Shown: piece after piece, positions 1-64,000 of the stretch
How positions within the stretch are numbered: the first letter of the stretch is position 1
Layout of the letters: each line of letters starts with the position of its first letter
Source: a virus
Reading direction: 5' to 3' (one strand)
DNA length: 64,000 nt
IMG/VR virus record: IMGVR_UViG_3300027653_000012
Coordinates: 502-64,501 of that record
Translations under genes and position numbers: made by a program
The notes under the pieces: model-generated
Database searches by the model: none
Told to the model about the DNA's origin: nothing
The model's input: the letters and a program-made list of their open reading frames with translations, nothing else

Positions 1-320
1 CCAAGTGGCCAGATCAACAGATTGCTGACGACAACCAAGCAGACGCGCTTTGGGTCTTGGAAACCGGGAGGGCAGCGCTGTGAAGATTGTGATAAAGAAG
101 ATCAAACGGAACTGGATATCCCGGAGAAGGACACGGCGGATACAGTATCCTCGTCACCGATCGATTCAAGAGAACGTGAACGAGCATCGTCGGTACATTT
201 GGATCAAATGTCTGTTTTGCGAGGCATTTTTATTAAGAAGCCTCGATCGAGCAGGCCGCAATCGGAAAGGGTTTTTTCACCTTTGCTGCGAGTGCAGTCC
301 GCGGATTTTGGAGGAGGACA

Positions 321-452
321 ATGAGTAGATACAAGATCGATCCTCCTCACGACTGCGAGATGGACGGCCATGACTGGCGCCGAATCGGATCACACCCGGA
401 CGGGACAACCTTTCACAGATGCCGTATCTGCGGGAAAGAGGACGAAGCATGA
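321..452 (+). CDS. Small Zn-ribbon-like protein (43 aa)
   Basis: MSRYKIDPPHDCEMDGHDW...RCRICGKEDEA; below the ORF-track cutoff. Confidence 0.6.
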   Translation: MSRYKIDPPHDCEMDGHDWRRIGSHPDGTTFHRCRICGKEDEA

Positions 453-474
453 AACCGATCCTCTATTCTGTATC

Positions 475-576
475 GGCTAACGACAAGATCACTCACGGAC
501 CTGAATCGTCCGAAAACCAGAAGTCTTAACGAAAAACCGGGCGGCTTACTCCGTTGAGTGCATCCCCTGGTTCGAC
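475..576 (-). repeat. attC-like site 1
   Basis: ggctAAC gacaa gatc actca cgga ... tccg t tgagt gcatc ccctg GTTcgac. Confidence 0.7.
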
Positions 577-589
577 TCAAAAACGACCT

Positions 590-832
590 ATGAAAAACAA
601 GACATTCGAGCAAGAGTTCAAGGAACTCATCTGTAAATACGACGTGGATCTACAATTCGTGGATAATTCATACGGAAATCTACCTGGCGTAAATTTTTGC
701 GTAGGCGAGAAGATCGTGTGTTCCGCAGCCAAGGACGGCGGATGGAACTTCGGTGATGGATTTATGCCGCTTTACGCTATCGCCGATTCCCTGTCGAACG
801 TCGAGCTGAGGCAACCCGACTCAAAACTATGA
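590..832 (+). CDS. Hypothetical cassette protein
   Basis: ATG at 590; ends SNVELRQPDSKL through attC 2. Confidence 0.7.
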   Translation: MKNKTFEQEFKELICKYDVDLQFVDNSYGNLPGVNFCVGEKIVCSAAKDGGWNFGDGFMPLYAIADSLSNVELRQPDSKL

Positions 833-898
833 AAAACCAGAAGACTCAAACGAATAACCCGGCGCGTAAACCGGGTTGCCTCCAGCGGTTTGTTCGAG
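793..898 (-). repeat. attC-like site 2
   Basis: gtcgAAC gtcga gctg aggcaacccg ... cgggttgcct c cagc ggttt GTTcgag. Confidence 0.9.
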
Positions 899-1158
899 GA
901 TTGATCGTGCGCCTGCTCCGATGGCTTCCGATTTCCGAAGCCAGCGCCGCATACAAGGAGGCTGTGCTTCTGGAGCTTGGGTTTCGGCGGAGTGAATTTC
1001 CGGGGTGCTGGCATGTGCCGGACTCCTGCGCGGAACGGTATGGACTGGAGGGACGCACGAGCTATCGAGAATGGATCATTCTGAAAAAGGTGGGGATGAG
1101 ACTTCCCTCGAACGTCGAGCTGAGGGACGGCGGGACCAAAACTGAAAACAAGGACTGA
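829..1158 (+). CDS. Hypothetical cassette protein
   Basis: ATGA overlap inside the attC 2 loop; ends PSNVELRDGG. Confidence 0.7.
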   Translation: MKNQKTQTNNPARKPGCLQRFVRGLIVRLLRWLPISEASAAYKEAVLLELGFRRSEFPGCWHVPDSCAERYGLEGRTSYREWIILKKVGMRLPSNVELRDGGTKTENKD

Positions 1159-1236
1159 ATCTATGGAAAATCAAAAAGTAAAAACAGACACGGACGGCGC
1201 TGATACCCGCCGTTCCTCTCCAGCGTCTGGTTCGGA
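1107..1236 (-). repeat. attC-like site 3
   Basis: Minus strand reads TCCGAAC CAGAC GCTGGAGAGGAACGGCGGG ... CCCGCCGTCCCTCAGC TCGAC GTTCGAG. Confidence 0.9.
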
Positions 1237-1444
1237 ATCGTCTGCTGTTGATCTCGACCGCATTGTAAGGAATCCGTGTCCATTTTGCGGAGGCGCACCC
1301 GTAGAGAAGAGGATGGCTTCCGGGCATGTCAAAATCGAGTGTCCTGACTGCCGATCCTCGACGCGTGTTTATCGGTCACCATCCTTCGCGTGGCTAACTT
1401 GGAATCATCGCCATTCTGTTCCGAACCAACAACAAAGATCATGA
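1163..1444 (+). CDS. Lar-family restriction-alleviation-like Zn protein
   Basis: PCPFCGG ... CPDC ... A..WN.R pattern. Confidence 0.75.
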   Translation: MENQKVKTDTDGADTRRSSPASGSESSAVDLDRIVRNPCPFCGGAPVEKRMASGHVKIECPDCRSSTRVYRSPSFAWLTWNHRHSVPNQQQRS

Positions 1445-1560
1445 AAAACCAAAATAGCAACGATAAGGTGATGCGCGAGGGCTCATCGCCACAGGAATCA
1501 GAAACCCGCTCCACCGAAGAGAACGGCGGGGTGGGTGTTGGCTGCACGAACTCGTTGGGC
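1420..1560 (-). repeat. Degenerate/hybrid attC-like site 4
   Basis: tccgAAC at 1420, second AAC gataag gtg near 1458, cac gaactc GTTgggc ending at 1560; arms pair poorly. Confidence 0.5.
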
Positions 1561-2193
1561 GTTATCCGCTCGGTCTATTACAACCAAGACGACATCCTTC
1601 GTGGCATCCAGCAACTGCACTGCCCAGAAGGGTTCGAGTGCGACATGACCTATGGAAACGGAGGGTTCTGGAGGAATCTGCCGCGCCCGAAATACTGCTT
1701 CGACATCTCTCCACAGAAACCCGAGGTAATAAAGGCGTGCTCGATGGCACTTCCGTTGGAAAGAGAGAGTCTTCGGAACTGCGTGTTCGATCCTCCCTTC
1801 CTCACCTACGTGAAAAACGGGAGGGGACATCAAGGTGGCAAAGTGGCGATGACTGCCCGCTTCGGCGGATACTACCGATATGACGAATTGGAAGACCACT
1901 ACCGACACACAATCAGCGAGGCGTGGCGAGTGTTGAAACCGGGCGGCAAGATGATCTTCAAATGTCAGGACATCATCCATAACCACAAGATGCACTGCAC
2001 GCACTATCGAACGATAATGATGGCGGAAATCGAAGGATTCCGGCTACTAGACCTATTCGTCCTGCCTGCACGCCACCGGATGCCGGGACCGCAAAAAGGG
2101 ACGCAGCGACACGCGAGGGTGTTTCACTCTTACTTTTTGGTGTTCGTCAAGCCGGGAAAACTTCCTCCGCCCAACGTAAAGCGTAGCCGATGA
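1441..2193 (+). CDS. DNA amino-methyltransferase (N6A/N4C type)
   Basis: DMTYGNGGF SAM motif, FDPPF catalytic motif, EAWRVLKPGG. Confidence 0.85.
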   Translation: MKNQNSNDKVMREGSSPQESETRSTEENGGVGVGCTNSLGVIRSVYYNQDDILRGIQQLHCPEGFECDMTYGNGGFWRNLPRPKYCFDISPQKPEVIKACSMALPLERESLRNCVFDPPFLTYVKNGRGHQGGKVAMTARFGGYYRYDELEDHYRHTISEAWRVLKPGGKMIFKCQDIIHNHKMHCTHYRTIMMAEIEGFRLLDLFVLPARHRMPGPQKGTQRHARVFHSYFLVFVKPGKLPPPNVKRSR

Positions 2194-2300
2194 GGCGTCG
2201 CTCACCCGTGATAAACAAAACTACTTATGACTCACGAAAACCAAAATATGAACGACAACGCGGGCCGTGAAACCTCATTGGCTACCGCGGTTGGTTCGGC
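2169..2300 (-). repeat. attC-like site 5
   Basis: gcccAAC gtaaa gcg tagccgatgagg ... cctcattggcta c cgc ggttg GTTcggc. Confidence 0.9.
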
Positions 2301-2529
2301 TAGGCGCATCCGAGTTCTATTCTGGATCGACTGGCTCGGGGAGCAAATGGAGGCGATCCGCGAAATCGAAAGCCCGCCTGTAAGCAACCATCCGGACCCG
2401 AACATCCAACACGGGTCCGACGTGCGATTGGTGCAAGCATGGATGAAGGCGAACGATGTCCCTAGCGGGACGTTCTTTTCCATTTTGCCGAACGTAGAGG
2501 CTAGGCGTGAGGGCCGGTCTGAAAACTAA
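2227..2529 (+). CDS. Hypothetical cassette protein
   Basis: Starts in the attC 5 loop, ends LPNVEARR in attC 6. Confidence 0.7.
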   Translation: MTHENQNMNDNAGRETSLATAVGSARRIRVLFWIDWLGEQMEAIREIESPPVSNHPDPNIQHGSDVRLVQAWMKANDVPSGTFFSILPNVEARREGRSEN

Positions 2530-2614
2530 CACAAACAAAGGAGACAAACAAAATGAAGAAAGATATACAGAAACGCGGCAGTCGGCCCGAATTGCCTACG
2601 CCGTCTGGTTCTCG
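2487..2614 (-). repeat. attC-like site 6
   Basis: gccgAAC gtaga ggc taggcg tga gggccg ... cggccc gaat tgccta c gcc gtctg GTTctcg. Confidence 0.85.
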
Positions 2615-3122
2615 GTCCGATACGCCGGAGACCGATGCACTGGAAAGGGACGGATACCACTACGCGATGCACAATATGCGTGCAAAGCTAGTCCCGAGCG
2701 AGCACGCCCGCAAACTGGAGCGCGAGCGGGACGAACTCCGCGAATGGATCATGCAGGCTGCGCCTATACTTTTAGCCGCCGGCTGTATCGTCGTCGACGA
2801 GGCTGTCGAGCGACTGGACGAGATCGCGGGAGTGCGCGGTGTGCTGGAGCTGTGCCCGGTAGATTTTGTGGCTCCGGAGGCTAAGCCGCGATATGGATCG
2901 GCCGATGGTCCGTTGGAAGAACAACTGAGACAAGAGAACCGGGATCTAAGACGGGCGCTGACTCTTGCTGCCCGATGGGGGATTTCGAGCGATGGTTTTT
3001 CGGCGACCGTGGCTGATGAATTGCGCCGTTGGGTCATCAACGACATGCAAGATCCGTTCCCAGAGCTGCCTGGTTATTTGTTCGACCAAACCCCGTTCAC
3101 TAAACCAACGACAATCGAATAA
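2553..3122 (+). CDS. Hypothetical cassette protein (SDTPETD...ARKLERE phage family, possibly fused)
   Basis: AGGAG SD and ATG in the attC 6 loop. Confidence 0.75.
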   Translation: MKKDIQKRGSRPELPTPSGSRSDTPETDALERDGYHYAMHNMRAKLVPSEHARKLERERDELREWIMQAAPILLAAGCIVVDEAVERLDEIAGVRGVLELCPVDFVAPEAKPRYGSADGPLEEQLRQENRDLRRALTLAARWGISSDGFSATVADELRRWVINDMQDPFPELPGYLFDQTPFTKPTTIE

Positions 3123-3126
3123 CACT

Positions 3127-3555
3127 ATGACTTTTCATCCTCATTCTTATCGTGATCCTGATCCTGATCGGGATCGGGCCGAAATGCTTCAGGAATATCT
3201 ATCCGGCCTTCCAAAATTCCGCGAAGTAACTTCATATCCTGGTCTTCATTCCCGCCGTTCCTCTCCAGCGTCTTGTTCGGCTGATCGTTCTCCTGCGTGT
3301 CCTGATGGCCGTAAAGATTGTCGATTCTCTTACGAAGGCATGACAACGCTAATTCACAGCCCTATTCAATACGATAGGGAAGGGAATCCAGTCGGTGGGG
3401 GTGTAAATCGGGTGGACAAGGTGGCGAAATGTAGTGTCTGTCGTCGCGTGTGGATATCTCGACAATCGGAGTTAGAGGATACTCAAGGAAAGGTTCGTGA
3501 ATGGAATGATTCTCCGTCGAACGACCAAGGTGAGGGACGCGGACCCGAACAGTGA
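3127..3555 (+). CDS. Hypothetical Cys-rich cassette protein
   Basis: ATG at 3127; CPDGRKDC and CSVC; ends PSNDQGEGR. Confidence 0.6.
   Translation: MTFHPHSYRDPDPDRDRAEMLQEYLSGLPKFREVTSYPGLHSRRSSPASCSADRSPACPDGRKDCRFSYEGMTTLIHSPIQYDREGNPVGGGVNRVDKVAKCSVCRRVWISRQSELEDTQGKVREWNDSPSNDQGEGRGPEQ
3251..3281 (-). repeat. attC half site 7 (one arm only)
   Basis: cccgccgttcctctccagcgtcttGTTcggc is almost identical to the right arm of site 3; partner arm not found. Confidence 0.7.
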
Positions 3556-3628
3556 AAGGTAAAATTATGAAGAAGAATAAGCAAACAGCGGCGGCTGGTC
3601 CGCGTTCCTCTCCAGCGACTGGTTCGGC
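3516..3628 (-). repeat. attC-like site 8
   Basis: gtcgAAC gacca aggtgagggacgcggacc ... ggtccgcgttcctctccagc gactg GTTcggc. Confidence 0.85.
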
Positions 3629-3908
3629 GTTTTCTCCGGGGGCGTGGTTCCTTATGCAATATGGCTTCGATTTCCAGAAGTTTTACATCATAGAAACTGT
3701 CGGTAACCGAATTTGTCTGTCGAAACGGGATTGGCTCGTGTCGAGTGGTGTATGGATGACACGCCGTGAGATGGAGGCCCGTCAAGCGCAATATATGGGA
3801 CACGGAAGGCGGAGATGGTTCTGGCGATGGCTACCATTCCGAGATTTGGTGGTGCCATTCTCTCCGCCGAACGCCGAACGGAGGCACCCGACCAGCGATG
3901 CAAAATAA
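3552..3908 (+). CDS. Hypothetical cassette protein
   Basis: GTGA overlap in the attC 8 loop; ends PPNAERR. Confidence 0.7.
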   Translation: MKGKIMKKNKQTAAAGPRSSPATGSAFSPGAWFLMQYGFDFQKFYIIETVGNRICLSKRDWLVSSGVWMTRREMEARQAQYMGHGRRRWFWRWLPFRDLVVPFSPPNAERRHPTSDAK

Positions 3909-3968
3909 CCTGAATCTTCTCGACAAATCCGGCGCGCCCATCGGGTTGCCTCCCGTGATTTGTTCTGG
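3866..3968 (-). repeat. attC-like site 9
   Basis: gccgAAC gccga acgg aggca cccga ... tcggg t tgcct c ccgt gattt GTTctgg. Confidence 0.9.
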
Positions 3969-4512
3969 AGTCGCTGGCATGGGCTCCCACCAATCCGCCA
4001 GGAGCGAGAAGGATGAATGGCTCACGCCGCCTGAGATCATCCGAGCACTCGGGGCGTTCGACCTTGATCCGTGTGCGCCGGTCAAGCGACCGTGGGAGAT
4101 GGCAGCGAGGCACTACACATGGCGGGATAACGGGCTGCTGAAACCGTGGGAGGGTCGAGTGTGGTGCAATCCTCCATACGGGCGGGAAACGGGGCGCTGG
4201 CTGGCAAGGTGCGCGGAGCACAGAAACGCTACGGCGTTGATCTTCGCCCGGACGGAAACCGCCGACTGGGTAAAGCACGTGTGGGGCGCGGCTCATTCCG
4301 TGATGTTCCTTTTCGGGAGGCTACACTTTTATCACGTGGACGGGCGTCGGGCCGAGGCGAACTCGGGGGCTCCGTCCGCGCTGATCGCATACGACGATCG
4401 GAACACGTCCGCCTTGGAAGCGTGTGGACTTCCGGGGCGGTTGATAAGACTCCACAACGACAAGAGGAGGAATCCCGAACAACCAAAGGAACCGAATGAA
4501 GACCAAGACTGA
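3898..4512 (+). CDS. Phage DNA N6-adenine methyltransferase (Dam-like phage family)
   Basis: DEWLTP, FDLDPCA, DNGL..PW, VWCNPPYG, ARTET, GRLHF motifs. Confidence 0.9.
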   Translation: MQNNLNLLDKSGAPIGLPPVICSGVAGMGSHQSARSEKDEWLTPPEIIRALGAFDLDPCAPVKRPWEMAARHYTWRDNGLLKPWEGRVWCNPPYGRETGRWLARCAEHRNATALIFARTETADWVKHVWGAAHSVMFLFGRLHFYHVDGRRAEANSGAPSALIAYDDRNTSALEACGLPGRLIRLHNDKRRNPEQPKEPNEDQD

Positions 4513-4577
4513 ACAGAAACCCAGCGATGCTACGAACGGCCGCGATGCAAGGGATTGCCTCCCTCGCCTGGTTCGGA
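4452..4577 (-). repeat. attC-like site 10
   Basis: ccacAAC gacaa gagg agg aatccc ... gggatt g cct c cctc gcctg GTTcgga. Confidence 0.85.
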
Positions 4578-4858
4578 GCTGGGGAAATACCGATTACGCA
4601 ATCATCGCTCGGCTTACTCCGCCGTATGATCTCGTGGCCCATCCGAATGGTCCGGCCATCACCAACGGCGATTGGTTTTCGGTGATCGATATACATCCCG
4701 ATGACAGCGATAAAGAGAAAGCGATCAAACGAGAGGCGCAAGAGAAGTGGCGTATATTTTCATGGCCACTGATAAAATCCAAATTCTTTCCTCCGAACAA
4801 GCAGTTCGACGAATCCGCCCAGATGCCTACAGACACAAGTGACAACAACAAACATTAA
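4496..4858 (+). CDS. Hypothetical cassette protein
   Basis: Starts in the attC 10 loop; reads PPNKQF through the terminal site. Confidence 0.7.
   Translation: MKTKTEQKPSDATNGRDARDCLPRLVRSWGNTDYAIIARLTPPYDLVAHPNGPAITNGDWFSVIDIHPDDSDKEKAIKREAQEKWRIFSWPLIKSKFFPPNKQFDESAQMPTDTSDNNKH
4792..4810 (-). other. attI-like simple recombination site closing the array
   Basis: Minus strand GTCGAAC-TGCTT-GTTCGGA: two inverted 7-bp cores with a 5-bp spacer and no long arms. Confidence 0.55.
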
Positions 4859-4890
4859 CCAATAAGCGAGATATAGAAAACAACTAAAGA

Positions 4891-5196
4891 ATGAACAAAC
4901 TAATACAGACTATCGAACAATGGGGCGAAGATCGAAATATCATTGGCCCGGATGCTAAAGCGACACTCGAAACGCAATTCCTCAAACTCGAAGAAGAGGT
5001 GAGCGAAATCCACGAGGCAATCGCCAAGAAAGATGACATCGGAATCGTCGATGGCATCGGCGATGCAGTGGTTGTGCTGACACTGCTTGCAAGACTTGCG
5101 GGAACCGATCTGGAAGCGTGCGTAAACCATGCCTATCACGAGATCAAGAATCGCACGGGCAAGATGGAAAACGGGATGTTTGTGAAGGATGAGTGA
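4891..5196 (+). CDS. MazG-like nucleotide pyrophosphohydrolase
   Basis: KLEEEVSE ... DGIGD ... AYHEIKNRTGKMENGMFVK. Confidence 0.9.
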   Translation: MNKLIQTIEQWGEDRNIIGPDAKATLETQFLKLEEEVSEIHEAIAKKDDIGIVDGIGDAVVVLTLLARLAGTDLEACVNHAYHEIKNRTGKMENGMFVKDE

Positions 5197-5452
5197 TTTA
5201 GTGAATAAGGAACTCGAAGAGGAACCACAAAGCCGACGTGATCCTAACTTTAGCAAGTGGGCGATTACCATGGAGGGTGTCCGAGTGCTTGTTCTTCCCA
5301 GCAGAATTAAAAGCGTCTATTTGGACAGGAGACTACTGTCGGCAGCAGAAACCGCGTGGAATGCTGCCCGGAAACTTTACTCAACCGCGGCGACTGAGCA
5401 CTGCGCTGACGATAACACAAACCCAATAACCGAAGACCGTGAGAAGGACTAA
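5189..5452 (+). CDS. Hypothetical protein
   Basis: Overlaps both neighbours in the operon. Confidence 0.6.
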   Translation: MSDLVNKELEEEPQSRRDPNFSKWAITMEGVRVLVLPSRIKSVYLDRRLLSAAETAWNAARKLYSTAATEHCADDNTNPITEDREKD

Positions 5453-5756
5453 CAAAACGATTAAAACATCATCCTACAAAGGGCCAATCAAATACGGAAA
5501 TACTGCTGACTGCATCACCGCCGTGTGCGATTCTATAAAACAGATGCTCCTGGAAAAGAACAAAGCTTACGGAGATAGTGCTATAGATCCGGTAAGGATT
5601 TTTAGCAAATCTCCTGTAGAGGAACAGATTAAGGTTCGCATCGACGACAAACTGTCTCGTATCGCTCGCGGCAATGAATTCCCAGGAGAAGACACTATCG
5701 ATGATTTAATCGGATATCTCATACTTCTGAAAATCGCTAAACTCAAACAACAGTAA
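5439..5756 (+). CDS. Nucleotide-modification-associated all-alpha NTP-PPase-like protein (Nmad1/DUF1599-like)
   Basis: KNKAYGDS ... VRIDDKLSR ... EDTIDDLIGY. Confidence 0.75.
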   Translation: MRRTNKTIKTSSYKGPIKYGNTADCITAVCDSIKQMLLEKNKAYGDSAIDPVRIFSKSPVEEQIKVRIDDKLSRIARGNEFPGEDTIDDLIGYLILLKIAKLKQQ

Positions 5757-5762
5757 CCAATC

Positions 5763-6212
5763 ATGTCTTCATTTAACAAAGTCATTCTAATGGGCAACCT
5801 GGTGCGCGACCCAGAGTTGCGAATAGCGGCGTCCGACCTGCCTGTCTGCAAGTTCACAATGGCAGTGAATCGCCGCTTTGCCCGAAAGGACGGGGAAATA
5901 GCAGAGGAAGTTTGCTACATCGATGTCACCGCGTTTGGGCGCAGAGCCGAAGTTCTTGCCGACCACATGCAAAAAGGAAGCCCTATTCATATTGAGGGCC
6001 GCTTACAACTAGAACAATGGGAGGATTCAAACACAGGCCAGAAGCGAAGCAAGATAGGCGTCATCCTTGAGTCTTTCTCCTTCGTCGGATCAAAGAACAA
6101 GGACGAAGACGATGGTGTTTCTCTAAAGGATTATTCAGCAAAGAAACAGTCTGCGCCTGTCAAGAACACAACAAGCCAGTCTGAGTATGATGAAGAGGAT
6201 GTTCCTTTTTAA
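5763..6212 (+). CDS. ssb: Single-stranded DNA-binding protein
   Basis: NKVILMGNLVRDPELR, IEGRLQ, acidic C-terminal EDVPF. Confidence 0.97.
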   Translation: MSSFNKVILMGNLVRDPELRIAASDLPVCKFTMAVNRRFARKDGEIAEEVCYIDVTAFGRRAEVLADHMQKGSPIHIEGRLQLEQWEDSNTGQKRSKIGVILESFSFVGSKNKDEDDGVSLKDYSAKKQSAPVKNTTSQSEYDEEDVPF

Positions 6213-6256
6213 AATCATAATTACAAATCACATTCATCACAGAAAAAAGGACAACA

Positions 6257-6460
6257 ATGAGTGAGGTTATCAGATTCAAGCCCGGCTATTATAAAGGGGT
6301 TTCCGCGATATTTGAGGACCCTAAATCGGAAAGCGAAATCATTATCATGGCTCCAGATATTTCCCGCCTCGAAAAGCATCTGGCAAGATGGACGCTGGAC
6401 TGGAGGAAGGAGCTGTTCAAGCCAGCGAGGCTGGTCTTGCTCAATAAGAAAGAGACATAA
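6257..6460 (+). CDS. Hypothetical protein
   Basis: AAGGA SD; fills the gap between ssb and rep. Confidence 0.6.
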   Translation: MSEVIRFKPGYYKGVSAIFEDPKSESEIIIMAPDISRLEKHLARWTLDWRKELFKPARLVLLNKKET

Positions 6461-6468
6461 CCGCCGAT

Positions 6469-7395
6469 ATGTCTGGTTGGATTAAATTGCACCGCTCGAT
6501 TCTAGACCATCCGAGAGCGTCAGACCCCGATTGGGTTGCTGTCTGGATTTACCTGCTCGTCAACGCGGCGCACAAACCTCAGCGAGCACTATTCAATGGC
6601 AAGATAATAACCCTCGAACCCGGTCAACTTTTGACCGGTAGAAAGGTCATTTCGGAGGCAACAGGAGTCGGTGAACCAAAGACCAAACGCCTGCTTTATA
6701 CGATGGAAAGGGAGGGGCAAATTAGGCGCAAAAGTAGCCACAAAGGATCGCTAATCTCGATAAAAAACTGGGGCGAATATCAGGGAGATGGTGGACAACT
6801 GAATGGACAACAAGAAAAATCCCTAACCCCCTTACAGTTTGGCATTAATGAAAGAGAAAAAAACGAAACGGACAGCAGAACGGACAACTGGTGGACAACT
6901 GGTGGACAACTGAATGGACAACAAAAAGAACTCCTAACTACCTTGAAATCTGACACTAACGAAACGAGAGAAAAACAAAGTGGACAACTGGATTCTCGGA
7001 AAGTGGACACTGTACAAGAAGACAAGAATAAGAATATAGAGGATACTGACGTATCCTCTCGTCCATCGAAAAAGCCTGATCCAAAAAATACCGAGAAATA
7101 CCAGAAAATCGCCGACGCCTGGAACGAACTGAACGGCCTTCCAAAAGTCGAGCGGCTGACAGACAAACGCAAAACAAGCCTCCGATCCCGACTCTCCGAT
7201 CCGTATTGGCGCGAAAACTGGCAACGGGCGATGGAGCAAATCCCGTCGAGCGACTTCCTTTCCGGACGAAAAACGAAATGGCGAGCAACCTTCGACTGGT
7301 TCATCCGACCGGAATCGGTCGTCAAGATCATCGAAGGCCAATACCACGACGGCGCCCGACAGCCGACCATCTATTCCGATTCCGAAAAATATTGA
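6469..7395 (+). CDS. Phage replication initiator (replisome organiser/DnaD-like)
   Basis: MSGWIKLHR N-terminus, ISIKNWGEYQ, central repeats, C-terminal W.ATFDW...KIIEGQY. Confidence 0.9.
   Translation: MSGWIKLHRSILDHPRASDPDWVAVWIYLLVNAAHKPQRALFNGKIITLEPGQLLTGRKVISEATGVGEPKTKRLLYTMEREGQIRRKSSHKGSLISIKNWGEYQGDGGQLNGQQEKSLTPLQFGINEREKNETDSRTDNWWTTGGQLNGQQKELLTTLKSDTNETREKQSGQLDSRKVDTVQEDKNKNIEDTDVSSRPSKKPDPKNTEKYQKIADAWNELNGLPKVERLTDKRKTSLRSRLSDPYWRENWQRAMEQIPSSDFLSGRKTKWRATFDWFIRPESVVKIIEGQYHDGARQPTIYSDSEKY
6790..7010 (+). repeat. Iteron-like GGACAAC(TGAAT/TGGT) repeats; probable replication origin
   Basis: Seven GGACAAC copies inside rep, mostly at 11-12 bp spacing, next to A-rich tracts. 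Confidence 0.75.
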
Positions 7396-7400
7396 TAACA

Positions 7401-8273
7401 ATGACCATGACCGTAGAGACCACCAAGACCACCAACCCACAATCAGTAGTGCTCCGAGTTTTCGAGGCAGTAGGCTTCCGCATCGCCAATGATCCCGACG
7501 CTCGATCACAATGGGAACAACTGCTCGTATCCACCTGGAGCAACCGTGACGATGTGTGGCAACCAGGACGCTGCAAAGGCTGCGCGAAGATGATTGCTAG
7601 CCAAGCCAGCGAGATCGACAACGAAAACACCGACAACCCGTTCCTCGCCGCAATCAGGTCTCACGTGGCAACAGTGTGCGGGGCCTGTACTCGCTTGGCG
7701 GACGATCACTACCACAACCTCGGACGACAACCAGTCAAGGCTGGATGGTGGGAGACCAACTGCCCGCCAACCTTTCAGACACTACTCGCCGACCGAACAG
7801 CCGAAAAGGTCGACTGGAGACGTGTCGAAACGGTCGAGAAATGGAATTTTAAAAGAAAAGCGAAAGGACTGATCCTCACTGGCGACACAGGATCAGGCAA
7901 AACAACCGCTCTGTGGGGTCTAGCAAGGCGTTTAAAGAAGGAAGGTAGGCATCTCTACCTGTTGACATCGATCGAGCTTTCTAGACGGCTTCAAGCGGCC
8001 GCAAAAGAAATGCAGGCAGACCACGACCTCCTTCACTGCGATTTCCTGCTCATCGACGACCTCGGAAAAGAAAAGCTAACCACAACCGTCGGTGCAGCTC
8101 TCTACGAGCTAATGGACCAACGACTCGCCCACAACCGATGGATGGCATTCACCACCCGATTCACCGGCGACCAACTCGAAGACCGATTCATAGACACACA
8201 CCTTGGCCGAGACATCCGCCGCCGCATCCAAGATGCTTGCACACACCTACGATTCAAAGGAGGCGGGATCTAA
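7401..8273 (+). CDS. DnaC/IstB-like helicase loader ATPase
   Basis: GDTGSGKT Walker A, LLIDDLGKE Walker B; directly after rep. Confidence 0.92.
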   Translation: MTMTVETTKTTNPQSVVLRVFEAVGFRIANDPDARSQWEQLLVSTWSNRDDVWQPGRCKGCAKMIASQASEIDNENTDNPFLAAIRSHVATVCGACTRLADDHYHNLGRQPVKAGWWETNCPPTFQTLLADRTAEKVDWRRVETVEKWNFKRKAKGLILTGDTGSGKTTALWGLARRLKKEGRHLYLLTSIELSRRLQAAAKEMQADHDLLHCDFLLIDDLGKEKLTTTVGAALYELMDQRLAHNRWMAFTTRFTGDQLEDRFIDTHLGRDIRRRIQDACTHLRFKGGGI

Positions 8274-8274
8274 G

Positions 8275-8556
8275 ATGAAACAAAAACAACCAACACGATG
8301 GCCCAGCTTCGGAGCACGCAGAAAATCTCACCCGACCATCTCACCCGGCCAACCATTCATCTATCTCGGTCGCAGCATGCGCGTCACAACGGTATCGCGA
8401 AAACTCATCACAGCCCACTACGTCAACAATTCCGGAAACATCCAAACAATCACCATCCCAACCGACGCAGCCAAAACTTGCATCCCAACCCCTACAGACT
8501 CACCCGACACAGAAATCGACAACGACAACGACCCACGATTCGTCGAACTCAACTAA
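8275..8556 (+). CDS. Hypothetical protein
   Basis: ATG just after the loader stop codon. Confidence 0.6.
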   Translation: MKQKQPTRWPSFGARRKSHPTISPGQPFIYLGRSMRVTTVSRKLITAHYVNNSGNIQTITIPTDAAKTCIPTPTDSPDTEIDNDNDPRFVELN

Positions 8557-8582
8557 CCACTAAAAACACACGAACAAAAGAC

Positions 8583-8717
8583 ATGATCGTAAAACCCATC
8601 CAAGGAGCTTGCCCAACATGCTGGAGAAGAAAAGCACGAGCAATCCCATGGAAACCAGGAACAACCTGCTGGAACTGCGGACTCCCAAAATCTAAACCAA
8701 AACCCAAACCTCCCTAA
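8583..8717 (+). CDS. Small Zn-ribbon protein
   Basis: CPTC ... CWNC in 44 aa. Confidence 0.55.
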   Translation: MIVKPIQGACPTCWRRKARAIPWKPGTTCWNCGLPKSKPKPKPP

Positions 8718-9043
8718 CCACCCCAGCCAAAACCACCACGATCACCCTCCTCAAAATTCTCATCCAACCAACAACCAGCCCCACGATACAGAGCCTTACC
8801 AGGCATCCAACAACCACATCCCAAACTACTCCCAACCTCCGGCCTACACCTCCGAAGACGACGATCATACACCGGACAAACTGAACACGCCCGCATCCTC
8901 CTGCGCCACTCCACACGCGATACCCTCCCACTACCAACCAAACGAAACCAGCCAACCACTACCCCAAACAGGACCCAAATACCAACCTCACCAACACCAA
9001 CACAAACAACACGAAACCAACAACAAATACGCCGAAAACCCAT
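8714..9043 (-). CDS. Cys-rich Zn-binding protein
   Basis: RRMRACSVCP ... C ... GCGCWMPGK ... CW; start placed at internal ATG 9043. Confidence 0.65.
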   Translation of the reverse strand: MGFRRICCWFRVVCVGVGEVGIWVLFGVVVGWFRLVGSGRVSRVEWRRRMRACSVCPVYDRRLRRCRPEVGSSLGCGCWMPGKALYRGAGCWLDENFEEGDRGGFGWGG

Positions 9044-9689
9044 AACTACAACCCATGACAACAAAACCACAGGCCCGCAAACCAGAAAGTTGAGAAGAGC
9101 GGTATATATAAAAACTGGCGACCAATACCCATTTCCCCCCTCCCCGCCCCCTATTTTGACCTCTTTTTTATGCTGTTTTTGCAGGCGTTTTTTGGCCTGT
9201 AATCTCATTGTAGTGAGATTACATGACCATACGTAAACCGCTTATTTACAATAACTTGCGACATTGAAGAGTGTTAACTCAAGCAAGTTTATCGCAAGAA
9301 CAACTGGAAAAGCCAAAGATTGCTAAAATCCTGAACTCAAGAAACGGAGTGCTTGATTGATCCAATTTGAATGGCTTGTCGTGACTGTTGCAATGGCTTG
9401 AAACGTATGCCTTCCACCCTGTTTTGCGTCTACCCTATCAGTTTGCTTTGTCGTTGACTTTGAACGGTTTAAGGTAGTTTTTGAGCGGATAAAATGGTTT
9501 GAGAACTGTATCCATGCATGTTTGGCAGTCTGTATGTGTTTTGGCAGTGATATTATATCAAATTTTATCCTACGGATTGACTTGTCAATTGTGTATTTGT
9601 TTTGGTTGTCATAAGTCTTTGATGTTGAACAAGATACTTGTGTGGTTTTGTGCTGATTTTGAAACGTTTTATGAGGTTTTTGCTAGATG

Positions 9690-10123
9690 TAGACGCCGTC
9701 CGACGGGACGACATAGGAAACTGGCATGGGTCCAGCGTCTAGGGCCCTCTCTCGGTTGAGCGAGCCAGTGGCTGAAGCGAAGCTTCCTGAAAGCGTGTGC
9801 GCGAATCCTGATAGCAGAAAGCTGTGGATAGGGAAGGCCTTGCGAAAGCAAGGCGGGAAAGACCCAACCCAATGGGTGAATCCGATAGCGAATCCGATAG
9901 CGATTTGTCAAAAAGTTAAAAGTCTACTTTTGGCAATCGCAAGGGTTTTTAAAAGGTGCAAGGAGCCTTTCCATTCTTTGGCAATTAGCAACTGCTAGAG
10001 ACTTGGTTGAACCTAGCGGAAAAGACTGAAGTGAAATCTAACTTTAAATCGAAACGGCTGGAATCCCTAAAAAACGAAACTGTCACGCGGTTTCATAAGC
10101 GCAAAAAAGGGATTTCAACCGTC
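9690..10123 (+). ncRNA. Candidate large structured leader/ncRNA ending at the hammerhead 1 cleavage site
   Basis: Dense stems: tagacgc/gcgtcta, actggc/gccagt, gccttgc-GAAA-gcaaggc, gcgatttgtcaaaaagt/acttttggcaatcgc; no convincing ORF. Confidence 0.5.
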
Positions 10124-10160
10124 TTGCGTCTTGGCAAAGCGCAACTGATGAGATTGCCAC
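10047..10160 (+). ncRNA. Type II hammerhead ribozyme 1
   Basis: aatc-GAAA-stem III (cggctggaatccct/agggatttcaaccg)-GTC-stem I (ttgcg/cgcaa)-CTGATGA-gatt; cleavage after 10123. Confidence 0.9.
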
Positions 10161-10188
10161 AAAAAATAAGTAAAAAGGATAAATTAAG

Positions 10189-10575
10189 ATGAAAAACACA
10201 ACTCCATTTGAAACGGTTAAAACCATCAATCGCGAAGGGAAGAAAGTCTTGTCGCGAAAGCGATTTGGCGAAATCCATGGCTTGAAAGGCGCCGAACTGA
10301 AGCGGCGCCATTACGAATATCTGCTTTCAAATCCCTTAAGCGATATGGTCCAGAACGTCACCTGGTCCAGGGTGACCAGGAATCCAAAAACCGGGCACGT
10401 CTCGGCCAGCGGCTATGATGCCGCGGCCATGGCAAAGAAGGCGCCGAAAGCGCCGCGGCGCAGGAAGGCGAAGGTCGTGTCGATCACCGATGCGATGGCC
10501 GTCCTCCAGGCGGCCGCTCAAGAGGGCAATCAACAAGCAATTGCCGCCCTTGAGGCGGTTGTTGCCGGTCAGTAA
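10189..10575 (+). CDS. Basic hypothetical early protein
   Basis: AAGGA SD; flanked by hammerheads 1 and 2. Confidence 0.8.
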   Translation: MKNTTPFETVKTINREGKKVLSRKRFGEIHGLKGAELKRRHYEYLLSNPLSDMVQNVTWSRVTRNPKTGHVSASGYDAAAMAKKAPKAPRRRKAKVVSITDAMAVLQAAAQEGNQQAIAALEAVVAGQ

Positions 10576-10581
10576 TATAAA

Positions 10582-10650
10582 TCGAAACACGCACTGCAAA
10601 CGCGGTGCGTGTCTTGCGTCTTGGCAAGACGCAACTGATGAGAACGCCAT
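10582..10650 (+). ncRNA. Type II hammerhead ribozyme 2
   Basis: tc-GAAA-cacgcactgc/gcggtgcgtg-TC-ttgcgtc/gacgcaa-CTGATGA-ga; cleavage after 10613; stem II only about 2 bp. Confidence 0.85.
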
Positions 10651-10670
10651 AACAAACAAACAAGGATACC

Positions 10671-10853
10671 ATGAGTAACGCAGAAATTGTCAAAAAAATC
10701 GAGGCCGCGAAAGCGGCGGCTGGCTTCAATGACCAAATCAAGGTCATTGAAGCCCTGAACGAGGTGCTGGAGCATCTCCGCCGGGAAGAGCGGGTTGTGG
10801 ACGCGCGGGAAGATTCCATGTCTTATGACCGGAGCTTCCTCGCCGGTCAGTGA
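10671..10853 (+). CDS. Small hypothetical early protein
   Basis: AAGGA SD; between hammerhead 2 and the twister. Confidence 0.75.
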   Translation: MSNAEIVKKIEAAKAAAGFNDQIKVIEALNEVLEHLRREERVVDAREDSMSYDRSFLAGQ

Positions 10854-10889
10854 GTGCAATGTTCCTTGACGTTATGTGACGTCAGGGAA

Positions 10890-10959
10890 CTGGTTAATGC
10901 AACCTGGCTATCTTGGATGGTCAGACGGTTCCAAGTCCGTGTAAATGCAGAGGAACCAG
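10890..10959 (+). ncRNA. Twister ribozyme (type P1)
   Basis: P1 ctggt/accag, T^AA, P2 tgca/tgca, P3 tggctatc/gatggtca, P4 acgg/ccgt with loop ttccaagt, L1 GAGGA. Confidence 0.9.
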
Positions 10960-11062
10960 AGGTTCGCTGTGAACCTCGCTTACGGTCGGATGTTACTCCG
11001 AATCCGGCTGTGAGACAGATGACCGATCGGAGCAAGACGCGTGAGAGGCGCGCTTTTTAGAC

Positions 11063-11344
11063 ATGAAAACACTTACAAGAAAAGAACTGGCGGGAACGTC
11101 ATTCAATATGGGCCTCTCCATCATGCATGGAGAGTCCCGGCAGGTAGTTCGGTTCGGCGCGTGTCAATACGCAACCGACACCTCCGCCACCGTCATCAAG
11201 GACGGTGGAGACATCGTTCTCATCACCGAGAGTAGTCTCGGTGATGGCAGCCGTCCTGAACATCGGGAGGTCCTGGTCCGCCCCGTTTGGGTCGGGGGCT
11301 GGGATGCCGACCCAGAAAAAGAGGAGGACTGGCTACTTCTCTAA
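11063..11344 (+). CDS. Hypothetical early protein
   Basis: ATG after a hairpin cluster; MKT start typical of this operon. Confidence 0.65.
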   Translation: MKTLTRKELAGTSFNMGLSIMHGESRQVVRFGACQYATDTSATVIKDGGDIVLITESSLGDGSRPEHREVLVRPVWVGGWDADPEKEEDWLLL

Positions 11345-11400
11345 CACACGAATGCCGCTCTGCGAGTAACAGAGCGGCTGATTAACCACAAAAAGAAAAA

Positions 11401-11694
11401 ATGAAAACTGGATTCAAGATCAAGAGAATCAGCCATATGGCTGAAGAACCCGTCCGCGTGACGGGGGACGAAGTTGAGATCGTGGACAACCCAACGATCT
11501 CGTTGGCCGACGGCTGCAAGGCTCAGAAACTCCCATTTACATGGGGGTGCCAAGCGGCCGCGTGTTACGCGGTATTCTCCCCTGAGGGGGAGTTTATCGG
11601 ATTCGAGAAGGGCACGGGGGGCCGTGCCCCATATGTAGCCGAAGATGGCTACTTTTCCTGCGAGGAAGAGGATTCCTACCAGGACGAAGAATGA
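11401..11694 (+). CDS. Hypothetical early protein with acidic C-terminus
   Basis: A-rich leader, ATG at 11401. Confidence 0.7.
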   Translation: MKTGFKIKRISHMAEEPVRVTGDEVEIVDNPTISLADGCKAQKLPFTWGCQAAACYAVFSPEGEFIGFEKGTGGRAPYVAEDGYFSCEEEDSYQDEE

Positions 11695-11765
11695 GGCAAT
11701 CTACCGTGATACCGTGAGTGACCGGGAAACCGGCGGCTAAACACCTAAATAGAAAAGAAATAACT

Positions 11766-12143
11766 ATGATCAATATCAAAAACCTCACCCCCCACGCCAT
11801 CCGCGTCTTTGCCGCGGATGGCACGACCGAACTCGTCACCGTGCCGCCCTCGGGTACGGTGGCACGCGCCAGCGTCTCCTACGAGGAGAGCGGCGTCGTC
11901 CCGATCGAGGGCGACGCGGAAGCTCTCCTCAGTCGGGATCCCCTCGCCGGGATTCCCGTCTACGTCTCCGTCATGGGAGACGTAGAGGGACTCCCGGAGC
12001 CGGAAGCAGGGACGGTCTACATCGTCTCCACTCTCGTCCGGCAGGCGTTGCCCCGCCGGACTGACCTGCTCTCCCCCGGGGAGCTAATCCGCAACGAGGC
12101 CGGTCAGCCCATCGGCTGCCGCGGCCTCGTTGCAAACAGCTGA
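11766..12143 (+). CDS. NLTPH-motif protein (candidate cyclic-oligonucleotide ring nuclease)
   Basis: KNLTPHAI ... GLPEP...YIVS.LV ... R.DL..P...IRNEAGQPIGC. Confidence 0.7.
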   Translation: MINIKNLTPHAIRVFAADGTTELVTVPPSGTVARASVSYEESGVVPIEGDAEALLSRDPLAGIPVYVSVMGDVEGLPEPEAGTVYIVSTLVRQALPRRTDLLSPGELIRNEAGQPIGCRGLVANS

Positions 12144-12146
12144 CCT

Positions 12147-12323
12147 ATGAGCGGCCTGATGAAGGTTATGAAGGTTATTTGCGCCTGGTGCGGTCTGTTG
12201 ATCCGCGATGGGCGCGAGCCTGTTTCTCACGGGATCTGCGACCGTTGCAAAGCCCGTGAGCTTGGTCGGCTCAAAGTTACTGAGACCGACCGAGCCTACT
12301 GGGAACCGGTCGAGTCGGACTAA
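12147..12323 (+). CDS. Small Zn-finger protein (58 aa)
   Basis: VICAWCG ... SHGICDRC; below the ORF-track cutoff. Confidence 0.75.
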   Translation: MSGLMKVMKVICAWCGLLIRDGREPVSHGICDRCKARELGRLKVTETDRAYWEPVESD

Positions 12324-12415
12324 AACGGGACGCGAGTCTTGCGAGAGATGGGAGGAGGAGTAAGTTTGCGCCGATGGGATGGCCCCAAAGGCTTAACCAA
12401 CAACAACACACACAC

Positions 12416-12754
12416 ATGAAGACCATGAAAAAAACCATCACAGAATCAGACTTCACGGCAGCGTTCCACAACATGGGGCGCGGCGATCAATTCAGCTATT
12501 CCGGCCTTAAGGCCTTGTTCGGATACCTGGAGGAAATGGAGGAAGGCACAGGCGAGGAGCTGGAACTGGACGTTATCGCGCTCTGCTGCGACTTCGCGGA
12601 ATATGACACGGCGATTGAAGCAGCGTCCGAATATAGCTGGAAGCCAGATGAGGACGAGGACGACGAAGAGAACGAGGCGCAGGCCCTGAAATGGCTGAAC
12701 GACAGAACAACCGTCATCACGTTTGATGGAGGCATTATCATTCAGCAGTTCTGA
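12416..12754 (+). CDS. Acidic early phage protein
   Basis: FSYSGLKALFGYLEE ... ELDVIALCCDFAEY; strongly D/E-rich. Confidence 0.8.
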   Translation: MKTMKKTITESDFTAAFHNMGRGDQFSYSGLKALFGYLEEMEEGTGEELELDVIALCCDFAEYDTAIEAASEYSWKPDEDEDDEENEAQALKWLNDRTTVITFDGGIIIQQF

Positions 12755-12757
12755 AAC

Positions 12758-12820
12758 GTCGAAACCGGCACCCTTGGCCGGTCTGGTGGGTTGGCATCCC
12801 GCCACTGATGAGACTGCCAA
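12758..12820 (+). ncRNA. Type II hammerhead ribozyme 3
   Basis: gtc-GAAA-ccggc/gccgg-TC-tggtggg/cccgcca-CTGATGA-gac; loop I ttggca pairs with 3' tgccaa; cleavage after 12783. Confidence 0.93.
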
Positions 12821-12837
12821 ACAAACAAAAAGCAACC

Positions 12838-13236
12838 ATGAAAGAAGCAAAGAACATGAAAGAAGCAAAGACAAAAGAGGCGATTGAGCGCCACTGCCGT
12901 GGCCTGCTTGCGATCTTCCCGAATGCAAGCGAGACAGACCCAACTAAGCTCTACAAGGAGCTTAAGAGGCTCGAGGATCGGGCCCACAAGCTGGCCGAGG
13001 ACTATTGCAACGGGCACGTTGACTCGGACGGGTGGGAGGCGAAGCGGGACAAGATCCGCGACAAGCTGAACACATTACTTAACCCGGGAGACGTCCCCGT
13101 TTTTCTCAACGGGGATCCTCGCGGATACGCGCTGAAGATCGAGGATGAATGGATGAGGGAGGCTCTTAGCAGCGGCAAAAAACTTCAAACAGATTGGGGC
13201 GGGTATGGTTTGTTGGCTCCGGATCTGACGGAGTAA
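12838..13236 (+). CDS. Hypothetical early phage protein
   Basis: NGDPRGYALKI and DWGGYGLLAP motifs; A/C-rich leader. Confidence 0.8.
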   Translation: MKEAKNMKEAKTKEAIERHCRGLLAIFPNASETDPTKLYKELKRLEDRAHKLAEDYCNGHVDSDGWEAKRDKIRDKLNTLLNPGDVPVFLNGDPRGYALKIEDEWMREALSSGKKLQTDWGGYGLLAPDLTE

Positions 13237-13269
13237 ACCAAAACCAAAACCAAAAACAGAAAGAAAGAA

Positions 13270-13509
13270 ATGAAAATGAAAAACAATACAAAAAACCTTA
13301 GAACAATCCAAGCCCTCGCAGACAACGGAGAGGGTGTCCTATCCCAGACCCAGATCGTCATCGAAAGATCGGGAAACGGCTGGTCTGTCGCTGACGGACC
13401 TGAAATCACCCATGATCACCCGGAAGAGATCCGCGGATGGGGCCGCCTCGACGGCCCTGCTTTCAGACAGAAAAATGGCCTCCTCATACCGGCTCGGGGC
13501 CTCGCATAA
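13270..13509 (+). CDS. Hypothetical early protein
   Basis: A-rich leader. Confidence 0.6.
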   Translation: MKMKNNTKNLRTIQALADNGEGVLSQTQIVIERSGNGWSVADGPEITHDHPEEIRGWGRLDGPAFRQKNGLLIPARGLA

Positions 13510-13883
13510 CCATAGAGCCGCCGGTTTCCCGGCGGCGAATAACCAGAAAAACGCTCAGACCCAGAGCTAAAACGGAGAATAAAAAAATGACCTATACAAA
13601 ACAAGACGCCCTCAACCGGATCAACGGAACCATCGTAAAAAACAGCGTCGTCTACTACGACGACGCAATGGCGGAATACTACGTCGGGCCAGCCTCCGAC
13701 ATCGACGATCTGGTCGAGCTGATGAACTCCGACGACGAGGACATCGCACGGGACGCATACTCCCACTGGTGCGCCGGAACCTCCCATGGAGACGGATACG
13801 AGACCGAGGAGGAAGCAATCGCCGCCGCGGAAGAAAACTAAAAACCACCATAGAGCCGCCGGGAAACCGGCGGCTGAATAACC
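13509..13883 (+). repeat. Intergenic hairpin repeat ACCATAGA-GCCGCCGG-N4-CCGGCGGC-(T)GAATAACC (copies 13509-13544 and 13847-13883)
   Basis: Two near-identical copies; variants at 11354-11387, 11711-11745 and possibly 15438-15470. Confidence 0.85.
13587..13841 (+). CDS. Very acidic small protein (DNA-mimic/anti-defence candidate)
   Basis: 84 aa, D/E-rich, flanked by the hairpin repeats. Confidence 0.75.
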   Translation: MTYTKQDALNRINGTIVKNSVVYYDDAMAEYYVGPASDIDDLVELMNSDDEDIARDAYSHWCAGTSHGDGYETEEEAIAAAEEN

Positions 13884-13905
13884 CTCAAAAAAGAAAGAAA
13901 AGACA

Positions 13906-14112
13906 ATGACAGCCGCACAAGAAATCATAAAATCCACGCGCAGCGATAAGAAACGCCACGAGCTGGCCCTCGAACGCTGCAAATTCCACCTCGACGAACA
14001 AGAGGTTATTGCCGCCCAGCGGGACGATGGCTGGAGCACGACCGCGATATACGAGTTCGCGGATGGGTCCTCACTCCGCGAAAACGGCATGGGCTGGCAC
14101 GCGGAAGGATGA
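13906..14112 (+). CDS. Hypothetical early protein
   Basis: A-rich leader after a hairpin repeat. Confidence 0.65.
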   Translation: MTAAQEIIKSTRSDKKRHELALERCKFHLDEQEVIAAQRDDGWSTTAIYEFADGSSLRENGMGWHAEG

Positions 14113-14290
14113 GTCCAGCCGAATACATGGTGTCTGGATCTCGTCCAGCACGCCCGTGTTCTCCAGGGAATATGAGACCCTGGAAGGCGATTTGATCGGC
14201 GATGTCGATTCCGCGATGGGAGATCGGATTGACGCCGCACTAAAATACGACTGGGAGAAGAAGCACAAACGCTAAGTCGCCCGCCCAACC

Positions 14291-14336
14291 GCACGAGCAA
14301 ACCCGGCACCCTCACACGGTCCGGGTTTTTTCGTGC
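14291..14336 (+). terminator. Intrinsic terminator-like hairpin
   Basis: aaacccgg ... ccgggtttttt inside the longer gcacga/tcgtgc stem. Confidence 0.6.
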
Positions 14337-14365
14337 CCAAACCACAACCATCAAACCAAATTCCA

Positions 14366-14851
14366 ATGAAAACAAAACCAAAAAGAAAGATCACACCCGC
14401 CCAAAAGGAGGCGGCGAAACAGAGACGTGAGCAGCTCAAATCGCTCACAAAACAGGCGGAATCCATGGAGGTCTCAGGAGTAATCGAGACCGTCGAAGGA
14501 CACCCTCTTTCGGACGTAAACGCAGCACTCGTGCTGGTTCAGTGTCCAGCGGCAACCATCGTCGGTGGCTTCCGTCAATGGAAGAAGCACGGCCGACAGG
14601 TGATGAAAGGGCAGAAGGGAATCGCCATCTGGTTTCCGTGCAGGACGAAACAGGAGGACGAGGATGCCGAAGATCAGAGCCGGACGTTCTTCCGTGTCGG
14701 CACCGTCTTCGACATCAGCCAGACGGAGGAGATGCCGGAGGGAGCCGAGACCACCGAGCGAAAACCCCGGCGTGAAACGAAACGCGAGGCTCCTGCCAGG
14801 AGGAAAGCGGAACCGAGCCATGAGGATCTGCTCGCGGCCTTGAATTTCTGA
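14366..14851 (+). CDS. ArdC-like N-terminal ssDNA-binding (anti-restriction) protein
   Basis: N..LV..QCP.AT.VGGFRQWKK.GRQV.KGQKGIAIW.P ... VFDISQTE. Confidence 0.85.
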   Translation: MKTKPKRKITPAQKEAAKQRREQLKSLTKQAESMEVSGVIETVEGHPLSDVNAALVLVQCPAATIVGGFRQWKKHGRQVMKGQKGIAIWFPCRTKQEDEDAEDQSRTFFRVGTVFDISQTEEMPEGAETTERKPRRETKREAPARRKAEPSHEDLLAALNF

Positions 14852-14882
14852 AACCACGAACCAACCAAACATTAGACATAAT

Positions 14883-15308
14883 ATGAGAACTGCATTTGAG
14901 TCAGAAGCCAAAGAACAATACGGCATTAGCTGCACAGAGGCCGTGCAACGTGGATTGATTACGCGGGGAATCCGCTGGAGTCACCGGAAGAAGGATTATG
15001 TTGACGATGGGTGGGAGCCCATCAACTGCGGAGGTAAATTCACGACACAGAAAGCGGCACTCGATGCCTACATGGCGCAAGAGAAGAAAGAGCGGGATAA
15101 GGCCATTGCGCGAGCAAACTCCATAACCTACGCGGATCTTCCGGAGTGCTGTAAGTCAGTCATGCCCGAGATAGGGTTCACTGAAGATCACGCACGCAAG
15201 GCAATCCGCCGCCTTCGATCCTGGGTTTGGGATGAAGGGATCTCCGTTCCGCAGGAAACAACGGATAAATACTTCGCCTTCATCAAACAGCGGATGGGGG
15301 TCATTTAA
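14883..15308 (+). CDS. Hypothetical protein
   Basis: 141-aa ORF in the operon direction. Confidence 0.7.
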   Translation: MRTAFESEAKEQYGISCTEAVQRGLITRGIRWSHRKKDYVDDGWEPINCGGKFTTQKAALDAYMAQEKKERDKAIARANSITYADLPECCKSVMPEIGFTEDHARKAIRRLRSWVWDEGISVPQETTDKYFAFIKQRMGVI

Positions 15309-15503
15309 GCGGAGTAGGTCCGACTAAATAACCCGTCGTAAAAAGCAAAGCCCCGTCTCTCCTACTTACGTATCTCACGCGCCGCGTGAGACTTCGGAGA
15401 AGACAGGGCTTACTCACTACCTATCACACTACCTATCACCTATGCGGACTCTCAGTGGTTCGCTGAATAGTAAAAACAAAAGACATCAATCCAACAAGCA
15501 AAA

Positions 15504-16829
15504 ATGAAAACAAAAGTAAAAGCAAAAACCCAACCAACCGAAAAGCAGAAGATGGAACGCGCTCATGAAGCGGTGCAGGAAATTCACCGAACCAATGCTG
15601 AGGCACGCGAGGCCATCGACCGCTACCTGAAGCAGCGCGGTGTCACGATGGACAGCCTCTCCGACCAGTCGGATGGCTTTCGCAAAGACTGCTATGGAGC
15701 CGTCCGCGACGCCCTCCAATCCGGCGATTGGAGCAAGCTGACACACGTTCAGCGATTCGATCCGCTGACATCAGTTCCAGCCCAGGAGCCAGCAGCTAAA
15801 GCAGATCCAGTTGAGGTAGCGGCTACAGTTGTCGAAGAGTCTGAAGCTACGCCTGAAATGTTATCCCAAAACAAGGATAGCAATCCTGCAGCGCTTTTGC
15901 AGCAGGCGATCGAGGAGATGGTCGCTTCTCGGGTCAACAAGCCCGCGATTGACGAGAGTCGATTCAAAGAGCTGTTCGATCATGAGATCCAGAACGGGAT
16001 CGAGTGGGACAAAACCGGGGTGGTGAAGCTCCTGGACGAGCGTGTTGAGGCCGCAAGGAACGGGATCGCCCGCCGCATTGAAATTTTCCTTCCCGATGGC
16101 AAGAAGAGGGAAACGGAGCGGCAGCACAAGGGTTTCGATACGCTCCTGAAGCTCTGCTCGCTGCGAAAGAACGTGATGCTCGTCGGTCCTGCGGCCAGCG
16201 GCAAGACCACCGTTGCGGAGAACGTGGCGAAGGTTCTCGACCTTCCGTTTCACCCTATGAGCATTGGTCTGCAGACGAGCAAGGGTGACCTGATGGGTGT
16301 CAAGTTCGCAGATGGTAGCTATCAGCCTTCCCCGTTGCGGAAAGCATACGAGCACGGCGGGGTGGTTCTTCTCGACGAGTTCGACGCAGGGCACGCCGGG
16401 GTGAATACGATCATTAATGCGGCAACGGCAAACGCGGTGTGCGGCTTCCCTGACGGGACTGTAAAGCGACATAAGGACTTCATCTGCATCGTGGCTATGA
16501 ACACATGGGGGTGGGGCGCGAACGATCAATACGTGGGTCGCAACAAGCTCGACGCGGCAACGCTCGACCGATTCCTGAAACTTCCGTGGGAATACGACGA
16601 GGATCTTGAGCGAGAGATTGCGGGGAACCGAGAGTGGACGGATCGGGTGCAGGCATTGCGCCGCGCCGCCGGTAAGGTTCAGGCGAAGGTTCTCATCTCA
16701 CCCCGTGCCTCGATCAACGGAGCCGATCTTCTCGCCGCTGGCTTCGATTGGGATGAAGTGGAAAATATGACCATCTGGAACGGTGTTGACCGTGCCACCA
16801 AGGAGAAAGTGTTGAGCAATGTCGAGTAA
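15504..16829 (+). CDS. MoxR/CbbQ-type AAA+ ATPase
   Basis: GPAASGKT, LLDEFD, YVGRNKLDAATLDRF, ISPR. Confidence 0.92.
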   Translation: MKTKVKAKTQPTEKQKMERAHEAVQEIHRTNAEAREAIDRYLKQRGVTMDSLSDQSDGFRKDCYGAVRDALQSGDWSKLTHVQRFDPLTSVPAQEPAAKADPVEVAATVVEESEATPEMLSQNKDSNPAALLQQAIEEMVASRVNKPAIDESRFKELFDHEIQNGIEWDKTGVVKLLDERVEAARNGIARRIEIFLPDGKKRETERQHKGFDTLLKLCSLRKNVMLVGPAASGKTTVAENVAKVLDLPFHPMSIGLQTSKGDLMGVKFADGSYQPSPLRKAYEHGGVVLLDEFDAGHAGVNTIINAATANAVCGFPDGTVKRHKDFICIVAMNTWGWGANDQYVGRNKLDAATLDRFLKLPWEYDEDLEREIAGNREWTDRVQALRRAAGKVQAKVLISPRASINGADLLAAGFDWDEVENMTIWNGVDRATKEKVLSNVE

Positions 16830-17673
16830 GATCGAGTTTCATCGTCAGTGGGATTCCTTCTCTGACTTGATTGATACGGCCCGCCGGGAAAACTGGCGGG
16901 ACCGGAAAGACGGCGAGGCTTCCGTCAAGAAATACGTTAACATCGGCAGCGATAGCACAAAGCGCTTCTGCGGCGTCGATTCGTTCGATCATGCCCTGCG
17001 CCTGGTCGATCACGGGTGGCCGGAAGGGCTGGAGAAAACCGAGCCTTTCATTGAGGCCCTGCGAAACAAAGTTGGTGGCAAGATCAGGCGTCCGGCCTTT
17101 GCCATCGGCGACGAGGGCGACGAGTTCCTTCTCGATCGCGTCATCGAAGGAGATCCGGAGTGCTGGCTCGCCACTGAGTGGGAAGAGGTTGATCAGGCTG
17201 GCGAGATCGTCCGCATCGGAGTGGACATGGGGATCGCCTGCTATGTCAGCGCGACCTCCATCGTAAACCGGGGCGCGGCGATCATGGCTGCGGTAGAAAT
17301 GCTTATGGCATCCGGCCGATCCGTGCAGCTCGACGCTTTCTACGGGAATAGCCTGGGGTATTACTCGGTGGCGAAGATCAAAGACACCGACGACACGTTC
17401 GATCGGGACCGCATGGCCTTCGTTTTGGTTCATCCGGCGATGCTGCGATGTATCCTCTTCTCCGCATGGGACAACGAAGACCCCGCGATCTTCCAGCGTT
17501 ACGTCACCCCGAGCTATGGCAGCCCAACCATTCCCGAGAAAGCCCATGCCGATTACGACATGCTTTTCCCTGGTTCCGCCGCGGAATGCGGATGGGACAC
17601 ACAGGAGAAGGCGCAAACATCCATAATCAAAGCATTGGAAGACAAGGGGTTTGTTGAGTCTTACGGCGATTGA
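16819..17673 (+). CDS. vWA-like partner of the MoxR ATPase
   Basis: Overlaps the ATPase; GDPECW, RGAAI.A.VE.L, AF.L.HPAMLR. Confidence 0.7.
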   Translation: MSSKIEFHRQWDSFSDLIDTARRENWRDRKDGEASVKKYVNIGSDSTKRFCGVDSFDHALRLVDHGWPEGLEKTEPFIEALRNKVGGKIRRPAFAIGDEGDEFLLDRVIEGDPECWLATEWEEVDQAGEIVRIGVDMGIACYVSATSIVNRGAAIMAAVEMLMASGRSVQLDAFYGNSLGYYSVAKIKDTDDTFDRDRMAFVLVHPAMLRCILFSAWDNEDPAIFQRYVTPSYGSPTIPEKAHADYDMLFPGSAAECGWDTQEKAQTSIIKALEDKGFVESYGD

Positions 17674-17744
17674 TTGCAATAGATCGCGAGCCTTTAACCA
17701 GTAGTGAACAACAACGAAGTAGTGAACAACAACGAAATAGAACT

Positions 17745-18248
17745 ATGAAAAGAAAAGACATTAATTGGATACAACCCTCCCTGTTCGCCGTCCCGCACCT
17801 GAAAGCTGTCTCCGTTCGAGAGGCTGAGGTCGCCGATCATCATTGCGACGATCCAGGAAAGTTCCCGGTAGTCTGGCGTGAAACGGTGGAGACCGATCCA
17901 ATCTTCGATCCGGAGAAGGAGCACTTCGCCGTGTTCTTCCTGAACCGAAAGAACCGGCTGTGCGGTTTCAATATCGTCAGCATCGGCACCCAGCACGGCG
18001 CCCTCGTTGAGCCGCGCGAAGTGTTTCGCCCTGCTATCGCGGTGGCAGCATCGAGTATCATCATCGCGCACAACCATCCAAGCGGTGACCCCGGCCCGAG
18101 CACCGCTGACATCCAGGTGACGAAAAAGCTCATGGAGGCAGGCGAAATTCTGCTTATCCCAGTGAGAGATCACGTCATCATCGGAAGCAAAGAGCACGAC
18201 CCTAACGAGATCGGCTACTATTCATTCCATGAAGCCGGACTCGTTTGA
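17745..18248 (+). CDS. radC: RadC/JAB-domain protein
   Basis: EHF...LN.KN, PREVFRPAI, AHNHPSGDPGPS.AD, DHVIIG. Confidence 0.93.
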   Translation: MKRKDINWIQPSLFAVPHLKAVSVREAEVADHHCDDPGKFPVVWRETVETDPIFDPEKEHFAVFFLNRKNRLCGFNIVSIGTQHGALVEPREVFRPAIAVAASSIIIAHNHPSGDPGPSTADIQVTKKLMEAGEILLIPVRDHVIIGSKEHDPNEIGYYSFHEAGLV

Positions 18249-18340
18249 TGCCCCCGAAATCAAACTCGGAAACATTCGTACTGTCCTATCCATAAACAGC
18301 TAACCATCAACTATATAAACACATCAACTATATAAATAAT

Positions 18341-18982
18341 ATGAAAACATCACTATCACCCATGCACTATCGCCCCACTCAGCCTGAACACCTTATCGGA
18401 CCAGCACGGAGAATTGCCAGCATCCTTGTGCCGAAAGCAAAACGACTGAATGACAGTCCGCAGGAAGGCTTAATGAAACTCCTTCTCTTCGGTGCGCCCG
18501 GAGTTGGGAAGACGAACGTCGCACAGATGGTCGCCGCTTCCTTGGCAGGAGGCGAGATGCTTTCCATCGAGGAGACGGAAGGGAAAAACGTTCGCATCGA
18601 AACCGTTCGCAGGTGGATTGACCAGCTTGCTTACGGGAATCTTTGGGGCGGCCTGCAGGTTCAGATCGTGAACGAGTTGGACTTAGTCCCACGAGACGCA
18701 CAAGACCTGATGCTGGGTTATCTCGATCGACTTCCGCTTGGACGCGCCTTCATCGGCACGAGCAACCTTCAGCTCGACCTTCTACAGGAGCGATTCCAGA
18801 CCCGGCTCCAGCAGTTCCGAGTTGAGGCTCCTAGCACCGAAGAGATCGCGAGCTTCCTCATGGAGAAGTTTAACATCGGAGAGATGGAGGCCAACCAGAT
18901 AGCGGTCGGCAGCGGTGGCAACGTGCGTGCCGCGTTGGCCGACACGGAATCACTCCTCGATTGTCAAATGGCAACCCACTAA
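18341..18982 (+). CDS. AAA+ ATPase (clamp-loader-like)
   Basis: GAPGVGKT; variant Walker B IVNELD; QTR finger; GNVRAAL sensor. Confidence 0.85.
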   Translation: MKTSLSPMHYRPTQPEHLIGPARRIASILVPKAKRLNDSPQEGLMKLLLFGAPGVGKTNVAQMVAASLAGGEMLSIEETEGKNVRIETVRRWIDQLAYGNLWGGLQVQIVNELDLVPRDAQDLMLGYLDRLPLGRAFIGTSNLQLDLLQERFQTRLQQFRVEAPSTEEIASFLMEKFNIGEMEANQIAVGSGGNVRAALADTESLLDCQMATH

Positions 18983-19199
18983 CACATAAATGGTATTACA
19001 GATGGACAAGAACAGATGGACAAGATCAATGAACGGCTGACCTTCTCCTCCCGCGAGAGTATCGTCCGAAAGATGCAGGCACACACAGGCATCGAGTTCA
19101 ATCAGGAGAATGCCTACGCCGTGGTCCTGCGGGTCATCATGATCGCCAGATGGCTATTGACATCCCATGTTCGTAATCCCACATTGAAGATTACGAACG

Positions 19200-19568
19200 A
19201 TGAAAAGACGACGAACATACCGGTCCTTCTGGGATAAGCTCACCCTCCTCCCGCCCATCGCCTGTCGGGTTCTTGCCCGCACACAAGAGCCCACAGGCAA
19301 AGTCCGGCCGCTGACTGACGAAGAGATAGCTCTTCGAGCAGACATGCCGGTTTCAAAAGTGAAGAGCCTCAGCTGGAAGACGAGCTGGGACGATGTTTCT
19401 GTTGGCGATGCCCGTCGGTTTTCAGAGGCGTGCGACATTCTCTTTGATGACCGCCGCAACTGGCAGAAACAAATGGCCCAGCTGAAGTCTAGCTTTCTCT
19501 ACTTAAGAAAGTCCGACCAGTGGGAGAGGATGAAAGAGAAGATCCGCCTATGGAAGGGAGGCATGTGA
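19200..19568 (+). CDS. Hypothetical, possible HTH protein
   Basis: LTDEEIALRADMPVSKVKSL. Confidence 0.6.
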   Translation: MKRRRTYRSFWDKLTLLPPIACRVLARTQEPTGKVRPLTDEEIALRADMPVSKVKSLSWKTSWDDVSVGDARRFSEACDILFDDRRNWQKQMAQLKSSFLYLRKSDQWERMKEKIRLWKGGM

Positions 19569-19774
19569 TGGTTCATGTAATACCGATAAACGACAAGGTT
19601 GTTCACCGTGCAGACTGCGAATGCTGCAATGCCTACCTTGATCCTGACGGGATCTGGATACATCACAGCGCAGATAAGCGCGAACAGTATGAACGCCAAG
19701 GCAACGTCGGGGAAGGCTGGGTTCTGATGTGGGAAGACGAAACCACCAGGACGCTGACTCCGCTCGATGCCTAG
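19568..19774 (+). CDS. Small His/Cys-rich protein
   Basis: HVIP.ND...H...CEC ... IHHS.D.RE. Confidence 0.65.
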   Translation: MVHVIPINDKVVHRADCECCNAYLDPDGIWIHHSADKREQYERQGNVGEGWVLMWEDETTRTLTPLDA

Positions 19775-19857
19775 CACAACTAACAAACACAAAACCAGTA
19801 GCGAGGACGGCTCGCGAAGTGAAACCAGACACACCCACGAGCAGCCGTTAAACCAAG

Positions 19858-20889
19858 TTGAAATTCAGAAGAAACAAAAAGAGCAATATCATCTACGTTG
19901 AGTTCAAGGGTGAGAATGGCCGCGTATCCATGTCCACCCGCACCCGCGACATGGCAGAAGCAAAGGCGCTCGCCGAAGAAATAGGCATAGCCCATATCGA
20001 ACAGCTGGCCCGCCTCAATGCCATGGCTGCCGGAGCAGTGCAGCTTGCTATTTCTGGGAGACAGATCAAAGGGAGCCAGGCACTCAAAGAATGGAAGGAG
20101 TACTTGGAGCGCGTCTCACGCAGCACGCGTACAATCGAAAACAACCTGTGGTCAGTCAAAAGATTCTTGCGGCATCAGAACCTTGGCAACCGCCCGATCT
20201 CTGCGGTGTCGGAGGTTCACGTAGATGACTTCATCAACGACAAGAACTCGAAAGTAGTGGCTTCCACCCGGCGTCGCAATCTTACAGCCGTCCGATCCTT
20301 TCTTGAGTTTTGCACAGCCAAGAGATACATCATGAGCAATCCGGCTGTACTTGTTCCTGTGAAGCTTGAAAACATGACCCACAGCCAGAAGGAACCAAAG
20401 AGAGTTCAGCCGTTCACCGCCCACGAGGTGAAGAAGATGACCACTTTGTTACAAGGGGAATGGAGGCCCGCGGTTATTATTGCACTCGATGCAGGACTTC
20501 GCCTCGGCGATGTTTGCAAGCTTGAGTGGGACTCGTTTGACACAGAGCCAGGCCGGATTGTTGTCTGGACAGACAAGCGTGACAAGCGTGTCAGCCTCCC
20601 AATGACCGACCGTCTTCGCGATCTGAAGTCCGAACTCCCGCGCAAGAGTAAGCGATGGGTGCTCCCCTCACTCGCCAAAGACTATCAGGCAAGCCAGTCT
20701 TCCGTGTCGGTGAATTTCGGTAGGGAGCTTCGCAAGATTGGAATCGCCAAGGGGAAGAGTTTTCAAAGCCTCCGCGCTACCTTCGCCCGGAGGTGGCGAG
20801 GCTACGGAAAGACGGTTGACGAGATCCGCGAAGCCCTGGGCCACGACGACGAGGCGACGACGAAGAAGCATTACTTAGGAGAGAAATAG
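19858..20889 (+). CDS. int: Tyrosine recombinase/integrase
   Basis: SAM-like domain, AGLRLGD, K, QSLR (HxLR variant), LGH, C-terminal Y. Confidence 0.9.
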   Translation: MKFRRNKKSNIIYVEFKGENGRVSMSTRTRDMAEAKALAEEIGIAHIEQLARLNAMAAGAVQLAISGRQIKGSQALKEWKEYLERVSRSTRTIENNLWSVKRFLRHQNLGNRPISAVSEVHVDDFINDKNSKVVASTRRRNLTAVRSFLEFCTAKRYIMSNPAVLVPVKLENMTHSQKEPKRVQPFTAHEVKKMTTLLQGEWRPAVIIALDAGLRLGDVCKLEWDSFDTEPGRIVVWTDKRDKRVSLPMTDRLRDLKSELPRKSKRWVLPSLAKDYQASQSSVSVNFGRELRKIGIAKGKSFQSLRATFARRWRGYGKTVDEIREALGHDDEATTKKHYLGEK

Positions 20890-20927
20890 TTGAAAGAACC
20901 AGGCATGATGGCTCGCATATCAGATCC

Positions 20928-23900
20928 TCACCAGTCCACACGGAACGCATCCCTCAAGGCCGATCCATAGTCGGTCGCTGAGAAGGACGAGGCAAAGCCT
21001 CCGGACGATCGCCTTGAGCCGCTTCCGGATGAGCCGGTGTAAGGTGTCAGCCCGAGTCGCTGACCGTATCGGTTGTAGCTGGCGATTGCTTCTTGCGTCG
21101 CCTCTCTTCCGATCCGAGGCATCGCCTCCAGCAGTCTCCGGTATTCCGTGGCGCTGGGTGCCGATCGAAACACATTCCGCAGCGGGTGGCGGGATTGGTA
21201 GCTGCGCTTCACATGGTCCATCGGATCGTCCCTGCCCATCTTGCGGGCCTCCTCGATGGCGCGGCGGTAGGCCCGCTGGAACGCCTCTGGGTCATCGCGA
21301 AAAGCTGCCAGCTGCATGTTTGTTACGTGTGGCGTGACTCGCGTCGGTCTTGCGAATCCCCCACCCGTCCGCACTTCCATACCAAGATTTCTCCCGGTGG
21401 ATCTCAGCCAGTTTTGCACATTGATCCGCTGGGTCACTCCGCTCTCCGCCCTCAATCCGGGGATCGGCGGGTGCCCGAGCATGGTGTTCGTCATCTGCAT
21501 CGCTTGCATCGGGCCGCTTCCCATCGTGCTTTGGAAAAGCTGCCGCCATATACTGGCGTAGGTCGTATTGGTGATCCCCTGCGCGTTCACCGTGCCGATG
21601 GCGTCGATCAGCCTGCCAAGAGTGTTCACCCAAACGACCCGCTCGTCCACCGAAAGAACCTTCTGGCCAGTCGAGTCTCGGATCATTGCGACGCCTGCCA
21701 GTGCCTCCCCTCCGATTCCGAAGGGGCCCATCGCATTGACCCGCTCGATCAGCCCCATCACCGCCTCCTGCGGATTGTTGACAACGGCCGAAGGGTTCAT
21801 CGGCCGGATGTTCGGCTGCTTTCCAAGGAGCCGTCGGTCATACTCGTCGAAGGCGAAGGAATACAGCACCGCCACCGGCACCACCACCGCCATCAAACCC
21901 GCCAGTCCGATGGCCGAGCTTGCCAGCGTCCGGGCGTTCGTGGAGTCCCGCATCATGTTCGTAGTCGTGTTGAACGATTCGATAGACCATCCGACCAGTG
22001 GAATCGACATACGCCCAAGTTGACTCGTCAGACTGCCGACCGGTCGGTTCGTCAGGTTCGACTCCATTGAGACGTGGCTGATTGCGATCTGTGCAATCTT
22101 CTGCACCAGGTCCACGTCGAACGGGAACCTGCTTTTGTTCGGATTCTCGAACGCTGCGCGGCCGATATCTTCCATCGTGAAGCCATGGAGCTTGGCTTGC
22201 TCCGACATCTTTTCAAACACACTCCGGTCGTGCGCCTTCGTCTCGCCGATGTCCCGCGCCGTCACCTCGTAGTCCGGATCGTTCAGCCGGTGCGAATTCT
22301 TCCGATAAAACTCCGCGATCTTGCGGGCGTAGGTTTCGTAGGCCACCATCATCCCCCAAACCGCTGTCCGGTTGGAGCCCAGCTGCGACATCTGGAACGG
22401 AGCGAAAGGCCGGAAAAGAACTGCCCTCTGCTCAGCCCCCGCCGGGTTGATCGTAGTATTGTTCATCAGGTCGCTGGTTATCGCCAGTGCCTTCTTGATC
22501 TTCCCGCCAACCCCTTGTCGATCCCATTGTCCCATCGGCCCGCGCTGGCTTGCCAGATCGCCCAGATTTAACTCCCCGGCGTAGTCCAGTCCGTAACCGG
22601 CCGCGTCGATCTGCATCCACTTCTCGCGGTTCTCCAGCACATTCTTCCCGACGAGGCTTGCTAGCGTCGCCCATCCCTGCCGGACTGTCTCCGCCCAAGA
22701 GGAAGCCGATGACCGCATTGTTACCTTGTTCACGCCGAACACTCGCATAATGTCGTTGTTCGAGGTCATGTTCTTCAGTCCGGTCTTCGGGTTGTTGACG
22801 AGCTGGCCGACCACGAAATTTATCACATGCTGGAAGGTGCGGAAGTCGTTCGTCATCCCGTTGTGGTTTCCGAACATCGCCTTCACCTGCTCCGTCAGCC
22901 GCCTGGCGTTGAAGACACGCAGCGCGTCGTCGAGATCGCGGTAAAGCTCCCAGTCCTTCCCGAACGCTTTCTTTAGTTCCCGCTCCAGCGCCTTCCGGTC
23001 GCCGTCGAGCCTCGGGTTTTCGCGAATCAGATCGCCCGTCTTGCTATCGAGCGCGTTCTTTCTCAGCCGGAGGTCGTCCTCCATCCGGCCAAACAGGCTG
23101 AACAGCTCCTGAAAATCGCGGCCAAACACCGCCTGGCTCGCCACCTGCTGCAAGCGAAACCGGTTGTCGTCCTTCCCGAACCGCTCGTAGGTGAAGAACT
23201 GAGACGGCAGGTCGTAGGCCGTGCGAGCGTTGATCGAAGCGTAAGAAATTCGATCGGTGCTCACCGCTGTTCCGGTTTCGTCCGAAATATCGCCGACGTA
23301 TTCCTCCGCCATCCGCTTGTGGTATTTGCCGATGGTGTTGAGGATTGTCCCCGCGTATTCCGTGGCGGCATCCGGGTCCGCTTCGCCGGTGTGCAGCTCG
23401 TAGAGCCGCCGGCCAAATGCGATCAGGTCGCCGTTCGATTCCCCCCACGCCTCCGCGATCAGCGCCGGATCCGCCTTCACGCGGACCCCGTCCTCCCCCG
23501 TCGGCCGGTCGAGGATAGTCCCCGCGTCATTGTGGATCAGCGGCTCAATAAAATTCGCACGGATCGTTGGCGTCACCATCTGGGCCAGCTGCACTTGAGC
23601 TTCCTCCGGATTCTCTCGCAGCTGCCGGATGAACGCAGCCCGGTCAGCGTCCGTCCTCCACCAGCCGAGCCGCGCCATTTCATTGATCGCCACGCGGGCC
23701 GCGTTGCTCAGCGAGCGCGGGATAACCATCGTGCCGCCTTTCACCAATGAGCGAGCCAAGTATTCCTGGCGCTTCGTCACCGGGTTGAACCACGTTCCAA
23801 GACTGTCGTCTCGGATTGCCAGTCCATGCTTCACGAGCACCTCTTCGGTAAACCATTTGTTCGTGGCATCAGTGCGCTCCAGCAATTCGACAAACGTTTG

Positions 23901-26900
23901 CCAAGCTCCTTCACGCCCGAGGGCGTCCCTGACCATCGGATCGGCGAACAGGAACGAACGTAGATCCGCTAGCGCAGATTCTCTGCCAGCCATCGCCTCC
24001 AGTCCCAGCCAATGGGCCGCAGGATTCCAGATGTTCTGCATGAAAAACTCCTGGGAAACCCGTGCCTGCTTCAGCAACCGACTCTCTAGGCCCTCCCACC
24101 TGTTACCGTGGATGATCGACCTTGCTTCGTTCGGCTTCACGATCGCTTCGCGCCGCTCAAGCATCGAAGCTGCCATTCGAGCCGCTGGAAGCCCACTCTT
24201 GCGAAGCTGTTGCACGAAACTGTGGCGCATTTGGTCAAGCCACCCCTTGCGATACGGATACACTGCATCCTGAAGCACCTGTCTTCCAAGTCGTTCCGCA
24301 TTCACCTTTACCGTCCGGTAAACCAAGTCCTTTGCCGCCGGATCGTTCAGGCTATCCCGGTATTCAATGAATCGCTTCATCCGCTCCACCCAGCGGATCT
24401 TCTGCGCATTGCTCGTCGGAGTATCGCCGCCCACTCGAAGCGTCGCCCAATTCGGATTCCCTTCCCCGCCAGCTTCGATCGATGCGGTTGTAGCATCCGG
24501 CTTCGCGGGCACCACCAGTTCTTCTCCGTCCACCAGCGGTGTTTCAATATGCACATTGTGCCGCGCCCCAAGTTCGTCAGCAAGAAGTTTCACTTCCTTG
24601 GCTCCTTGCTCCACCGCTGCCAATCGGTTTTGATCTCCTTCCAGCCTCCGTTCCAGCGCAATCAGCTCCCGTCGCTTGTTCACGTAGGAGACAATCAGAT
24701 TGTTCTGCACGCTCCGTGGCATTGCCCGAACACGTTCTCGCAGCTGAGCCAACTCTTGCTCTGTGTTTAGCTTCAGGATACGCTGAATATCTTTCACCAC
24801 CGCTTGCCGGACTGTTGCGTCCATCCGCTGCACCTCCATCGCTGCGGCAAGGTGGCTTTCGTTCTTCACAAACGATATCAAAGTTGCGAGCAGTGCCGTC
24901 CCTCGCTCGCCCCGCACCAGATCAGCCAAGCTATCGTCGCCACGGTTCCTTGCATTAATTATCTCCTGCCGGATCTCTCGAACTGTATGACTAGCAAAAT
25001 CTAAGCCATCTTCCGAGAACCGTCGCAAGCGCTGGATGTAGGAGAAGATCGGCGTCTCGTTCGTCACCAGGTTGTTCAGCACCCGCTCATAGTTTGCAGG
25101 AATTGCTTGGTCATCCCGAAGGTTCAGCAGCGTTCGCAGCACCCCAACCGTGTTACCCGCCGCCTCATCACCCAGGCTCTGGGCTTTGATTGCCTTCCGA
25201 GTCTCTTCGATTGACTCGAATACCGCTTGGCGAATCTGCCGTTCCACGGCCTTCATGTCCGCCACGTTTGCTGCGACCTCTTCAAAGCTAATCCGCTTGG
25301 CTGCCAGCTGATCCGTGTTCGCCTGGATTGATCTGGTTAATTCGCCGGTCCGCTGCGATAGGTCGCGTTGGATTCTGTTCACCTGAGCCACAGCTTTCAT
25401 TTCCGCCTGCGCCCGCGCCTCGACCGAAAGGCTGTCAAGCGTTGTGTCCGCACTCACCGGATCGCCCATAGCCGCCATCGAGTCGGCCTTCCGTTGAGCC
25501 AGCGAGCGCGGATCGTGCGCCACTCCCATGCGGATCAGCAATTCCTCCCGCGTCAGCTTTGGGTCCTCCGTCCGCATTCGCTCCAGCGTCCGGTCTATGA
25601 ATTTGCTCACCTCGTTGTTCTCGGCGATGCTCACGAGAGCGTTCTGCCGCAGCCTGCGTCGCTGGTTCTCCGCCCGCGCCTCCGCCACGATCTGCGCCCG
25701 CGTCTTGCCGTCACCCTCCTGGCGGTATCGGATGTCTGGTGATGCCGGATTGAACCGCTGCGAGAGCGGGATGACGTTGCCGTTGTCGTCGTAGGTGACG
25801 GGATCGGCTAGCTTCGCCTCTCCTTCGATTCTCCCATCCTCACTAAATGGCAACGTATAAATGTCGGATTCCGCAAATCCATCTACTACTCGGCGCGTCA
25901 CGGTGCCGCGCGGCGTACGGTCCTCATTGTACGCATCCATCACCTCCTGATCCGCGTTGAGGCGCGGCACGCCTCCTTCAAATTCCCTCCACGGCCCTCG
26001 CAGCCAAAAACGTCGGACGGGACTGCCATCATCTTCATAATATGCTGCGGCGTTGCGCGATGATGAAAAGAAAGTGTGCCCCGACGCTACCCCGGTGATG
26101 CCGGACCCTGCAAATTCTTCACGGAAGACATTATCAACGGTTCCTGCATGGTAGGCTTCCACATCATACCCAGCGGCCTTCGCCGCCTCGTCCACCATCC
26201 GTTGTGCGGTTGCCGTATCGCCGCGTTCGACAGCCTCCATATACGCACGGTCTTGCTCCGGCGAAGGTATTATCCCCGCGTCCTCCATCTCCCGCCGCAG
26301 TAGCACTTCCGCCACTTCCATCTCAGCATCGCGTTCGTGGAGCGCCTGTGTCTGTTCCGCTGCGATAATCGCATTGCGGTTGTGGTCAAGGGCTTCAGGA
26401 GAGTCCGCCAATACCATCGTCGGGGTAATCTCGCCGGTAAACGGATTCACCGTTTCGGTAAAGCCATCCGGTGTCGTGAGCGTAAAGAAATGTGCGCTCT
26501 CGCTGTAAGTCAGTTTCCGTCCGCCCAGCCTTCCAAGAAGAGTTTCCGCATTTGGGATCGGCCTTCCATCAAGCATCCTTTGCCAGCGGGTTTCGATGTA
26601 TTCGCGGGCCAGCCAGTCACTCACCGGTTCGCTCAATGTGAATGCTCGCTGGAACTCCAAAGCCGCCTTCAAGAGCATTTCCTTTACTGCATCAACCAGC
26701 CTCCGCACCAGCCCCCGCGCCGTCTCCGCATCGAGTCCCTGCCAAGTCAGGTGCTCAACCAGCATCTCTTCTGTAACGACTCGCCTCCCAAGCCCTGCCG
26801 GATCATCCAGCCTTGCTCGCGGGTCAGCCCGCACCTCACCGTAAAAAGACAAGTCATTCGGGTCCATCCGGGCGATCATGTCCTGCAACATCTCCTGAAT

Positions 26901-29900
26901 ATGCTGCGGCTCGCTCTGGAAAACGTCGTGCGCCAGCTCGTGCATTAGGTCGCGCAAGTTCCGATAGGTTGGGTTCAGTATGTCCTCGATGGAAAGCTCC
27001 ACCGTCCGGTTGCTCGGAATGTAGCGGCCCCCTTCGCCGTGCCAGAACGAATCGGCTGCGTTCGTATCGGGTGAACGGATGTCCAGCGTCACCCCCAGCC
27101 GGGCGAGCGTGTAGGAAACATTGGAGAACCGCTGCCGCAACTCCTCGTTTGAAAGCCGGTGCTCGTCCACCCGCTGCTTCCGATAAAAGATTCCCTTCTC
27201 CGCCATCCCTTGCAGGTCACTCGCCAGCCCGTCGAGCTGCCGGTTTTGCAGGTCGGTGAAAGCCTCCCGCACATCGTCGGGAATCCCTTCGCCCATCCAC
27301 TGGCGGCGCTGTCCCTCCGGCAAAAGCTTCGCCACCTCGTTTTGCAACCGCGTCCGCACCTGCTCCGGTGTTCCGCGCATCATGTCGAGGATACCGGAGA
27401 CCCCACCCAGGTTGTCGATCAGTTGCGTGCTAGTCCCACTGCGAATCAACTGACTATAGATGTCACCCACGTCTGGACCCGAATCCTCCGCGACCATGCC
27501 TCTGCTCCCTACCGGTGCGTCATCTCCACTACCGGTCTCCGAATGGGCATCTCCCTCTTCTGCTCGACTCGTCTTTCTGGCACTCGCGATATCGGTGGAG
27601 ATAGTCCCTCTTCGTCGCCGAAGACCTTGATCGCCGCCTACTACCGCAGAATCGTCAATCGCCACTGTCCGCTGTCCACCTATCGACTGCGGGGAAACGG
27701 ATCGTTCTGCCCGGCGTTGAAAATCCGCCACTTGCCTTTGCTGCTCCGGTGTCATCTGCGAAAGCTGCTCCACCTCTGCGCGTGCTTCCGCCAAAGGATC
27801 GCCCGGCACACGCTTCCGTCTCCATGTCTCGTCCAGAAGCGTCGATTCTCCCCACGCCCGGCGAAGTGCTGCATCCATCGTAGCGTCGAATTCTGCACGG
27901 CTGGCAAAACGCTGGAAGAGTTGCGGCGGCACCTGGTTCGTCTGGAAGTATCCGAGCACCTGTGCTCCTTCGCGCCCGGAAACAGCAGCCAAACTCACAT
28001 ATGCTCGTGTGTTGGGGTCGTATCCCAGACGCTCCGCCGCATCGATGATGGCTTGTGATCGCTCACGCACATGAGGTCTGCTTCCGAAAATCTTTCCCTC
28101 TTCCCGCCAAAGCTTGAGCGCCTGGTTGACGTTGCGCGTATCCGCGCCCCGAACTTCACGGGCAATATCGGCTTGGCTCACACGACTCGCCTTGTTGTGA
28201 GCCAGCTGCTGCCCGCCTTGCCGGAACACCCCCCGAACCTCGACCGTCCCGTCGGCATTCTGCACGACGATGAAGTTTCGTGTCTGGCTCGCCGTCTGCC
28301 CCTCGGTCAATGCCGCTCGGGTCACGGCCTGCGTGTCCGTCGGATCGAACGGAATCAGGTTCGTCGCCAGCAAAGTTTCCGGCGTCCCCTCCGTCGCCGC
28401 CTCCGCCGTTATGCCCAGCAGGCTCGGAACACCTGCTTCCGTTGCAACCTCATGAGGTTGCGGGGTTGTGGTTGCAACCTCTGAAGGTTGCGTTTGTGTC
28501 TCAACCGCCTCAGTCGTTGCGACTGATTCAGCAGCGACAGGCGGAGCCGTATCCGGCATGGCAAACGGATCGTTGCCCACTGACGTTGCATCTTCCAGGG
28601 CCGCCCGAACGTCCGGATCAATCTGGCCATAAGATACCGTCTCCCGGCGCGCATCAATGGGAGACCCTACGACAATCTGCGAAGGATCGGCAGGAGGTGG
28701 CCCTTCTATAAGCATCGGGTCCGCCGAAGGTTCTGCCGCCGGCAGCGCAAATGGATCGACTGGAGCACCCGGCTCCAGTGTCGGAATGTCGAACGTTAGG
28801 TCTCGACGACCCTCCAGCCGAGCATCTTGTTCACCGATTATCTCGTCAACTGCGAGCAGCTGATTGAGCCGTGTCAGCGCTTCCGGGCTTTGTGCCTCTT
28901 GTTCAAGCCGGGTAAGGTTTTCCTCCCACCAGTCTATATATTCTTGTTCCGCCGCGGTTCGTTCGCTCGCAGACCGACCTTCGATATCCTCAGCAACCTG
29001 TCGGCCCCATTCAGCTTCTACTGCCGGTTGCTCGGTGGTTTCAAGAACCTGATCCAGCACTTCGTCGAGTGCGTTCTCCTTTGCGTCAGCACGAGTGCCT
29101 GCCTGTGTCCGCGAAGGCATTGCACCTGCTGCACCACCAAACACAACTCCGAGTGCGCCGCCTGCTGCAAAAGCATGTTCCAATCGACTGCGAATTTGCT
29201 CCGGGGTAATCTCGTAACCTGGGATCGTCGCCATTTCGCCAGCAATCATGAAGGCTTCGCCCATCGCTTCAGCCGACCCCTCCATCGCTGCGCCAAGACC
29301 GGCCTCACGCAAAACTCCTTTTACACGATCACGCCATATCTTCTTTGCTGCTTGCTCACCGCCTTCACGGGCAAGTTTTCGCATCAATAAAGCACCCACA
29401 CGCGCCGGATAAACCGTCTCCACGAGCGCAGCAGGCGTTCCAAACAGCAAGGCATTGCGAGCCGCCACATCGTGCTCCGCTCCCTGCTCCATCGCATTGC
29501 TATAAAAGTCTCCAACATAGGAAACCTCCATCGGGAGAAAGCCTCCGGCCAAGGCTCCACCTCTCGTCAATGCACCACGCAAAGCCTTCTGTTGCATGTA
29601 GCTTCCAGCTCCCCTGGCAACTTGTGCCGATGCTGCACGCGCAACTGTTCGCTCCACTCCCCTTTGAACCATGCGCCGCATCGCCTGCTGTGCAATCACG
29701 CGCGTCCCAATGGCCGTCCCGAGCCCACCGGTAACCATGCCGACCGGTCCGCCCGCAACCGTTCCCCCCAAAGCGCCCACCGCGCTCGTCGCCGCCATCG
29801 CTCCCATTACCGGAGCCGACTGCCCAGCATGTCCAGACAGCCATCGGAAAGTATCGCCAACCGTACGAATATCACGATGGCTTTCGATGGATGGCGGCGC

Positions 29901-30266
29901 GATATCCTGCAACGCCTCGACGCGCCGATCCTGAAACTCACGCGCCCGTTCCGCGCGATCTTCATTGCCAAGAGCACGCCACCCCAACTCTCGCGCAGCA
30001 CCGATCGCTACTCCCCCTTGCTGCACGCCACGTTGCAACCCTCGCCCGAACTCCGTCAAAACTCCCGGCGCATCTTCTCGACGGGCATCCAGATACTGTT
30101 CGCGAAACTCCGGGTGCTGTCGGTTCAGATCGTCTAGCCGCCCCTGTTCGCGCAGCCGGTCGCCGATTTCGCGGGTGATCGTGGTGTCGTCGCGCCGGTC
30201 GCGGATGCCCTGCGACTCGGCCCATTGGCGGTAACTATCGACTACGGGATTGGTGGATTCAGGCAT
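20928..30266 (-). CDS. Large polyvalent (probably DNA-ejection) protein, 3112 aa
   Basis: Gly/Ala-rich N-terminal helices, HELAH metallopeptidase motif, ART-like module AQRMVDEAAKAAGY...YH.G...DPVTYDDNGNVIPLSQRFN. Confidence 0.85.
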   Translation of the reverse strand: MPESTNPVVDSYRQWAESQGIRDRRDDTTITREIGDRLREQGRLDDLNRQHPEFREQYLDARREDAPGVLTEFGRGLQRGVQQGGVAIGAARELGWRALGNEDRAERAREFQDRRVEALQDIAPPSIESHRDIRTVGDTFRWLSGHAGQSAPVMGAMAATSAVGALGGTVAGGPVGMVTGGLGTAIGTRVIAQQAMRRMVQRGVERTVARAASAQVARGAGSYMQQKALRGALTRGGALAGGFLPMEVSYVGDFYSNAMEQGAEHDVAARNALLFGTPAALVETVYPARVGALLMRKLAREGGEQAAKKIWRDRVKGVLREAGLGAAMEGSAEAMGEAFMIAGEMATIPGYEITPEQIRSRLEHAFAAGGALGVVFGGAAGAMPSRTQAGTRADAKENALDEVLDQVLETTEQPAVEAEWGRQVAEDIEGRSASERTAAEQEYIDWWEENLTRLEQEAQSPEALTRLNQLLAVDEIIGEQDARLEGRRDLTFDIPTLEPGAPVDPFALPAAEPSADPMLIEGPPPADPSQIVVGSPIDARRETVSYGQIDPDVRAALEDATSVGNDPFAMPDTAPPVAAESVATTEAVETQTQPSEVATTTPQPHEVATEAGVPSLLGITAEAATEGTPETLLATNLIPFDPTDTQAVTRAALTEGQTASQTRNFIVVQNADGTVEVRGVFRQGGQQLAHNKASRVSQADIAREVRGADTRNVNQALKLWREEGKIFGSRPHVRERSQAIIDAAERLGYDPNTRAYVSLAAVSGREGAQVLGYFQTNQVPPQLFQRFASRAEFDATMDAALRRAWGESTLLDETWRRKRVPGDPLAEARAEVEQLSQMTPEQQRQVADFQRRAERSVSPQSIGGQRTVAIDDSAVVGGDQGLRRRRGTISTDIASARKTSRAEEGDAHSETGSGDDAPVGSRGMVAEDSGPDVGDIYSQLIRSGTSTQLIDNLGGVSGILDMMRGTPEQVRTRLQNEVAKLLPEGQRRQWMGEGIPDDVREAFTDLQNRQLDGLASDLQGMAEKGIFYRKQRVDEHRLSNEELRQRFSNVSYTLARLGVTLDIRSPDTNAADSFWHGEGGRYIPSNRTVELSIEDILNPTYRNLRDLMHELAHDVFQSEPQHIQEMLQDMIARMDPNDLSFYGEVRADPRARLDDPAGLGRRVVTEEMLVEHLTWQGLDAETARGLVRRLVDAVKEMLLKAALEFQRAFTLSEPVSDWLAREYIETRWQRMLDGRPIPNAETLLGRLGGRKLTYSESAHFFTLTTPDGFTETVNPFTGEITPTMVLADSPEALDHNRNAIIAAEQTQALHERDAEMEVAEVLLRREMEDAGIIPSPEQDRAYMEAVERGDTATAQRMVDEAAKAAGYDVEAYHAGTVDNVFREEFAGSGITGVASGHTFFSSSRNAAAYYEDDGSPVRRFWLRGPWREFEGGVPRLNADQEVMDAYNEDRTPRGTVTRRVVDGFAESDIYTLPFSEDGRIEGEAKLADPVTYDDNGNVIPLSQRFNPASPDIRYRQEGDGKTRAQIVAEARAENQRRRLRQNALVSIAENNEVSKFIDRTLERMRTEDPKLTREELLIRMGVAHDPRSLAQRKADSMAAMGDPVSADTTLDSLSVEARAQAEMKAVAQVNRIQRDLSQRTGELTRSIQANTDQLAAKRISFEEVAANVADMKAVERQIRQAVFESIEETRKAIKAQSLGDEAAGNTVGVLRTLLNLRDDQAIPANYERVLNNLVTNETPIFSYIQRLRRFSEDGLDFASHTVREIRQEIINARNRGDDSLADLVRGERGTALLATLISFVKNESHLAAAMEVQRMDATVRQAVVKDIQRILKLNTEQELAQLRERVRAMPRSVQNNLIVSYVNKRRELIALERRLEGDQNRLAAVEQGAKEVKLLADELGARHNVHIETPLVDGEELVVPAKPDATTASIEAGGEGNPNWATLRVGGDTPTSNAQKIRWVERMKRFIEYRDSLNDPAAKDLVYRTVKVNAERLGRQVLQDAVYPYRKGWLDQMRHSFVQQLRKSGLPAARMAASMLERREAIVKPNEARSIIHGNRWEGLESRLLKQARVSQEFFMQNIWNPAAHWLGLEAMAGRESALADLRSFLFADPMVRDALGREGAWQTFVELLERTDATNKWFTEEVLVKHGLAIRDDSLGTWFNPVTKRQEYLARSLVKGGTMVIPRSLSNAARVAINEMARLGWWRTDADRAAFIRQLRENPEEAQVQLAQMVTPTIRANFIEPLIHNDAGTILDRPTGEDGVRVKADPALIAEAWGESNGDLIAFGRRLYELHTGEADPDAATEYAGTILNTIGKYHKRMAEEYVGDISDETGTAVSTDRISYASINARTAYDLPSQFFTYERFGKDDNRFRLQQVASQAVFGRDFQELFSLFGRMEDDLRLRKNALDSKTGDLIRENPRLDGDRKALERELKKAFGKDWELYRDLDDALRVFNARRLTEQVKAMFGNHNGMTNDFRTFQHVINFVVGQLVNNPKTGLKNMTSNNDIMRVFGVNKVTMRSSASSWAETVRQGWATLASLVGKNVLENREKWMQIDAAGYGLDYAGELNLGDLASQRGPMGQWDRQGVGGKIKKALAITSDLMNNTTINPAGAEQRAVLFRPFAPFQMSQLGSNRTAVWGMMVAYETYARKIAEFYRKNSHRLNDPDYEVTARDIGETKAHDRSVFEKMSEQAKLHGFTMEDIGRAAFENPNKSRFPFDVDLVQKIAQIAISHVSMESNLTNRPVGSLTSQLGRMSIPLVGWSIESFNTTTNMMRDSTNARTLASSAIGLAGLMAVVVPVAVLYSFAFDEYDRRLLGKQPNIRPMNPSAVVNNPQEAVMGLIERVNAMGPFGIGGEALAGVAMIRDSTGQKVLSVDERVVWVNTLGRLIDAIGTVNAQGITNTTYASIWRQLFQSTMGSGPMQAMQMTNTMLGHPPIPGLRAESGVTQRINVQNWLRSTGRNLGMEVRTGGGFARPTRVTPHVTNMQLAAFRDDPEAFQRAYRRAIEEARKMGRDDPMDHVKRSYQSRHPLRNVFRSAPSATEYRRLLEAMPRIGREATQEAIASYNRYGQRLGLTPYTGSSGSGSRRSSGGFASSFSATDYGSALRDAFRVDW

Positions 30267-30283
30267 GAACGTGCTCTCTCTGG

Positions 30284-32224
30284 TTAAAATGCTCCCGGCG
30301 TAATTAAACCGAGCTGGTTGCGCCGGTTGCGCCTATCTGACTCCAGCCCAAACGGACCGCGTGTTCGCGGCGTTGTGTTTGGAGTTGTCTCCGAGGGAGA
30401 TACAACGGCGGTGCCTCCTCCCATCAGTTCGGGTCGCAGCTCCTGCGTGCCCCCTCTCATTTGGCGACGGTGTTCTTCGAGGCTTTCGTAAGCTTCATCC
30501 GGAATCCCCATGTTCCGCCTCCGCTGCTCCGAGTAAAACGTGTCCTGTTCTCTCCGGTACTCTTCCGATCTCCGGCGGGCATCCGGTCCTCCGAAGAAGC
30601 CGGCAACAGGAGGGCTCACCCACTCATAGAAGTTGGACGGATTGCGAAACTGCGGAAGTTGCGGCGGCGGGTTCTGGACCCCGGCCATCTGGTGGCGAAG
30701 GCTATCCATTCTCTGGCGACGATCCTCCACATCAGCTTGCCGCTGCTCTTCGGTCGGGTTAAGGATGCCTCCCTGCCCGAACAAGCCCCCTTCGGTAAAG
30801 CTTTGGGCGAACGTCGGCGGTGCGGCTGCGGCTGGTGTCGGCTCCGGCGAAACCTCCGGTGTTGCTTCAGCCACCTGTTGCCCCCCAGCTTCCCTCTGAT
30901 CCTGTGGCGGCGGCAGATGCAGCCGCGACCATTCGATCGCCTCTTCCGCTGTGGCAAACCCCCCTTGGTTTCCATCCCTGCCAAGGCCGGTAAAGGTGCC
31001 GTCACGGTTCTGGTAGATTCCGTAGCGCGGCGCGTCCGGATCGATCGGAATGTCCGACACCATTGTTCCGCCGGGTTGGCCCGTAAATCCGGGCACACCG
31101 CCGATCGCCTGCCTCAGCGTCCCCTCAGGCTGTACGCCAAACCGCTCGTTATCCGGGACGATTTCACCTTGGTATCTGATCGTTGGAGGAGGCGCTGCAT
31201 TCTCTTCAAGACCACGCATCACTGCGAGTGACGGCACACCGCTGAATGACCTCGGCTGGAAGGTGCCGTCTGGCAGACGATTAAAGTCGCGACTGTTAGG
31301 GATAATCCCTCTTTGCTGAAGCTGCTCCATCGTCAACCCTTGAGGCTGCCGCTGTTCTAATTCCTGAACCAATTGGTTCTGATTGAGAATCATGTCGGCC
31401 AGACTGGTTTCTGAGCCATCATCGTGGACAACAAAAGTTTCCTCGGCAAACGCCCGCCGCTCCTCTGGCGTTCCTTGAGGCAAGCGATCTTGCAGCTCTC
31501 GCAAACTCCCACGAGCTTCCTGCAGCTCCTCCGGGCTGGAAAGGTTCTGAATGTTTAGTGGCGCCCCAACCGATGCTCCCCCCACCTCTGGGAGGACAGC
31601 TCTTCCCTGATCATCAATCTGTATGTTATCAGCAAATGCACCAGTCGTGTCTCCGCTTCCTGCCGCACGAAATTGCGTCAACAGGCGCGGGTCAAACAGA
31701 CCGGCGTTGTCTGGGTTTGAGATGAAAGCTTGATACCCCCTGTGGAGGCTATCGAGAATCATGAAGTCAGCATCTTGACCCAGTTCATTTCTTATATACT
31801 CAGCCTCCAGCTCGGTTCCCCGGATATCTTGTGGGACTGTTTCCTGAATGCTGGATATGATGCCCGACAATTGTCGAGCCACTTCGGGATAGTTCTGCTG
31901 AATGATCTGCGCTTGGCGCTGCCGATTGCCCTCCTCTTGAGCAGCTCGGAGCTCATCGCGCAACATCGGAAGGGTTGTCTGTCGCCACTGAAAATCCTGC
32001 TGCTCCTGCTGGCGACGCTGTTCTTCAAGTTCTGCATTTGCCGCTCGCGCCCGAGAGTGGCTTGGCGACAAATAGGCTTGGGAGACAGGGTCGTACCACC
32101 CGCGATCCGTCTCTATCAGTCCACTTGTATCCATTCCTCGCGGTGGAGCTGGTCTTGTTATGCCGGTTGGTCTTGTTGGGCCAGTGGGGCCAGTGGGGCG
32201 GACATTGCGATCTTCTTCAGGCAT
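30284..32224 (-). CDS. Probable internal virion/ejection protein
   Basis: Q/P/G-rich ORF upstream of the giant gene; ATG at 32224 with GGAGG SD. Confidence 0.7.
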   Translation of the reverse strand: MPEEDRNVRPTGPTGPTRPTGITRPAPPRGMDTSGLIETDRGWYDPVSQAYLSPSHSRARAANAELEEQRRQQEQQDFQWRQTTLPMLRDELRAAQEEGNRQRQAQIIQQNYPEVARQLSGIISSIQETVPQDIRGTELEAEYIRNELGQDADFMILDSLHRGYQAFISNPDNAGLFDPRLLTQFRAAGSGDTTGAFADNIQIDDQGRAVLPEVGGASVGAPLNIQNLSSPEELQEARGSLRELQDRLPQGTPEERRAFAEETFVVHDDGSETSLADMILNQNQLVQELEQRQPQGLTMEQLQQRGIIPNSRDFNRLPDGTFQPRSFSGVPSLAVMRGLEENAAPPPTIRYQGEIVPDNERFGVQPEGTLRQAIGGVPGFTGQPGGTMVSDIPIDPDAPRYGIYQNRDGTFTGLGRDGNQGGFATAEEAIEWSRLHLPPPQDQREAGGQQVAEATPEVSPEPTPAAAAPPTFAQSFTEGGLFGQGGILNPTEEQRQADVEDRRQRMDSLRHQMAGVQNPPPQLPQFRNPSNFYEWVSPPVAGFFGGPDARRRSEEYRREQDTFYSEQRRRNMGIPDEAYESLEEHRRQMRGGTQELRPELMGGGTAVVSPSETTPNTTPRTRGPFGLESDRRNRRNQLGLITPGAF

Positions 32225-32354
32225 ATTTACTTCCTCCAGTTCCAGGTTCTGCTGCATACAACTTGAAATTTCGGGAAAGAGCAAGAGCGAGATACCGCAA
32301 ACGGGATTACACTTTCTGTTGCGACTTCCGGATACTCGATCAATTATGTTTTTC

Positions 32355-32427
32355 GGCAGGCAGGGCTGGTGCCCCGACGAGGCTCATACTCTCGTCTTGC
32401 CCGGTTCGACTCCGGGGCCTGCTTCCA
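32355..32427 (+). tRNA. Atypical tRNA, anticodon CAT (Met/Ile2)
   Basis: Acceptor GGCAGGC/GCCTGCT, loop CTCATAC, T-arm CCCGG-TTCGACT-CCGGG, encoded CCA; very small D-arm. Confidence 0.85.
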
Positions 32428-32460
32428 TTTTTTGAAAAGAGTCGCCAGCATTACATGGAG

Positions 32461-32730
32461 CTGGAGCACCGGTTCGCATAGCCGATAAAACAGGCTTTCC
32501 TGTTGTCCATTCAGTTGGTCACTCAGTTGTCCATTCAGTTGGTCACTCCGGCCTACAACATCTTCATTAGACCCGAACAGTGAACGAGTTGCGGGTTTTC
32601 TTTGTTGTCCATTCAGTTGTCCATTCAGTTGTCCATTCAGTTGTCCATTCGGTTGTTCAGATTGCTGTTCACTCGCCTGATATTGGCTCCAGTTAATGAT
32701 TGATACTAAGACACTTCTGTTCCCGGCCTG
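32461..32730 (-). pseudogene. Fragment of a replication-initiator gene with iterons
   Basis: SVLVSIINWSQYQ...NGQLNGQLNGQQ matches Rep GSLISIKNWGEYQ...GQLNGQQ; six GTTGTCC repeats. Confidence 0.75.
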
Positions 32731-32989
32731 TTGTTCAATCTGCTGTTCAGCTCGCTGTGCCCGTTCGCATCTTGCGCGTAGATGCGAATAACGTTCCGGC
32801 CTGCTGGCCATTTTGTTGTGCATCTTGCTGATCGACTTGCTGATCGAAGAAACTTTTCTAAAAAAGATTACTCTTTTGTGAGATTGCAGTTGACTCGCTG
32901 TAAATCCCTGTCTTGATCGGCGTCAATCCTGACGGATATCAGGGGAAATAATTTTTCGGTTTTCCTGCCCACAACAGGAAGTTCCCAGA

Positions 32990-33029
32990 AATCCCCCTCT
33001 TGTAATATCCGCTGGAGGGGGATTTTTTT
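32990..33029 (+). terminator. Intrinsic terminator/attenuator hairpin
   Basis: aaatccccctc ... gagggggattttttt. Confidence 0.75.
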
Positions 33030-33395
33030 ATCCCTGCGGGAGCCGACAGCCCAAAGAAGCAATAGATGCGAGTTGGCGCGACAGCCCTGCGTGAGTGGGC
33101 GGACTCTTTTGGATAGGTGCTTATAAAATCCACGCCGGTCTTTGTGGGAACTTCGGGTCGGCATGGTCAAGAAAGCTTCGCGGAAACCTCGTTATACAGG
33201 GCAGAATCCGAGCACCGACAAGGTGAAACTCATTACTTTCCAAACGGGTAAAGCGACTTGAGCGGCTTGTTCTCAAGAAGTTCCCGCTGTGTCCTGATAC
33301 CAGGGCAGGTTTGTTTCTCAGATCTATGATGACCACTGCCATTAGAACGCTGAAACCACACAATTAATTTAACTATTCGTTGCGAACGGTTTGCC

Positions 33396-33908
33396 ATGAA
33401 CAGACTAAGCGTAAAACAAGAACTGCACCGCGAGTATCTCAAATCCTCGGTATGGAAGAAGATTCGACTCGCTGCGCTAAAGCACTACGGTGCGATTTGC
33501 TCAAAGTGCGGAGAGTTCGGGTCCGATGTTCACCATAAAACCTACCAGCGGTGGGGTGGAAATGAGAAAATGGAGGATCTTGAAATCCTATGCCGTGATT
33601 GCCATGTCGTCCTCCATAAGGTTGAGCGAGCATCCCGGCCATCAAAGAAGAAGAGAAGAAAATCGATACATGTCACAGCCCTGTTCCGGTATCTTTCGAA
33701 GAAACAAAGAGATTCTCTAGTTGATCGTTTTAGCTGCCAAACCCCAAACGACATTTACCTTATGATTCTTGATGCAGAAAAAGGCAGCGAGGTAAGAAAG
33801 GCTGCATTGAAAATTTCTGGCGCAGATTATTGCCACGGATTGCCGCCTCGTCCAAAAAAGAAAAGGCGTAAACGCAAATCCAAAGCCCGCAATACCCCAC
33901 CTTACTAG
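33396..33908 (+). CDS. HNH endonuclease
   Basis: YLKS..WK..R, CSKCG, VHHKTY, LCRDCH...H; basic C-terminal tail. Confidence 0.9.
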   Translation: MNRLSVKQELHREYLKSSVWKKIRLAALKHYGAICSKCGEFGSDVHHKTYQRWGGNEKMEDLEILCRDCHVVLHKVERASRPSKKKRRKSIHVTALFRYLSKKQRDSLVDRFSCQTPNDIYLMILDAEKGSEVRKAALKISGADYCHGLPPRPKKKRRKRKSKARNTPPY

Positions 33909-34027
33909 CTTCACCCCTCCCGTTTCTCCGCCCGCCGGATCGCCAGCCGCACGATCTGCTTCGCCGCGAGCGCGGTAACCGCACGAAATGATTGAAATGG
34001 GTAGCGAGGTTCTCGCGGGAGCGAAAT

Positions 34028-36364
34028 TCACTCGGTCTCGGCCGGACGGATTACGACGTTTTCGATGCTCCAGGAGTGGCCGGGGTCGGCCGCGAGCACG
34101 TAGATCGATTCGGTTTTCATGCCGCGCAAAGTTTCGTCGAAGGTCGTCTCGAGATCGTAGTGGTTGATCTCGGCGATCTCGCCCATATCGGAAGGTTCGG
34201 AGGCGTCGCGCACAAGATAGGCCAAGCCTCCGGGGCTTGTGACTATTCGTTCCTGCACGGTTTCGCTGGTGATATCATTGTTGCTCAATCCAAGGGGACC
34301 ATCGGGATCGATGGAAAAGCCGCTAGGCTCCCATTCCGCGACTGGCGTGACGGGATCATTTATGTCGTAGAGCCGGGTGAAGTTTGCGAGCACGTTCGGA
34401 TTGACATCCTGCGCGCCGTAGATTGCCCGGTCTCGCTCGCCAGCGATGGTCATGCCCGGGGGATATGAAACAAGAACTTCGGTGCGCCGATGTAAGTGAC
34501 CGAACATCCAGCCGCAGGCGGGGGAGCCGCCCGTCCCGGAAGGACTGTACGTCTGCTCGTATATCATCCGACGTTTGCGGAAAAACTTCCGGGGCGAAAT
34601 CGCGGGAATCGGATTGGCCCCGCCCCTCTGCGAAAAGTCCTCGTAACCCCAATGCCCCTGGGGCCCGGTGGCCTGGCGGACCTTCACCGCGATTCCCGCC
34701 CGCTCGATCTTTCCGATTCGCCCGACCTCCACTCCGAATGGCCGGGGGGAATCGCTTGCCGCGCCTTCGAGTTCTCCTTTTGCGCCGTCGGTCAAGCCGA
34801 CACCAGTAACATCCGCGCCGAGGACGGAGTTCACGAGTGATGCGACCTGGGACGGAGCGTTGTATCCGCCGCGGATCGTGCCGCCGTCTTTGTTTCTGAC
34901 GACGAGATTCCGGATTTCGCGGAAGTGCCCGTCTTCGGTTGTGTCCACCCAGAGCAACTGAGGCGGCGTCTCCCAGACCTGGCCGGATCTGTGGGCAATG
35001 GCCTCTTTTTGCGTATCGACAGCAGTCTGACCAGGCGCGGTGTAGCGTTCCGTCCACGTGACCGTGTAGGGGCCGTTAGACCCTGGCACAAAGACCTTCC
35101 ACATGGTCCGCCGCCCGAAATTGACTCGTAACGGCCCGTCGTTTGCACGGAAATAAAGGCGGATATTACTCAACGGACCAGCTTGCCACCCGATCTTGGC
35201 CCAGCTGGGATCGCCGGGGGCGAGGGAGCCGTGGACATCTTCGGGGTGTTCCATTTCCTCCTCGAGCTGTATTCGTCTCGTGGTAATTAATTCGCCGTCA
35301 TCGGGTGCGAGGTCCGGGAAGCCCGAAAAATAGCTGCTGATCGCTTGTGGCTTCATTTTCCGTTTTACGAGATCGAAACTGATCCGCAGCGGTATCTGGT
35401 CGTCCAAGGAGTTCAGTCCGAGACTAAACTTTGCGATTTCCATATAAGTGACAGTGCGCACGCTGGCGGCGGGATGCGCATTTACGCACTGAGCAAAGTG
35501 GAGCGGAGAAATGGAATACCCGCCGGCAGTGCCTAGATCCAGGATCGTTTCAGCATTTGCGAAAATCCCAGGTGCCGCTGCATCAAAATCGTCCCACTCC
35601 CAAACCGCATCGGTGTCGAGTGTCGCCACTGCGGAGCCGCTTCCATGGTTCGGGTTCGTGTATTCAAGAGTATGAGTCTCCAAAGTAAACGAATGCGTAA
35701 ACAGACCCGTTATTCCGCTTTCAGACAGTTTTACGATAGGTCTCTCGTCTACCACGGATCCCGATCCGTCCTTCAGCACGCTCTTTCCATAGGATATCCA
35801 TTGCCAGTCACCATATTCATCCAGCGCGGCCTCGGCCGTGCCGGAGAATTCCATGGTGTGCTGTGTGGCGGTGTTGGTGAGCGCGCCGGAAAAAGTTTGG
35901 CGGTAGAATAATCTGCCGGGGCAGGATGGTGCCAGGTCGCTCCGGTAATCGTGATGCCGGTCATATTCGGGGAACAGACCGGGTTCGGATACACTAACTC
36001 GATCTCCCGTGGTCGCCGACCGCCAGGAGATCCGCTTGCTCACTCCCCTTACGAAAAATGGGATTTGGTTATAGATCCGGCTGCCGTCAGCTTTGGTCGG
36101 GTAGATGATTGCTCCGCGGACGTTGTTCCTCCACAGGGTGCCGACCGAGTACCCCCCGGGCAAGGGAGTCGGCCATTTGTGGATGAGGTGGAAGCGTCCC
36201 GCGTGATGCGCGGCCGGATCTCTGACAGCGGGAAAGTGCGGATGCTGGGCGGCGGGGTCGGCGCTGGTCCGGTTCGGCCGAGAGCGAGGGGCGAAATTGG
36301 GTGTTAGGAAACTGCCCGAAACATTTTCCCCGGCGACGAATGGCAGAATTCTAAGACGGCTCAT
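34028..36364 (-). CDS. Probable tail/virion structural protein
   Basis: 778-aa ORF overlapping its neighbour in the late operon. Confidence 0.65.
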   Translation of the reverse strand: MSRLRILPFVAGENVSGSFLTPNFAPRSRPNRTSADPAAQHPHFPAVRDPAAHHAGRFHLIHKWPTPLPGGYSVGTLWRNNVRGAIIYPTKADGSRIYNQIPFFVRGVSKRISWRSATTGDRVSVSEPGLFPEYDRHHDYRSDLAPSCPGRLFYRQTFSGALTNTATQHTMEFSGTAEAALDEYGDWQWISYGKSVLKDGSGSVVDERPIVKLSESGITGLFTHSFTLETHTLEYTNPNHGSGSAVATLDTDAVWEWDDFDAAAPGIFANAETILDLGTAGGYSISPLHFAQCVNAHPAASVRTVTYMEIAKFSLGLNSLDDQIPLRISFDLVKRKMKPQAISSYFSGFPDLAPDDGELITTRRIQLEEEMEHPEDVHGSLAPGDPSWAKIGWQAGPLSNIRLYFRANDGPLRVNFGRRTMWKVFVPGSNGPYTVTWTERYTAPGQTAVDTQKEAIAHRSGQVWETPPQLLWVDTTEDGHFREIRNLVVRNKDGGTIRGGYNAPSQVASLVNSVLGADVTGVGLTDGAKGELEGAASDSPRPFGVEVGRIGKIERAGIAVKVRQATGPQGHWGYEDFSQRGGANPIPAISPRKFFRKRRMIYEQTYSPSGTGGSPACGWMFGHLHRRTEVLVSYPPGMTIAGERDRAIYGAQDVNPNVLANFTRLYDINDPVTPVAEWEPSGFSIDPDGPLGLSNNDITSETVQERIVTSPGGLAYLVRDASEPSDMGEIAEINHYDLETTFDETLRGMKTESIYVLAADPGHSWSIENVVIRPAETE

Positions 36365-37014
36365 GAACGATACCAGGCAATGTTTTTGGCCATGACCATG
36401 CCGCCGGTTGAACCAGCCGGATCACCAGCCAGCGGCCCCCGATAAAAGATGTCCTGTATATAGACGTAGGCCCCTAGGGATCCCGTTCCGGAGTTGCGAA
36501 TGCCCGAAATTGAGAATTTTCCGTCGATTTCGGTCACAATGACCTGAGCGAGCAGGTAGATTCCGTGTACCGGCGGATTTCCGGTGACGGGATCGGGTGG
36601 ATCCTGCACGGGCTTGGCGGCCGACACCTTGATTTCCGCACTGACGATTTCGAGCGGAGTCACGCTGTTGACGATCGTCTGATCGATCACGCCTTCCACG
36701 TAAACCCAATACGTCCCCGGGCCGCCCGCGAGAATCACCGGATCGTCGATGTTATCTGGAATCTTGTCGCCGACGAGCCCCCACCAGACCCAGACGTGGT
36801 GAGGCACTGTCGCTCCCGGATCGTTATCCCAGGGGGCGGTGGTTCCCGGCGGGCGGCGGGTGCTTACTTGGAGGGGGCCGGGGATTGTTGCCGAGCCTCC
36901 CCCGCCGCCCTGCGGCAGCTTGATCGCGAAATCGTTGCGCGACCCCGTCAGCGGATTCTCATAGACCGGGCCAAAATCTCCCACCGGGTATTCGCGGTGC
37001 TTCCCGAGACTCAC
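36361..37014 (-). CDS. Probable virion protein
   Basis: GTG start overlapping the upstream stop codon (VSLGKHREYP...). Confidence 0.65.
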   Translation of the reverse strand: MSLGKHREYPVGDFGPVYENPLTGSRNDFAIKLPQGGGGGSATIPGPLQVSTRRPPGTTAPWDNDPGATVPHHVWVWWGLVGDKIPDNIDDPVILAGGPGTYWVYVEGVIDQTIVNSVTPLEIVSAEIKVSAAKPVQDPPDPVTGNPPVHGIYLLAQVIVTEIDGKFSISGIRNSGTGSLGAYVYIQDIFYRGPLAGDPAGSTGGMVMAKNIAWYRS

Positions 37015-40000
37015 AGCACGCCCTCCACCACCGTCTGCTTGTAGATCGTCACCCCGCCGGAGCGGAAGTAGGGCTCCGCATTCGCGGAAAAGATCAGCGT
37101 TTCCCCGTCCTGATCGGACTGGCCGACAATATCGACCTTGTGGTAGCTCGTCGAACGCCCGCGGTAGGTTCCGCCGCTCGGAGCGACGAATCCCGTCCCG
37201 GCGTAGTAGCTGTGCAGCGTCGTTTCGTCGTAAAGATACTCGGGGCTTTTCCCGTCGTCGAAATCCGCCTGCTCGTAAACGACCGCTCCCGGCGAGATCG
37301 GCGTGATGCTCGGCAGCGAAGGGCTTGCCGTGAACGTCACCGTCGCCGTCGCCGAAACCGACACATGCTGCGCCAGCCGCGCGATGACGATTCCCGAGCT
37401 GTCCGCGTTCACGAGTCCCGGTTTCGTCACTTCCAGTTGCACGGGCATCGTGTAGTCGGTCGGCGGCAGGTAATAGGTATCCGTGTAAATCAGGTAGCCG
37501 TCGCCCGGTTCCACGTCGGAGTTGATGAGATAGCTTCCCGTCGGCGGGCTTCCGGACGCCTGCTCGTTGAGCGAAGTCACCCGGTAAATCTGCGACCCAT
37601 CGGCCCGTGGCTCGGTCTTGTCGTCGATCAGGCCGCTTCCCGATTTCCACGTCTTTTCGTGGATCGTGTAACCGTCGGCCTCGCGCGTCTCGTCGCGCAC
37701 GAGCACCACGTAATCGCCGGTCGGTGCGGTCGGCTCCTCGTTGATGCCCCGGCGCGTCGTGGTCGTCAGCTTGTCGCCAAGGCTCGTCGTGACGCTTTCG
37801 GCGAACGTGCCGCTTCCGCTGATGTAGGTCTCCTCGAAAAGGGTATAGCCGTCCGCCTCGCGGGAGGAACTCGAAACCTTGAAGCCATCCGGCTTGTCAT
37901 CGTCGTCCGTATTCAAGAATCGAATCGTCGTGGCGATGAGGCCGGTTCCTCCGGCGGCTCCGGAAAACCGGTGCGAAGTTTCTTCGGAAACGCGCCCGGC
38001 CCCGCTCGCGTAAGTTTCCTCGATCAGGTCATAGCCGTCCTGTCGAGTTACACTGCTGGAGACCAGGATTCCGTCCGGCTTCGTTTCGTCATCAGTGTTC
38101 AGAAAACGAATAGCGGTAAGCGTCAGCTTTTCGTTGAATCGATCGGATGGGCTCGTCGAAATCCTGCCCGCTCCGCTGGCGTAAGTCTCTTCGATGACCG
38201 TGTAGCCGTCCGCCTGCGTCACGCTGCTCGCGATTTTCGCACCAGCAGGCTTCGCCTCGTCGTCGGCGTTGAGGAATCGAATCGTCGTGACGGTCAATTT
38301 TGTCCCGTAGCGGCTCGAAGGACTTGTTGAGATGCGTCCCTCGCCGTCAGCATACGTCTCTTCGTAAATCGTGTAGCCGTCACTTTCCGTTGAGCTGGAG
38401 CCGATCAGAACCCCGTCGGGTGTGTCGCCATCGTCGGCTTCAAGGAACCGGATTTTCGTGATCGTCAGTTTCTTGTTGTAGCGGTCGCTGGTGTCCGTCG
38501 AAATCCGTCCTTCACCGTCGGCATACGTCTCCTCGAAGATCGTGTAGCCGTCCGCCTGCGTCACGCTGCTCGCGATCTTCACGCCGACCGGTTTCGCCGC
38601 GTCGTCGGAGTTCAGGAATCGAATCGTCGTGACGGTCAATTTTGTCCCGTAGCGGCTCGAAGGACTTGTCGAAATGCGCCCCTCGCCGTCAGCATAGGTT
38701 TCTTCGATGACGGTGTAGCCGTCCTGTGACGTGCTCGAAGTAGCGATCAGAACCCCATCCGGCTTGGTCCCATCGTCGGTGTCCAGAAAACGAACTGTTG
38801 TCAGCCTCAGCTTCGTTCCGTGACGGAAACTCTCGCTCGTTGAAATCCTTCCCTCGCCCGCAGCATACGTTTCCTCGATCAGCACGTAACCCGCATCCTG
38901 CGAGGTGGAGCTGGAAATCAGAACGCCATCCGGTTTCGTGGTATCATCAGCGTTCAGGAACCGGATCGTGGTGAGCGTTAGCTTGCTGTTCTGCCTCGAC
39001 GTTGTGCTAACGGAAATCCTCCCCGATCCGCTCGCGAATACCGAGGTGTAGATTGTGTAACCGTCGCCTTCCTGAACTTGCGTCGATACCAAAGCTGCAC
39101 CGGCAGGGGCCGCTGGCGGAACATTGATCGAACGAATCGTGGTCAGTGTGAGCTTCGTTCCGAACCGCGTGGAGGTCTCCGTCGAAAAGACGCCCGACCC
39201 GGAGGCAAAGGTTGACGTGTAGATCGTGTAGCCGTCGCCCGTCTGGGTTTGCGTGGATACCAGCACGGAGCCCGCCGGGCCGACCGGTTCCGTGTTGATT
39301 GCGCGAATGGTCGTCAGCGTCAGCGCTCCGTTGTAGCGGGTCTGCGTCTGCGTGCTGATCGTGCCGCTCGAACTGGCCAGCACGTAGCTTTCGGTGAAGA
39401 TCGTGAAACCCTCGTGCTGCTCGCTCTCCGTCGAGATGAGAACGCCATCCGGCGCATCTCCGTCGTCGGAATTGACGAACCGGATCGTGAACACATCGAC
39501 CAGGCCAGCCTCCCGCGAAGTCGTCTTCTCGTAAAACCGGCCGCTTCCGGAAACCCCTTTTGAGGTAAAAAGCGTGTAACCATCCCGCACGTTCGCGGAA
39601 AACTCGATCTCTCCCGGCGCGTGAACGGGAGTGTTCAGCGAAAGGATCGTGCGAACCGTCAGCTTGCCGCCGTAGCGCGTCTGGCTGTTGTCCTCGATGA
39701 CTCCTGTGCCGACGGCCCCGCGAATCGTCCAGATTCGATAGCCGCTTTCCTCCCGATACTCACGCGCGAATTCCCCCGGCAAAGGAGAAGGGCCGGTTGC
39801 GTCATCAGGTTTACTCAGGTGGCGTTCGATCGTGATCGTCAGCGCACCTCCCAGCTTCTCGTCGATGTCGCGGGAAACCATCCCTTCCCCTTTCGCAAAC
39901 CGGTAGGTCCGGATCGGATAGCCGTTCGGGTTTGTCGTGGACACCGAGACTTCCACAAAATCTTTTGGCTCATCAACCTCGACGGCAAACGCCTGCACCG

Positions 40001-40820
40001 TCCGGATCGTCAGAGCACCGTTGCTGCTCTCCTCCTCACTCTCCGAAAGAATCCCCGGCTCGACATACTCCTTTGTGATCGTCCGGACGACCTCTGTGCT
40101 CTCGCTTCTCTGGGTAAAAAGAAGAGCGCCTGTGCCATCTAGCACATCTACACCGATTTCCCCAAGCTCTTCCTCTGCGCTTGCAAGCTGGATAAACTGC
40201 TGACTGTGTCGGAGTATCCCATCAGGACCACGAAAATGACCCGTCTTCCCAATTTGTTGAGGTGTCTCTGTCACCTCCAACCATTCGCGGGTAACTGTGG
40301 TGAGCACAAAACCTTCTGAAGAAGACTCTTCTTCGCTTAATACGAAGGTATTATCGTCCTTACTAAAGGTCGTTACCCCCACCTCTCCCGCCAGAGACTT
40401 TTCTTCATCCTCCCAGGCCGATGTCAGTACAATATAGCTAGCAGAGGCATAGCGGCGACCGTTCTCATCAGACCGATAAGTCGGTGTAGTTAGAAGTCGA
40501 AGGGTTTCATCCGCTTCTTCATACACCTTTGTCAGCGTATAAAGATTTGGGGCTACGCCGCGCCCTTGCGAGCGCACATACTGCTCTGTCAGATATGCGT
40601 TGCAAAAGACCTTCTCTGAATTCGGCGTGAACGCATGTCGACTGTTATCCACCCCGTCGGGTGTTCCGTGCTGCTGAAACAGTAACGCCTCCAGCTCAGA
40701 CGGGTTCGTCTTGTCCGCCGTAATCTCCCACTGCCGGCTGATCCGCGTACGGCCATCCGGTGTGCGGTCCAGATAGTGGCCGAGATATTTACTGTCGAGG
40801 ATTTGGTTGGCAATAGACAT
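37011..40820 (-). CDS. Virion protein with tandem repeats of about 50 aa
   Basis: Repeated G.GRIST..S.R...KLT.TTIRFL..DD..KP.G......DGYT..EETYA. Confidence 0.8.
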   Translation of the reverse strand: MSIANQILDSKYLGHYLDRTPDGRTRISRQWEITADKTNPSELEALLFQQHGTPDGVDNSRHAFTPNSEKVFCNAYLTEQYVRSQGRGVAPNLYTLTKVYEEADETLRLLTTPTYRSDENGRRYASASYIVLTSAWEDEEKSLAGEVGVTTFSKDDNTFVLSEEESSSEGFVLTTVTREWLEVTETPQQIGKTGHFRGPDGILRHSQQFIQLASAEEELGEIGVDVLDGTGALLFTQRSESTEVVRTITKEYVEPGILSESEEESSNGALTIRTVQAFAVEVDEPKDFVEVSVSTTNPNGYPIRTYRFAKGEGMVSRDIDEKLGGALTITIERHLSKPDDATGPSPLPGEFAREYREESGYRIWTIRGAVGTGVIEDNSQTRYGGKLTVRTILSLNTPVHAPGEIEFSANVRDGYTLFTSKGVSGSGRFYEKTTSREAGLVDVFTIRFVNSDDGDAPDGVLISTESEQHEGFTIFTESYVLASSSGTISTQTQTRYNGALTLTTIRAINTEPVGPAGSVLVSTQTQTGDGYTIYTSTFASGSGVFSTETSTRFGTKLTLTTIRSINVPPAAPAGAALVSTQVQEGDGYTIYTSVFASGSGRISVSTTSRQNSKLTLTTIRFLNADDTTKPDGVLISSSTSQDAGYVLIEETYAAGEGRISTSESFRHGTKLRLTTVRFLDTDDGTKPDGVLIATSSTSQDGYTVIEETYADGEGRISTSPSSRYGTKLTVTTIRFLNSDDAAKPVGVKIASSVTQADGYTIFEETYADGEGRISTDTSDRYNKKLTITKIRFLEADDGDTPDGVLIGSSSTESDGYTIYEETYADGEGRISTSPSSRYGTKLTVTTIRFLNADDEAKPAGAKIASSVTQADGYTVIEETYASGAGRISTSPSDRFNEKLTLTAIRFLNTDDETKPDGILVSSSVTRQDGYDLIEETYASGAGRVSEETSHRFSGAAGGTGLIATTIRFLNTDDDDKPDGFKVSSSSREADGYTLFEETYISGSGTFAESVTTSLGDKLTTTTRRGINEEPTAPTGDYVVLVRDETREADGYTIHEKTWKSGSGLIDDKTEPRADGSQIYRVTSLNEQASGSPPTGSYLINSDVEPGDGYLIYTDTYYLPPTDYTMPVQLEVTKPGLVNADSSGIVIARLAQHVSVSATATVTFTASPSLPSITPISPGAVVYEQADFDDGKSPEYLYDETTLHSYYAGTGFVAPSGGTYRGRSTSYHKVDIVGQSDQDGETLIFSANAEPYFRSGGVTIYKQTVVEGVL

Positions 40821-40835
40821 AAACGAAAACCCGAG

Positions 40836-41033
40836 TTACTTTTTGCTTAGCTTCCCCCTCACCCACCTATACGCTTTATACGCGCCCGCTGCCCCCTTTG
40901 GCAGCAATGCAAAGAACGTTAAGATCGCGATTGCCGCCGCTAAGATTGGCTCCCCTGCGTAGGTTGCCAAAAAAGTTCCGATTGTCCCGATAACTCCTGT
41001 TACTCGATCCGTCATAAATTCATTTACCTTCAT
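40836..41033 (-). CDS. Holin-like small membrane protein
   Basis: Two hydrophobic segments and a basic C-terminus. Confidence 0.55.
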   Translation of the reverse strand: MKVNEFMTDRVTGVIGTIGTFLATYAGEPILAAAIAILTFFALLPKGAAGAYKAYRWVRGKLSKK

Positions 41034-41502
41034 TTTTTTGCCTCTCTTTATATCGGCTCCATAAATACGCACCGCCTGCCACCGCTGCCGCAAAGATACC
41101 CAGCCCGTAGGCCCATGCGTAGCGGTCGATCGTTGCGCCGATGGCGATCAGCCCGAGACCGGTTGCCGCGCCGATTGATGCCAGCCGCCAATGTTGCCCA
41201 AATGCGGCAAGCAGAGCAGCCAGAGTCAGAGCTGCGATGCCTGCGTAAGTGAGATCGCGACGGCTGTTGATTGCTCCGATGTCCATTTTTTGCGGCTCGT
41301 GTGAGGAGCCGATTGTGACCGTCCGTCCGTCGCTGACTGTTACCGTCGTCGGTTCCTTCGGGTTTTCGTTTTGTTGGACGGTCACCGTTTCCGAGGATTC
41401 TTTTTTCCCGCTCTCGTAATAGGTTTCTCGGACCCATTCGACCCGGCCTGAACCAGCCTGACAGCCGACGAGCAAGAGCAGGAGTATGGCCGCCGCTCTC
41501 AT
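41020..41502 (-). CDS. Lipoprotein with C-terminal transmembrane helices (spanin-like?)
   Basis: MRAAAILLLLLVGC lipobox; three hydrophobic helices at the C-terminus. Confidence 0.6.
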   Translation of the reverse strand: MRAAAILLLLLVGCQAGSGRVEWVRETYYESGKKESSETVTVQQNENPKEPTTVTVSDGRTVTIGSSHEPQKMDIGAINSRRDLTYAGIAALTLAALLAAFGQHWRLASIGAATGLGLIAIGATIDRYAWAYGLGIFAAAVAGGAYLWSRYKERQKNEGK

Positions 41503-42266
41503 GCCGACACCTCCGTGATGGTGATATTGATATCTCCGCCGCTGCCGTGTGGTGTCCATCCTGTTATGCCGACGGGATCGGCTTGTGAATTTGATGCTTG
41601 GTAGCCGTTGGAATAACACCCTGCGACCTCCATGTAATAATATTGCGAGACCGGAGCCGCTGGAAGGTCATCGACGATCGCCCAGACCTCATATGGGATC
41701 GCATTAGAGCCGGGATTCGCGCAATCAAAGCTCAGCTCGTCGGTGTAGATGATGCCGTAATTTGTATTGCCCCGACGGTAGTAAGGCCTGCCATTGTAAG
41801 CTCCTTCTTCCGTGTAGATACCGTTAAATGCCATGTTTTGCGCCCGCACGATCTCGACGCGTCCCGGCGTGTTTGGGATGACCCCGACACCGAGCGCCAG
41901 CGTTCCGCCAATCGATACGCTTGTAATGACCGGCGGGAAGGCTGACCAGTCGCTTGTCAGGACGTAGTAATAATCGGCAAGAGTCTGATAGCTCCACAGT
42001 CCGGTGACTGGTGACGGCACATGCGCGGCGAGTATCCATTGCGTCGTGTTGAAATCTGCATAGAGCCGATGGCCTGCGCTTGTCGTATGCAGGTAATTGT
42101 TATCACCGTTTGGCATTGCCCACCCGCTGCCGTTGGTCGTTGGCGTTGGTGATAGGGAGTAGACGCCGTTAAAACTGTCGATATGACAACCTTGGATCAG
42201 GATATCTCCGGTCGTCACGCGCTTGATCTCGGTCGGCACGATGCCATGTAGTAGCCCGATGCTCAC
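41499..42266 (-). CDS. Tail fibre-associated protein
   Basis: GTG overlap with the fibre stop; two internal FNG.Y repeats. Confidence 0.6.
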   Translation of the reverse strand: MSIGLLHGIVPTEIKRVTTGDILIQGCHIDSFNGVYSLSPTPTTNGSGWAMPNGDNNYLHTTSAGHRLYADFNTTQWILAAHVPSPVTGLWSYQTLADYYYVLTSDWSAFPPVITSVSIGGTLALGVGVIPNTPGRVEIVRAQNMAFNGIYTEEGAYNGRPYYRRGNTNYGIIYTDELSFDCANPGSNAIPYEVWAIVDDLPAAPVSQYYYMEVAGCYSNGYQASNSQADPVGITGWTPHGSGGDINITITEVSA

Positions 42267-45200
42267 AGCTCCACGCCTCCCTCGATGTCCCATTCGTTGG
42301 CGCCGACCTTGGTCAACATTAGGGTGCGGTGACGGCCCGGTGAGTCTCCGTATCCGTATACTTGAACCGTTGAGTTTGCTGGCAAGACCTTGATCGGGCT
42401 TGAGCCTGCTTGGCGTAGTGGTATCGATGAGCCTACGGGTATCGACTCAGCGGCATCTGTCGGCACATAGATCGTAGCGCCCTCGGAAAATCTCAGGTAA
42501 TGGGTGTCTGCGTCCTCGCTCTCGATGGTGTATGAGGTCGCCGATATATCCTTGATGGTGAGAGGACCACCGCCGCCGATGCTGTCCCGGATGTCTTGCA
42601 GGTCGTCTTCGAGGTCGGTGATCTTGGACTGCGGAAGCTGCGGGATTCGCGCCTGTGCAAACTCTCCTGACGATATTTTAGACGCGGGAAGGTTCGGAAT
42701 CCTTGCCTGCGCGAAGGTTCCGCTGTTGATTTTGGAGGCAGGGAGATTGGGGATGAGCGAAGCCGTCAGGGTATCGTTCATCCAAAAACCATGCTCAGCG
42801 GCATACCGGAGAATCTGATTGTCCTGAGGGTCCCATACATAGGTGTCATGTAGATCATCCAGACTTGTCGCCCCTCCCCCACCCGCATTGTCCACAAGAT
42901 TTTTCAACACCCGCCCCTGATTGGCGGACAGGGGCTTGTCGGTGCTGGTGCTGGTGAGATTGTCAACAATATCGACAGTCTTGACGCGTTGATCGATCGC
43001 GCTACTGGCGTCAAGCAGAGCTTGCGGCAGCCCGTCGATCTCCAGCATATTGTGACTGTGGTTGGCGTCGGCTTTGCCGGACAGCAGCCCGTCAACCTCG
43101 GCGCGGCTGTAGAGGTTGGGGGCGATTACTTCGCCAGCTCGCAACTCGCCGTCAAAATAGTAACTGCCTCGGGACACAAAAATAGGCCAATTCTCGTCAA
43201 TCGCTGAGATGTCAGGGTCAACAGAATCGACGTTCTCCAAGACTATCACGGAATTCGGGTCGTGGATGTTTCCGGAAAAGAGGAAACCTGATGACATTGC
43301 TGTCCATGTTGACGGCATATTCACCTCCAGCCCGAAATAGTCCCTGCCGTCGTAAACTACATGGCGGGCGCGGAACAGCTCAGGGGAAACTCCGCCGGAC
43401 TGGACCGAAAGAGAGTAACTTAATCCTCTGTTTTCGGTTTCTCGGTCTCCGCGCACACGGTTTACCGATATATCAATAACCGGGCTCTTGCCCCGAGATT
43501 CAGCGGTGGCTGCTGTAACGCCAAGTAGCCTCCCGTTTAGATGGAACGGAGTGTCGGTATCTGTTATATCAGCGATTAAAAGGACAAAGGGAACGTTCGC
43601 ATTACCTCCCTGACGGGGTATTTCTAGCTGGTAGTAAGTTCCCTGTAGCTGGTGGTTCCACGTGATTCTCGAAAACGTCGGGCTCCCGCCTTCATCAACC
43701 TTATCGCCTAGAAGATTATCAACTTCCCCCTTGTCGTAGTAACCTGACAGGTCGATGTCCCCCGCCTCGATGTCTTCGAGACGCTGTTCCAGTCCCGCAA
43801 CTTGGGGAATGGTGATGCCGGTGAGGCTGGAGCCGTCGCCGGAAAAGGAGGGGGCTGTAAGCGGTCCCAGAACGTCCAAGGATCGGAAAGCCGTCGTCTG
43901 ATTCGGGGGAGTAGACTCAACTCCAGCAGGCGGTTCCTCCAGCGTGGCTTCGTTCCCTTCATCAAATATCGGGTGATCTACTTCACTAGATGTTCGATGC
44001 CATCTCCACTCAATAGGTATGCGATCCGCCCACGAAGCTAACTGCGCCCAAATCTCATACTCGAAAGGTAGGGAGGAGTTTAGTCTGACTAGGCGTATGT
44101 CTAAAATCGAGGGACTGTTGTAAGTGTCAAAATCGAAATAAACTCGCTGGGTAGTGGTAGGGCTTCCGTTGTTATTCACAACCCGGACATTTAAACGATG
44201 CCCCCCGCCTCTTGACGTGGATGGGACTCTACCTTGGATTCGACCTTCTAAGTTGACCCCTCCATAATTTCCGGGAAGGGTGAAAGCTGCTAATCGTAAC
44301 CACCGATTAGTGGTTCCCGAACCTTCTGTTCCGCCTCTACGAACGTAACGATAGTTGTTCGTGTGTATATCAGGTCCATAATTGTGTATCCCTCGGATTG
44401 TAAGTGACGTTTGGGTATCTCCGTCTTTCAGATACCCCGCATCCGCGTGATTGCCCCACGCGTAGGCGGTGTCCCAGTCGGCTGGGCTGTAGTCAGGTGC
44501 CGTCAGACTCCCTTCGACGTGGACGTTGTTTCGGAATGTGTAGTTATTCCCGTAAAACGTGCTGGAAGATTCCAGTAGGGGGAAAGCATACTGCCCGTAA
44601 GAAATATTGGGATGCGTCCACCCCAATTCGATCAGGTAAATCGTGCTGGTCTCCGTCAGGGAGAAGGTAAAGCGCAACGCGGTCTGCTGGTGCGATCCGA
44701 TGCTGTATGGCGAAACCCACACCCCATTGATAAACTCGGGATTGGTATCGTCCACCAGAGTTTTCCAACCATCTATAGTGTGGTTATGCTCTACCAGAAT
44801 TCGGGTAAATCGGTTAGCATTGGTCTGGTTGCGAAGTTGGACGTAAGCCCGACGCTCGGAACCACTGCCAAAGCTATTAAAACTCCCTGCAAACTCGAAG
44901 GAAATGTTTCCTGGAGCACTCGCCGCAATGCCCATACCTATTGAGCCGCCGATCTGACTGGCCCGCATCAGTCGATCCTCGTTGGAGTAGGTGATACCTT
45001 CGTCCGCCGTCACCGTGAGCGTCCCGCCTCTATTGTCCCAGTTGGTCAGCTCATTATTCAACCCGGTGATGATTGCATTAGGAGCGGTTGCCAGGGATTG
45101 TGTCCGGGCAGTAAAGACTTGATTGTGAAACCTGCGACCGTCCAGAACAGGCGAATCCCCCTCCTTCACCCCCGTCAGATCGACGACATGGCCGCTGGTA

Positions 45201-45319
45201 TCCGCCGTAAACAGCCGTCCGTCCGCCAAATTCACCGCCAGCTCCGCAGACTCCAGGTCGTTGGGAGCTGGCTTGTGCTCGGGCGTGCTTGTGCGGCGGA
45301 TGCGGACGATGTTGGACAT
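42263..45319 (-). CDS. Tail fibre protein
   Basis: ELAVNLADGRLF N-terminus, WDTAYAWGNHA, PLSANQGRVL, IPNLPASKI repeats. Confidence 0.85.
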   Translation of the reverse strand: MSNIVRIRRTSTPEHKPAPNDLESAELAVNLADGRLFTADTSGHVVDLTGVKEGDSPVLDGRRFHNQVFTARTQSLATAPNAIITGLNNELTNWDNRGGTLTVTADEGITYSNEDRLMRASQIGGSIGMGIAASAPGNISFEFAGSFNSFGSGSERRAYVQLRNQTNANRFTRILVEHNHTIDGWKTLVDDTNPEFINGVWVSPYSIGSHQQTALRFTFSLTETSTIYLIELGWTHPNISYGQYAFPLLESSSTFYGNNYTFRNNVHVEGSLTAPDYSPADWDTAYAWGNHADAGYLKDGDTQTSLTIRGIHNYGPDIHTNNYRYVRRGGTEGSGTTNRWLRLAAFTLPGNYGGVNLEGRIQGRVPSTSRGGGHRLNVRVVNNNGSPTTTQRVYFDFDTYNSPSILDIRLVRLNSSLPFEYEIWAQLASWADRIPIEWRWHRTSSEVDHPIFDEGNEATLEEPPAGVESTPPNQTTAFRSLDVLGPLTAPSFSGDGSSLTGITIPQVAGLEQRLEDIEAGDIDLSGYYDKGEVDNLLGDKVDEGGSPTFSRITWNHQLQGTYYQLEIPRQGGNANVPFVLLIADITDTDTPFHLNGRLLGVTAATAESRGKSPVIDISVNRVRGDRETENRGLSYSLSVQSGGVSPELFRARHVVYDGRDYFGLEVNMPSTWTAMSSGFLFSGNIHDPNSVIVLENVDSVDPDISAIDENWPIFVSRGSYYFDGELRAGEVIAPNLYSRAEVDGLLSGKADANHSHNMLEIDGLPQALLDASSAIDQRVKTVDIVDNLTSTSTDKPLSANQGRVLKNLVDNAGGGGATSLDDLHDTYVWDPQDNQILRYAAEHGFWMNDTLTASLIPNLPASKINSGTFAQARIPNLPASKISSGEFAQARIPQLPQSKITDLEDDLQDIRDSIGGGGPLTIKDISATSYTIESEDADTHYLRFSEGATIYVPTDAAESIPVGSSIPLRQAGSSPIKVLPANSTVQVYGYGDSPGRHRTLMLTKVGANEWDIEGGVEL

Positions 45320-45326
45320 TGCGGCC

Positions 45327-45977
45327 TTACTTCTTTTTCGGTGCGGCTTTCTTGCGCGGCTTCTTTTGGTTGGCGACGAGCTGCTCGATGTGCTTGACCA
45401 AGTCCTCCTGCATCAGCTTGCCATCCGGATCGCCAGCGGCGGCGCGGATGTCGGCGACGAGGTTGAGCAGCGCGGCATTGTCGTGGTTCTGGTCCTTGAC
45501 GCGGGCGCGTAGCTGCTCGTTGTCGTGGTTCTGTTTAGCCGCCTCCTGATGCGCCTGCTCCAACTCTTCTTGGGCTTCGTCCCGATGCCTACGCATCGAA
45601 TTCAGCTGCGCTTGCAGTGCCTCCGCCTCCTGCGCTTTCTTCCGCAGTTCTTTCAACTGGCCCTCCAGCGCCTGCCGCTCCCGCGTTTCCGCATCGAGTC
45701 GGCGTTGCAATTTTTCCAGCTCTTCCGGATTCGCCGGTGGCGTCTCCTGCTGCTCCGCAAGCTGCTGATGCAACGTCTGATTCTGCTGCTGCAACTGCTG
45801 CAAGCTCCGCTCATACAAGGCGACTCTTGCGCGTGCGTCGCCGAGGTTGCCGATGGTTTCGCCAAGCAGATCGTTGGTCGCATTTACCAACGCCTCCTTG
45901 TATTGGGGAGTGTCTTCGAGTCGTGGCGGTTGTTGTTGTCGGAGGTGCTCCGTGCTGTCGATTACTTTTGCTTTCAT
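45327..45977 (-). CDS. Coiled-coil protein (fibre chaperone?)
   Basis: Long Q/E/L heptad pattern between two fibre genes. Confidence 0.65.
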   Translation of the reverse strand: MKAKVIDSTEHLRQQQPPRLEDTPQYKEALVNATNDLLGETIGNLGDARARVALYERSLQQLQQQNQTLHQQLAEQQETPPANPEELEKLQRRLDAETRERQALEGQLKELRKKAQEAEALQAQLNSMRRHRDEAQEELEQAHQEAAKQNHDNEQLRARVKDQNHDNAALLNLVADIRAAAGDPDGKLMQEDLVKHIEQLVANQKKPRKKAAPKKK

Positions 45978-45985
45978 AAAAAATG

Positions 45986-47200
45986 CTAGTAGGTTCCGCA
46001 GTCGATGACGGCGTTGGTGATCTGGGACCCTTCAATTGAGAGTCCGGCAGGCGCACCCTCATCGTGTGCGTAAAACGTCTTTTTCCCGGCGAAACTCTGA
46101 GTTGTCGTATTAACCACTCCGCTATCAAGCACACCAGCGGCGGGGATTTCCACACCTCCCGGATCTCCCGTGCTGCTGATAATAAATAGACCCCCAGACT
46201 GGTTGATGCTCAATTCCGTCCCCGGAGCGAGCGCGTCAATCGCCTGCTTCGTCCGCTGCGGGGTCATGTATTTATTCGACAAGGTCCCGGCTTCCGCCTC
46301 CCCCTTCGTGGCGATCCCATAGTTCTCGACATTGCCAAGACCGACCTGAGACTGAGTGACGCTGTGCGGGTTAGACTTGTCTGCGATGTGATCGGCAATA
46401 TCTCCCAGGTCTCCCGGCAGGCCTTGGATCTTGGATGCTGGCAAGTCAGGAATCTGGCCAACAGCTGCAACCCCGGTCAAATCCAAGAACCCAACCTTGC
46501 GGTTAACCCAAACACCTCCTGCGGTATTGTCAAAAATCAATACCTCACTATCATCCGGCTGCCCGGTGATTCCCACGGTCTGCAGATCGCGCAACCGGTG
46601 AGTGTGCAAGCTGTCTGCATTGCTGTTTGCCCCACCCGTAAGCGTCCCGTGCTCAGATTGCGACAGGTGATAGCCCTCGCTGCTACCCATGATAGCAAGC
46701 AATTCCGAGTGAGCCTTCGCAGGACTTTTGAGGCGCGTCCATCCGGTGCCGTTATAGATGTAGCTTGCCGATCCGCCAGCAACCTCCGGATCATCAGATG
46801 CGTCCGTCACCACCACGACATCACCGGTTTGGACCTCGCCATCACCCGAGCCGATTACCAGCGCATCCCGTGCGGCAATATCCGCAACAACAAAGACCTC
46901 CGTCAGTGCCAGAGCGGGCAACACATTCTCGTCAAGCTTTCCTCCGGTGCCAAGGATCGGCACCTGACCGCTGTTGGTGCCGGTGTTTTTGGTAGCAGCA
47001 GTCCCCAGGTTCAGATCATCGATCTTACCGTCAACTTCCGTGCTGCTGAGCCCAGACAACAGCATGACGGTTGTGCCGTCATCGTTTAGCCCGTAGAGCT
47101 TATGATTCTGCTGGTCGATGACGATGTTGCTATCGCCGAAATCGTCGGCTATCGGTGCACCGTCGCCTCGTCTTATCTTGATCTTGTTGTGTCCGCTCAT
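45986..47200 (-). CDS. Tail fibre-like protein
   Basis: LGTAATKN.G, NPH.VT.SQVGLGNV.N, YMTPQRT, IDCGTY. Confidence 0.85.
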   Translation of the reverse strand: MSGHNKIKIRRGDGAPIADDFGDSNIVIDQQNHKLYGLNDDGTTVMLLSGLSSTEVDGKIDDLNLGTAATKNTGTNSGQVPILGTGGKLDENVLPALALTEVFVVADIAARDALVIGSGDGEVQTGDVVVVTDASDDPEVAGGSASYIYNGTGWTRLKSPAKAHSELLAIMGSSEGYHLSQSEHGTLTGGANSNADSLHTHRLRDLQTVGITGQPDDSEVLIFDNTAGGVWVNRKVGFLDLTGVAAVGQIPDLPASKIQGLPGDLGDIADHIADKSNPHSVTQSQVGLGNVENYGIATKGEAEAGTLSNKYMTPQRTKQAIDALAPGTELSINQSGGLFIISSTGDPGGVEIPAAGVLDSGVVNTTTQSFAGKKTFYAHDEGAPAGLSIEGSQITNAVIDCGTY

Positions 47201-47201
47201 G

Positions 47202-47534
47202 TTAGTAATAGCCTCCGTCTAATGTTTTGTTCGTCAAAGTTTGCTCGTCGGACTCACCGACAATATCGCTCTCAGTGCCATGTGCTGCGGTCTGCTTGAT
47301 GTGGTCTTCAAATTGGTTCTTAAGGGCCAGCATATCGATCAGGTTCACGTTGATTTGCGTCGAACTACACACGTCCGATTGAATAGGATGAGACGGATCA
47401 GGCTGTGGGCAGCAAACAGTTGTTTGAGTCGTTGGACAAACGCTGGAAGCGGCTGCATGGATGCCACCGCTTCGCCTCACTTTTACAGTCACGGAGCCAC
47501 CTTTCACTGTGTTAACTGTTGCTTGGATATTCAC
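47202..47534 (-). CDS. Small virion protein
   Basis: QTLTNKTLDGGYY ending. Confidence 0.6.
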   Translation of the reverse strand: MNIQATVNTVKGGSVTVKVRRSGGIHAAASSVCPTTQTTVCCPQPDPSHPIQSDVCSSTQINVNLIDMLALKNQFEDHIKQTAAHGTESDIVGESDEQTLTNKTLDGGYY

Positions 47535-47881
47535 GGCATCGTCGCTGGTGTTACTACCTCCATCTTTCCTGAAACAATCGGCCCATGACGTTCGCCTTCT
47601 GGATTCTCAATGATAAGATCCCAGTCATAAAATCCTTCTGGTATCTCCATTGTCTCGGCCCCTGTAAGGGATATCGCAATCACCCCTTCAGTTGGCTCCA
47701 CGATGTCAGGGCTTAAATCAACGATACGTGACGGTATGTGAGCCAGACGCGCTTTCGCGTGCGCCTGCCAGCCCGTCAAATCGATCGGGTCTTCTGTCCC
47801 GTCCTGTGTGCAGTTAATGACAAGCGGGTCGAACTTTACGCTACGAACAATACAGAGGTTGTGCGACTTGCGATGACTCAT
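47531..47881 (-). CDS. BppU-like Ig-fold virion protein
   Basis: PIDLTG..A ... G.I.ISL...ET ... YDWDL. Confidence 0.7.
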   Translation of the reverse strand: MSHRKSHNLCIVRSVKFDPLVINCTQDGTEDPIDLTGWQAHAKARLAHIPSRIVDLSPDIVEPTEGVIAISLTGAETMEIPEGFYDWDLIIENPEGERHGPIVSGKMEVVTPATMP

Positions 47882-48513
47882 CGTTCGTTCCTCCGTTCGT
47901 TCTCGCGAACCGATAGCAGAGCAAGCCCCTGCCGCCAGTCGCTCATAAATGAGAAATGGTTATTGATCTTGTCGCGAGCCATTCGCTCAAGCTGAGCATT
48001 CACGAAGTGAGAAACTGTTTCTGCCGCCTCTTCTCCCCACGGCAGTGTGTCGGTTTCGCCAAAATCGACCTTCAGTCCATTCCAGATAACGTGAAGTTCA
48101 TGGCCTTCCTCCAATATAGGGGCGACGTAAAATCGGTTTCCGTTTGGATCGATAGTCCAAATGTTTCGATCCCGCATTGTGCCATCGATCATGTCTTCAC
48201 GTTGTTCCCAATCGACCTGCCGAAGCTTCACGCGACCGGACTCTTCACAGTCTGCTTTGCTACAGTGCAACCAGACGCTTTGAATGCTGGCTCCGTCTGG
48301 CATGTCGCCTCGACTCGCGTAGCATTCAACAACTAAATCATCCTCTTTGAATGTGGTTTCATGCCCTGTCTGGTATGTTTCGATTACCTGTTGCATACGC
48401 AGACAGCCCGAGCGGATGGCCTGCTCAACCTGCCGCCTTCGGATCGGGTTTGCATCCTCAGCAAACGCGCCGAGGAAAGACCGCACAGCTGCATGAAAAT
48501 CCGACCAGATCAT
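47878..48513 (-). CDS. Head-tail adaptor-like protein
   Basis: Position two genes after capsid; FYVAP motif. Confidence 0.55.
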   Translation of the reverse strand: MIWSDFHAAVRSFLGAFAEDANPIRRRQVEQAIRSGCLRMQQVIETYQTGHETTFKEDDLVVECYASRGDMPDGASIQSVWLHCSKADCEESGRVKLRQVDWEQREDMIDGTMRDRNIWTIDPNGNRFYVAPILEEGHELHVIWNGLKVDFGETDTLPWGEEAAETVSHFVNAQLERMARDKINNHFSFMSDWRQGLALLSVRENERRNER

Positions 48514-49073
48514 TTACTGTCTGCACCTCCGCTGTTTTTCGCTTCGGCTAAGGTCAGTCGCTCCCGAAGCTTTTCGAGACCCGTGTTTGGGTGGACATTC
48601 TTTTCCCCGAGTTCCCGGAGTCGGTTACGAATAGCTTCTGCCTCGATCTCGTCGTCAGATTTCGCAACTTCTTCAGTCCCATCCTCGCCACGTGGAGTCA
48701 GGACATCGGAGAGATCCAAGCCACTGACATCTACTTTCTCTTCGCTTTTTTCGGCATCGACATCATCCGCAACAACTTTGCCTTCTGCCTGCTCGCGCTG
48801 CGGAGGCCTGGGCGGCCTGGAGGGAATTAAGGAAATGTTGGCGCTGAGCTGAGTCTTTTTTTTTGACTTCTTTTCGTAGTCGCTAAGAGACATCGGGCGC
48901 ACCCCAAGCTTCCGGGCCTCCTCTGACTCCAGCACCTTCGCAGCGTCAGGGTCAGCGACACTGAGAATCCCAAACATCTTCCCCTGGAAAGGCTCTACCT
49001 GGCGAAACTCGAAAGTAAAACCACTTAGCTTAATCGGCTTTTCTGCATCATTGATCTCAAAGTATTTCATCAC
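48510..49073 (-). CDS. Hypothetical virion-region protein with C-terminal HeH-like motif
   Basis: LRELG..VHPNTGLEKLRERL. Confidence 0.7.
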   Translation of the reverse strand: MMKYFEINDAEKPIKLSGFTFEFRQVEPFQGKMFGILSVADPDAAKVLESEEARKLGVRPMSLSDYEKKSKKKTQLSANISLIPSRPPRPPQREQAEGKVVADDVDAEKSEEKVDVSGLDLSDVLTPRGEDGTEEVAKSDDEIEAEAIRNRLRELGEKNVHPNTGLEKLRERLTLAEAKNSGGADSK

Positions 49074-49121
49074 AAAGCTGTTATCTCAAAAATGGGATTT
49101 CAAATCCACTGTATTTTCTAT

Positions 49122-49161
49122 AAAAGAGGCCGGCCCATAACTTTCGCTACGAAACCGGCCT
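49122..49161 (-). terminator. Terminator after the major capsid gene
   Basis: Minus strand gaggccgg ... ccggcctc tttt. Confidence 0.65.
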
Positions 49162-49227
49162 CCCAACCAGACATGGCACCTAGCCTCTCCAAAGAGACCA
49201 GAAACTGCTCCAGAGCAGAAATGAAGA

Positions 49228-51018
49228 TTATCCGCCCCCGCCTCCGCCTCCGTCGCCGCCTCCATCTCCGCCGCCGTTTCCGCCGCCTGCGTCGTCGTTA
49301 AACCCTTCCAAAATCGGGTCGGAGAACGGGTCGTAGTTCTCGATCATGAAGTGGCGTTTGGTGTCTCCAAGCTGGACAGTCCAAGTCCGGGAGCGCAAAT
49401 CAACCCACTCCGTGTTGGGTGTGATGATACAGGCATAGTCCTTGTGAGCGCTCTGCCAGACCTTCCCTTTGCTCTCCACCTTGTTTGAGTTGGCACCGGC
49501 CATTGCGATGTTAAGGTCAGGCCACTCGATCGCCCAGATCGAAGCGCCACGGCTGCGAAGATCCTGAGTGCCTTGCGCACCACCAGTGCCTCTCGGGAAA
49601 GATCCGACCCGATCGGTGAAGTAGTTCTGCACGAACACACCGATGACCACCTGATACTCCGGGATGTGATAGCGATTGTAGGTGAAATGCACCGCGCCCT
49701 GCTCGTCCATCACCTTGCCTTGCTCGATGTTCTGCGAGATCCCCGTCTTGTAACGGTCTTGCAGGTAAGCAATCAACGTCCGAGCGATTCCATCGGCGGT
49801 GTTCCGGTCGGTCATCAGGTCAATCTGCTCAACCTCGCCGGACCCACCAACCTCGCGGTTTTTCTTCACGTTGTAGCAAAGCTCAAAAAGAAGATCGATC
49901 GAAAGCGGAGCACCTTTTAGGTCAACAACCTGCCCATCGTTTTCGAGCAACGTGCGGAGCCCAAGAGCGTTTGCCTTGTAGGTCAGAATCTGGCCCGACT
50001 CCGGATCTCGAACGAGAGCATCCTCGTCGCTGTCAATCGCAGGAGAAGCGTAGTGCTCAGGGCTTTGCAACTCATTAATCGGACGACCGTAGAAGATCGA
50101 GTTTCGCCACTGAGCCATGTGGTGGGCATATGCCTGCCTGTTCTGCTCAGCCAGCGGGATGGCTCGGAACGACGCAAGGTATTCATTGACCTTCTTGTCT
50201 TCGACGATCCGCTTCAAGGTGTCCTCATACTCCTTCGAGTATTTGAACGTGTAGCGGGAGACTTGGAGGTAATCGACCAGCGTATGTTTCGCGAGATCGC
50301 TTGGCAGTTGTCCGCACCAATTCTCCTCATCATTGATCGAGTTGGTTCCGAGATGGCAGACACCAAAAGTCGGTTGATGAACGGCTTTCTGCCCTGCGGT
50401 CAAATCACCCCAGCCGGCTGCCGTAAAGAGCGGCCGGATGGTTACCACCGCCGTGCCGGGGTTGGTTCCAGGCACCGAATCGGTGATCTTGTGCGCCGTC
50501 GATCGTGCCGAACCATCGCCAGCCATGTCGGCGGAGTCGATGAAGAGAAAGTTCCCCGGCACAAACGCTTGGTGGATTTCATTGAGCCGATTCCCGTAAA
50601 GAGAATCATCGTTAGTGCTCACGGTGATGTCCCAAGACCCAATGTGGATTCCGTTCGAGCCAGCACCCGGTGTTGCGTCGCCGGAGAGAATCCGGAAATA
50701 ATCGTAGTGGTACTGAGACTCCTGCGTCCGCAGGACGTATGGTAGGTTTGCCGAAAACCGGTCCACGTTCTTGGTGCCCGGAGTCTGCTTCAGCTTCCCG
50801 ATGGAGGAGAACAAAAGCATGTCCAGCGAGTGCGGGCGGTAGCCGACGAGCCGCGCTTCCGCGGCGTCCTCGTAAGCCTTCGCCACCGCATACTCGCGGT
50901 GATCCATGTCGGTGAATTTTTGCGGCGTGAGCGGCTGAATCGTCGCCCGGGCCAAAGTGGCTCCACCTGCGTCGTGCCACTTTACAGTCCTTACCTTTGA
51001 GAGAATATTATCAGACAT
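49228..51018 (-). CDS. Probable major capsid protein
   Basis: Follows terminase-portal-scaffold and is flanked by terminators; assigned mainly by synteny. Confidence 0.7.
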   Translation of the reverse strand: MSDNILSKVRTVKWHDAGGATLARATIQPLTPQKFTDMDHREYAVAKAYEDAAEARLVGYRPHSLDMLLFSSIGKLKQTPGTKNVDRFSANLPYVLRTQESQYHYDYFRILSGDATPGAGSNGIHIGSWDITVSTNDDSLYGNRLNEIHQAFVPGNFLFIDSADMAGDGSARSTAHKITDSVPGTNPGTAVVTIRPLFTAAGWGDLTAGQKAVHQPTFGVCHLGTNSINDEENWCGQLPSDLAKHTLVDYLQVSRYTFKYSKEYEDTLKRIVEDKKVNEYLASFRAIPLAEQNRQAYAHHMAQWRNSIFYGRPINELQSPEHYASPAIDSDEDALVRDPESGQILTYKANALGLRTLLENDGQVVDLKGAPLSIDLLFELCYNVKKNREVGGSGEVEQIDLMTDRNTADGIARTLIAYLQDRYKTGISQNIEQGKVMDEQGAVHFTYNRYHIPEYQVVIGVFVQNYFTDRVGSFPRGTGGAQGTQDLRSRGASIWAIEWPDLNIAMAGANSNKVESKGKVWQSAHKDYACIITPNTEWVDLRSRTWTVQLGDTKRHFMIENYDPFSDPILEGFNDDAGGGNGGGDGGGDGGGGGGG

Positions 51019-51143
51019 AATCGTTTGTGTTCGCGTTTCCGTTTATGGCCTCATTATACCCGCAAGGCCTTAAAAACTAGATGGTTGCGAAGCGGAGCGG
51101 CAATATTTCCAAAGCGACGAGCATTGCCGCCAAATGGCAGGAC

Positions 51144-51177
51144 AAAAAAGCCGCCAACCCTTCCAGGTCGGCGGCTA
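51144..51177 (-). terminator. Terminator after the scaffold gene
   Basis: Minus strand agccgccg ... tggcggct tttttg. Confidence 0.65.
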
Positions 51178-51203
51178 CGAGTGGCAGGGAGCGAAATTGA
51201 TTA

Positions 51204-52610
51204 TCAGCCGTTCAGAAATGAAAGGAAGCTGGGTGACGAGGCTTCCTGCTCGGAACCGCCGCTTGCACCGGGGCTTAGGCTGGTCTCAGCGGAAGGACCC
51301 AAGTCTTCGCTCGAAGGAGGTGAAACCAGTGGCGCACGCTCGCCACTTGGCACTCGCTTGCCGTCTTCCTTCTTCCTCTTCGGGGCGATCTTCTGAAACT
51401 TTTCCCATTTTTTCTTCTCATTTTCGAGAATCCGCCTGGTCTCCATGCGGGATTTTTCCGCAAACACATCTACGATATCCGACTCACTGAAGGTCCAGTA
51501 GAGGTGCTGCTGCTCTTTGGGGACCTGTGAGATCAGATCCGGACGAACAAACCTTCGTCCATCCCGAAACAAACTTGTGCCACCATGCGCCTCAAAAAAG
51601 CGAGCTTGCTCGTCGATGAACCGGCTGATGAAATTATGCGTAGGATCGTGCTGATTGAATGGGACGATGCCTCCGTTCAGCTCCAGAAAAGATTCGACGA
51701 CTCCCGAATACTGATCGACGACCGGGGCAATAATCGGACGTATTGCCTCAGCAGCTTGATCTGCGTCGTCGATCTCTGGGAACACTTCTTTGAAAGCGGT
51801 GGACAGTGAACTCTCGGCCGCCTGGCGAAACTGGCTGCTTTTCTTCTCGATCTCAGGCTTCTTGCGAAGCGCCTCAATTTCTCGACGAAGTGCCTCGTCG
51901 CGCTTTTGATTCGCTTGTTCAAACTCCTTACGCAACTCGTCTTGAATCTTCCGTCGCTCCAGCTGTTTTCGCTGTGCCGGTTTTAACGGCGCATTCTCCT
52001 CTACCCACTCACGATACTCCGGGTCTTGGCTTGGTCGATAGCCGCGCCCCTCATCGGCTATGCGCTGCTTGATGAACTCCCGGCGTTTGAGAATAAAATC
52101 CAAAGCCGATTGGTAGGACCCTGGCTTCTCAGCCTCAGCGAATCGAGCCAGTTCCAGCTCTTCTCGCTCGTCGTCCATCAGGTCAGTCGGCTCAGCAGGT
52201 GCCGGAGGAGGCTGCTGTTGCTGTTGTTCCTGGAAAGCCGTAGTCGGATCGACCGTCTTCTTCTCCGGCGTAAATGGCTGGATATCCGGCAACCGTTGCT
52301 CCTTCTTGCGAATCGTTACCTTGGGTGCAGCCGGGGGCTTCGGTTCGTCTGCATCCTCTGTCTTCGAGTCGCCTTCTTCCCCTTCCAGCGGCTGGCTGGC
52401 TGGTTCGCTGGAGCCAGGCTCCGTTGCGGCTTCTCCCTCTTCCTCCTTCACCGGACTTGCTCCCGAGTCGTCTTCTGACTCCGGCTCAAGGTCTTCATTG
52501 AACCCGTCGCCCACGAGACTAAAAATCTTAAACTGCTTTTTCCGTTCCTCAAGCAGTGGATCTAGTAGCTCTTGTTCTTGGGTATCATTCTCTTCAGATG
52601 TCTGATTCAT
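51204..52610 (-). CDS. Probable scaffold protein
   Basis: Acidic, Pro-rich, coiled-coil; between portal and capsid. Confidence 0.65.
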   Translation of the reverse strand: MNQTSEENDTQEQELLDPLLEERKKQFKIFSLVGDGFNEDLEPESEDDSGASPVKEEEGEAATEPGSSEPASQPLEGEEGDSKTEDADEPKPPAAPKVTIRKKEQRLPDIQPFTPEKKTVDPTTAFQEQQQQQPPPAPAEPTDLMDDEREELELARFAEAEKPGSYQSALDFILKRREFIKQRIADEGRGYRPSQDPEYREWVEENAPLKPAQRKQLERRKIQDELRKEFEQANQKRDEALRREIEALRKKPEIEKKSSQFRQAAESSLSTAFKEVFPEIDDADQAAEAIRPIIAPVVDQYSGVVESFLELNGGIVPFNQHDPTHNFISRFIDEQARFFEAHGGTSLFRDGRRFVRPDLISQVPKEQQHLYWTFSESDIVDVFAEKSRMETRRILENEKKKWEKFQKIAPKRKKEDGKRVPSGERAPLVSPPSSEDLGPSAETSLSPGASGGSEQEASSPSFLSFLNG

Positions 52611-52632
52611 GTTTGGTTGAGTTGTTTATAGG

Positions 52633-55101
52633 TTAGATTGGGTCGCTCAGGATTTGAGCAATTTGGTCATCCATTGGTGGACTCCCAACAGCATTCGCGC
52701 TAAATGGATCGGGTGGTGTCGGCGTTCCGGGTACTCCCTCCAACACCTCGCCCCGGCTGATTGGGCTAACCCCGCCACTATGAAGCACCCGAGCCAGCTG
52801 CTGTATTTGTGACTGGAACTGTCGATTGCGCTCCTCGTTCTGCTGCATGTATTCGCTGATCTGCCCAGCCAGCTGTACAATCTGCATATTCTCTTCTTCC
52901 GGAGCACCCCCTACTATTCCTGACTCACCGCTACCTGGGTCAGGAAGCTCAAATTTCAGATCACTAGCGCCGCTGAGGCGGAAAATCTCCCCGATCAGTT
53001 TGACGATCTGATCGTCGTCGATCCGCTCCAGCACCCCAGGGAACGTCTGCGTAAGCCCCGGAAGCTGAGCGAGGAACTGCACCATAACCTCCGCTGCCCG
53101 TGTGTTAGACACTCGTTCCGCCCCGTCACGCGACGAGAAGTTATAATTATAAATCAGTGCCCGCTTCGATCCGATTAATGTCTGGCCTTCCCGTGCGCCT
53201 CCTTCTTCGGTATCTCCCTCCAGACCTTCGTCCAAAACCGAAAACCCAGCCGCCTCAATGGTTTCTGCTGAATATCGACGAGTCACTGGCACCTCGATTC
53301 GCTCATCTCCATAAGCCATCCAAGCCTCATAGAGCAGTTGTTTTTTCGCAGCCAGCCCTTCGTCGATGCCAATCCGGTGGAAAGCGTGCATCGTCTGCGT
53401 CGTGTCCCGGATCTCCATAACTTCGTGCGCGGTGATTTCACGTGGGGATGCCTGTCCTTGCTCCTGTGCAGAGAAATGGAGCACCCGCTCGGCCAATGAC
53501 AGGAGCTGGATGATTCCTCGGAAAAACTGGCTGATGTCGTCCGCCCATTTTGCTTCATGGAGCTTCAAAACCTCTTCTGTTCGCGGGTCGATTCCTTGCT
53601 CCCGAAGCTTAGCTGCGCTGTATTCAATCAGCCGTGGTTGCTCGAAGATTTTATTTCCCCTAAGCAGCTTTTTGAACTGCTTGCGGATTTCTGGATCTCG
53701 CACCATGTCGATATTGAGGGTGATCAATTTAATCAGCCCTGCCGATTGGGTCATGAGCAGCTGGGTCAGCATGTTCGTCAGCGGGTCTTGCCACTCCATG
53801 GCTTCATGGGCAAAGGAGATGTTGAGCTGCCGCCCGTCATTCTCGTTATATCCATAATAAATCGCAGGCAAGGAAGGCAGAAACTCGCCCCAAATCACCG
53901 TGCGATCTCCCGCGACGACCAAGCGCAACCAAACCGGATGAGGATAATCACCCAGCCCGACATCCTTCGGGATGACGCGCTCCCGGTATTCGGTCACTAC
54001 CACGCTGTCGTCTTCCCGTTCGGTCGAATAGCGTTGCCCACCCAAGGCTCCACCAGCCCCCGTCATATTGTTTAGGCGGTCGTTAGCACCCGCCACATCT
54101 ACGTCAGTGGACGGAAATGAGAGGCGGCAGTCAAAATACTGCTCGAAGTAGTCCGTATTTTGGTTATAGAAGCGATGCCACTTCGCAGAAACCTCAATGT
54201 CGTTTCGGTTAAAATACTGCGGATTCCCTGCCACATCTCCAAAGCGACGAACATCCCAGAACCCGATCCACTTCGGCCCGGTGTTGGTGTTGATCCCCGA
54301 CAACGGCTTGGAGTTATCGTAAATCACTCGCGTAGGGTGCGGTCGAACAAAAGGCAATCCTTCGCGGACCGTTCTCGCTTCTGCTCTTGGGCTTAGTCCT
54401 TCCCGTATGTCTGTATGGAAAATCTGCTCCTCACGATCCCACGATCTGGCCGGAAACTCCACCGTATGGCCATACAGGTGCATGTCGCGAACTACCTGCA
54501 CAAGATCATGCCGGTAATTATACTGGTTCACAATCATCTCGCTTCTTTGGGAAAGAAGATCGCCGCGCAGTTTCGCAACCCACGAAGTGGAGTAAGGATT
54601 GTATTTAAAAAGAGGGTGCGAAGTAACGTATGTAGCCGCCACAGAAGCAGTTCTTCGCGTTACAAACGAGCGAACAATGTTCACCCAAGTGTCATGAAAC
54701 CTCGGCAGGTCGATCTCTGCAATCTCTCCGTTCTTATCAAACTCGCAAAACTTCTCCAGCTGAGAACGATCCAAGTCTTTGATTCGATCTCTGAGTTTTG
54801 TAAATTTCAGCTTCCCCTGTGCATACTGCATCAGGGGGACAGTCATCTTCGTGATAGCGTGAGAGTCCCATGCCAGGTCGGCAGCGGCATAGAAATGATA
54901 ATTGCGGAAGTTAGCAGCCACCGCATGATCGATCCTGGAAGCAATAAGACGTTCAAACCGTTGCCGCTGCTTCAGAAGGTTCTCTCGTTTTTTGCGCTCT
55001 GCTGGGTCCGTGACATCCGGGCCGACAGGCTTGCAAGTAAAGAGCTGGCGAATGGCTTCTCTTGTGCTTCCGTATTTTTCAAGAACCTTTGGATCAACCA
55101 T
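52633..55101 (-). CDS. Probable portal protein
   Basis: 822 aa after terminase; TAHEV motif resembles podovirus portal TATEV. Confidence 0.75.
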   Translation of the reverse strand: MVDPKVLEKYGSTREAIRQLFTCKPVGPDVTDPAERKKRENLLKQRQRFERLIASRIDHAVAANFRNYHFYAAADLAWDSHAITKMTVPLMQYAQGKLKFTKLRDRIKDLDRSQLEKFCEFDKNGEIAEIDLPRFHDTWVNIVRSFVTRRTASVAATYVTSHPLFKYNPYSTSWVAKLRGDLLSQRSEMIVNQYNYRHDLVQVVRDMHLYGHTVEFPARSWDREEQIFHTDIREGLSPRAEARTVREGLPFVRPHPTRVIYDNSKPLSGINTNTGPKWIGFWDVRRFGDVAGNPQYFNRNDIEVSAKWHRFYNQNTDYFEQYFDCRLSFPSTDVDVAGANDRLNNMTGAGGALGGQRYSTEREDDSVVVTEYRERVIPKDVGLGDYPHPVWLRLVVAGDRTVIWGEFLPSLPAIYYGYNENDGRQLNISFAHEAMEWQDPLTNMLTQLLMTQSAGLIKLITLNIDMVRDPEIRKQFKKLLRGNKIFEQPRLIEYSAAKLREQGIDPRTEEVLKLHEAKWADDISQFFRGIIQLLSLAERVLHFSAQEQGQASPREITAHEVMEIRDTTQTMHAFHRIGIDEGLAAKKQLLYEAWMAYGDERIEVPVTRRYSAETIEAAGFSVLDEGLEGDTEEGGAREGQTLIGSKRALIYNYNFSSRDGAERVSNTRAAEVMVQFLAQLPGLTQTFPGVLERIDDDQIVKLIGEIFRLSGASDLKFELPDPGSGESGIVGGAPEEENMQIVQLAGQISEYMQQNEERNRQFQSQIQQLARVLHSGGVSPISRGEVLEGVPGTPTPPDPFSANAVGSPPMDDQIAQILSDPI

Positions 55102-55118
55102 GTTTTATAATCTCTCTG

Positions 55119-55478
55119 CTATTCGCCGATAACCCCCTCGGGGAACAGCGGCTTATCTGCTTCCGGTGACAACATACCAAGCGCAGCCCTTTCAAACATC
55201 AGAAAGTGAAGCTCCACAGAAGGATGCGGTCTACTGTTTCGGATCCAGCTATTCGATGATCCCGGCTGATATCTCACCATCATTGCCAGCTCTCGGGGGG
55301 TCACTTGCATGGCCTCACACAATCGCAGGATTCGCTCTCGGTCGAAAGTAAGAGCATGTCGCAAACGATACCAATGGTCGCTTATGAGAAACTCCTTCGA
55401 CCCCGCTTTGTAGCGCCCCCTAATCAGTCTTTTGCGTTTTTCTGCATTCAGTTGCTTAGTCTTCTGTCTCGCTTTCAT
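55119..55478 (-). CDS. Hypothetical HTH-like protein
   Basis: MQVTPRELAMMV. Confidence 0.6.
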   Translation of the reverse strand: MKARQKTKQLNAEKRKRLIRGRYKAGSKEFLISDHWYRLRHALTFDRERILRLCEAMQVTPRELAMMVRYQPGSSNSWIRNSRPHPSVELHFLMFERAALGMLSPEADKPLFPEGVIGE

Positions 55479-55740
55479 TACGCCCGATCATCACCGCCAT
55501 CACCGGCTCACTCCCTGTGGGGAAAGCCGCAGGATCTTCGTCATCGCCGCCCTCTTCCTCGTCCAGCACCAGGCTGTCGATCGTCAATTCGATACCAGCG
55601 TCAGGATCATTGCTGAGAGTCGTATAATGAATAGTCAGGGTACCGCTGTCCCCCGGCTCCTTACCTCCCAACGCCGCCAGCAAATCCGGGTTTTCTCGGT
55701 AGTCTAAACGCAGTTTATTTTTATCAGAATTAGCTTCCAT
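55456..55740 (-). CDS. Acidic hypothetical protein
   Basis: ATG at 55740 (MEANSDKN...). Confidence 0.6.
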   Translation of the reverse strand: MEANSDKNKLRLDYRENPDLLAALGGKEPGDSGTLTIHYTTLSNDPDAGIELTIDSLVLDEEEGGDDEDPAAFPTGSEPVMAVMIGRNESETED

Positions 55741-55918
55741 TCTTAATCCTATTAAAGGGATTACAGACAAAGGCAATAGGTTTTCGGAGGAATGGGTACA
55801 AGTGGATCGGTGTTCAATGAAGGGCGAAAATCTGCAAAGGCGTACCCACGCACCTCTGCAGCAAAATACCCTGTCCGGAGACATCCTCCGACTCTATGCC
55901 CGATCCACTTAAAAGCTG

Positions 55919-57601
55919 TTAAACCATTTCGCACTGATACTCCTCTTCCCTTTCTGTCTCAGCTGTAACGATGCGACCGCCCGTTTGTCGATAGAAAATT
56001 GGATACGTCAGTGCGTCATAGGCGTGCTTATGGTCTGAATTTTTCTTGGGGTTCAGGGGCTTGTTCTTGTCCCCCTCAATGTTCTCTATAGCATCGATTG
56101 TTCTTACGCAGTGAGCATCCAGGTACAACTCCTCCCGCCCCAAAATCCCCATCAATAACTTGGCGCGAAACTCCACCGAATAATCCGGCCTGGGGCACTC
56201 GCGAAGCCGCACAGGCTGGTCAATCCACGGATAAGCGTGCGGATGTCCATCCAGTTCCGCCTTGGTTTTCTTCTCAAGTTCGGCGTGGTCAAAGCTCCCT
56301 GTTGTCGAGCGGAAACGATTAAACGCGCTCTTGTCCGAAATATGCTCAAAGTAAAAACGATGCTGCACTACCTCGCACCAATAGTTCATCTTTCGCAGTA
56401 GCTTTGGAGCTAGCACCTCGTAGTCCACCTGCTGCTTGATGATGATTAGCTCATCAAAAACAACCCACACCACTTTGTCCTTCGTCGGCACTTCCTGCAT
56501 GAAGACGATTCCGTGGTTCACGTCTCCCAAGTCGTAGCCGATAGTGATCGGAAGCCCCTTTACCGGCTGGACACGCCGATTGCTCTTTGTGTTGCCGACG
56601 ACGTGGATGTCCTTATTAAAGTGGTCCTTAAAAATTGCCTCCCCGCTGGGCCGGTCAATCCAGCGCCCCTCCACCAATCGAGCCTGGTCCACCGGATCGT
56701 CGGCGTAGGATTCACGCAGTCCCTCCAGGTATTCTTCGGTCAACCAACGGATATTCTCCTCGAACGGTACGAAATACCAAGCGAAGTTCCGCCGCCGCTT
56801 GATCCCCGGCATTTCCGGGTCTTTCGGCCACGGCTTTCCGTTTTCGTTGTCCACGCACGTTTCGTAGCCCAGCTTGTAGAGCCAGTGGCTCGGACCCAAT
56901 GGGTTGAACGACGCTAAAAACTGTTGTGTTCCGGTGATTCCCTTCCGCCGTCCCAGCTGGGCGCGGAGCCGTCGATAATACTTGGGCGTATCGCAAGTGT
57001 CGATCTCCTCGAAATACACCATGCTCGGTTCAATCCCGCGTATCCGATCGTCAATGGTGCTTTGGTGCGGCAGCGCAATGAAGATGATGTAACTCTTCGT
57101 GCCGAACCGGTTGCGGATCCAAAGCGTCCGGTCCTTGGTCTGCGGGTCTAGCTTCGCCAGGCTGTATTCGAGCCCGATCCCATTGTCCAACAGTTCACCC
57201 TCCGGTTCTCCCGGTTTCGGCGGGGCTCGGTTTCCGTCCCTCCATTGCGGCAAGATGTTATTTTCAAGAGCGTTGCAGATTCCTTTGTTGATAACCCGAA
57301 TCGACCGGGCGCAGGCCAGCACCAGCGCGTTATGGTTCTCATAGCAATGCCGGATCATCCTGTGCGCGAAACCAACCGATTTCCCAGACCCCTTGGGGCC
57401 ATACCCAAAGATCACATTCGAGGAATCCTCAAAGATCTTCATCTGCGTCGGGTTCAGCAGCGGCCACCACGGCTCCGGCTCCTTCGGCTGCCCGACCTCC
57501 TTTTCCTGACGAAGCTCCTCCTCGGAGAAATACCCAACCCCTTCCGAGGCGTAAAACTCCTCTTCTTCAACAAGCAACCGAGCTATCTGTGTAGGCTTCA
57601 T
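55919..57601 (-). CDS. terL: Terminase large subunit
   Basis: GPKGSGKS, VYFEEID, FNP.G, RLVEGRW, IGYDLG, HAYDALTY. Confidence 0.92.
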   Translation of the reverse strand: MKPTQIARLLVEEEEFYASEGVGYFSEEELRQEKEVGQPKEPEPWWPLLNPTQMKIFEDSSNVIFGYGPKGSGKSVGFAHRMIRHCYENHNALVLACARSIRVINKGICNALENNILPQWRDGNRAPPKPGEPEGELLDNGIGLEYSLAKLDPQTKDRTLWIRNRFGTKSYIIFIALPHQSTIDDRIRGIEPSMVYFEEIDTCDTPKYYRRLRAQLGRRKGITGTQQFLASFNPLGPSHWLYKLGYETCVDNENGKPWPKDPEMPGIKRRRNFAWYFVPFEENIRWLTEEYLEGLRESYADDPVDQARLVEGRWIDRPSGEAIFKDHFNKDIHVVGNTKSNRRVQPVKGLPITIGYDLGDVNHGIVFMQEVPTKDKVVWVVFDELIIIKQQVDYEVLAPKLLRKMNYWCEVVQHRFYFEHISDKSAFNRFRSTTGSFDHAELEKKTKAELDGHPHAYPWIDQPVRLRECPRPDYSVEFRAKLLMGILGREELYLDAHCVRTIDAIENIEGDKNKPLNPKKNSDHKHAYDALTYPIFYRQTGGRIVTAETEREEEYQCEMV

Positions 57602-58464
57602 GTCGTTGGTTTTGTGCCTTGTGGATTGGATCCATGATAATGGATATGCTGCTCAAGCTTTGCTACCTGTGGCTTAAAGCCAGGTTTTGCCCTCGGCCCA
57701 TTGCCAGCATTTTCGCGCTCCAGCTTCTGGAGTTGCAGCCGCATCTTGTTTGCCGTTTCTGTGGCTCCGTTCAGCTTCCGGAGCTGATCCACATATTCGT
57801 TGGCGATCCGGAGATATTCAACGCGCTTGTCATGGGCCGTGGAGTAGTAGCCTTTCTCCGTAGTCTCGGTGAACTTTTCCGGGTCGTCGTCGATCTCCTG
57901 GATTTTTTCAAGGACACCCTCGTAGAGAAACAAGGTTCGGGTAAACGCATGTCCCATGCCCGCGAACGTTAAGTCCATCATGTTGCGGATGTTCTCGGTG
58001 TACCCAGCCTGAAGCCTTCTTAGAAACTCCCGTTCCTTTTTGTTCTTCCCGAGCTTCACCAACCCACCACGCATCGCAATCCGACGATCCTCGTGCTCAA
58101 TGGCTTCCACCAGCATAGCATCGCCTTGCTCAGACGTATGTAGAGCCTCTTGTGTCGGTGCACATTGCAGCACCCCTCCGCCCCCCACCGGCTTGGTGCG
58201 CTCCATTCTCATGATCTCTGCTGCCTTCCCCTGTGGAATCCGCTGGGCGCTCTTCTTTGGGTTAGGCCCGTAGCCGGGCATCCCGTGTTTCGCCCTCAAC
58301 GCCGTCACTCGTATCATGTTGGCCAACCGGGTTCGGCTGATCCCCATCTCCTTGGAAACTCGTGCGCGGTCCCCCTTGTATTTTGTCAGCAGATGATCCA
58401 CTTGAAGAATCTCGTGCTCGCTGTAAGTACGCTTCTTTTGCTTCCGAACCGTCATTACATGCAA
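57598..58464 (-). CDS. Probable terminase small subunit
   Basis: N-terminal HTH; overlaps the terL start. Confidence 0.6.
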   Translation of the reverse strand: MHVMTVRKQKKRTYSEHEILQVDHLLTKYKGDRARVSKEMGISRTRLANMIRVTALRAKHGMPGYGPNPKKSAQRIPQGKAAEIMRMERTKPVGGGGVLQCAPTQEALHTSEQGDAMLVEAIEHEDRRIAMRGGLVKLGKNKKEREFLRRLQAGYTENIRNMMDLTFAGMGHAFTRTLFLYEGVLEKIQEIDDDPEKFTETTEKGYYSTAHDKRVEYLRIANEYVDQLRKLNGATETANKMRLQLQKLERENAGNGPRAKPGFKPQVAKLEQHIHYHGSNPQGTKPTT

Positions 58465-58520
58465 CCTGCTATCACGCTTATAGGATTATATCAAGGTGCA
58501 ACTGGCGAGGAGCCTGCTAT

Positions 58521-58997
58521 TTAGGAAGATGCACTAGTCAAACGTGACGCGCTTTGCCGCTTCCATGGAGCACTCCCGCCGCAAGTGATGGGTTGAGCGG
58601 GGGCAGCGGTGGCCTTGGTTTGACGCACGGAGTCCGCCATCATCGAGATCATGCGGTAGAGATCGGGGTTCCGGCGCATGTAGTTGTTGATGTCGATCAG
58701 ATCCTGGCTGATCCCCTTCGATTCTTCGCTGGCAATACAGGGGTAGATTTCTTCGAGCGTGTGCCCGCTCGCTTCGATAACGTCTCGCAGCCTGGCTTCT
58801 AATACCAGAAGCCCGCGGAATGGGTCGTTCCAGTTTTTCGCGTCGCACATCTTCCGTAGTAGCTCGTCGGAAGGGGTCTGTCCTTGCATGACGCGAGTGA
58901 TATTGGCAGGTGCCACATTGACTGCCTTTGCGAAGTCAGCGGTGCGCTTCTTTTCTTCTTTAAGCATTGCCTGAAACACGTGAGCTAAGCTGTTCAT
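58521..58997 (-). CDS. XRE-family (CI-like) repressor
   Basis: ADFAKAVNVAPANITRVMQGQTPS HTH; divergent from the rightward operon. Confidence 0.8.
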   Translation of the reverse strand: MNSLAHVFQAMLKEEKKRTADFAKAVNVAPANITRVMQGQTPSDELLRKMCDAKNWNDPFRGLLVLEARLRDVIEASGHTLEEIYPCIASEESKGISQDLIDINNYMRRNPDLYRMISMMADSVRQTKATAAPAQPITCGGSAPWKRQSASRLTSASS

Positions 58998-59063
58998 TTT
59001 CAGAAAATGAAAAAATTTGCAGAAAATGGCAACTTTTTTCTTGCATCGTTTCAAAAAATGAAA
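58998..59063. promoter_or_regulatory. Divergent switch region with three operator-like palindromes TTTCA-N5-TGAAA
   Basis: 58998-59012 and 59049-59063 perfect; 59017-59031 degenerate. Confidence 0.7.
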
Positions 59064-59083
59064 TTTATTCCAGTCTCCAAAGT

Positions 59084-59311
59084 ATGAAGACAGTGAATCA
59101 ATCTTTACAGGAGACGAGAGACTTTGTGTTGGAAACGCTCAAATTCCGCAGACGAACCGCCCGTCATGCTGACGACACCACGGTTGTCGCAGCCACGGAC
59201 TATCTCGCAGACGTGTTGCGTCACATTGATATCGAGCACGCAAAACTTGTTCAAACTGCAGACGGGCCACAAATCGTGATCGAGCGAAAGAAAGGCGAAG
59301 TCAAATTTTAA
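59084..59311 (+). CDS. First gene of the rightward operon (Cro position)
   Basis: ATG at 59084, divergent from the repressor. Confidence 0.7.
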   Translation: MKTVNQSLQETRDFVLETLKFRRRTARHADDTTVVAATDYLADVLRHIDIEHAKLVQTADGPQIVIERKKGEVKF

Positions 59312-59391
59312 GTCCGCTTTTTTTTGTGCCTATCACTCAGGGATTACCTGATCGGGGCATCGATAAAAACCAAAACCTAAAAAGGAAAACC

Positions 59392-60096
59392 ATGAAGCCA
59401 AAACCAGACTACGGGTACTACCTCGTTGACATCGAGCGCGACGGCACGGACCCACAACCGGGCGATCAGTATTGGTGCACTCTCCATTGTAAATGGATAG
59501 ATCGCATTCGGCCGAAACTTCCCCTCGATGAAAACTACACCTACCGGCGCCGTGTGCCGGAGATCGAGGGTTATCGACTGCTCGGACTCGACGAGGTGAT
59601 CGTGCCAGGCACGATCTTTTTTGTGGAAGAAGATAGTGATCGTGATTTCGCCGACCCCGACCGCCACATTCAGACAGCGCATCAGTGGTCGTCGGTTAGG
59701 CATGTAATAGATCATTTCATCAACCACTGCCACTACGTCGCTTTCTACGCGCCGGTTGAAAAGCCAGAAAAAAAGTCCGAAGCAAACGGCTGGCTGCCGA
59801 TTGAGCAGTTTGACGCGGACAGGCACCTTCCGTGCTGGGTGACCAACGGCAAAACATATAAATTCGCGTCGTTCCGGCACGAAGGTCGTCCTGCTACAAT
59901 TAGCGGTTCGCGAGAATTCGACAACTCAATCACTTTCTTCTCCCCGATTACTCCACCCGCAGATCTTCCAAGCCAAGACCAATGTGCTTTTGAGAAATGG
60001 TGGAGCGAGAAAGATACGGCGGTGAAAGCCAACAAGGCGTCTGCAGAGGTTATTTGGAACGCAGCTCTGGAAGCAGCAAAGGAGGCCATAAAATGA
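59392..60096 (+). CDS. Hypothetical protein
   Basis: AAGGA SD; GWLPIE DUF551-like segment. Confidence 0.7.
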   Translation: MKPKPDYGYYLVDIERDGTDPQPGDQYWCTLHCKWIDRIRPKLPLDENYTYRRRVPEIEGYRLLGLDEVIVPGTIFFVEEDSDRDFADPDRHIQTAHQWSSVRHVIDHFINHCHYVAFYAPVEKPEKKSEANGWLPIEQFDADRHLPCWVTNGKTYKFASFRHEGRPATISGSREFDNSITFFSPITPPADLPSQDQCAFEKWWSEKDTAVKANKASAEVIWNAALEAAKEAIK

Positions 60097-60181
60097 AAAC
60101 CCAAATCCTCCTTGATACGCTCGCGATAGTGGCGGCCATCGGGGCTATCAGCGCAATCCTTATCTTAATGGGAGGTGCACT

Positions 60182-60367
60182 GTGATGTTTTATTACGGTC
60201 TAGCCGCCATCTTTTTTATGTGGGTCCTAACAATGACCTTAGTCGTCCTTTTGTCCGTCCTGGATGGCGGCTTTGGGATTCCCGTTAAAGGGATCCCTCG
60301 TGTTCTAACCATAGGAATGGCGGTAGTTATCGCTCTAATCGCAACTTTTTATATATGGCAAACTTAA
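60182..60367 (+). CDS. Small two-TM membrane protein
   Basis: GGAGG SD; two hydrophobic helices. Confidence 0.6.
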   Translation: MMFYYGLAAIFFMWVLTMTLVVLLSVLDGGFGIPVKGIPRVLTIGMAVVIALIATFYIWQT

Positions 60368-60600
60368 TCCTTAAAGAAATCGGAATCTCGCGAGAGCGGG
60401 TAAGAGAGATAACCAAAAATGCACACCCGGATCCCGACGAGCCAATCGAAAGGAATGATCCCGACGAGCCAATCGAAAGGAATTCCAGAATAACTCTGAC
60501 AAGAGGTGAATGGATGACAGTCCAAGAGGTAGCTAAAACGTCTGGGAAATCAATAAAGGGCCTTATTAGCGAGATAGTAAAGGAGGCTATAAATAAATGA
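60355..60600 (+). CDS. Small DNA-binding-like protein with a 27-bp tandem duplication
   Basis: IGISRERVREI; DPDEPIERN twice. Confidence 0.6.
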   Translation: MANLILKEIGISRERVREITKNAHPDPDEPIERNDPDEPIERNSRITLTRGEWMTVQEVAKTSGKSIKGLISEIVKEAINK

Positions 60601-60803
60601 GTAGCGAAGATAATACGAGCCGGAGTCTGCCACGCTTGGCATGGTCCCTGACGGAAACCGCTGAAATCCTAGGGCTTTCTTATACGACTGTATGGAGGCT
60701 TGTGAAACGCGGCAAGATTCGAGCCGTTCCGGGAATCGGGCATAAGCTGATTCCCCAAAAGGAAATCGAACGTTTTCTCGACACCGTGGAGGAAGTGCAG
60801 TGA
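60597..60803 (+). CDS. Excisionase-like HTH protein
   Basis: SLTETAEILGLSYTTVWRLVKRGKI ... EIERFL. Confidence 0.85.
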   Translation: MSSEDNTSRSLPRLAWSLTETAEILGLSYTTVWRLVKRGKIRAVPGIGHKLIPQKEIERFLDTVEEVQ

Positions 60804-61030
60804 TCAAAGAGCATCAAGGCTACGTCCATGTAAGACTGGGCAAGGTACAAGGGAACAAGGTTTACCGATCACCAAGATGCAGCCTGAGGGCTTATGACGT
60901 AGCTGTTGAGGAATGCCCTGCTGGCTGCGTCGTGTCGAGCTTTGAATACATGCAAAGCCGATCACCGGAGTCCTGCAAAGACCTGGAGGTGATCGATGTC
61001 ACAGCCAGAAAAACCAAAATCCAATACTAA
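60800..61030 (+). CDS. Hypothetical protein
   Basis: GTGA overlap. Confidence 0.55.
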   Translation: MIKEHQGYVHVRLGKVQGNKVYRSPRCSLRAYDVAVEECPAGCVVSSFEYMQSRSPESCKDLEVIDVTARKTKIQY

Positions 61031-61036
61031 TACTAA

Positions 61037-61255
61037 ATGAGAACCAGAATCGAAGAAGCCATAATTAGCGCAACACATGCGTGTGCGTATGCTTGTGACA
61101 GTCATAATCCGGAAGCCGCTGCTAGGTTCGCAGATATCGCTGCTAGGCTCGCAGATATTGCACTAACACTAAGTAAGACTGTCGTCACAGTAAATGAGGT
61201 CGAGAACCAAAACGGAACCAAAGAAATAAACACGAAAGAAAGTCATGTCAGATAA
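61037..61255 (+). CDS. Hypothetical protein
   Basis: Internal AAR.ADI duplication. Confidence 0.55.
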   Translation: MRTRIEEAIISATHACAYACDSHNPEAAARFADIAARLADIALTLSKTVVTVNEVENQNGTKEINTKESHVR

Positions 61256-62048
61256 CACAGCAATTGAAATAAGTGATGCGTCGGGTGCAGCTGCTATTGA
61301 GCAAATCACCCGTGGCGAAATCGACGCGCAAGTCGCAACAGCAAAACGGTATCCGCGCGATATTCGGCAGGCAAAAGCGGATATGGAAGAGTTGGCAACT
61401 CTCGACGAAGAGACAGCGCAATCCATGTTTTACAGCCTTCCCCGAGGCGGCAAAAGCATTCAGGGGCCGTCGGTAAGAATGGCTGAGGTAGCCATCGCTT
61501 GTTATGGCAATATTCGGGCCGGGGCACGTGTAATCAACGTAGATACTGACGCTTGTGTAGTCACCGTTCAGGGCGTAGTGCATGACCTGCAAAAGAACAT
61601 AGCAGTGACGGTGGAGAAGCGTCGCCGAATCCTTAAAAAAAGGGGTGCGATCAAGCCGGATGAGGATATGATTATGCTCGCTTGCAACGCGGCTGCATCG
61701 ATCGCATTTCGAGATGCGACATTCAAGGTCATTCCGCTCGCTCTTGTTAAGCCGATCTACGAGCGGGCAATGAAGGTCGCTGTTGGTGACCTGAAGAGTC
61801 TTACGGCGAAACGCGATCAGATACTCACCGCACTCAAAAAATACGGTGCGGAAGAAGCAAACATCCTCGCAGTGATCGATCGCAAGGCGGTGGATGAAAT
61901 CACCCTAGAAGATCTGCAAACCTTGATCGGTCTTGGCACCGCACTCAAGAGCGGAGAGATAACCCTGGAGGATGCTTTCCCCGATCCCAAGCACCGCCCT
62001 GTAAAGGCCGAGATTGGTGACGAGGCATCAACGCAGGAGGAGGCATGA
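61245..62048 (+). CDS. Probable ssDNA-annealing/recombination protein
   Basis: EID.QVATAKRYPRD ... YSLPRGGK.I.GPSVR.AE; near a RecE-like nuclease. Confidence 0.65.
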   Translation: MSDNTAIEISDASGAAAIEQITRGEIDAQVATAKRYPRDIRQAKADMEELATLDEETAQSMFYSLPRGGKSIQGPSVRMAEVAIACYGNIRAGARVINVDTDACVVTVQGVVHDLQKNIAVTVEKRRRILKKRGAIKPDEDMIMLACNAAASIAFRDATFKVIPLALVKPIYERAMKVAVGDLKSLTAKRDQILTALKKYGAEEANILAVIDRKAVDEITLEDLQTLIGLGTALKSGEITLEDAFPDPKHRPVKAEIGDEASTQEEA

Positions 62049-62308
62049 GCGAAGAAACGAAAGAAGGTTTGTTTCGGCGTGCCCGCAAAGCGACCCGAGA
62101 CCATTACCGGAAGCTCTTCAGGAAGAGCCGCGTCAAAAGCTCGAAGGTCTCGCGCCACCCGGAAGCCGGTCACTTTAGGGCTCCTTCTAAAACTACCTAC
62201 TACCGCTATCCAAACGGCATGATCATTCGTACCTCACCAAAGCCTTACCAAATGAAGAAGCAGGCAAAGCTCTACAAACAAATTAATAGAAAACCCAAGG
62301 ACCCATGA
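62045..62308 (+). CDS. Basic hypothetical protein
   Basis: GGAGG SD, ATGA overlap. Confidence 0.6.
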   Translation: MSEETKEGLFRRARKATRDHYRKLFRKSRVKSSKVSRHPEAGHFRAPSKTTYYRYPNGMIIRTSPKPYQMKKQAKLYKQINRKPKDP

Positions 62309-62496
62309 TTATAAAATTCACACACTTCACACGCCGCCGTGCTGCTGGAACAATCGACCACCAATACTTCGAGGCTCTATGGGACCCAATCGAAGGCTGG
62401 GTGTTCCCGTGGTATCTCAACGACGCAAAGAAGGCGGCGCTGCACGAACGGATATTCAACCGGACGGTGCAGCAGGGAGGGGGTGACGAGGAATGA
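62305..62496 (+). CDS. Hypothetical protein
   Basis: ATGA overlaps on both sides. Confidence 0.55.
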   Translation: MIIKFTHFTRRRAAGTIDHQYFEALWDPIEGWVFPWYLNDAKKAALHERIFNRTVQQGGGDEE

Positions 62497-62801
62497 AGCC
62501 CAACTTCGTTGGTCTGATGTTGGCGGGCTGCCTCTTCATCGGCTTCGGCTTTTGGCAGGACATCGCCATTCTGACCTGCCTTGGCGGCATCGTTTTCGGG
62601 GGGTCCGCCATCGGTTGGATCCAGCACAAAGAAATCGTCGATCTGTATGGAGTCGTGCGAGTTCAGGATCTCCTCATTGGTGATCTTCACGTCCGTCAGG
62701 TGATCGCCCGCAATCAACAAGAAACCCGGCAGCTCGAAGAATCGGAAATCGACAGCGCCGACTGGTGGAAAACGGGGAAGGACTGGTATGGAAGCAACTG
62801 A
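62493..62801 (+). CDS. Membrane protein
   Basis: Two N-terminal hydrophobic helices. Confidence 0.6.
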   Translation: MKPNFVGLMLAGCLFIGFGFWQDIAILTCLGGIVFGGSAIGWIQHKEIVDLYGVVRVQDLLIGDLHVRQVIARNQQETRQLEESEIDSADWWKTGKDWYGSN

Positions 62802-63624
62802 GACCCCTGCCTTCGCCCCCGGTATCCACAAGGGCATCCCGGCGGAGACTTACCACCGCGCCAACGGGCTGAGCAATTCGATGCTCGGCCAGTTGGAGAA
62901 AAGTCCCGGCACGCTTCTGGCGAGTATGGCGAATCCGCCCGCAAGCACGCGTGCACAAATCATCGGCACGCTCTTTCACACCTTCTGTTTAGAGCCTGAA
63001 CTTGCGCCTGCAATCGTTTGCAAGCCTGAAGGTTTCACTCGCGCCCGGAAGGCCGATAAAGAATGGCTGGCCGAGCAAGAAGCGGAAGGCGTTCTCGTTC
63101 TTGATAAAGATGAGTGGGATTTCATCCACTTTGCCCGCGAGAACCTGTATTCTCACCCATTCCTCAAGCGACTCCTGAGCGTTCCCAGCCAGCGAGAATT
63201 ATCGTTATTCCACGAGGATGAGGCCGGTATCTTGCGCAAGTGTCGTGCAGACCTGTTGCCCGATTCAGGGAATGTCCTTGCCGATCTGAAATCCACTTCA
63301 TGCACCAGCATCGAAGAGTTCTCTAAGTCTGTTTTTGAGTGGGGATACCACCGGGGCGCTGCTTGGTATTTAGACATATGCAATGCACTGGGCATGGACC
63401 GAAATGTTTTCGGATTCATCGTCGCATCCAAAACGGCTCCTTACGCAGTGGACTGGCTCCCTCTTAGCAACAGAGCGATCGAGTTCGGGCGCAAGCGATA
63501 CTGCCGAGCACTGTCTGCTTACAAACATTATTTCATTCATGATCGCTGGGATGCTCCAAACGCGATCGAGCTACCAGAGTGGGCTGAATACAGAGAGATA
63601 CGAGCTGAGGAGGTGGGGCTATGA
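62788..63624 (+). CDS. RecE/exonuclease VIII-like PD-(D/E)XK nuclease (DUF3799-like)
   Basis: YH...GLS.S.L, GT.FH...LEP, KCRAD, DLKST, GYH..AAWY. Confidence 0.88.
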   Translation: MEATETPAFAPGIHKGIPAETYHRANGLSNSMLGQLEKSPGTLLASMANPPASTRAQIIGTLFHTFCLEPELAPAIVCKPEGFTRARKADKEWLAEQEAEGVLVLDKDEWDFIHFARENLYSHPFLKRLLSVPSQRELSLFHEDEAGILRKCRADLLPDSGNVLADLKSTSCTSIEEFSKSVFEWGYHRGAAWYLDICNALGMDRNVFGFIVASKTAPYAVDWLPLSNRAIEFGRKRYCRALSAYKHYFIHDRWDAPNAIELPEWAEYREIRAEEVGL

Positions 63625-64000
63625 TTTACCTACTGATCGCGATCGTAATTTTTGGTGGCTGCACTTTTTGCAAGATGGCATACGACGGCGCCATGAATAG
63701 GGACTGGCTTGCCGTAACCCATTGCCTGGTGATGGCGTTTTTGTGCGCGATCACCGTTGCGGCGTTTGCCTTCCGCTTGATTGGAGGTGCCGAATGAAGC
63801 AAGAAACCGAAGAGAAGCATCGAAAAAATACTTCTCGTGAGCTTTTCGAGGCAATAATCGAACATGCCAGGGAGATGTGCGGGAACGACCCACGAGAGAT
63901 GGCGGGGTATCTCGCGCAATTAGCTGCAGACGCGATCCTCCGCCCAGGAAAGATCGACCCGGAAAAATTTAGGAAAGGAGAGAAATGAAAATTGTAGCCT

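Follow-up and report, generated by a model that had tools for sequence, protein, structure and literature searches.

Integrons are taught as systems in which promoterless genes, each followed by its recombination site, come to lie downstream of one shared promoter. Phage CALINs (attC clusters without an integron integrase) have already been published (Qi et al. 2023, PMC9892861), and they resemble the locus described here in that attC sites bound the cassettes, no IntI is near in the phage, and DNA methyltransferases, N6_N4_Mtase among them, form part of the cargo. The cassettes in Section 3.4 of that paper either share the orientation of bacterial arrays or are of mixed direction, and the section is silent on bottom-strand genes, on start codons inside the attC loop and on a fixed frame at the crossover. 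We did not find the reversed, frame-locked layout reported below in the literature that we searched.

The DNA analyzed, hereafter the window, is a stretch of 64,000 nt corresponding to positions 502-64,501 of IMG/VR record IMGVR_UViG_3300027653_000012, a 64.5-kb record with a CheckV completeness of 92%. Sites were taken from our own scanner listing, from which eight low-scoring rows were dropped by judgement. Pooled counts rest on 52 sites for bulges and stops, and on 43 sites outside the window for the frame of AAC.

Organization of the cassette array

Positions 449-4858 of the window are an array of plus-strand genes whose junctions are of attC type. It is likely an array of about ten swappable integron-type cassettes arranged back to front, each attC lying ahead of its own gene. 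The window meets the definition of a CALIN (at least two attC sites and no integron integrase nearby) and is classified as one because it has no integron integrase itself; the array lies in the early operon of a phage, the host of which is probably a member of the Verrucomicrobiota. When both strands of the 64-kb window were scanned at a score of at least 10, six of the seven distinct plus-strand sites fell inside the array, the remaining one and a single minus-strand site lying outside it. That the array is still active is an inference only.

All features are on the plus strand. The leftmost array site, J0 (475..576; AAC 479, GTT 570), has an ambiguous upstream frame and opens cassette 1 (481..798, from the C of the J0 core to the AA of J1), whose gene (590-832, 80 aa, no family match) has its start codon beyond the right core of J0. 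At J1 (793..898; AAC 797, GTT 892), the next ATG (829) and the stop of the upstream gene (TGA, 830-832) share bases as ATGA, and cassette 2 (799..1112) carries a gene at 829-1158 (109 aa, no family match). J2 (1107..1236; AAC 1111, GTT 1230) has a 3' arm with three bulged bases and precedes cassette 3 (1113..1425), which encodes a Lar-like restriction alleviation protein (1163-1444). J3 (1420..1560; AAC 1424, GTT 1554) has cores that chain with those of its neighbours, a degenerate stem and an ATGA overlap at 1441-1444; cassette 4 (1426..2174) encodes a DNA methyltransferase (1441-2193; N6_N4_Mtase, phrog_24333). J4 (2169..2300; AAC 2173, GTT 2294) is followed by cassette 5 (2175..2492; gene 2227-2529, 100 aa, no family match), and J5 (2487..2614; AAC 2491, GTT 2608) by two fused cassettes (2493..3521; genes 2553-3122 and 3127-3555). 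At this fusion (J6) the first cassette has lost its end core and the second its left arm, leaving only a right arm and core at about 3248-3281 (GTT 3275).

Further along, J7 (3516..3628; AAC 3520, GTT 3622) opens cassette 8 (3522..3871; gene 3567-3908, 113 aa, no family match) and J8 (3866..3968; AAC 3870, GTT 3962) opens cassette 9 (3872..4457), which encodes a Dam-type DNA N6-adenine methyltransferase (3898-4512). The attC of J8 type also turned up with unrelated flanks in other metagenome runs. J9 (4452..4577; AAC 4456, GTT 4571) opens the last cassette, cassette 10 (4458..4797), whose gene (4496-4858) continues for 20 further codons past the terminal core. That core, J10 (TCCGAAC, 4792..4810; AAC 4796), is a lone left core without arms, with a 5-nt spacer and then GTTCG, and is complementary to the right core of cassette 10 itself. 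We consider 4792-4810 the likely attI-side end of the array, with no integron integrase after it.

Site anatomy and recombinogenic strand

Eight of the ten window junctions fold as attC-like hairpins, an AAC/GTT inverted repeat with a 4-6 nt unpaired spacer (in both arms in the best alignments), a 12-18 bp stem with bulges on one arm, and a long A-rich loop; J3 has the cores without a convincing stem, and J6 is a remnant. The R-box consensus, GYCGAAC/GTTCGRC, departs from RYYYAAC/GTTRRRY at one position. Folding energy did not single out these sites, as the z-scores (DNA parameters) ranged from -2.2 to +0.1, one of nine junctions falling below -2 and the other eight not being significant.

On the gene-sense strand, the 3' arm carries 102 bulged bases and the 5' arm 4 when 52 sites are counted, the 3' arm having more in 48 sites and fewer in none, which bears out the claim of the preliminary description that the genes run antisense to the attC orientation implied by the extrahelical bases. 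They cluster at positions 16/17 (47 bulges), 20-22 (17) and 23/24 (28); the last is a T in 31 of 51 sites, and the first is a C, not the usual G, in 38 of 51. Because its bulges sit on its 3' arm, the gene-sense strand is the recombinogenic bottom strand, in agreement with the bottom-strand geometry set out by Nivina et al. 2016 (PMC5027507). Thirty chromosomal-integron sites of the same phylum, taken on the intI strand, gave 61 bulges versus 0 with a like geometry. G-T wobble pairs showed no strand preference (17 versus 17). All window genes are thus on the bottom strand with attC upstream, and fail the classical criterion (gene on the attC top strand, attC downstream) that the chromosomal arrays of the phylum meet.

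Cassette boundaries

The two ends of each cassette carry complementary R-box halves. For seven of ten window pairs the reverse complement of the right 7-mer of one junction equals the left 7-mer of the next, and two more pairs are one base off. Across the pooled arrays, all four variable R-box positions match in 32 of 40 neighbour pairs, compared with 2 of 52 pairs within one site and 115 of 2612 among unrelated ones (P = 2e-36).

The evidence that we judge decisive comes from a related contig, L233, and not from the window, where no cassette has been seen as a discrete AAC-to-AAC mobile unit. In L233 a cassette is duplicated; the two copies are 100% identical over attC and gene, starting at one left-core AAC and ending at the following AAC, and they diverge immediately on both sides of this stretch. 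Their proteins share residues 1-120 and then end in TQLRNAGANQSTPDSHE versus NV. Another pair, L239/L303, has homology beginning exactly at the left-core AAC. Among 20 aligned homologues of the window Dam cassette, homology stops at an Asn in 16, beyond which the tails are unrelated. The constant N-terminus and variable C-terminal tail that had been predicted earlier were thus found, both in the L233 copies and in the Dam homologues.

One could instead regard the inverted repeats as RNA hairpins between cistrons, acting in stability or translation control without any recombination. The repeats are co-transcribed with the genes and hold start codons, and their RNA folding energies are -26 to -44 kcal/mol, as such an explanation would have it. 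Against this, the R-box halves match the neighbouring junction and not their own, a cassette has been exactly duplicated in L233, integron integrases adjoin the same arrays, and the same attC occurs beside unrelated genes in unrelated phages, a Mu-like one included. We therefore regard the RNA-only explanation as all but ruled out.

Reading frame across the left core

Frame assignments in the window rest on the core positions and the ORF translations. The upstream gene reads AAC in codon phase as Asn at J1 (797, SNVE), J2 (1111, SNVE), J3 (1424, PNQQ), J4 (2173, PNVK), J5 (2491, PNVE), J7 (3520, SNDQ), J8 (3870, PNAE), J9 (4456, HNDK) and J10 (4796, PNKQ). J0 (479) is ambiguous, with a 26-aa ORF (449-529) reading SAND and a longer open frame (370-480) ending in a TAA that overlaps the core; because of it we count nine of ten cores as secure (binomial P = 3.6e-4 against 1/3). 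Of 43 sites from outside the window, 34 have AAC in frame, six have it overlapped by TAA or TGA, and three are otherwise placed (P = 1e-9). No frame rule was apparent in 12 chromosomal-array sites where a CDS reads into attC (frames 4, 6, 2).

The frames of GTT relative to the downstream start number 6, 2 and 1 at the window sites, and 31, 7 and 6 at the 44 sites with a start in the loop. A stop in the AAC frame precedes the right core at nine of nine window sites, and the next ATG is inside the loop at eight of nine, the exception being the J0 gene, which starts past the right core.

The preliminary description, made from the sequence alone, fares well here. It had the upstream ORF reading AAC as Asn at all ten left cores; this held at nine, J0 being ambiguous, and the tetrapeptides were as it gave them. 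It rightly left out J6, where the left arm and core are lost. Its statement that the GTT core occurs in all three frames also held, but the distribution is biased and not random, and its placing of the upstream stop and usually the next start in A-rich loops was confirmed. Its expectation that the frame at AAC would not be random among homologous arrays was met (34 of 43). Its further proposal that any cassette order stays translationally coupled is inferred and not shown, there being no expression data behind this or any start or stop claim.

We cannot rule out the possibility that the boundaries are as described and that the fixed AAC frame ensures only clean termination, and not coupling. 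At 52 of 52 sites a stop in the AAC frame comes ahead of the right core; in the other two frames this is so at 36 and 26 of 52, the rest running on for hundreds of bases. Since these other frames either stop in the left arm or run into the next gene, selection against fusions and against long overlaps out of frame would suffice. The gap from the AAC-frame stop to the ATG is moreover large (+33 to +75) at 7 of 52 sites, and the lack of expression data also leaves room for this explanation. On the other side, the commonest single arrangement, at 15 of 52 sites, is an ATGA in which the stop and the next ATG overlap, and the gap lies between -17 and +24 at 41 of 52, which is tighter than termination alone requires.

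Integron integrase and point of exchange

A TIGR02249 profile search found no integron integrase in the window or in the 64.5-kb record. The only tyrosine recombinase (19858-20889) scored 41.6 bits in the genome search and 54.8 bits by hmmscan, against a cut-off of 265, and covers model positions 2-182 only. The same reversed arrays occur in related viral contigs and in a Verrucomicrobiota MAG contig with an integron integrase directly downstream on the same strand. In L108 (261.8 bits) and in the viral contig G302 (247 bits), the last cassette is followed directly by a same-strand TIGR02249 match over the full model, both scores being just below the curated cut-off of 265 bits. Further integrase-adjoined arrays are L230-L233. 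Six of the seven phage-type IntIs form one clade in our tree (support 100/100); that an IntI of this clade is the enzyme acting on these cassettes is inferred. The lone left core at 4792-4810, with its CGAAC-N5-GTTCG, may be compared with TAAC-N7-GTTCG just before intI in L108; no clear second box was seen near intI in G302 when attI-type boxes were compared.

We place the crossover at the left core because in related arrays the integrase lies just past the right end on the same strand and because the L233 duplicate runs from AAC to AAC. These two observations support the AA|C exchange on the plus strand put forward in the preliminary description. Its proposal that each cassette brings its own start in the loop and borrows its tail and stop from the next is also supported; the attC stems of L237/L238, nevertheless, differ. 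Their gene bodies are 92% identical and their upstream attC stems unrelated, and the leaders of the window Dam gene and of P0001, a relative with 85% identity, differ as well, which indicates that attC and gene do not always travel together.

This last observation supports another reading, in which the plus strand is the classical top strand, exchange takes place at G|TT of the right core, and the start and first ~20 residues come from the upstream cassette. In both pairs (L237/L238 and Dam/P0001) the body is common from about the right core and the upstream attC stem or leader is not, and likeness between attC families also ends just past the right core. The bulge geometry and the integrase position point the other way, however, as do the lone left core at the integrase-side end, the L233 duplicate and the L239/L303 pair. 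Exchange at GTT, which occurs in three frames, would also often break genes. We thus consider exchange at the right core very unlikely and retain the left core.

Proposed mechanism

The anatomy of the sites, their strand, the limits of the cassettes, the frame rule and the differing tails of one identical gene were observed directly. With exchange at the left core, a cassette consists, in gene order, of the C of the AAC core, a spacer, the left arm, an A-rich loop with the start codon, the right arm (encoding the first ~20 residues), the gene body, and xxxxAA at its end. An integron integrase acting in trans would cut the left core between A and C; this action is inferred. Every gene arrives at that point two bases (AA) into an Asn codon, and each attC carries on in the AAC frame to a stop within its own loop, so a cassette ends in a tail of 1-20 residues and a stop that belong to the next cassette, whichever that is. 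With that stop on or near the neighbour's start, translation could carry over from each gene to the next whatever the order of the cassettes, although that the frame rule serves coupling remains an inference.

A bolder reading, which we lean towards by a narrow margin, is that Verrucomicrobiota phages keep an integron system of their own, served by a distinct integrase clade and a pool of mirror-image cassettes. The attC would then be a translation module, providing a start codon and leader for its own gene and an in-frame tail and stop for the upstream one, and the universal phase AA|C = Asn would make any order translatable. If this is true, phages own a gene-shuffling pool, in which anti-restriction genes (Lar and two DNA methyltransferases) are found here, and annotation pipelines would mis-call the strand, starts and C-termini of phage cassette genes. 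The fixed codon phase would be a simple and testable rule by which modular recombination keeps translation whole in any order.

Comparison with known systems

Taken as a whole, the locus is likely a reversed-polarity, frame-locked array of integron-type cassettes without its own integrase: the recombination chemistry is the same, the gene polarity is opposite, and proteins are read across the crossover. Its sites share with classical attC (PMC5027507) the AAC/GTT R box, a 5-6 nt unpaired spacer, a variable terminal loop, extrahelical bases near L'' at 16, 20 and 23/24 with a distal T, and complementary cassette ends; where there is an integrase, its end of the array and its strand, taken relative to attC, are the usual ones. 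Unlike in classical arrays, the genes are on the opposite strand, so that attC precedes the gene, and ORFs extend over the point of recombination; C usually takes the place of G as the first extrahelical base, and the cassettes read toward the integrase, whereas classical ones read away from a Pc promoter.

ORF-11 of attI1 in class 1 integrons (PMC8876359) also has a frame that spans the crossover, takes its stop from the inserted cassette and couples the next gene. It is, however, one short leader peptide at attI, whereas in the window the arrangement concerns every gene and junction with a universal AA|C = Asn. The inverted integron-integrase group of Treponema and others (Cury et al. 2016, PMC4889954) is similar in that integrase and cassette genes run in the same direction. 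In that group it is the integrase that is flipped relative to attC, whereas in arrays of the window type the relation of integrase to attC is the usual one and the coding sequences are flipped.

Gene content and junction anatomy of the array

The window covers bases 502-64501 of a 64.5-kb IMG/VR virus record, whose completeness is put at 92% (CheckV). The stretch at 449-4858 of the window carries ten small genes, all on the plus strand and packed end to end. Three have a recognisable function, namely a Lar-like restriction alleviation protein (1163-1444, plus strand), an N6/N4 DNA methyltransferase (1441-2193, plus strand) and a Dam-type methyltransferase (3898-4512, plus strand), and the remaining seven have no Pfam or PHROG family match. 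Upstream of the array lies a putatively RuvC-like gene, so named from its N-terminal motif, and downstream lie genes which, on our own reading of the sequence, we take to be MazG-like and SSB-like.

The attC-type junctions between cassettes (J0 to J9) share one order: a left core with AAC at its end, an unpaired spacer of 4-6 nt, a stem of 12-18 bp, an A-rich loop of 50-90 nt, the return arm, a second unpaired spacer of 4-6 nt, and a right core beginning with GTT. An attC-like fold was found in 8 of the 10 window junctions. J3 keeps both cores without a convincing stem; at J6 the left arm and core have been lost, which leaves two cassettes fused. In this fused pair (2493-3521) neither the end core of the first cassette nor the left arm of the following attC survives, and the right arm that remains (approximately 3248-3281) shares 94% identity with that of J2. 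The array closes with a solitary left core (J10, 4792-4810), followed by a 5-nt spacer and GTTCG. Sites were called with our own scanner; when it was run over the entire window, on both strands, they were confined almost entirely to the array stretch. Folding energies of the window junctions, computed with DNA parameters, were not significant on their own (z -2.2 to +0.1), and the attC case is founded on architecture, not on thermodynamics.

Rfam has no attC family. Its only matches in the window, both outside the array and above the gathering score, were a type II hammerhead ribozyme (12757-12822, plus strand, 45 bits) and a DUF3800-VIII RNA (15347-15412, minus strand, 64 bits). No RNA data set is listed for the array stretch.

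Cassette boundaries and variable tails

The units of the window are real cassettes. In 7 of 10 window pairs the right core at one junction and the left core at the next are exact reverse complements in their four variable bases, and two further neighbour pairs are one base off complementarity. Over all collected arrays exact complementarity occurs in 32 of 40 neighbour pairs (P 2e-36), compared with 2 of 52 pairs from the same site and 115 of 2612 unrelated pairs. Such matching is an integron signature, the two cores being both ends of one cassette, which pair in the circular form.

The boundaries are displayed by a related locus, L233, in which one cassette is present twice, once in mid-array and once adjoining the integrase. 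From one left-core AAC to the next the two copies show 100% identity, across the arms, the loop, the start codon and the gene body alike, and the sequence differs immediately outside the cassette on both sides. Their proteins are identical over residues 1-120, ending in HRKPN, and then carry the tails TQLRNAGANQSTPDSHE and NV, respectively. The preliminary description had proposed looking for a constant N-terminus and a variable C-terminal tail on the same gene body, a check that the L233 duplicate passes. This decisive duplicate, like the integrases discussed below, is located in related contigs and not in the window.

Other comparisons give boundaries of the same kind. In the L239/L303 pair (87% identical) homology begins exactly at AAC, with compensating changes in the stem, and for the window Dam cassette it stops at an Asn in 16 of 20 aligned homologues, beyond which the tails, 1 to about 20 residues long, are unrelated. 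Two pairs do not fit a simple picture. The Dam cassettes of L237 (1-200) and L238 (2417-2622) have bodies 92% identical and a common right core, and their attC stems are unrelated; the leaders of the window Dam protein and its 85% relative P0001 also differ. These differences in stem and leader indicate that near the right core attC is also replaced or drifts fast, and L237/L238 hint at exchange or rapid turnover there too.

Other viral contigs carry the window attC family between unrelated genes; one of them is a Mu-like phage with a single cassette. In this contig (L003) the one reversed cassette, at approximately 5196-5310 on the minus strand, lies inside a transposable-phage genome and carries a putatively DUF551-like gene. 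The cassette has its own end core 300 nt further downstream, and there is no second attC, a configuration that looks like insertion at a non-attC site.

In three fertilizer-metagenome runs the contigs with the J8-type attC (3866-3967) sum to a depth of about 26, the sequence on either side being unrelated; this attC type is therefore common in those runs. The contigs of runs X2-X5 that aligned to the window were short; they showed the same phage at low depth, together with matches restricted to attC, which had loose ends at or near cores (849, 895, 1109, 1233, 2486-2490, 3866, 3967), and no clear cassette excision joint was seen among these short contigs.

A fixed reading frame across the crossover

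From sequence alone, it had been claimed that the upstream ORF reads the left-core AAC in frame as Asn at all ten left cores, that the GTT core occurs in all three frames, and that the loops hold the upstream stop and usually the next start. The first claim is correct and secure at nine cores; at the tenth, J0, it holds only if a 26-aa ORF (449-529) is real, as the longer open frame ends with a TAA inside the core. The second held, but the distribution is biased, with frames 1, 0 and 2 at 6, 2 and 1 junctions, respectively. The third is borne out by a stop of the AAC frame in the loop at 9/9 window sites and a next ATG in the loop at 8/9.

Outside the window AAC is in phase at 34 of 43 sites (P 1e-9), a count made after eight low-scoring scanner rows inside long ORFs had been removed beforehand by judgement. 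At six of the 43 a TAA or TGA overlaps the core, and the gene therefore ends within its own cassette; the last three are read otherwise. The phase in which AAC is read as Asn meets a stop before the right core at 52/52 sites. The other two phases do so at 36 and 26, and the remainder run into the next gene. Stop and next ATG overlap as ATGA at 15 sites, and the distance from stop to ATG lies between -17 and +24 in 41 of 52.

The AAC, the stop and the start are all located in the downstream cassette and the upstream cassette gives the phase only; any order of cassettes for that reason ends each gene beside the next start. Translational coupling by this frame rule is an inference, without expression or biochemical data.

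Strand polarity of the attC sites

Extrahelical bases were counted at 52 sites, nine in the window and 43 in eleven other loci. On the gene-sense strand the 3' arm has 102 bulged bases and the 5' arm 4. Counted from the outer end of the R box, the bulges occupy positions 16/17, 20-22 and 23/24, and the final one is mostly T. In the bottom strand of attC as described by Nivina et al. (2016, PMC5027507), the R' AAC is on the 5' arm, extrahelical bases occur near L'' at 16, sometimes 20, and at 23/24, where a T is conserved, and cleavage takes place between A and C. The gene-sense strand of the phage-type sites matches this bottom strand in the AAC arm, the bulge arm and positions, and the T. The phage-type sites differ in the first bulge, usually C and not G, and this conserved G is also missing from chromosomal attC sites of the same phylum.

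G-T wobble pairs were dropped as evidence for the gene strand, a fair two-strand count giving 17 vs 17 in phage-type arrays. In classical chromosomal arrays the count leans to the bottom strand, 29 to 5.

Integrases and the chromosomal control

The window itself has no integron integrase. Its sole tyrosine recombinase (19858-20889) scored 41.6 bits in the genome search and 54.8 bits by hmmscan with the integron integrase model TIGR02249 (cut-off 265), and the C-terminal half of the model is missing. Directly after this ordinary recombinase is a single ORF of 3112 aa (20928-30266, minus strand).

L108, a 13.6-kb contig of a Verrucomicrobiota MAG, was found through its exact match to an attC arm of the window; it has three scanner-scored attC sites, a fourth recognised by eye near the contig start, and genes on the same strand. 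Twenty-two bases after the last stop begins a 317-aa protein that carries the IntI-type insertion motif and scores 261.8 bits over positions 4-313 of TIGR02249. The layout is matched in the viral contig G302, where ten sites precede an IntI-like gene (247 bits), and in L230, L231, L232 and L233. In every case the 5' end of the integrase abuts the array end equivalent to the lone core of the window. With 100/100 support, six of the seven phage-type integrases group in a clade of their own, separate from 19 chromosomal IntIs of the phylum; the remaining one, from G302, is a long branch of unsure placement. Verrucomicrobiota are probably the hosts, on the basis of one MAG contig that could itself be phage.

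For a chromosomal control, 301 genomes of the phylum were sampled, 87 of which had an IntI above the cut-off; 20 loci around chromosomal IntI genes were fetched, and the seven with attC upstream of intI were scored (30 sites). Here the attC bottom strand is the integrase strand (bulges 61 vs 0), and the opposite strand carries the longest ORFs between sites, as in the classical polarity. Where a CDS enters attC (12 sites), the AAC phases number 4, 6 and 2. Because these arrays differ in both gene strand and AAC phase, the reversal and the frame rule belong to phage-type arrays and not to the integrons of the phylum generally. The open frames of chromosomal intI are often 420-560 aa long, far above the 315 positions of the model.

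Relatives and comparison with known systems

Relatives of the flanking MazG-like gene gave 3 loci, none with an array. Of 61 loci with viral relatives of the Dam cassette, none had a reversed attC array next to that gene, and 15 had isolated or symmetric hairpins. One Dam-bearing viral contig, L153, has at 457-3934 several symmetric 17/17 hairpins with AAC and GTT ends and no arm asymmetry, conceivably a different repeat family. A left-arm pattern scan returned 101 stretches, with a matching hairpin in only 6 loci from 5 contigs, and most of the others are likely chance matches; the right-arm pattern had 3 genome matches, with sites in L108 only. No window cassette was found in another array by all-against-all comparison of cassette proteins.

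Phage attC clusters without an integrase (CALINs) that carry methyltransferase cargo have already been published (Qi et al. 2023, PMC9892861); section 3.4 of that paper gives their cassettes a bacteria-like or mixed orientation. In the literature searched, subscription journals being outside its scope, we found no description of cassettes that lie on the bottom strand, start in the loop and keep a fixed phase. In the 'inverted integron-integrase group' (PMC4889954) it is the integrase that is flipped, without the gene flip of the phage-type arrays. The closest precedent for the inferred translational coupling is ORF-11 of attI1, which reaches across the crossover and has its stop supplied by the inserted cassette (PMC8876359).

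What the first reader, a model, noticed from the sequence alone, without database searches (positions are those of the whole stretch)
475..4810. Phage-borne integron-like cassette array loaded with phage genes
Seen: about ten long imperfect inverted repeats separate the accessory genes. On the minus strand they have attC geometry (core-AAC, 5-nt spacer, arm with extrahelical bases, variable loop, arm, 5-nt spacer, GTT-core). The right core of a site is complementary to the left core of the NEXT site, usually better than to its own: gttcgac/gtcgaac, gttcgagg/cctcgaac, gttcggaa/ttccgaac, gttgggcg/cgcccaac, gttcggc/gccgaac, gttcggcg/cgccgaac, gttcggag/ctccgaac; gttctggagtc/gactccacaac matches 10 of 11. 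Established: this is the footprint of cassettes that existed as circles and were inserted by IntI-type recombination at G|TT. Inference: the phage shuffles its own accessory genes (two DNA methyltransferases, a Lar-like protein, unknowns) as cassettes, probably using a host IntI in trans.
Basis: partly seen in the sequence, partly recalled or inferred. Interest (0 to 1): 0.95.

Follow-up and report, generated by a model that had tools for sequence, protein, structure and literature searches.

The report
Reversed integron-type gene cassettes in phage
A temperate phage keeps about ten small accessory genes, including two DNA methylases and an anti-restriction gene, as integron-style swappable cassettes whose genes all face the opposite way to those in bacterial integrons.

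Summary
Window 474-4798 holds 8 complete attC-type folded sites, one site with cores only, one right half and one lone end core, between ten + strand genes of a 64.5-kb phage. A simple descriptor expects 0.05 such sites in 4.5 kb. The cores flanking each gene are complementary (7-8 nt in 7 of 10 genes; no permutation of 100,000 reached the observed sum). The geometry matches canonical attC at nucleotide level: AAC/GTT cores, 5-nt unpaired spacers, extra bases at positions 16/(20)/23-24, last one T. A covariance model built only from six canonical attCs puts its four best window hits on these sites, all on the minus strand.

The same site family occurs in 20 metagenome and 2 other viral contigs. 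Near-identical contigs differ by whole cassettes, with breakpoints exactly at the AAC core.

Differences from bacterial integrons: genes lie on the recombining (bottom) strand, the start codon sits inside the site loop, and the crossover AAC is an in-frame Asn codon (10 of 10 here). No IntI is encoded, so the enzyme is unknown.

Phage attC clusters are published (Qi 2023), but I found this reversed, frame-locked design in no paper. This scan has noted the same design before on other DNA.

The parts
474..577 (-). Site s0, complete attC-type site. attC top strand = minus strand. Distal end of the array.
   Evidence: Descriptor score 20, arms 13/15. Canonical-attC model hit 476-577 on the minus strand, 11.9 bits, E 2.2.
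590..832 (+). Cassette gene, 80 aa, unknown function. Start lies 20 nt after the right core.
   Evidence: ORF list. No Pfam or PHROG match. Flanked by GTTCGAC / GTCGAAC, 7 nt.
792..899 (-). Site s1, complete.
   Evidence: Descriptor score 25. Best canonical-model hit in the window: 793-899 minus, 22.9 bits, E 0.003. DNA fold gives the attC-like shape.
829..1158 (+). Cassette gene, 109 aa, unknown. ATG lies in the loop of s1.
   Evidence: Flanked by GTTCGAGG / CCTCGAAC, 8 of 8.
1106..1237 (-). Site s2, complete, with three extra bases at positions 16, 20 and 23/24 (C, T, T on the + strand).
1163..1444 (+). Cassette gene, Lar-like restriction alleviation protein, 93 aa.
   Evidence: PF14354 E 2.5e-10. 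phrog_599. Flanked by GTTCGGAA / TTCCGAAC, 8 of 8.
1419..1561 (-). Site s3, degenerate: both cores present, no pairing arms.
   Evidence: Flexible arm search found at most 5 paired bases. The cores still match their cassettes 8 of 8 on both sides.
1441..2193 (+). Cassette gene, DNA methyltransferase, 250 aa.
   Evidence: phrog_24333 E 3e-71 over residues 40-245, which is from the right core (residue 38) to the AAC codon (residue 245). PF01555 26.4 bits, just under its cut-off. Flanked by GTTGGGCG / CGCCCAAC, 8 of 8.
2168..2301 (-). Site s4, complete.
   Evidence: Descriptor score 23.
2227..2529 (+). Cassette gene, 100 aa, unknown.
   Evidence: Flanked by GTTCGGC / GCCGAAC, 7 nt.
2486..2615 (-). 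Site s5, complete. AAGGAG lies before the ATG in the loop.
   Evidence: Descriptor score 18. Sequence.
2553..3122 (+). Gene, 189 aa, unknown. Its 3' end lacks a matching core.
3250..3282 (-). Site s6, right half only: arm, 5 nt and GTT core, nearly identical to the right half of s2.
3127..3555 (+). Gene, 142 aa, unknown.
3515..3629 (-). Site s7, complete.
   Evidence: Descriptor score 18. Canonical-model hit 3516-3629 minus, 14.9 bits.
3567..3908 (+). Cassette gene, 113 aa, unknown.
   Evidence: Flanked by GTTCGGCG / CGCCGAAC, 8 of 8.
3865..3969 (-). Site s8, complete.
   Evidence: Descriptor score 22. Canonical-model hit 3866-3969 minus, 16.4 bits. The same site occurs between other sequences in runs X2-X4.
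3898..4512 (+). Cassette gene, Dam-type N6-adenine DNA methyltransferase, 204 aa.
   Evidence: PF05869 E 1.5e-13. phrog_111 E 4e-42 over residues 27-173. Flanked by GTTCTGGAGTC / GACTCCACAAC, 10 of 11.
4451..4578 (-). Site s9, complete.
   Evidence: Descriptor score 20.
4496..4858 (+). Last cassette gene, 120 aa, unknown.
   Evidence: Flanked by GTTCGGAG / CTCCGAAC, 8 of 8.
4791..4798 (-). Lone left core (CTCCGAAC). This is the end of the array where new cassettes would enter.
   Evidence: No arms follow it. The same layout, a lone in-frame core after the last cassette, is seen in L002, L003 and L049.
19858..20889 (+). The only tyrosine recombinase of the record, 343 aa, Xer-like. It is not an integron integrase by model, and no link to the array is shown.
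   Evidence: TIGR02249 54.8 bits against a cut-off of 265. PF00589 plus a SAM-like N-domain. 22% identity to IntI1, with gaps where IntI1 has its extra segment. PF00589 finds no second copy.

Best explanation
Window 474-4798 is an integron-type gene-cassette array without an integron integrase (a CALIN in IntegronFinder terms), carried in the early region of a temperate phage. It is built in mirror image to bacterial arrays.

Each cassette consists of the following parts, in this order on the + strand:
- the C of an AAC triplet;
- a 5-nt spacer;
- a bulged hairpin whose 50-77-nt loop carries the stop of the previous gene and, mostly, the ribosome site and start codon of the next;
- a 5-nt spacer;
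- a GTTnnnnn core;
- the gene body;
- the complementary nnnnnAA.

The gene-sense (+) strand has the geometry of the attC bottom strand. AAC lies 5' of the hairpin and the extra bases lie on the opposite arm. Cassettes are cut out and put in by a tyrosine recombinase of the integron/Xer kind, which cleaves between A and C of the folded sense strand. New cassettes enter at the lone core at 4791-4798.

Because AAC is always an in-frame Asn codon, any upstream gene reads on in one fixed frame into the next site. It ends in that site's loop beside the next start. Cassettes can therefore be swapped without breaking termination or translational coupling.

Shown here: the site anatomy, the core complementarity, the cassette polymorphism at AAC in near-identical contigs of the same site family, and the frame rule.

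Inferred: the circular single-stranded intermediate, translational coupling, and the enzyme. The enzyme is not encoded next to the array and is most likely supplied in trans by the host.

The cargo (two DNA methylases and a Lar-like protein) points to anti-restriction use.
For: 1. Anatomy. There are 8 complete sites in 4.1 kb against 0.05 expected. In all 8 the right arm on the + strand is longer by 1-4 nt.

2. Extra bases. Across 48 distinct sites of the family, the first extra base is at attC position 16 in 29 of the 45 that have one. The last extra base is T on the sense strand in 31 of 37. There are 5-6 pairs between first and last in 26 of 37. Nivina 2016 (PMC5027507, passages read) gives for canonical attC: extra bases at 16, (20), 23/24, the last a conserved T, a 6-bp stem between them, spacers of 5-6 nt, and extra bases opposite the AAC on the bottom strand.

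3. Calibration. In real attCs of R46 and TJE1 the extra bases lie in the left arm on the gene-sense strand. Here they lie in the right arm.

4. Covariance model from 6 canonical attCs. Its top 4 of 6 window hits are s1, s8, s7 and s0. All are full length and on the minus strand. In 81.2 kb of related loci, 22 of 23 hits lie on the strand opposite the genes.

5. Complementary cores across genes. In the window the sum is 62, against a maximum of 58 in 100,000 permutations. Over all loci, 19 of 35 adjacent pairs have >=7 nt. A site's own cores reach that in 2 of 35, and the background rate is 3.4%.

6. Polymorphism. L036 and L049 are about 99% identical over the aligned blocks. L036 has an extra 196-nt cassette with junctions ...GAGAAC|GATCA... 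and ...GCAGAAC|GCCTA.... At the lone-core end it has one further cassette plus a second copy of another.

7. Frame. AAC is in frame in 10 of 10 genes here. In other loci the AAC frame is the longest open frame at 27 of 33 sites, p 1.4e-8.

8. Start codons lie inside the site at 29 of 39 sites.

9. The methylase homology lies between the two cores.
Against: - No integron integrase is encoded. The only tyrosine recombinase scores 54.8 bits against a cut-off of 265 and lacks the IntI-specific segment.
- The first extra base on the presumed bottom strand is C in 34 of 45 sites, not the usual G.
- The cores read GTTC(G/T)nn rather than GTTRRRY.
- Single-strand folds are not clearly more stable than shuffles, with z from -1.7 to +0.6.
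- My canonical model is small. It reports only 4 of the 8 complete window sites at E up to 10, and only one of them has E below 0.01.
- Exact-pattern scans found no bacterial chromosome with this site subfamily: 26 matches, none with a full site.
- The whole-cassette differences were seen in another phage lineage, not in relatives of this phage.
- 6 of 33 sites elsewhere break the frame rule.
- 16 of 35 adjacent pairs are below 7 nt. In the window two of these span a degenerate site that the descriptor missed (s3, s6); for the other loci the cause was not checked.
Confidence: 0.75

Rival explanations
1. The anatomy is the same, but the enzyme is the phage's own Xer-like tyrosine recombinase (19858-20889), acting both as lysogeny integrase and as cassette recombinase, or a similar 'insert-less' Xer-type enzyme of the host. 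It would then be an integron-like system that runs without a canonical IntI.
For: The phage enzyme has the Xer/IntI-type SAM-like N-domain, and its best NCBIfam matches are XerA, XerC and IntI. Notes of this scan on other DNA report like arrays beside small Xer-like recombinases that lack the IntI insert (e1-1159985, e1-5729963; unchecked by me). The first extra base is C rather than G, which hints at a different reader of the site.
Against: The gene lies 15 kb from the array, at the early/late junction where a lysogeny integrase is expected. Other array-bearing contigs carry unrelated integrases or none: the L040 integrase gave no tblastn match to this one at E <= 1e-3, G002 has only a 183-aa enzyme, and G001 (28% complete) has none. 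Apart from an SSB matched in L040, no ORF of this record had a BLASTP match at E < 1e-5 in the 13 other array-bearing contigs compared.
Confidence: 0.15
2. The repeats are RNA-level elements: hairpins in the polycistronic mRNA for translational coupling or RNA processing. They would be spread among genes by homologous or Red-type recombination, not by site-specific recombination.
For: The hairpins are on the sense strand, enclose the stop, ribosome site and start, and are read through in a fixed frame. A PDDEXK-type nuclease gene lies at 62788-63624.
Against: This does not explain why the cores flanking each gene, 200-750 nt apart, covary. It does not explain why a 196-nt unit whose hairpin looks unlike its neighbour's is inserted with only GAACG shared at the junctions. 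It does not explain why the extra bases keep attC positions 16/20/23-24. The right arm is translated in different frames, so the conservation is in the DNA.
Confidence: 0.05
3. The units are single-strand hairpin transposons of another kind (IS200/IS605-like or other HUH or Y1 enzymes) that only resemble attC by convergence.
For: Those elements also use folded single strands and short guide-target complementarity next to a hairpin (recalled, not tested).
Against: PF01797 (Y1 transposase) and PF00239 (serine recombinase) found nothing in the record; HUH/Rep families were not searched. The units have one hairpin per unit, not two subterminal ones. A model built only from canonical attCs hits the sites full length and in register.
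Confidence: 0.05

Closest known systems
CALINs (clusters of attC sites lacking an integron integrase) in phage genomes, Qi et al. 2023, Front Microbiol, PMC9892861 (abstract, section 3.4 and passages read). Example: Tetrasphaera phage TJE1.
   Same: A phage-borne row of attC sites with no IntI, lying in the early region beside SSB and recombination genes, with DNA methyltransferase cassettes. In TJE1 the cores flanking the genes are also complementary 8 of 8.
   Different: The three TJE1 sites are short (C-to-G distance 37-47 nt), and their extra bases lie in the arm next to AAC on the gene-sense strand, so its genes are in the canonical orientation. Here all ten genes lie on the bottom strand, the sites are 104-134 nt long, they contain the next gene's start, and there are ten cassettes. 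I could not see the paper's supplementary tables, which list all 17 CALINs, so one of those may be reversed too.
Classical integron attC sites and cassettes: class 1 integron of plasmid R46 and the features reviewed in Nivina et al. 2016, PMC5027507 (passages read).
   Same: AAC/GTT cores in a 7-8-bp R box; 5-nt unpaired spacers; extra bases at 16/(20)/23-24 with a terminal T and a 6-bp stem; a variable loop; crossover at AA|C; the core after a site belongs to the next cassette.
   Different: Here the genes are antisense to the attC top strand, a layout Nivina et al. say was never observed in integrons. The first extra base is C, not G. The cores are GTTC(G/T)nn. The start codon lies inside the loop and AAC is an in-frame Asn codon. 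There is no IntI and no recognisable attI or Pc promoter.
Insertion of integron cassettes outside att sites (attG sites), Loot et al., bioRxiv 10.1101/2022.09.11.507474 (only the search listing and the start of the abstract seen).
   Same: Single cassettes in L002 and L003 sit alone in phage genomes. Each has a hybrid left core and a lone right-hand core, as expected for insertion at a secondary site.
   Different: That work concerns IntI-driven insertion into bacterial genomes. Here the targets are phage genomes and the enzyme is unknown.
PeSL mobile regulatory cassettes of T4-type phages
   Same: Phage accessory genes flanked by stem-loop elements and proposed to shuffle as small circles.
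   Different: As I recall it, PeSLs are promoter plus stem-loop units thought to recombine by homology. The present sites have attC geometry and a defined crossover triplet.

Membership tests
Integron attC site | Inverted 7-nt cores with conserved 5'-AAC / GTT-3' that form the R box | tested here: met
   All 8 complete sites, plus s3, have both triplets. The cores read nnnCGAAC/GTTCGnnn rather than RYYYAAC/GTTRRRY.
Integron attC site | Unpaired central spacer of 5-6 nt on each arm | tested here: met
   Non-complementary 5-nt spacers on both sides in all 8 sites. The same setting scores best on the real attCs of R46.
Integron attC site | Extra-helical bases on the arm opposite the recombined AAC, at positions 16, (20), 23/24, with about 6 bp between the first and last | tested here: met
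   First extra base at position 16 in 29 of 45 sites. 5-6 pairs between first and last in 26 of 37. s2 has 16/20/23. Reference values come from PMC5027507.
Integron attC site | Identity of the extra bases on the bottom strand: usually G at 16, conserved T at 23/24 | tested here: inconclusive
   The last extra base is T in 31 of 37 sites, which fits. The first is C in 34 of 45 and G in 2 of 45, which does not.
Integron attC site | Length 57-141 bp with a variable terminal structure | tested here: met
   Complete sites are 104-134 nt from core end to core end, and their loops of 49-77 nt differ in sequence.
Integron attC site | Match to an attC covariance model | tested here: inconclusive
   The IntegronFinder model is not available here. 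My own model from 6 canonical sites gave 4 of 8 window sites as its top four hits (E 0.003, 0.15, 0.37, 2.2), and 23 hits in related loci.
Integron gene cassette | Crossover at AA|C, so that a cassette's two end cores are complementary and neighbours differ by whole cassettes at that point | tested here: met
   for complementarity. for the cassette presence/absence and duplication in L036 against L049, with GAACG shared at the junctions.
Integron gene cassette | ORF on the attC top strand, with attC downstream of its gene | tested here: not met
   All ten genes lie on the bottom-strand side and the site travels upstream of its gene.
Complete integron | IntI integrase with its specific additional segment, next to the array | tested here: not met
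   TIGR02249 54.8 bits against 265; NF011946 33.3 against 435; gaps against IntI1 at its extra segment; the gene lies 15 kb away.
Complete integron | attI site and Pc promoter at the entry end | tested here: inconclusive
   The window has AAC-N5-GTTCGAC at 4791-4810. The entry ends of L002, L003 and L049 show no common motif. No promoter test was done.
CALIN (cluster of attC sites lacking an integrase) | Two or more attC sites close together with no IntI nearby | tested here: met
   8 complete sites within 4.1 kb and no IntI in the 64.5-kb record.
Integron attC site | Recombined by an integron integrase in vivo, bottom strand preferred | not testable with these tools
   This needs the suicide-conjugation assay used by Qi et al. 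2023 and Nivina et al. 2016.

The most novel reading that the evidence does not exclude
Phages run their own cassette economy with a mirror-image integron design. The recombination hairpin sits upstream of its gene on the coding strand and supplies the stop for the previous gene and the start for its own. The crossover is locked to an in-frame Asn codon, so any cassette plugs into any array and is translated at once. The system works without a canonical integron integrase encoded by the phage, through an enzyme still to be identified. It moves anti-defence genes between phages that share almost no other genes.
Probability: 0.45. Interest if true: 0.9.

Novelty: new variant of a known kind. Interest (0 to 1): 0.8.

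Why it matters
How phages swap small accessory and anti-defence genes so freely is usually put down to homologous or illegitimate recombination. This array points to a defined site-specific route with a readable footprint, so cassette borders, cargo and exchange between unrelated phages can be mapped directly from sequence.

For integron biology it gives a natural case of cassettes in the orientation said never to occur. Its built-in translation signals do away with the need for the Pc promoter. It also gives a set of sites with canonical geometry but a different first extra base and no IntI at hand. That makes two questions testable: which enzymes can read attC-type hairpins, and where cassettes are made.

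Tried and rejected
- Megablast of window 1-12000 against 50,697 phage records: no match.
- Relatives through neighbouring genes. The DnaC-like protein gave none. The MazG-like protein gave 3 loci (L005-L007). L005 and L006 had no descriptor hit at score >=16; L007 had four, all in A+T-rich low-complexity sequence, which I do not count as sites.
- Genome-contig scan with one right-half pattern: 26 matches. None has a full site at the match. L008 lies in the 3' end of what I read, by eye from its translation, as a rho-like gene. L022 lies, by my reading of the DNA only, inside a coding region (no ORF or family call was run there), 4.7 kb from an unrelated IntI-like gene. So no chromosomal counterpart was found by this exact pattern. 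That is not proof of absence.
- tblastn of R46 IntI1 and of the phage integrase against all loci then held (L001-L003, L005-L053; L004, the query's source, left out) found no IntI beside any array.
- A search for a protein shared by array-bearing contigs as a candidate enzyme found only an SSB.
- Host clues. The atlas look-up of the terminase gave only viral clusters. The phage integrase against 401 Bacteroidota genomes gave 29 genomes with weak matches of 23-29% identity. Against five other genomes it gave none. The host stays unknown.
- Single-strand DNA folds of nine sites gave z from -1.7 to +0.56, not decisive because of the long loops.
- Read laying on runs X2-X5 (Logan contigs only, short and at low depth). 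Copies of s5, s8 and s9 lie between other sequences. One X5 contig joins an s5-like site, 326 other letters and then AAC plus s4, an order different from the window. Contigs cannot show circles, so no test of circular junctions was possible. Parts without cover mean nothing.
- Searches for print. (listings only, apart from PMC9892861 and PMC5027507) showed no paper on reversed or frame-locked phage cassettes.
- I did not build a family-specific covariance model, did not fold proteins and ran no complex prediction.

Full report
**What the window is.** The window is bases 502-64501 of a 64,501-base linear viral record, estimated 92% complete. It encodes a large terminase, an SSB (my reading of the 149-aa ORF at 5763-6212; it matches an ORF of L040 at 48% identity), a DnaC/IstB-like ATPase, a PDDEXK nuclease and one tyrosine recombinase. 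It has no close relative among 50,697 deposited phage records. The finding lies at the left end, upstream of a MazG-like gene (named from its sequence, no family call), the SSB and the replication genes. Ten genes, all on the + strand, fill 590-4858.

**Check of the observation.** I wrote a plain descriptor: AAC, 5 nt, an arm that pairs with bulges allowed, 60-180 nt in all, 5 nt, GTT.
- It finds 8 sites between 481 and 4571 and only two marginal ones in the other 59 kb.
- At score 18 or more it finds 8 in the array. Dinucleotide-matched random sequence gives 0.05 per 4.5 kb (200 trials, maximum 1) and 0.43 per 64 kb (30 trials).
- Two further positions are degenerate. s3 has both cores but no arms. 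s6 has only a right half, almost identical to that of s2.
- The array ends in a lone core at 4791-4798.

This holds. Contiguous matches are 7, 8, 8, 8, 7, 0, 5, 8, 3 (10 of 11 with one mismatch) and 8. Their sum is 62. Own cores sum to 33. Permuted partners give a mean of 39 and a maximum of 58 in 100,000. The pair GTTGGGCG/CGCCCAAC, which departs from the common GTTCGG on both sides of a 620-nt gene, is the clearest covariation.

**Which way round the sites are.** I calibrated on real attC sites.
- In the class 1 integron of plasmid R46 and in the published CALIN of phage TJE1, the descriptor recovers the known sites with 5-nt spacers. The extra bases lie in the arm next to AAC on the gene-sense (top) strand.
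- In the window, all 8 sites have the longer arm next to GTT on the gene-sense strand.
- Nivina et al. 2016 (PMC5027507, passages read) define the recombined bottom strand as the one whose extra bases lie opposite the AAC. They place those bases at 16, (20) and 23/24, the last a conserved T, with a 6-bp stem between first and last.
- By that definition the + strand here is the bottom strand.
- The positions agree. Across 48 distinct sites of the family, the first extra base is at position 16 in 29 of the 45 that have one. The last is T on the sense strand in 31 of 37. There are 5-6 pairs between them in 26 of 37. s2 has the full 16/20/23 pattern.
- One departure: the first extra base is C on the sense strand in 34 of 45, where G is usual.

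**Covariance-model test.** The IntegronFinder model is not available here. I built a model from six canonical sites only, three from R46 and three from TJE1, in top-strand orientation.
- With filters off on the whole window and both strands, it gave six hits at E up to 10. The best four are s1 (22.9 bits, E 0.003), s8, s7 and s0. All are full length, in register and on the minus strand.
- The model is small and pays for the 50-nt loops, so four complete sites fall below the list.
- On 81.2 kb of related loci it gave 23 hits at E up to 5. 22 of them lie on the strand opposite to the genes. The 23rd is the other strand of a near-perfect palindrome.

**Relatives of the site.**
- A right-half motif of s2/s6/s7 occurs in two other viral contigs.
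- A two-part motif occurs in 20 metagenome contigs.
- Many of these carry rows of like sites in which the exact reverse complement of a right core is the left core of the next site.
- Over the non-redundant set, 19 of 35 adjacent pairs match over 7 nt or more. Own cores do so in 2 of 35. Cores from different loci do so at 3.4%. Without the window the figure is 15 of 28. In the window the two widest failing pairs (over 900 nt) span s3 and s6, which the descriptor missed; I did not check the failing pairs of the other loci.
- L002 and L003 hold single cassettes. Each has a site upstream, a gene, and then a lone complementary core (8 of 8 in all three cases) with AAC in frame.

**Direct evidence of movement.** L036, L039 and L049 are contigs 98-100% identical over their long aligned blocks.
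- L049 reads ...TTTCGAGAAC|GCCTAGCTGAGGG.
- L036 reads ...TTTCGAGAAC|GATCA..., followed by a short hairpin, GTTCTGCT, a 62-codon gene and AAAGCAGAAC|GCCTAGCTGAGGG.
- So a 196-nt cassette is present or absent, with only GAACG shared at the junctions. Its own end cores are complementary 8 of 8. The canonical model also hits its small hairpin.
- At the end of the array, L049 has ...CAGCAGAAC followed by unrelated flank.
- L036 and L039 continue from the same AAC into another site. L036, read in full, has one more cassette (GTTGTGCC...GGCACAAC) and a second copy of the previous two-gene cassette, then the same flank; L039 ends 8 nt past the AAC.
- The breakpoints are therefore at the AAC core 5' of the hairpin on the gene-sense strand.
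- This fixes the cassette as hairpin plus downstream gene. It agrees independently with the orientation read from the extra bases.

These contigs are not relatives of the window's phage. For the window itself I have only Logan contigs of four runs from other samples. They show copies of s5, s8 and s9 between other sequences, and one contig with s5-like and s4 sites in a different order.

**The reversed design.**
- The AAC of the left core is an in-frame Asn codon in all 10 upstream genes of the window. The phase of GTT in the downstream gene varies.
- Elsewhere, the AAC frame is the longest open frame at 27 of 33 sites (p 1.4e-8).
- Read in that frame, the upstream gene ends 5-20 codons later, inside the loop and within about 35 nt of the next start.
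- A start codon of a long ORF lies inside the site at 29 of 39 distinct sites. It lies just after the site at 8 and is missing at 2.
- The right arm is translated in different frames in different cassettes, so the conservation is in the DNA.
- In both methylases, the part that matches the phage protein families runs from the right core to the AAC codon: residues 40-245 of 250, and 27-173 of 204 with the cores at residues 22 and 187. The leader and tail thus come from the sites.
- I infer that the fixed frame lets any cassette follow any other while keeping termination and translational coupling. This is not tested.

**The enzyme.**
- The record has one tyrosine recombinase and no Y1 transposase or serine recombinase.
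- That recombinase is Xer-like and far below the IntI model cut-offs. It lacks the stretch that IntI1 has between its conserved boxes.
- Other array-bearing contigs carry unrelated integrases or none.
- Apart from an SSB matched in L040, no ORF of this record matched any of the 13 other array-bearing contigs compared at E < 1e-5.
- An exact-pattern scan of one genome for each of 185,579 species found no chromosomal site of this subfamily.
- So a trans-acting enzyme is likely. Whether it is a host IntI, an insert-less Xer-type enzyme as notes of this scan suggest for other DNA, or the phage integrase is open.

**What is known.** Qi et al. 2023 (PMC9892861) found 17 CALINs among 10,705 phage genomes, reported methylase cassettes, and showed that IntI1 recombines five of six tested phage attCs. 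Phage-borne attC clusters are therefore known. The one I could check, TJE1, has canonical orientation. [quoted passage not shown] Five searches of the paper library listed nothing on reversed or frame-locked phage cassettes. Supplements were closed.

Notes of this scan report the same reversed layout in other phages (e1-6114118, e1-5214829, e1-5919517, e1-5962835). These are unchecked AI notes and are not independent evidence.

**Verdict.** The array is a new variant of a known kind. The main open point is the recombinase.

Noticed in passing
window 12757-12822 (+) and 15347-15412 (-): Rfam gathering-score matches: type II hammerhead ribozyme (45 bits against 37) and DUF3800-VIII RNA (64.4 bits against 40.2) in the early operon.
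   Followed up: partly
window 32355-32427 (+): A tRNA-Met gene (anticodon CAT) between the two late-gene blocks.
   Followed up: no
L004 (R46) 35208-38118 and L054 (TJE1) 77-1046: In canonical cassettes too, all 4 distinct ORFs that read through their own R'' core (OXA-2, orfD, TJE1 orf1 and orf2) have its AAC in frame as Asn. This is my arithmetic on the coordinates, and n is small. If general, the frame rule may be older than the reversed design.
   Followed up: partly
window 4791-4810: The lone end core is followed by 5 nt and GTTCGAC, which makes an inverted pair like a simple recombinase site. GTTCGAC is also the right core of s0. The entry ends of arrays in L002, L003 and L049 show no common motif, so I cannot tell whether this is an attI.
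   Followed up: partly
L036 (stored orientation) 3941-4470 and 4937-5490: A two-gene cassette is present twice in one array, with another cassette between the copies. The first copy's site has a small change in its right arm and spacer.
   Followed up: yes
window 19858-20889: In the alignment to IntI1, the phage tyrosine recombinase has FQSLR where IntI1 has HTLR, so it lacks the His of the usual HxxR box.
   Followed up: no
window loops of s0-s9: The loops are A-rich and purine-rich on the + strand (0.64, against 0.54 in the gene bodies). By eye only about half of the starts (s2, s5, s7, s9) have a Shine-Dalgarno-like motif. In the script's count across all loci 10 of 37 starts had one.
   Followed up: partly
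L056 (record G002) 1389-2022: The only tyrosine recombinase of this complete 43.6-kb phage is a 183-aa catalytic-domain ORF. An ORF in another frame overlaps its start, so the gene is either frameshifted or a short form.
   Followed up: no

Follow-up and report, generated by a model that had tools for sequence, protein, structure and literature searches.

Three type II hammerhead ribozymes and a twister ribozyme at gene boundaries of a temperate phage operon, predicted to cut its polycistronic RNA

A run of small genes (approximately 10189-14275, plus strand), part of a temperate phage from a soil metagenome assembly, carries three type II hammerhead ribozymes (HH1, HH2 and HH3) and one type-P1 twister ribozyme at its gene boundaries. 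Judged from the sequence, these four cis-acting ribozymes most probably cut the polycistronic phage RNA into pieces. All four are located on the coding strand in stop-to-start spacers and within 2.8 kb (Table 1). The arrangement is an ordinary one: a ribozyme-punctuated layout of phage operons has been described since 2011, and no new mechanism is implied.

Table 1. Features of the small-gene region. Positions are those of the window, i.e., the whole stretch of DNA that was analysed (64 kb).
Feature	Position	Strand	Remarks
HH1 (type II hammerhead, copy 1)	10047-10159	+	in the gene 1 leader; cut predicted after C10123
Gene 1	10189-10575	+	128 aa; HH1 and HH2 on either side; no family match
HH2 (type II hammerhead, copy 2)	10582-10649	+	between genes 1 and 2; cut predicted after C10613
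Gene 2	10671-10853	+	60 aa; HH2 upstream, twister downstream; no family match
12-bp hairpin	10861-10890	+	directly abuts twister P1; pairing read by eye
Type-P1 twister	10891-10958	+	Rfam RF03160; cut predicted between U10895 and A10896
Tail of the spacer between genes 2 and 3	10959-11062	+	two stable hairpins, then the weak terminator-like hairpin; fold z -2.63
Weak terminator-like hairpin with U5 run	11038-11057	+	from scan for terminator-like sites
Gene 3	11063-11344	+	from ORF list
Gene 4	11401-11694	+	from ORF list
Gene 5	11766-12143	+	matches phrog_30542/21731
Gene 6	12147-12323	+	from ORF list
Gene 7	12416-12754	+	matches phrog_9974
HH3 (type II hammerhead, copy 3)	12758-12820	+	between genes 7 and 8; cut predicted after C12783
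Genes 8 onward	12838-13236, 13270-13509, 13587-13841, 13906-14112	+	no family match
Possible ORF	14009-14275	+	no family match
Strong hairpin with U6 run	14291-14336	+	fold -27.8 kcal/mol, z -5.24; unlisted by a simple terminator scan
ArdC-N match	14333-14851		

In its database entry, the sequence is assigned to viruses, with a completeness of 92%. The only sequencing run listed with this region is a DNA run from a soil metagenome, which may be its source. An integrase is encoded at 19858-20889, and a terminase and tail fibre repeats are also present. Among the small genes, searches of PHROGs, Pfam and NCBIfam gave matches only for gene 5, gene 7 and the ORF with the ArdC-N match. No match was obtained when a phage collection was searched by blastn with positions 9000-14000, and a search for IMG/VR relatives by the AAA_5 protein returned none.

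In all three hammerheads, the elements follow the type II order (GAAA, stem III, UH, stem I, CUGAUGA), and stem II is the open one, as found with a structural descriptor. GAAA is at 10051-10054 in HH1, 10584-10587 in HH2 and 12761-12764 in HH3; GUC is at 10121-10123, 10611-10613 and 12781-12783, and CUGAUGA is at 10145-10151, 10635-10641 and 12805-12811, respectively. By sequence and descriptor, each copy has CUGAUGA, GAAA and a cleavable N-U-H, with no core substitution. The core-adjacent pairs A15.1-U16.1, N10.1-N11.1 and N1.1-N2.1, which served as an acceptance criterion in Perreault et al. 2011 (PMC3088659), are A-U, G-C and U-A in every copy.

The stems differ between the copies. In HH1, stem II pairs A10047-C10050 with G10152-U10155 (4 bp), stem I has 6 bp, and stem III has 14 pairs with one C.A mismatch (the gap-free descriptor counts the 4 bp before this mismatch). 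Stem III of HH1 carries an insertion of approximately 40 nt with an inner hairpin of its own and a second CGAAAC (at 10074), which is probably unused. An alternative register that runs through this inner CGAAAC was rejected, as it leaves stems III and II poorly paired, compared to 14 and 4 pairs in the 10050 register. HH2 has 8-11 bp in stem III, 7-9 bp in stem I and 2 bp in stem II; the respective values for HH3 are 6, 7 and 3 bp. In each copy, at least four pairs can form between loop I (UUGGCA) and a GCCA tail located 3' of stem II, which results in a possible pseudoknot of 4-6 bp (HH1), 4 bp (HH2) and 6 bp (HH3). The outer two pseudoknot pairs of HH1 compete with the outer pairs of its stem II.

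At the level of sequence, the three copies are confirmed as genuine pseudoknot-type type II hammerheads, as had been claimed in the first-pass annotation; this identification is supported by the descriptor, by Rfam (for HH3), by a covariance model and by covariation in the family. The cleavage sites predicted there are correctly positioned according to sequence and descriptor. The proposed spacing of 18-30 nt ahead of a start codon is also borne out, with 29 nt (HH1), 21 nt (HH2) and 18 nt (HH3) between GCCA and the ATG that follows. As described, copies 2 and 3 directly follow a stop codon: the 5' strand of stem II begins 6 nt past the TAA of gene 1 (10573-10575) in HH2 and 3 nt past the TGA of gene 7 (12752-12754) in HH3.

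Of these copies, Rfam model RF02276 (Hammerhead_II) calls only HH3 (full-length, 45 bits at a cut-off of 37); HH1 and HH2 are unlisted in a search of 701 nt even at E <= 10. An independent covariance model (R1) was derived from 34 hammerheads located on other viral contigs of IMG/VR, none being from this window. At E <= 10, R1 has exactly three matches in the window, and these are HH1 (53.4 bits, E 2.4e-10, with the alignment running through the inner CGAAAC), HH2 (63.8 bits, E 9.4e-13) and HH3 (74 bits, E 4.4e-15). The structural descriptor (GAAA, stem III of at least 4 bp, U-H, stem I of at least 4 bp, CUGAUGA, stem II of at least 2 bp) matches three times on the plus strand of the window, never on the minus strand and never in 200 dinucleotide shuffles. 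CTGATGA by itself is not enriched in the window (15 occurrences, 9.25 being expected; at least 15 are found in 8 of 100 shuffles).

Family support comes from 78 aligned matches (74 distinct rows), in which 95.5% of the positions assigned to pairs are paired, while slid controls reach 30-40%. Two-sided changes occur at 15 of the 20 pairs, a level that was reached by none of 500 shuffles. Individual array copies have covariant pseudoknots (UUCGC/GCGAA, UGGCC/GGCCA and UGACC/GGUCA). In 20 loci, 16 hammerheads are reported at the Rfam cut-off and 41 are found by R1, and the viral contigs that were fetched have 4-9 copies per 2-4.4 kb. HH1 and HH2 belong to the UUGGCA/GCCA subclass, which the Rfam model scores weakly. 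In minimum free energy (MFE) folds, HH2 yields stems III and I (z -4.39) and HH1 makes a long stem III. For HH1 and HH3, the nearest-neighbour MFE structure differs from the hammerhead fold: -32.2 versus -21.2 kcal/mol for HH1, where the evaluated hammerhead fold leaves out the inner hairpin, and -28.3 versus -22.7 kcal/mol for HH3, with pseudoknot and tertiary contacts being uncounted in both cases.

The twister is found by RF03160 (twister-P1) with 60.0 bits (E 7e-12) over the whole model (1-68), which is below the gathering score of 67.2. Its MFE fold equals the P1/P2/P3/P4 structure of the model; stems P1, P2 and P4 and the U-A cleavage dinucleotide (UAA) are present. Of the conserved letters in L1, L2 and L4, which form pseudoknots T1 and T2, four differ. 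These four make up two pairs, with G-C replaced by A-U at model positions 12/46 and C-G replaced by U-A at 40/64. With our own mapping of positions onto the scheme of PMC5408937, both changes read as compensatory changes of tertiary pairs. The Rfam model cannot credit such changes, so that they would account for the 7 bits missing to the gathering score. The twister was overlooked in the first-pass annotation, the fragment map of which stands with respect to the three hammerhead sites but is incomplete: with a twister between HH2 and HH3, this stretch would be cut again after U10895.

Processing is envisaged as co-transcriptional. Each ribozyme would fold and cut its own backbone, namely after C10123, C10613, U10895 and C12783. 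The predicted products are a leader that would be discarded, a piece of 490 nt with gene 1 alone, one of 282 nt with gene 2 alone, one of 1.9 kb with genes 3-7, and one that starts at 12784, runs up to the terminator near 14330 and has gene 8 onward. The 3' product of a hammerhead would start with a 5'-OH and continue directly into the stem I hairpin, which the GCCA tail would hold in place 18-29 nt before the start codon. At the end of the 5' product, the stem III hairpin would carry a 2',3'-cyclic phosphate. Both types of ends had been proposed before and are what the chemistry of ribozyme self-scission leads one to expect. End-dependent RNases of the host would be expected to attack such ends poorly, and the cistrons could therefore have independent stabilities and independent translation. 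This proposed effect on RNA stability is drawn from general knowledge of bacterial RNases. The motifs, with their family membership, covariation and placement, are observed here, and we infer the joint transcription of the ribozymes, their cleavage and the effect of cleavage on stability. The proposed cutting is the standard published reading for a polycistronic phage transcript, as presented in PMC3088659.

The strong hairpin with a U6 run downstream of the small genes is likely the intrinsic terminator that closes their transcription unit. The weak terminator-like site ahead of gene 3 could split this unit. A promoter scan (8600-15600) returned four promoter-like sites, 3.7 being expected, and no promoter stood out; the attribute "early", which had been given to the operon, is an assumption of the first-pass annotation. 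Rfam searches at permissive thresholds (8000-17000, 10000-10700 and 10940-12430) detected no additional class of ribozyme (pistol, hatchet, twister-sister or another) in the remaining spacers, which contain plain hairpins.

Other explanations were considered. The copies might be inactive relics, look-alikes that no longer cleave. Two of the three hammerheads escape Rfam, the twister stays under its gathering cut-off, and stem II of HH2 has only 2 bp. The comparison of Rfam with R1 in the 20 loci, however, indicates that Rfam failed to report these copies owing to its limited sensitivity. According to PMC3088659, stems II of two pairs are common. No copy departs from the core consensus, and identical stem II combinations recur on other contigs. 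We consider loss of activity hardly credible. Alternatively, the conserved ribozyme halves may be cassette linkers, i.e., short homologies for swaps of accessory genes between phages, with RNA cleavage being secondary. This would fit a comparison of HH1 with HH2, in which the 3' halves share 86% identity over 49 nt and the stems III are unrelated. It would also fit the gene 7 homologues (phrog_9974) that adjoin a hammerhead in 11 other loci, behind the ribozyme in seven and ahead of it in four. These loci were, however, fetched by their hammerheads, so that the gene association is biased. For a gene 7 family search of genome contigs, an alignment of eight sequences was too diverse; with an alignment of four sequences, one locus was retrieved by protein, from a Chloroflexota MAG, and it has no hammerhead within 3 kb according to R1. 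The stems vary so freely between copies that little homology is left, and stems and catalytic core are kept by covariation across 74 distinct sequences, which points to the RNA fold, rather than DNA identity, as the target of selection. A primary role as cassette linkers is thus considered quite unlikely. It is also conceivable that cutting is regulated, with a factor or the terminating ribosome acting as a switch on HH1 (through its insertion) or on the copies 3-6 nt past a stop codon. The insertion in HH1, with its inner hairpin and second CGAAAC, is unusual, HH2 and HH3 are closely spaced to the upstream stop codons, and possible regulation of phage hammerhead cleavage is raised in Perreault et al. 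2011 (PMC3088659). Against this, long stem III insertions occur in other family members too (98 nt in L047 and 89 nt in L091), and no ligand- or protein-binding motif was recognised in Rfam searches; such a switch seems very improbable.

One could speculate that the two ends of the gene 1 piece (10124-10613) are ligated to each other, by the reverse hammerhead reaction or by an RtcB-type ligase of the host, resulting in a circular mRNA, or that gene 1 is left out by the joining of its flanks. The ends of this piece have the right chemistry. Its 5' end carries the 3' strand of stem II from HH1 (GAUU) and its 3' end the 5' strand from HH2 (AAUC), so that a full hammerhead with a stem II of 4 bp could be rebuilt. 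Moreover, for adjacent hammerheads in arrays, the chimeric stem II is fully complementary in 20 of 30 pairs, compared to 25% of the inter-locus pairs. Neighbouring copies, however, resemble each other more closely in all stems (identity 0.71-0.74 versus 0.44-0.45 for stem II, 0.51-0.55 versus 0.35-0.39 for stems I and III), and shared descent therefore explains the compatibility of stems II. The test for selection on compatibility between ribozymes is confounded by this paralogy and was set aside. Pfam scans detected no RNA ligase, RtcB or kinase domain among 72 ORF translations. Perreault et al. considered circular or spliced products and report that they sought such products and saw none (PMC3088659). 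Rejoining of either type is highly doubtful. There is equally little reason to believe that the gene 1 piece is a circular, translatable mRNA of 490 nt in the cell and that stem II compatibility was selected for closure instead of being a by-product of duplication. The gene 1 unit, which has compatible hammerheads on both sides, offers a compact test of whether such RNA is cut only or is also rejoined.

The closest described systems are the prophages of Perreault et al. 2011 (PLoS Comput Biol, PMC3088659), where multiple hammerheads are reported to flank single genes and the processing into single-gene mRNAs is proposed. At least two same-strand ribozymes in intergenic spacers of phage DNA, as in these clusters, are found in the present region as well. 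The likeness extends to the presence of several same-strand hammerheads between the genes of a phage operon that has an integrase close by, type II topology, a pseudoknot between loop I and the 3' tail, a short stem II and the proposed cutting into gene-length mRNAs. The present phage differs only in particulars: it is an uncultured soil phage, has other genes, and one slot is occupied by a twister. Desulfovibrio vulgaris has three type II hammerheads near phage-like genes, two of them approximately 300 nt apart, for which cleavage in vivo and in vitro is reported in a cyPhyRNA-seq study (PMC8782182). Ribozyme type and gene neighbourhood are the same, but those ribozymes are experimentally validated, while the ones described here are predictions. 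Bacterial ribozyme-rich neighbourhoods have served for the discovery of newer ribozyme classes, as covered in a review (PMC6765202) that also gives the same proposed role for phage hammerheads and still calls the biological role of this class of phage RNA-processing ribozymes unresolved. As in such neighbourhoods, a hammerhead and a twister are close together near recurrent small genes; unlike in that work, the present phage has no new ribozyme class.

The region adds one well-formed example, with three hammerheads and a twister in one operon. The Rfam model misses two of the three hammerheads here and most copies of the UUGGCA/GCCA subclass in other viral contigs, and phage annotation therefore underestimates the number of ribozymes.

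The run of about a dozen small plus-strand ORFs between a gene-poor stretch of ~1 kb and a strong terminator carries three type II hammerhead ribozymes (HH1, HH2 and HH3), and the ribozymes described here lie in its first 2.8 kb. Complete cores, stems and a pseudoknot had been claimed for these sites in the first-pass annotation, and this was confirmed, as were the predicted cut sites, the spacing to start codons and the position of HH2 and HH3 directly after stop codons. The elements have the same order in all three copies: the 5' strand of stem II, GAAA, the stem III hairpin, GUC, the stem I hairpin, CUGAUGA, the 3' strand of stem II and a GCCA tail. There are no core substitutions, and the core-adjacent pairs A15.1-U16.1, G10.1-C11.1 and U1.1-A2.1 are present at each site. 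Loop I contains UUGGCA in every copy. Its potential pairing with the tail comprises 4 bp in HH2, 6 bp in HH3 and 4-6 bp in HH1, where the outer two pseudoknot pairs compete with stem II. Stem II of HH2 has 2 bp. Among the direct repeats of the first 21 kb, the 3' halves of the three hammerheads make up the highest-ranking family.

Features of the small-gene run and its surroundings (window positions)
Feature	Position	Strand	Remark
SSB, DnaD-like and DnaC-like loaders	5763-8273	+	
ORF of 164 aa	8714-9208	-	no family match
Gene-poor stretch	9209-10188		
Folding island	9685-9915		GC-rich
HH1	10047-10159	+	predicted cut after C10123; 29 nt to next ATG
Gene 1	10189-10575	+	
HH2	10582-10649	+	predicted cut after C10613; 21 nt to next ATG
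Gene 2	10671-10853	+	
Type-P1 twister	10891-10958		predicted cut between U10895 and A10896
Weak terminator-like site	11038-11057		inside the run
Genes 3-7	11063-12754	+	
Plain hairpin	11354-11378		region 11354-11387
Gene 7 (phrog_9974)	12416-12754	+	
HH3	12758-12820	+	predicted cut after C12783; 18 nt to next ATG
Gene 8 onward	from 12838	+	
Plain hairpin	13517-13536		region 13509-13545
Plain hairpin	13854-13875		region 13847-13885
Terminator	~14291-14336		strong hairpin + U6; probable 3' end of the run
ArdC-N-like protein	14333-14851	+	
DUF3800-VIII RNA match	15347-15412	-	
Integrase	19858-20889	+	
AAA_5 ATPase, DUF7192, RadC		+	
Terminase large subunit, tail fibre repeats, very large structural ORFs		-	

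The CTGATGA heptamer alone is not enriched in the window (15 observed, 9.25 expected). The full type II descriptor has three matches on the plus strand and none on the minus strand, and 200 dinucleotide-shuffled versions of the window gave none either. The Rfam model Hammerhead_II detects HH3 (45 bits, cut-off 37), and HH1 and HH2 stay unlisted even when a 701-nt stretch is searched at E <= 10. These omissions reflect the sensitivity of the model. A scan of IMG/VR for the loop/core/tail pattern returned at least 121 loci. Among the matches listed, 44 distinct bona fide hammerheads were parsed, and the 34 with a length of <=75 nt were aligned and used to build a covariance model (R1), which includes no sequence from the window. 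At E <= 10, R1 matches the 64-kb window at three places and no others (HH3, 74 bits; HH2, 63.8 bits; HH1, 53.4 bits). In 20 fetched loci (among them L123, L069 and L017), 16 hammerheads reach the Rfam cut-off versus 41 found by R1 at E <= 0.001. Thus, standard annotation undercounts the UUGGCA/GCCA subclass.

A family alignment was made from 78 R1 matches (74 distinct rows), taken from 91 loci and the window itself. Standard pairs occupy 95.5% of the cells, and changes on both sides occur in 15 of the 20 pairs. These values were reached by none of 500 shuffles, and slid controls were 30-40% paired. The seed loci had been chosen for TTGGCA...GCCA, so that the pseudoknot is invariant in them by construction. 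Additional copies from the flanks, which were not so chosen, show pseudoknot covariation (UUCGC/GCGAA, UGGCC/GGCCA, UGACC/GGUCA). For HH1 and HH3, the nearest-neighbour MFE structure differs from the hammerhead fold, with the pseudoknot and tertiary contacts left uncounted in this calculation. R1 aligns HH1 by way of a second CGAAAC, which lies within the insertion in stem III. This register was rejected, and the one starting from C10050 is preferred because 14 pairs then form in stem III and 4 in stem II.

A type-P1 twister was detected in the spacer between genes 2 and 3 by a permissive Rfam scan. The full model is aligned (E 7e-12) and its stems are reproduced by the MFE fold; the score (60.0 bits) is below the gathering score of 67.2. 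The sequence departs from strongly conserved letters at four positions. When these are mapped, by our own assignment, onto the tertiary scheme in a review (PMC5408937), we infer that they represent two compensatory tertiary pairs (G-C to A-U in T2, C-G to U-A in T1). The covariance model cannot credit compensatory tertiary changes, which would account for the shortfall. The fragment map in the first-pass annotation omitted the twister, so that one further predicted cut has to be added. No other ribozyme families were found in the remaining spacers with Rfam.

When a hammerhead or twister ribozyme cuts itself, the upstream fragment ends in a 2',3'-cyclic phosphate and the downstream fragment begins with a 5'-OH (PMC8782182, PMC6765202). 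If the run is a single transcript, the predicted cuts would free a leader, pieces of 490 nt and 282 nt with one gene each, a piece with five genes and one that reaches the terminator. At the 5' end of a piece downstream of a hammerhead cut, the stem I hairpin would be joined to the GCCA tail shortly before a start codon, and the piece upstream would finish in the stem III hairpin. Going by general knowledge of bacterial RNA decay, such ends would be expected to hinder RNases that attack from RNA ends, giving each cistron its own stability and translation. Points that weigh against this scheme are the weak terminator-like site at 11038-11057, the 2-bp stem II of HH2 and the MFE structures of HH1 and HH3; a promoter for the run was not found in a scan of 8600-15600. 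A role in mRNA processing has already been proposed for such ribozymes (PMC3088659, PMC6765202). The first-pass interpretation is right about what the hammerheads are and about their probable role in cutting the transcript, but incomplete in lacking the twister; the early timing and the circles that it included are speculative.

The first natural type II hammerheads, with a pseudoknot between loop I and the tail, were described by Perreault et al. 2011 (PMC3088659). Stems II may have as few as two pairs, hammerheads occur near integrases, and processing to operon-length or single-gene-length mRNAs was proposed. In bacteria, ribozymes that belong to different classes tend to be neighbours of one another and of particular genes (PMC6765202). 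The layout of the run matches these reports and the larger arrays on other viral contigs, and it thus belongs to a known kind. Three other virus records exceed the array in the window, with same-strand R1 matches within 2-4.4 kb: nine in L069 (record G001), five in L017 (G002) and four in L042 (G003). Some of these copies have core variants (e.g., CUGAAGA, CUGACGA and CCGAUGA).

It is very unlikely, in our estimate, that the gene 1 piece forms a circular RNA. This piece has the 3' half of HH1 at its 5' end and the 5' half of HH2 at its 3' end, and these two halves could re-form a hammerhead whose stem II has 4 bp. Furthermore, chimeric stems II are fully complementary for 20 of 30 adjacent array pairs versus 25% of inter-locus pairs. 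Array neighbours are, however, more alike at all stems, so that shared descent accounts for the compatibility of stems II. In addition, Pfam scans of 72 ORF translations revealed no RNA ligase, RtcB or kinase domains. Spliced or circular products were considered by Perreault et al. (PMC3088659), who detected none.

In 11 further loci among those fetched, a gene 7 homologue adjoins a hammerhead, being located after the ribozyme in seven and before it in four; because the hammerheads served to retrieve these loci, the gene association is biased. No hammerhead lies within 3 kb of the sole homologue fetched by protein, which comes from a Chloroflexota MAG. The family is acidic (~110 aa), with a conserved ELD..(A/S)(I/L/V)(C/R)CD(F/Y/W) and a C-terminal FDGG(V/I)(I/L)V motif. 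Its genes are found repeatedly as immediate neighbours of type II hammerheads on viral contigs that are unrelated to one another (L006, L018, L055, L066, L052, L032, L027 and others). For almost all small ORFs of the run, family matches are absent (PHROGs, Pfam, NCBIfam). Two features lie in 12808-12871. The AUG within the CUGAUGA box of HH3 shares the reading frame of gene 8 with no stop codon between them, so that gene 8 may be 10 codons longer. The start of gene 8 contains a perfect 17-nt tandem duplication (CATGAAAGAAGCAAAGA x2).

The virus record (64.5 kb, bases 502-64501 of which are covered here) is estimated to be 92% complete, and a single sequencing run (soil metagenome DNA) is listed for the region. 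Its predicted gene content is of the temperate tailed phage type. The minus-strand ORF next to the gene-poor stretch corresponds to a strongly C/A-rich plus-strand tract. It may not be a gene, and the gene-poor stretch upstream of HH1 would then extend to ~1.5 kb. Within the otherwise AT-rich 1 kb upstream of HH1, the folding island (-85 kcal/mol, z -2.78, none of 200 shuffles as stable) has no Rfam match at E <= 1. Three plain, very stable hairpins (z -3.8 to -5.4) closely follow stop codons, with GA(A/U)UAACC after each. Their regions are GC-rich, lie between a stop and a start codon as the ribozymes do and match nothing in Rfam; the second and third are 86% identical direct repeats with loops complementary to each other. 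The terminator hairpin shares 76% identity over 25 nt with the stem III region of HH3 (12762-12786; repeat family D20), which may be due to chance or a leftover of a lost hammerhead. Further downstream, the 195-nt spacer between the plus-strand genes 14883-15308 and 15504-16829 has, on the opposite strand, a full-length match to the Rfam DUF3800-VIII RNA (64.4 bits, cut-off 40.2).
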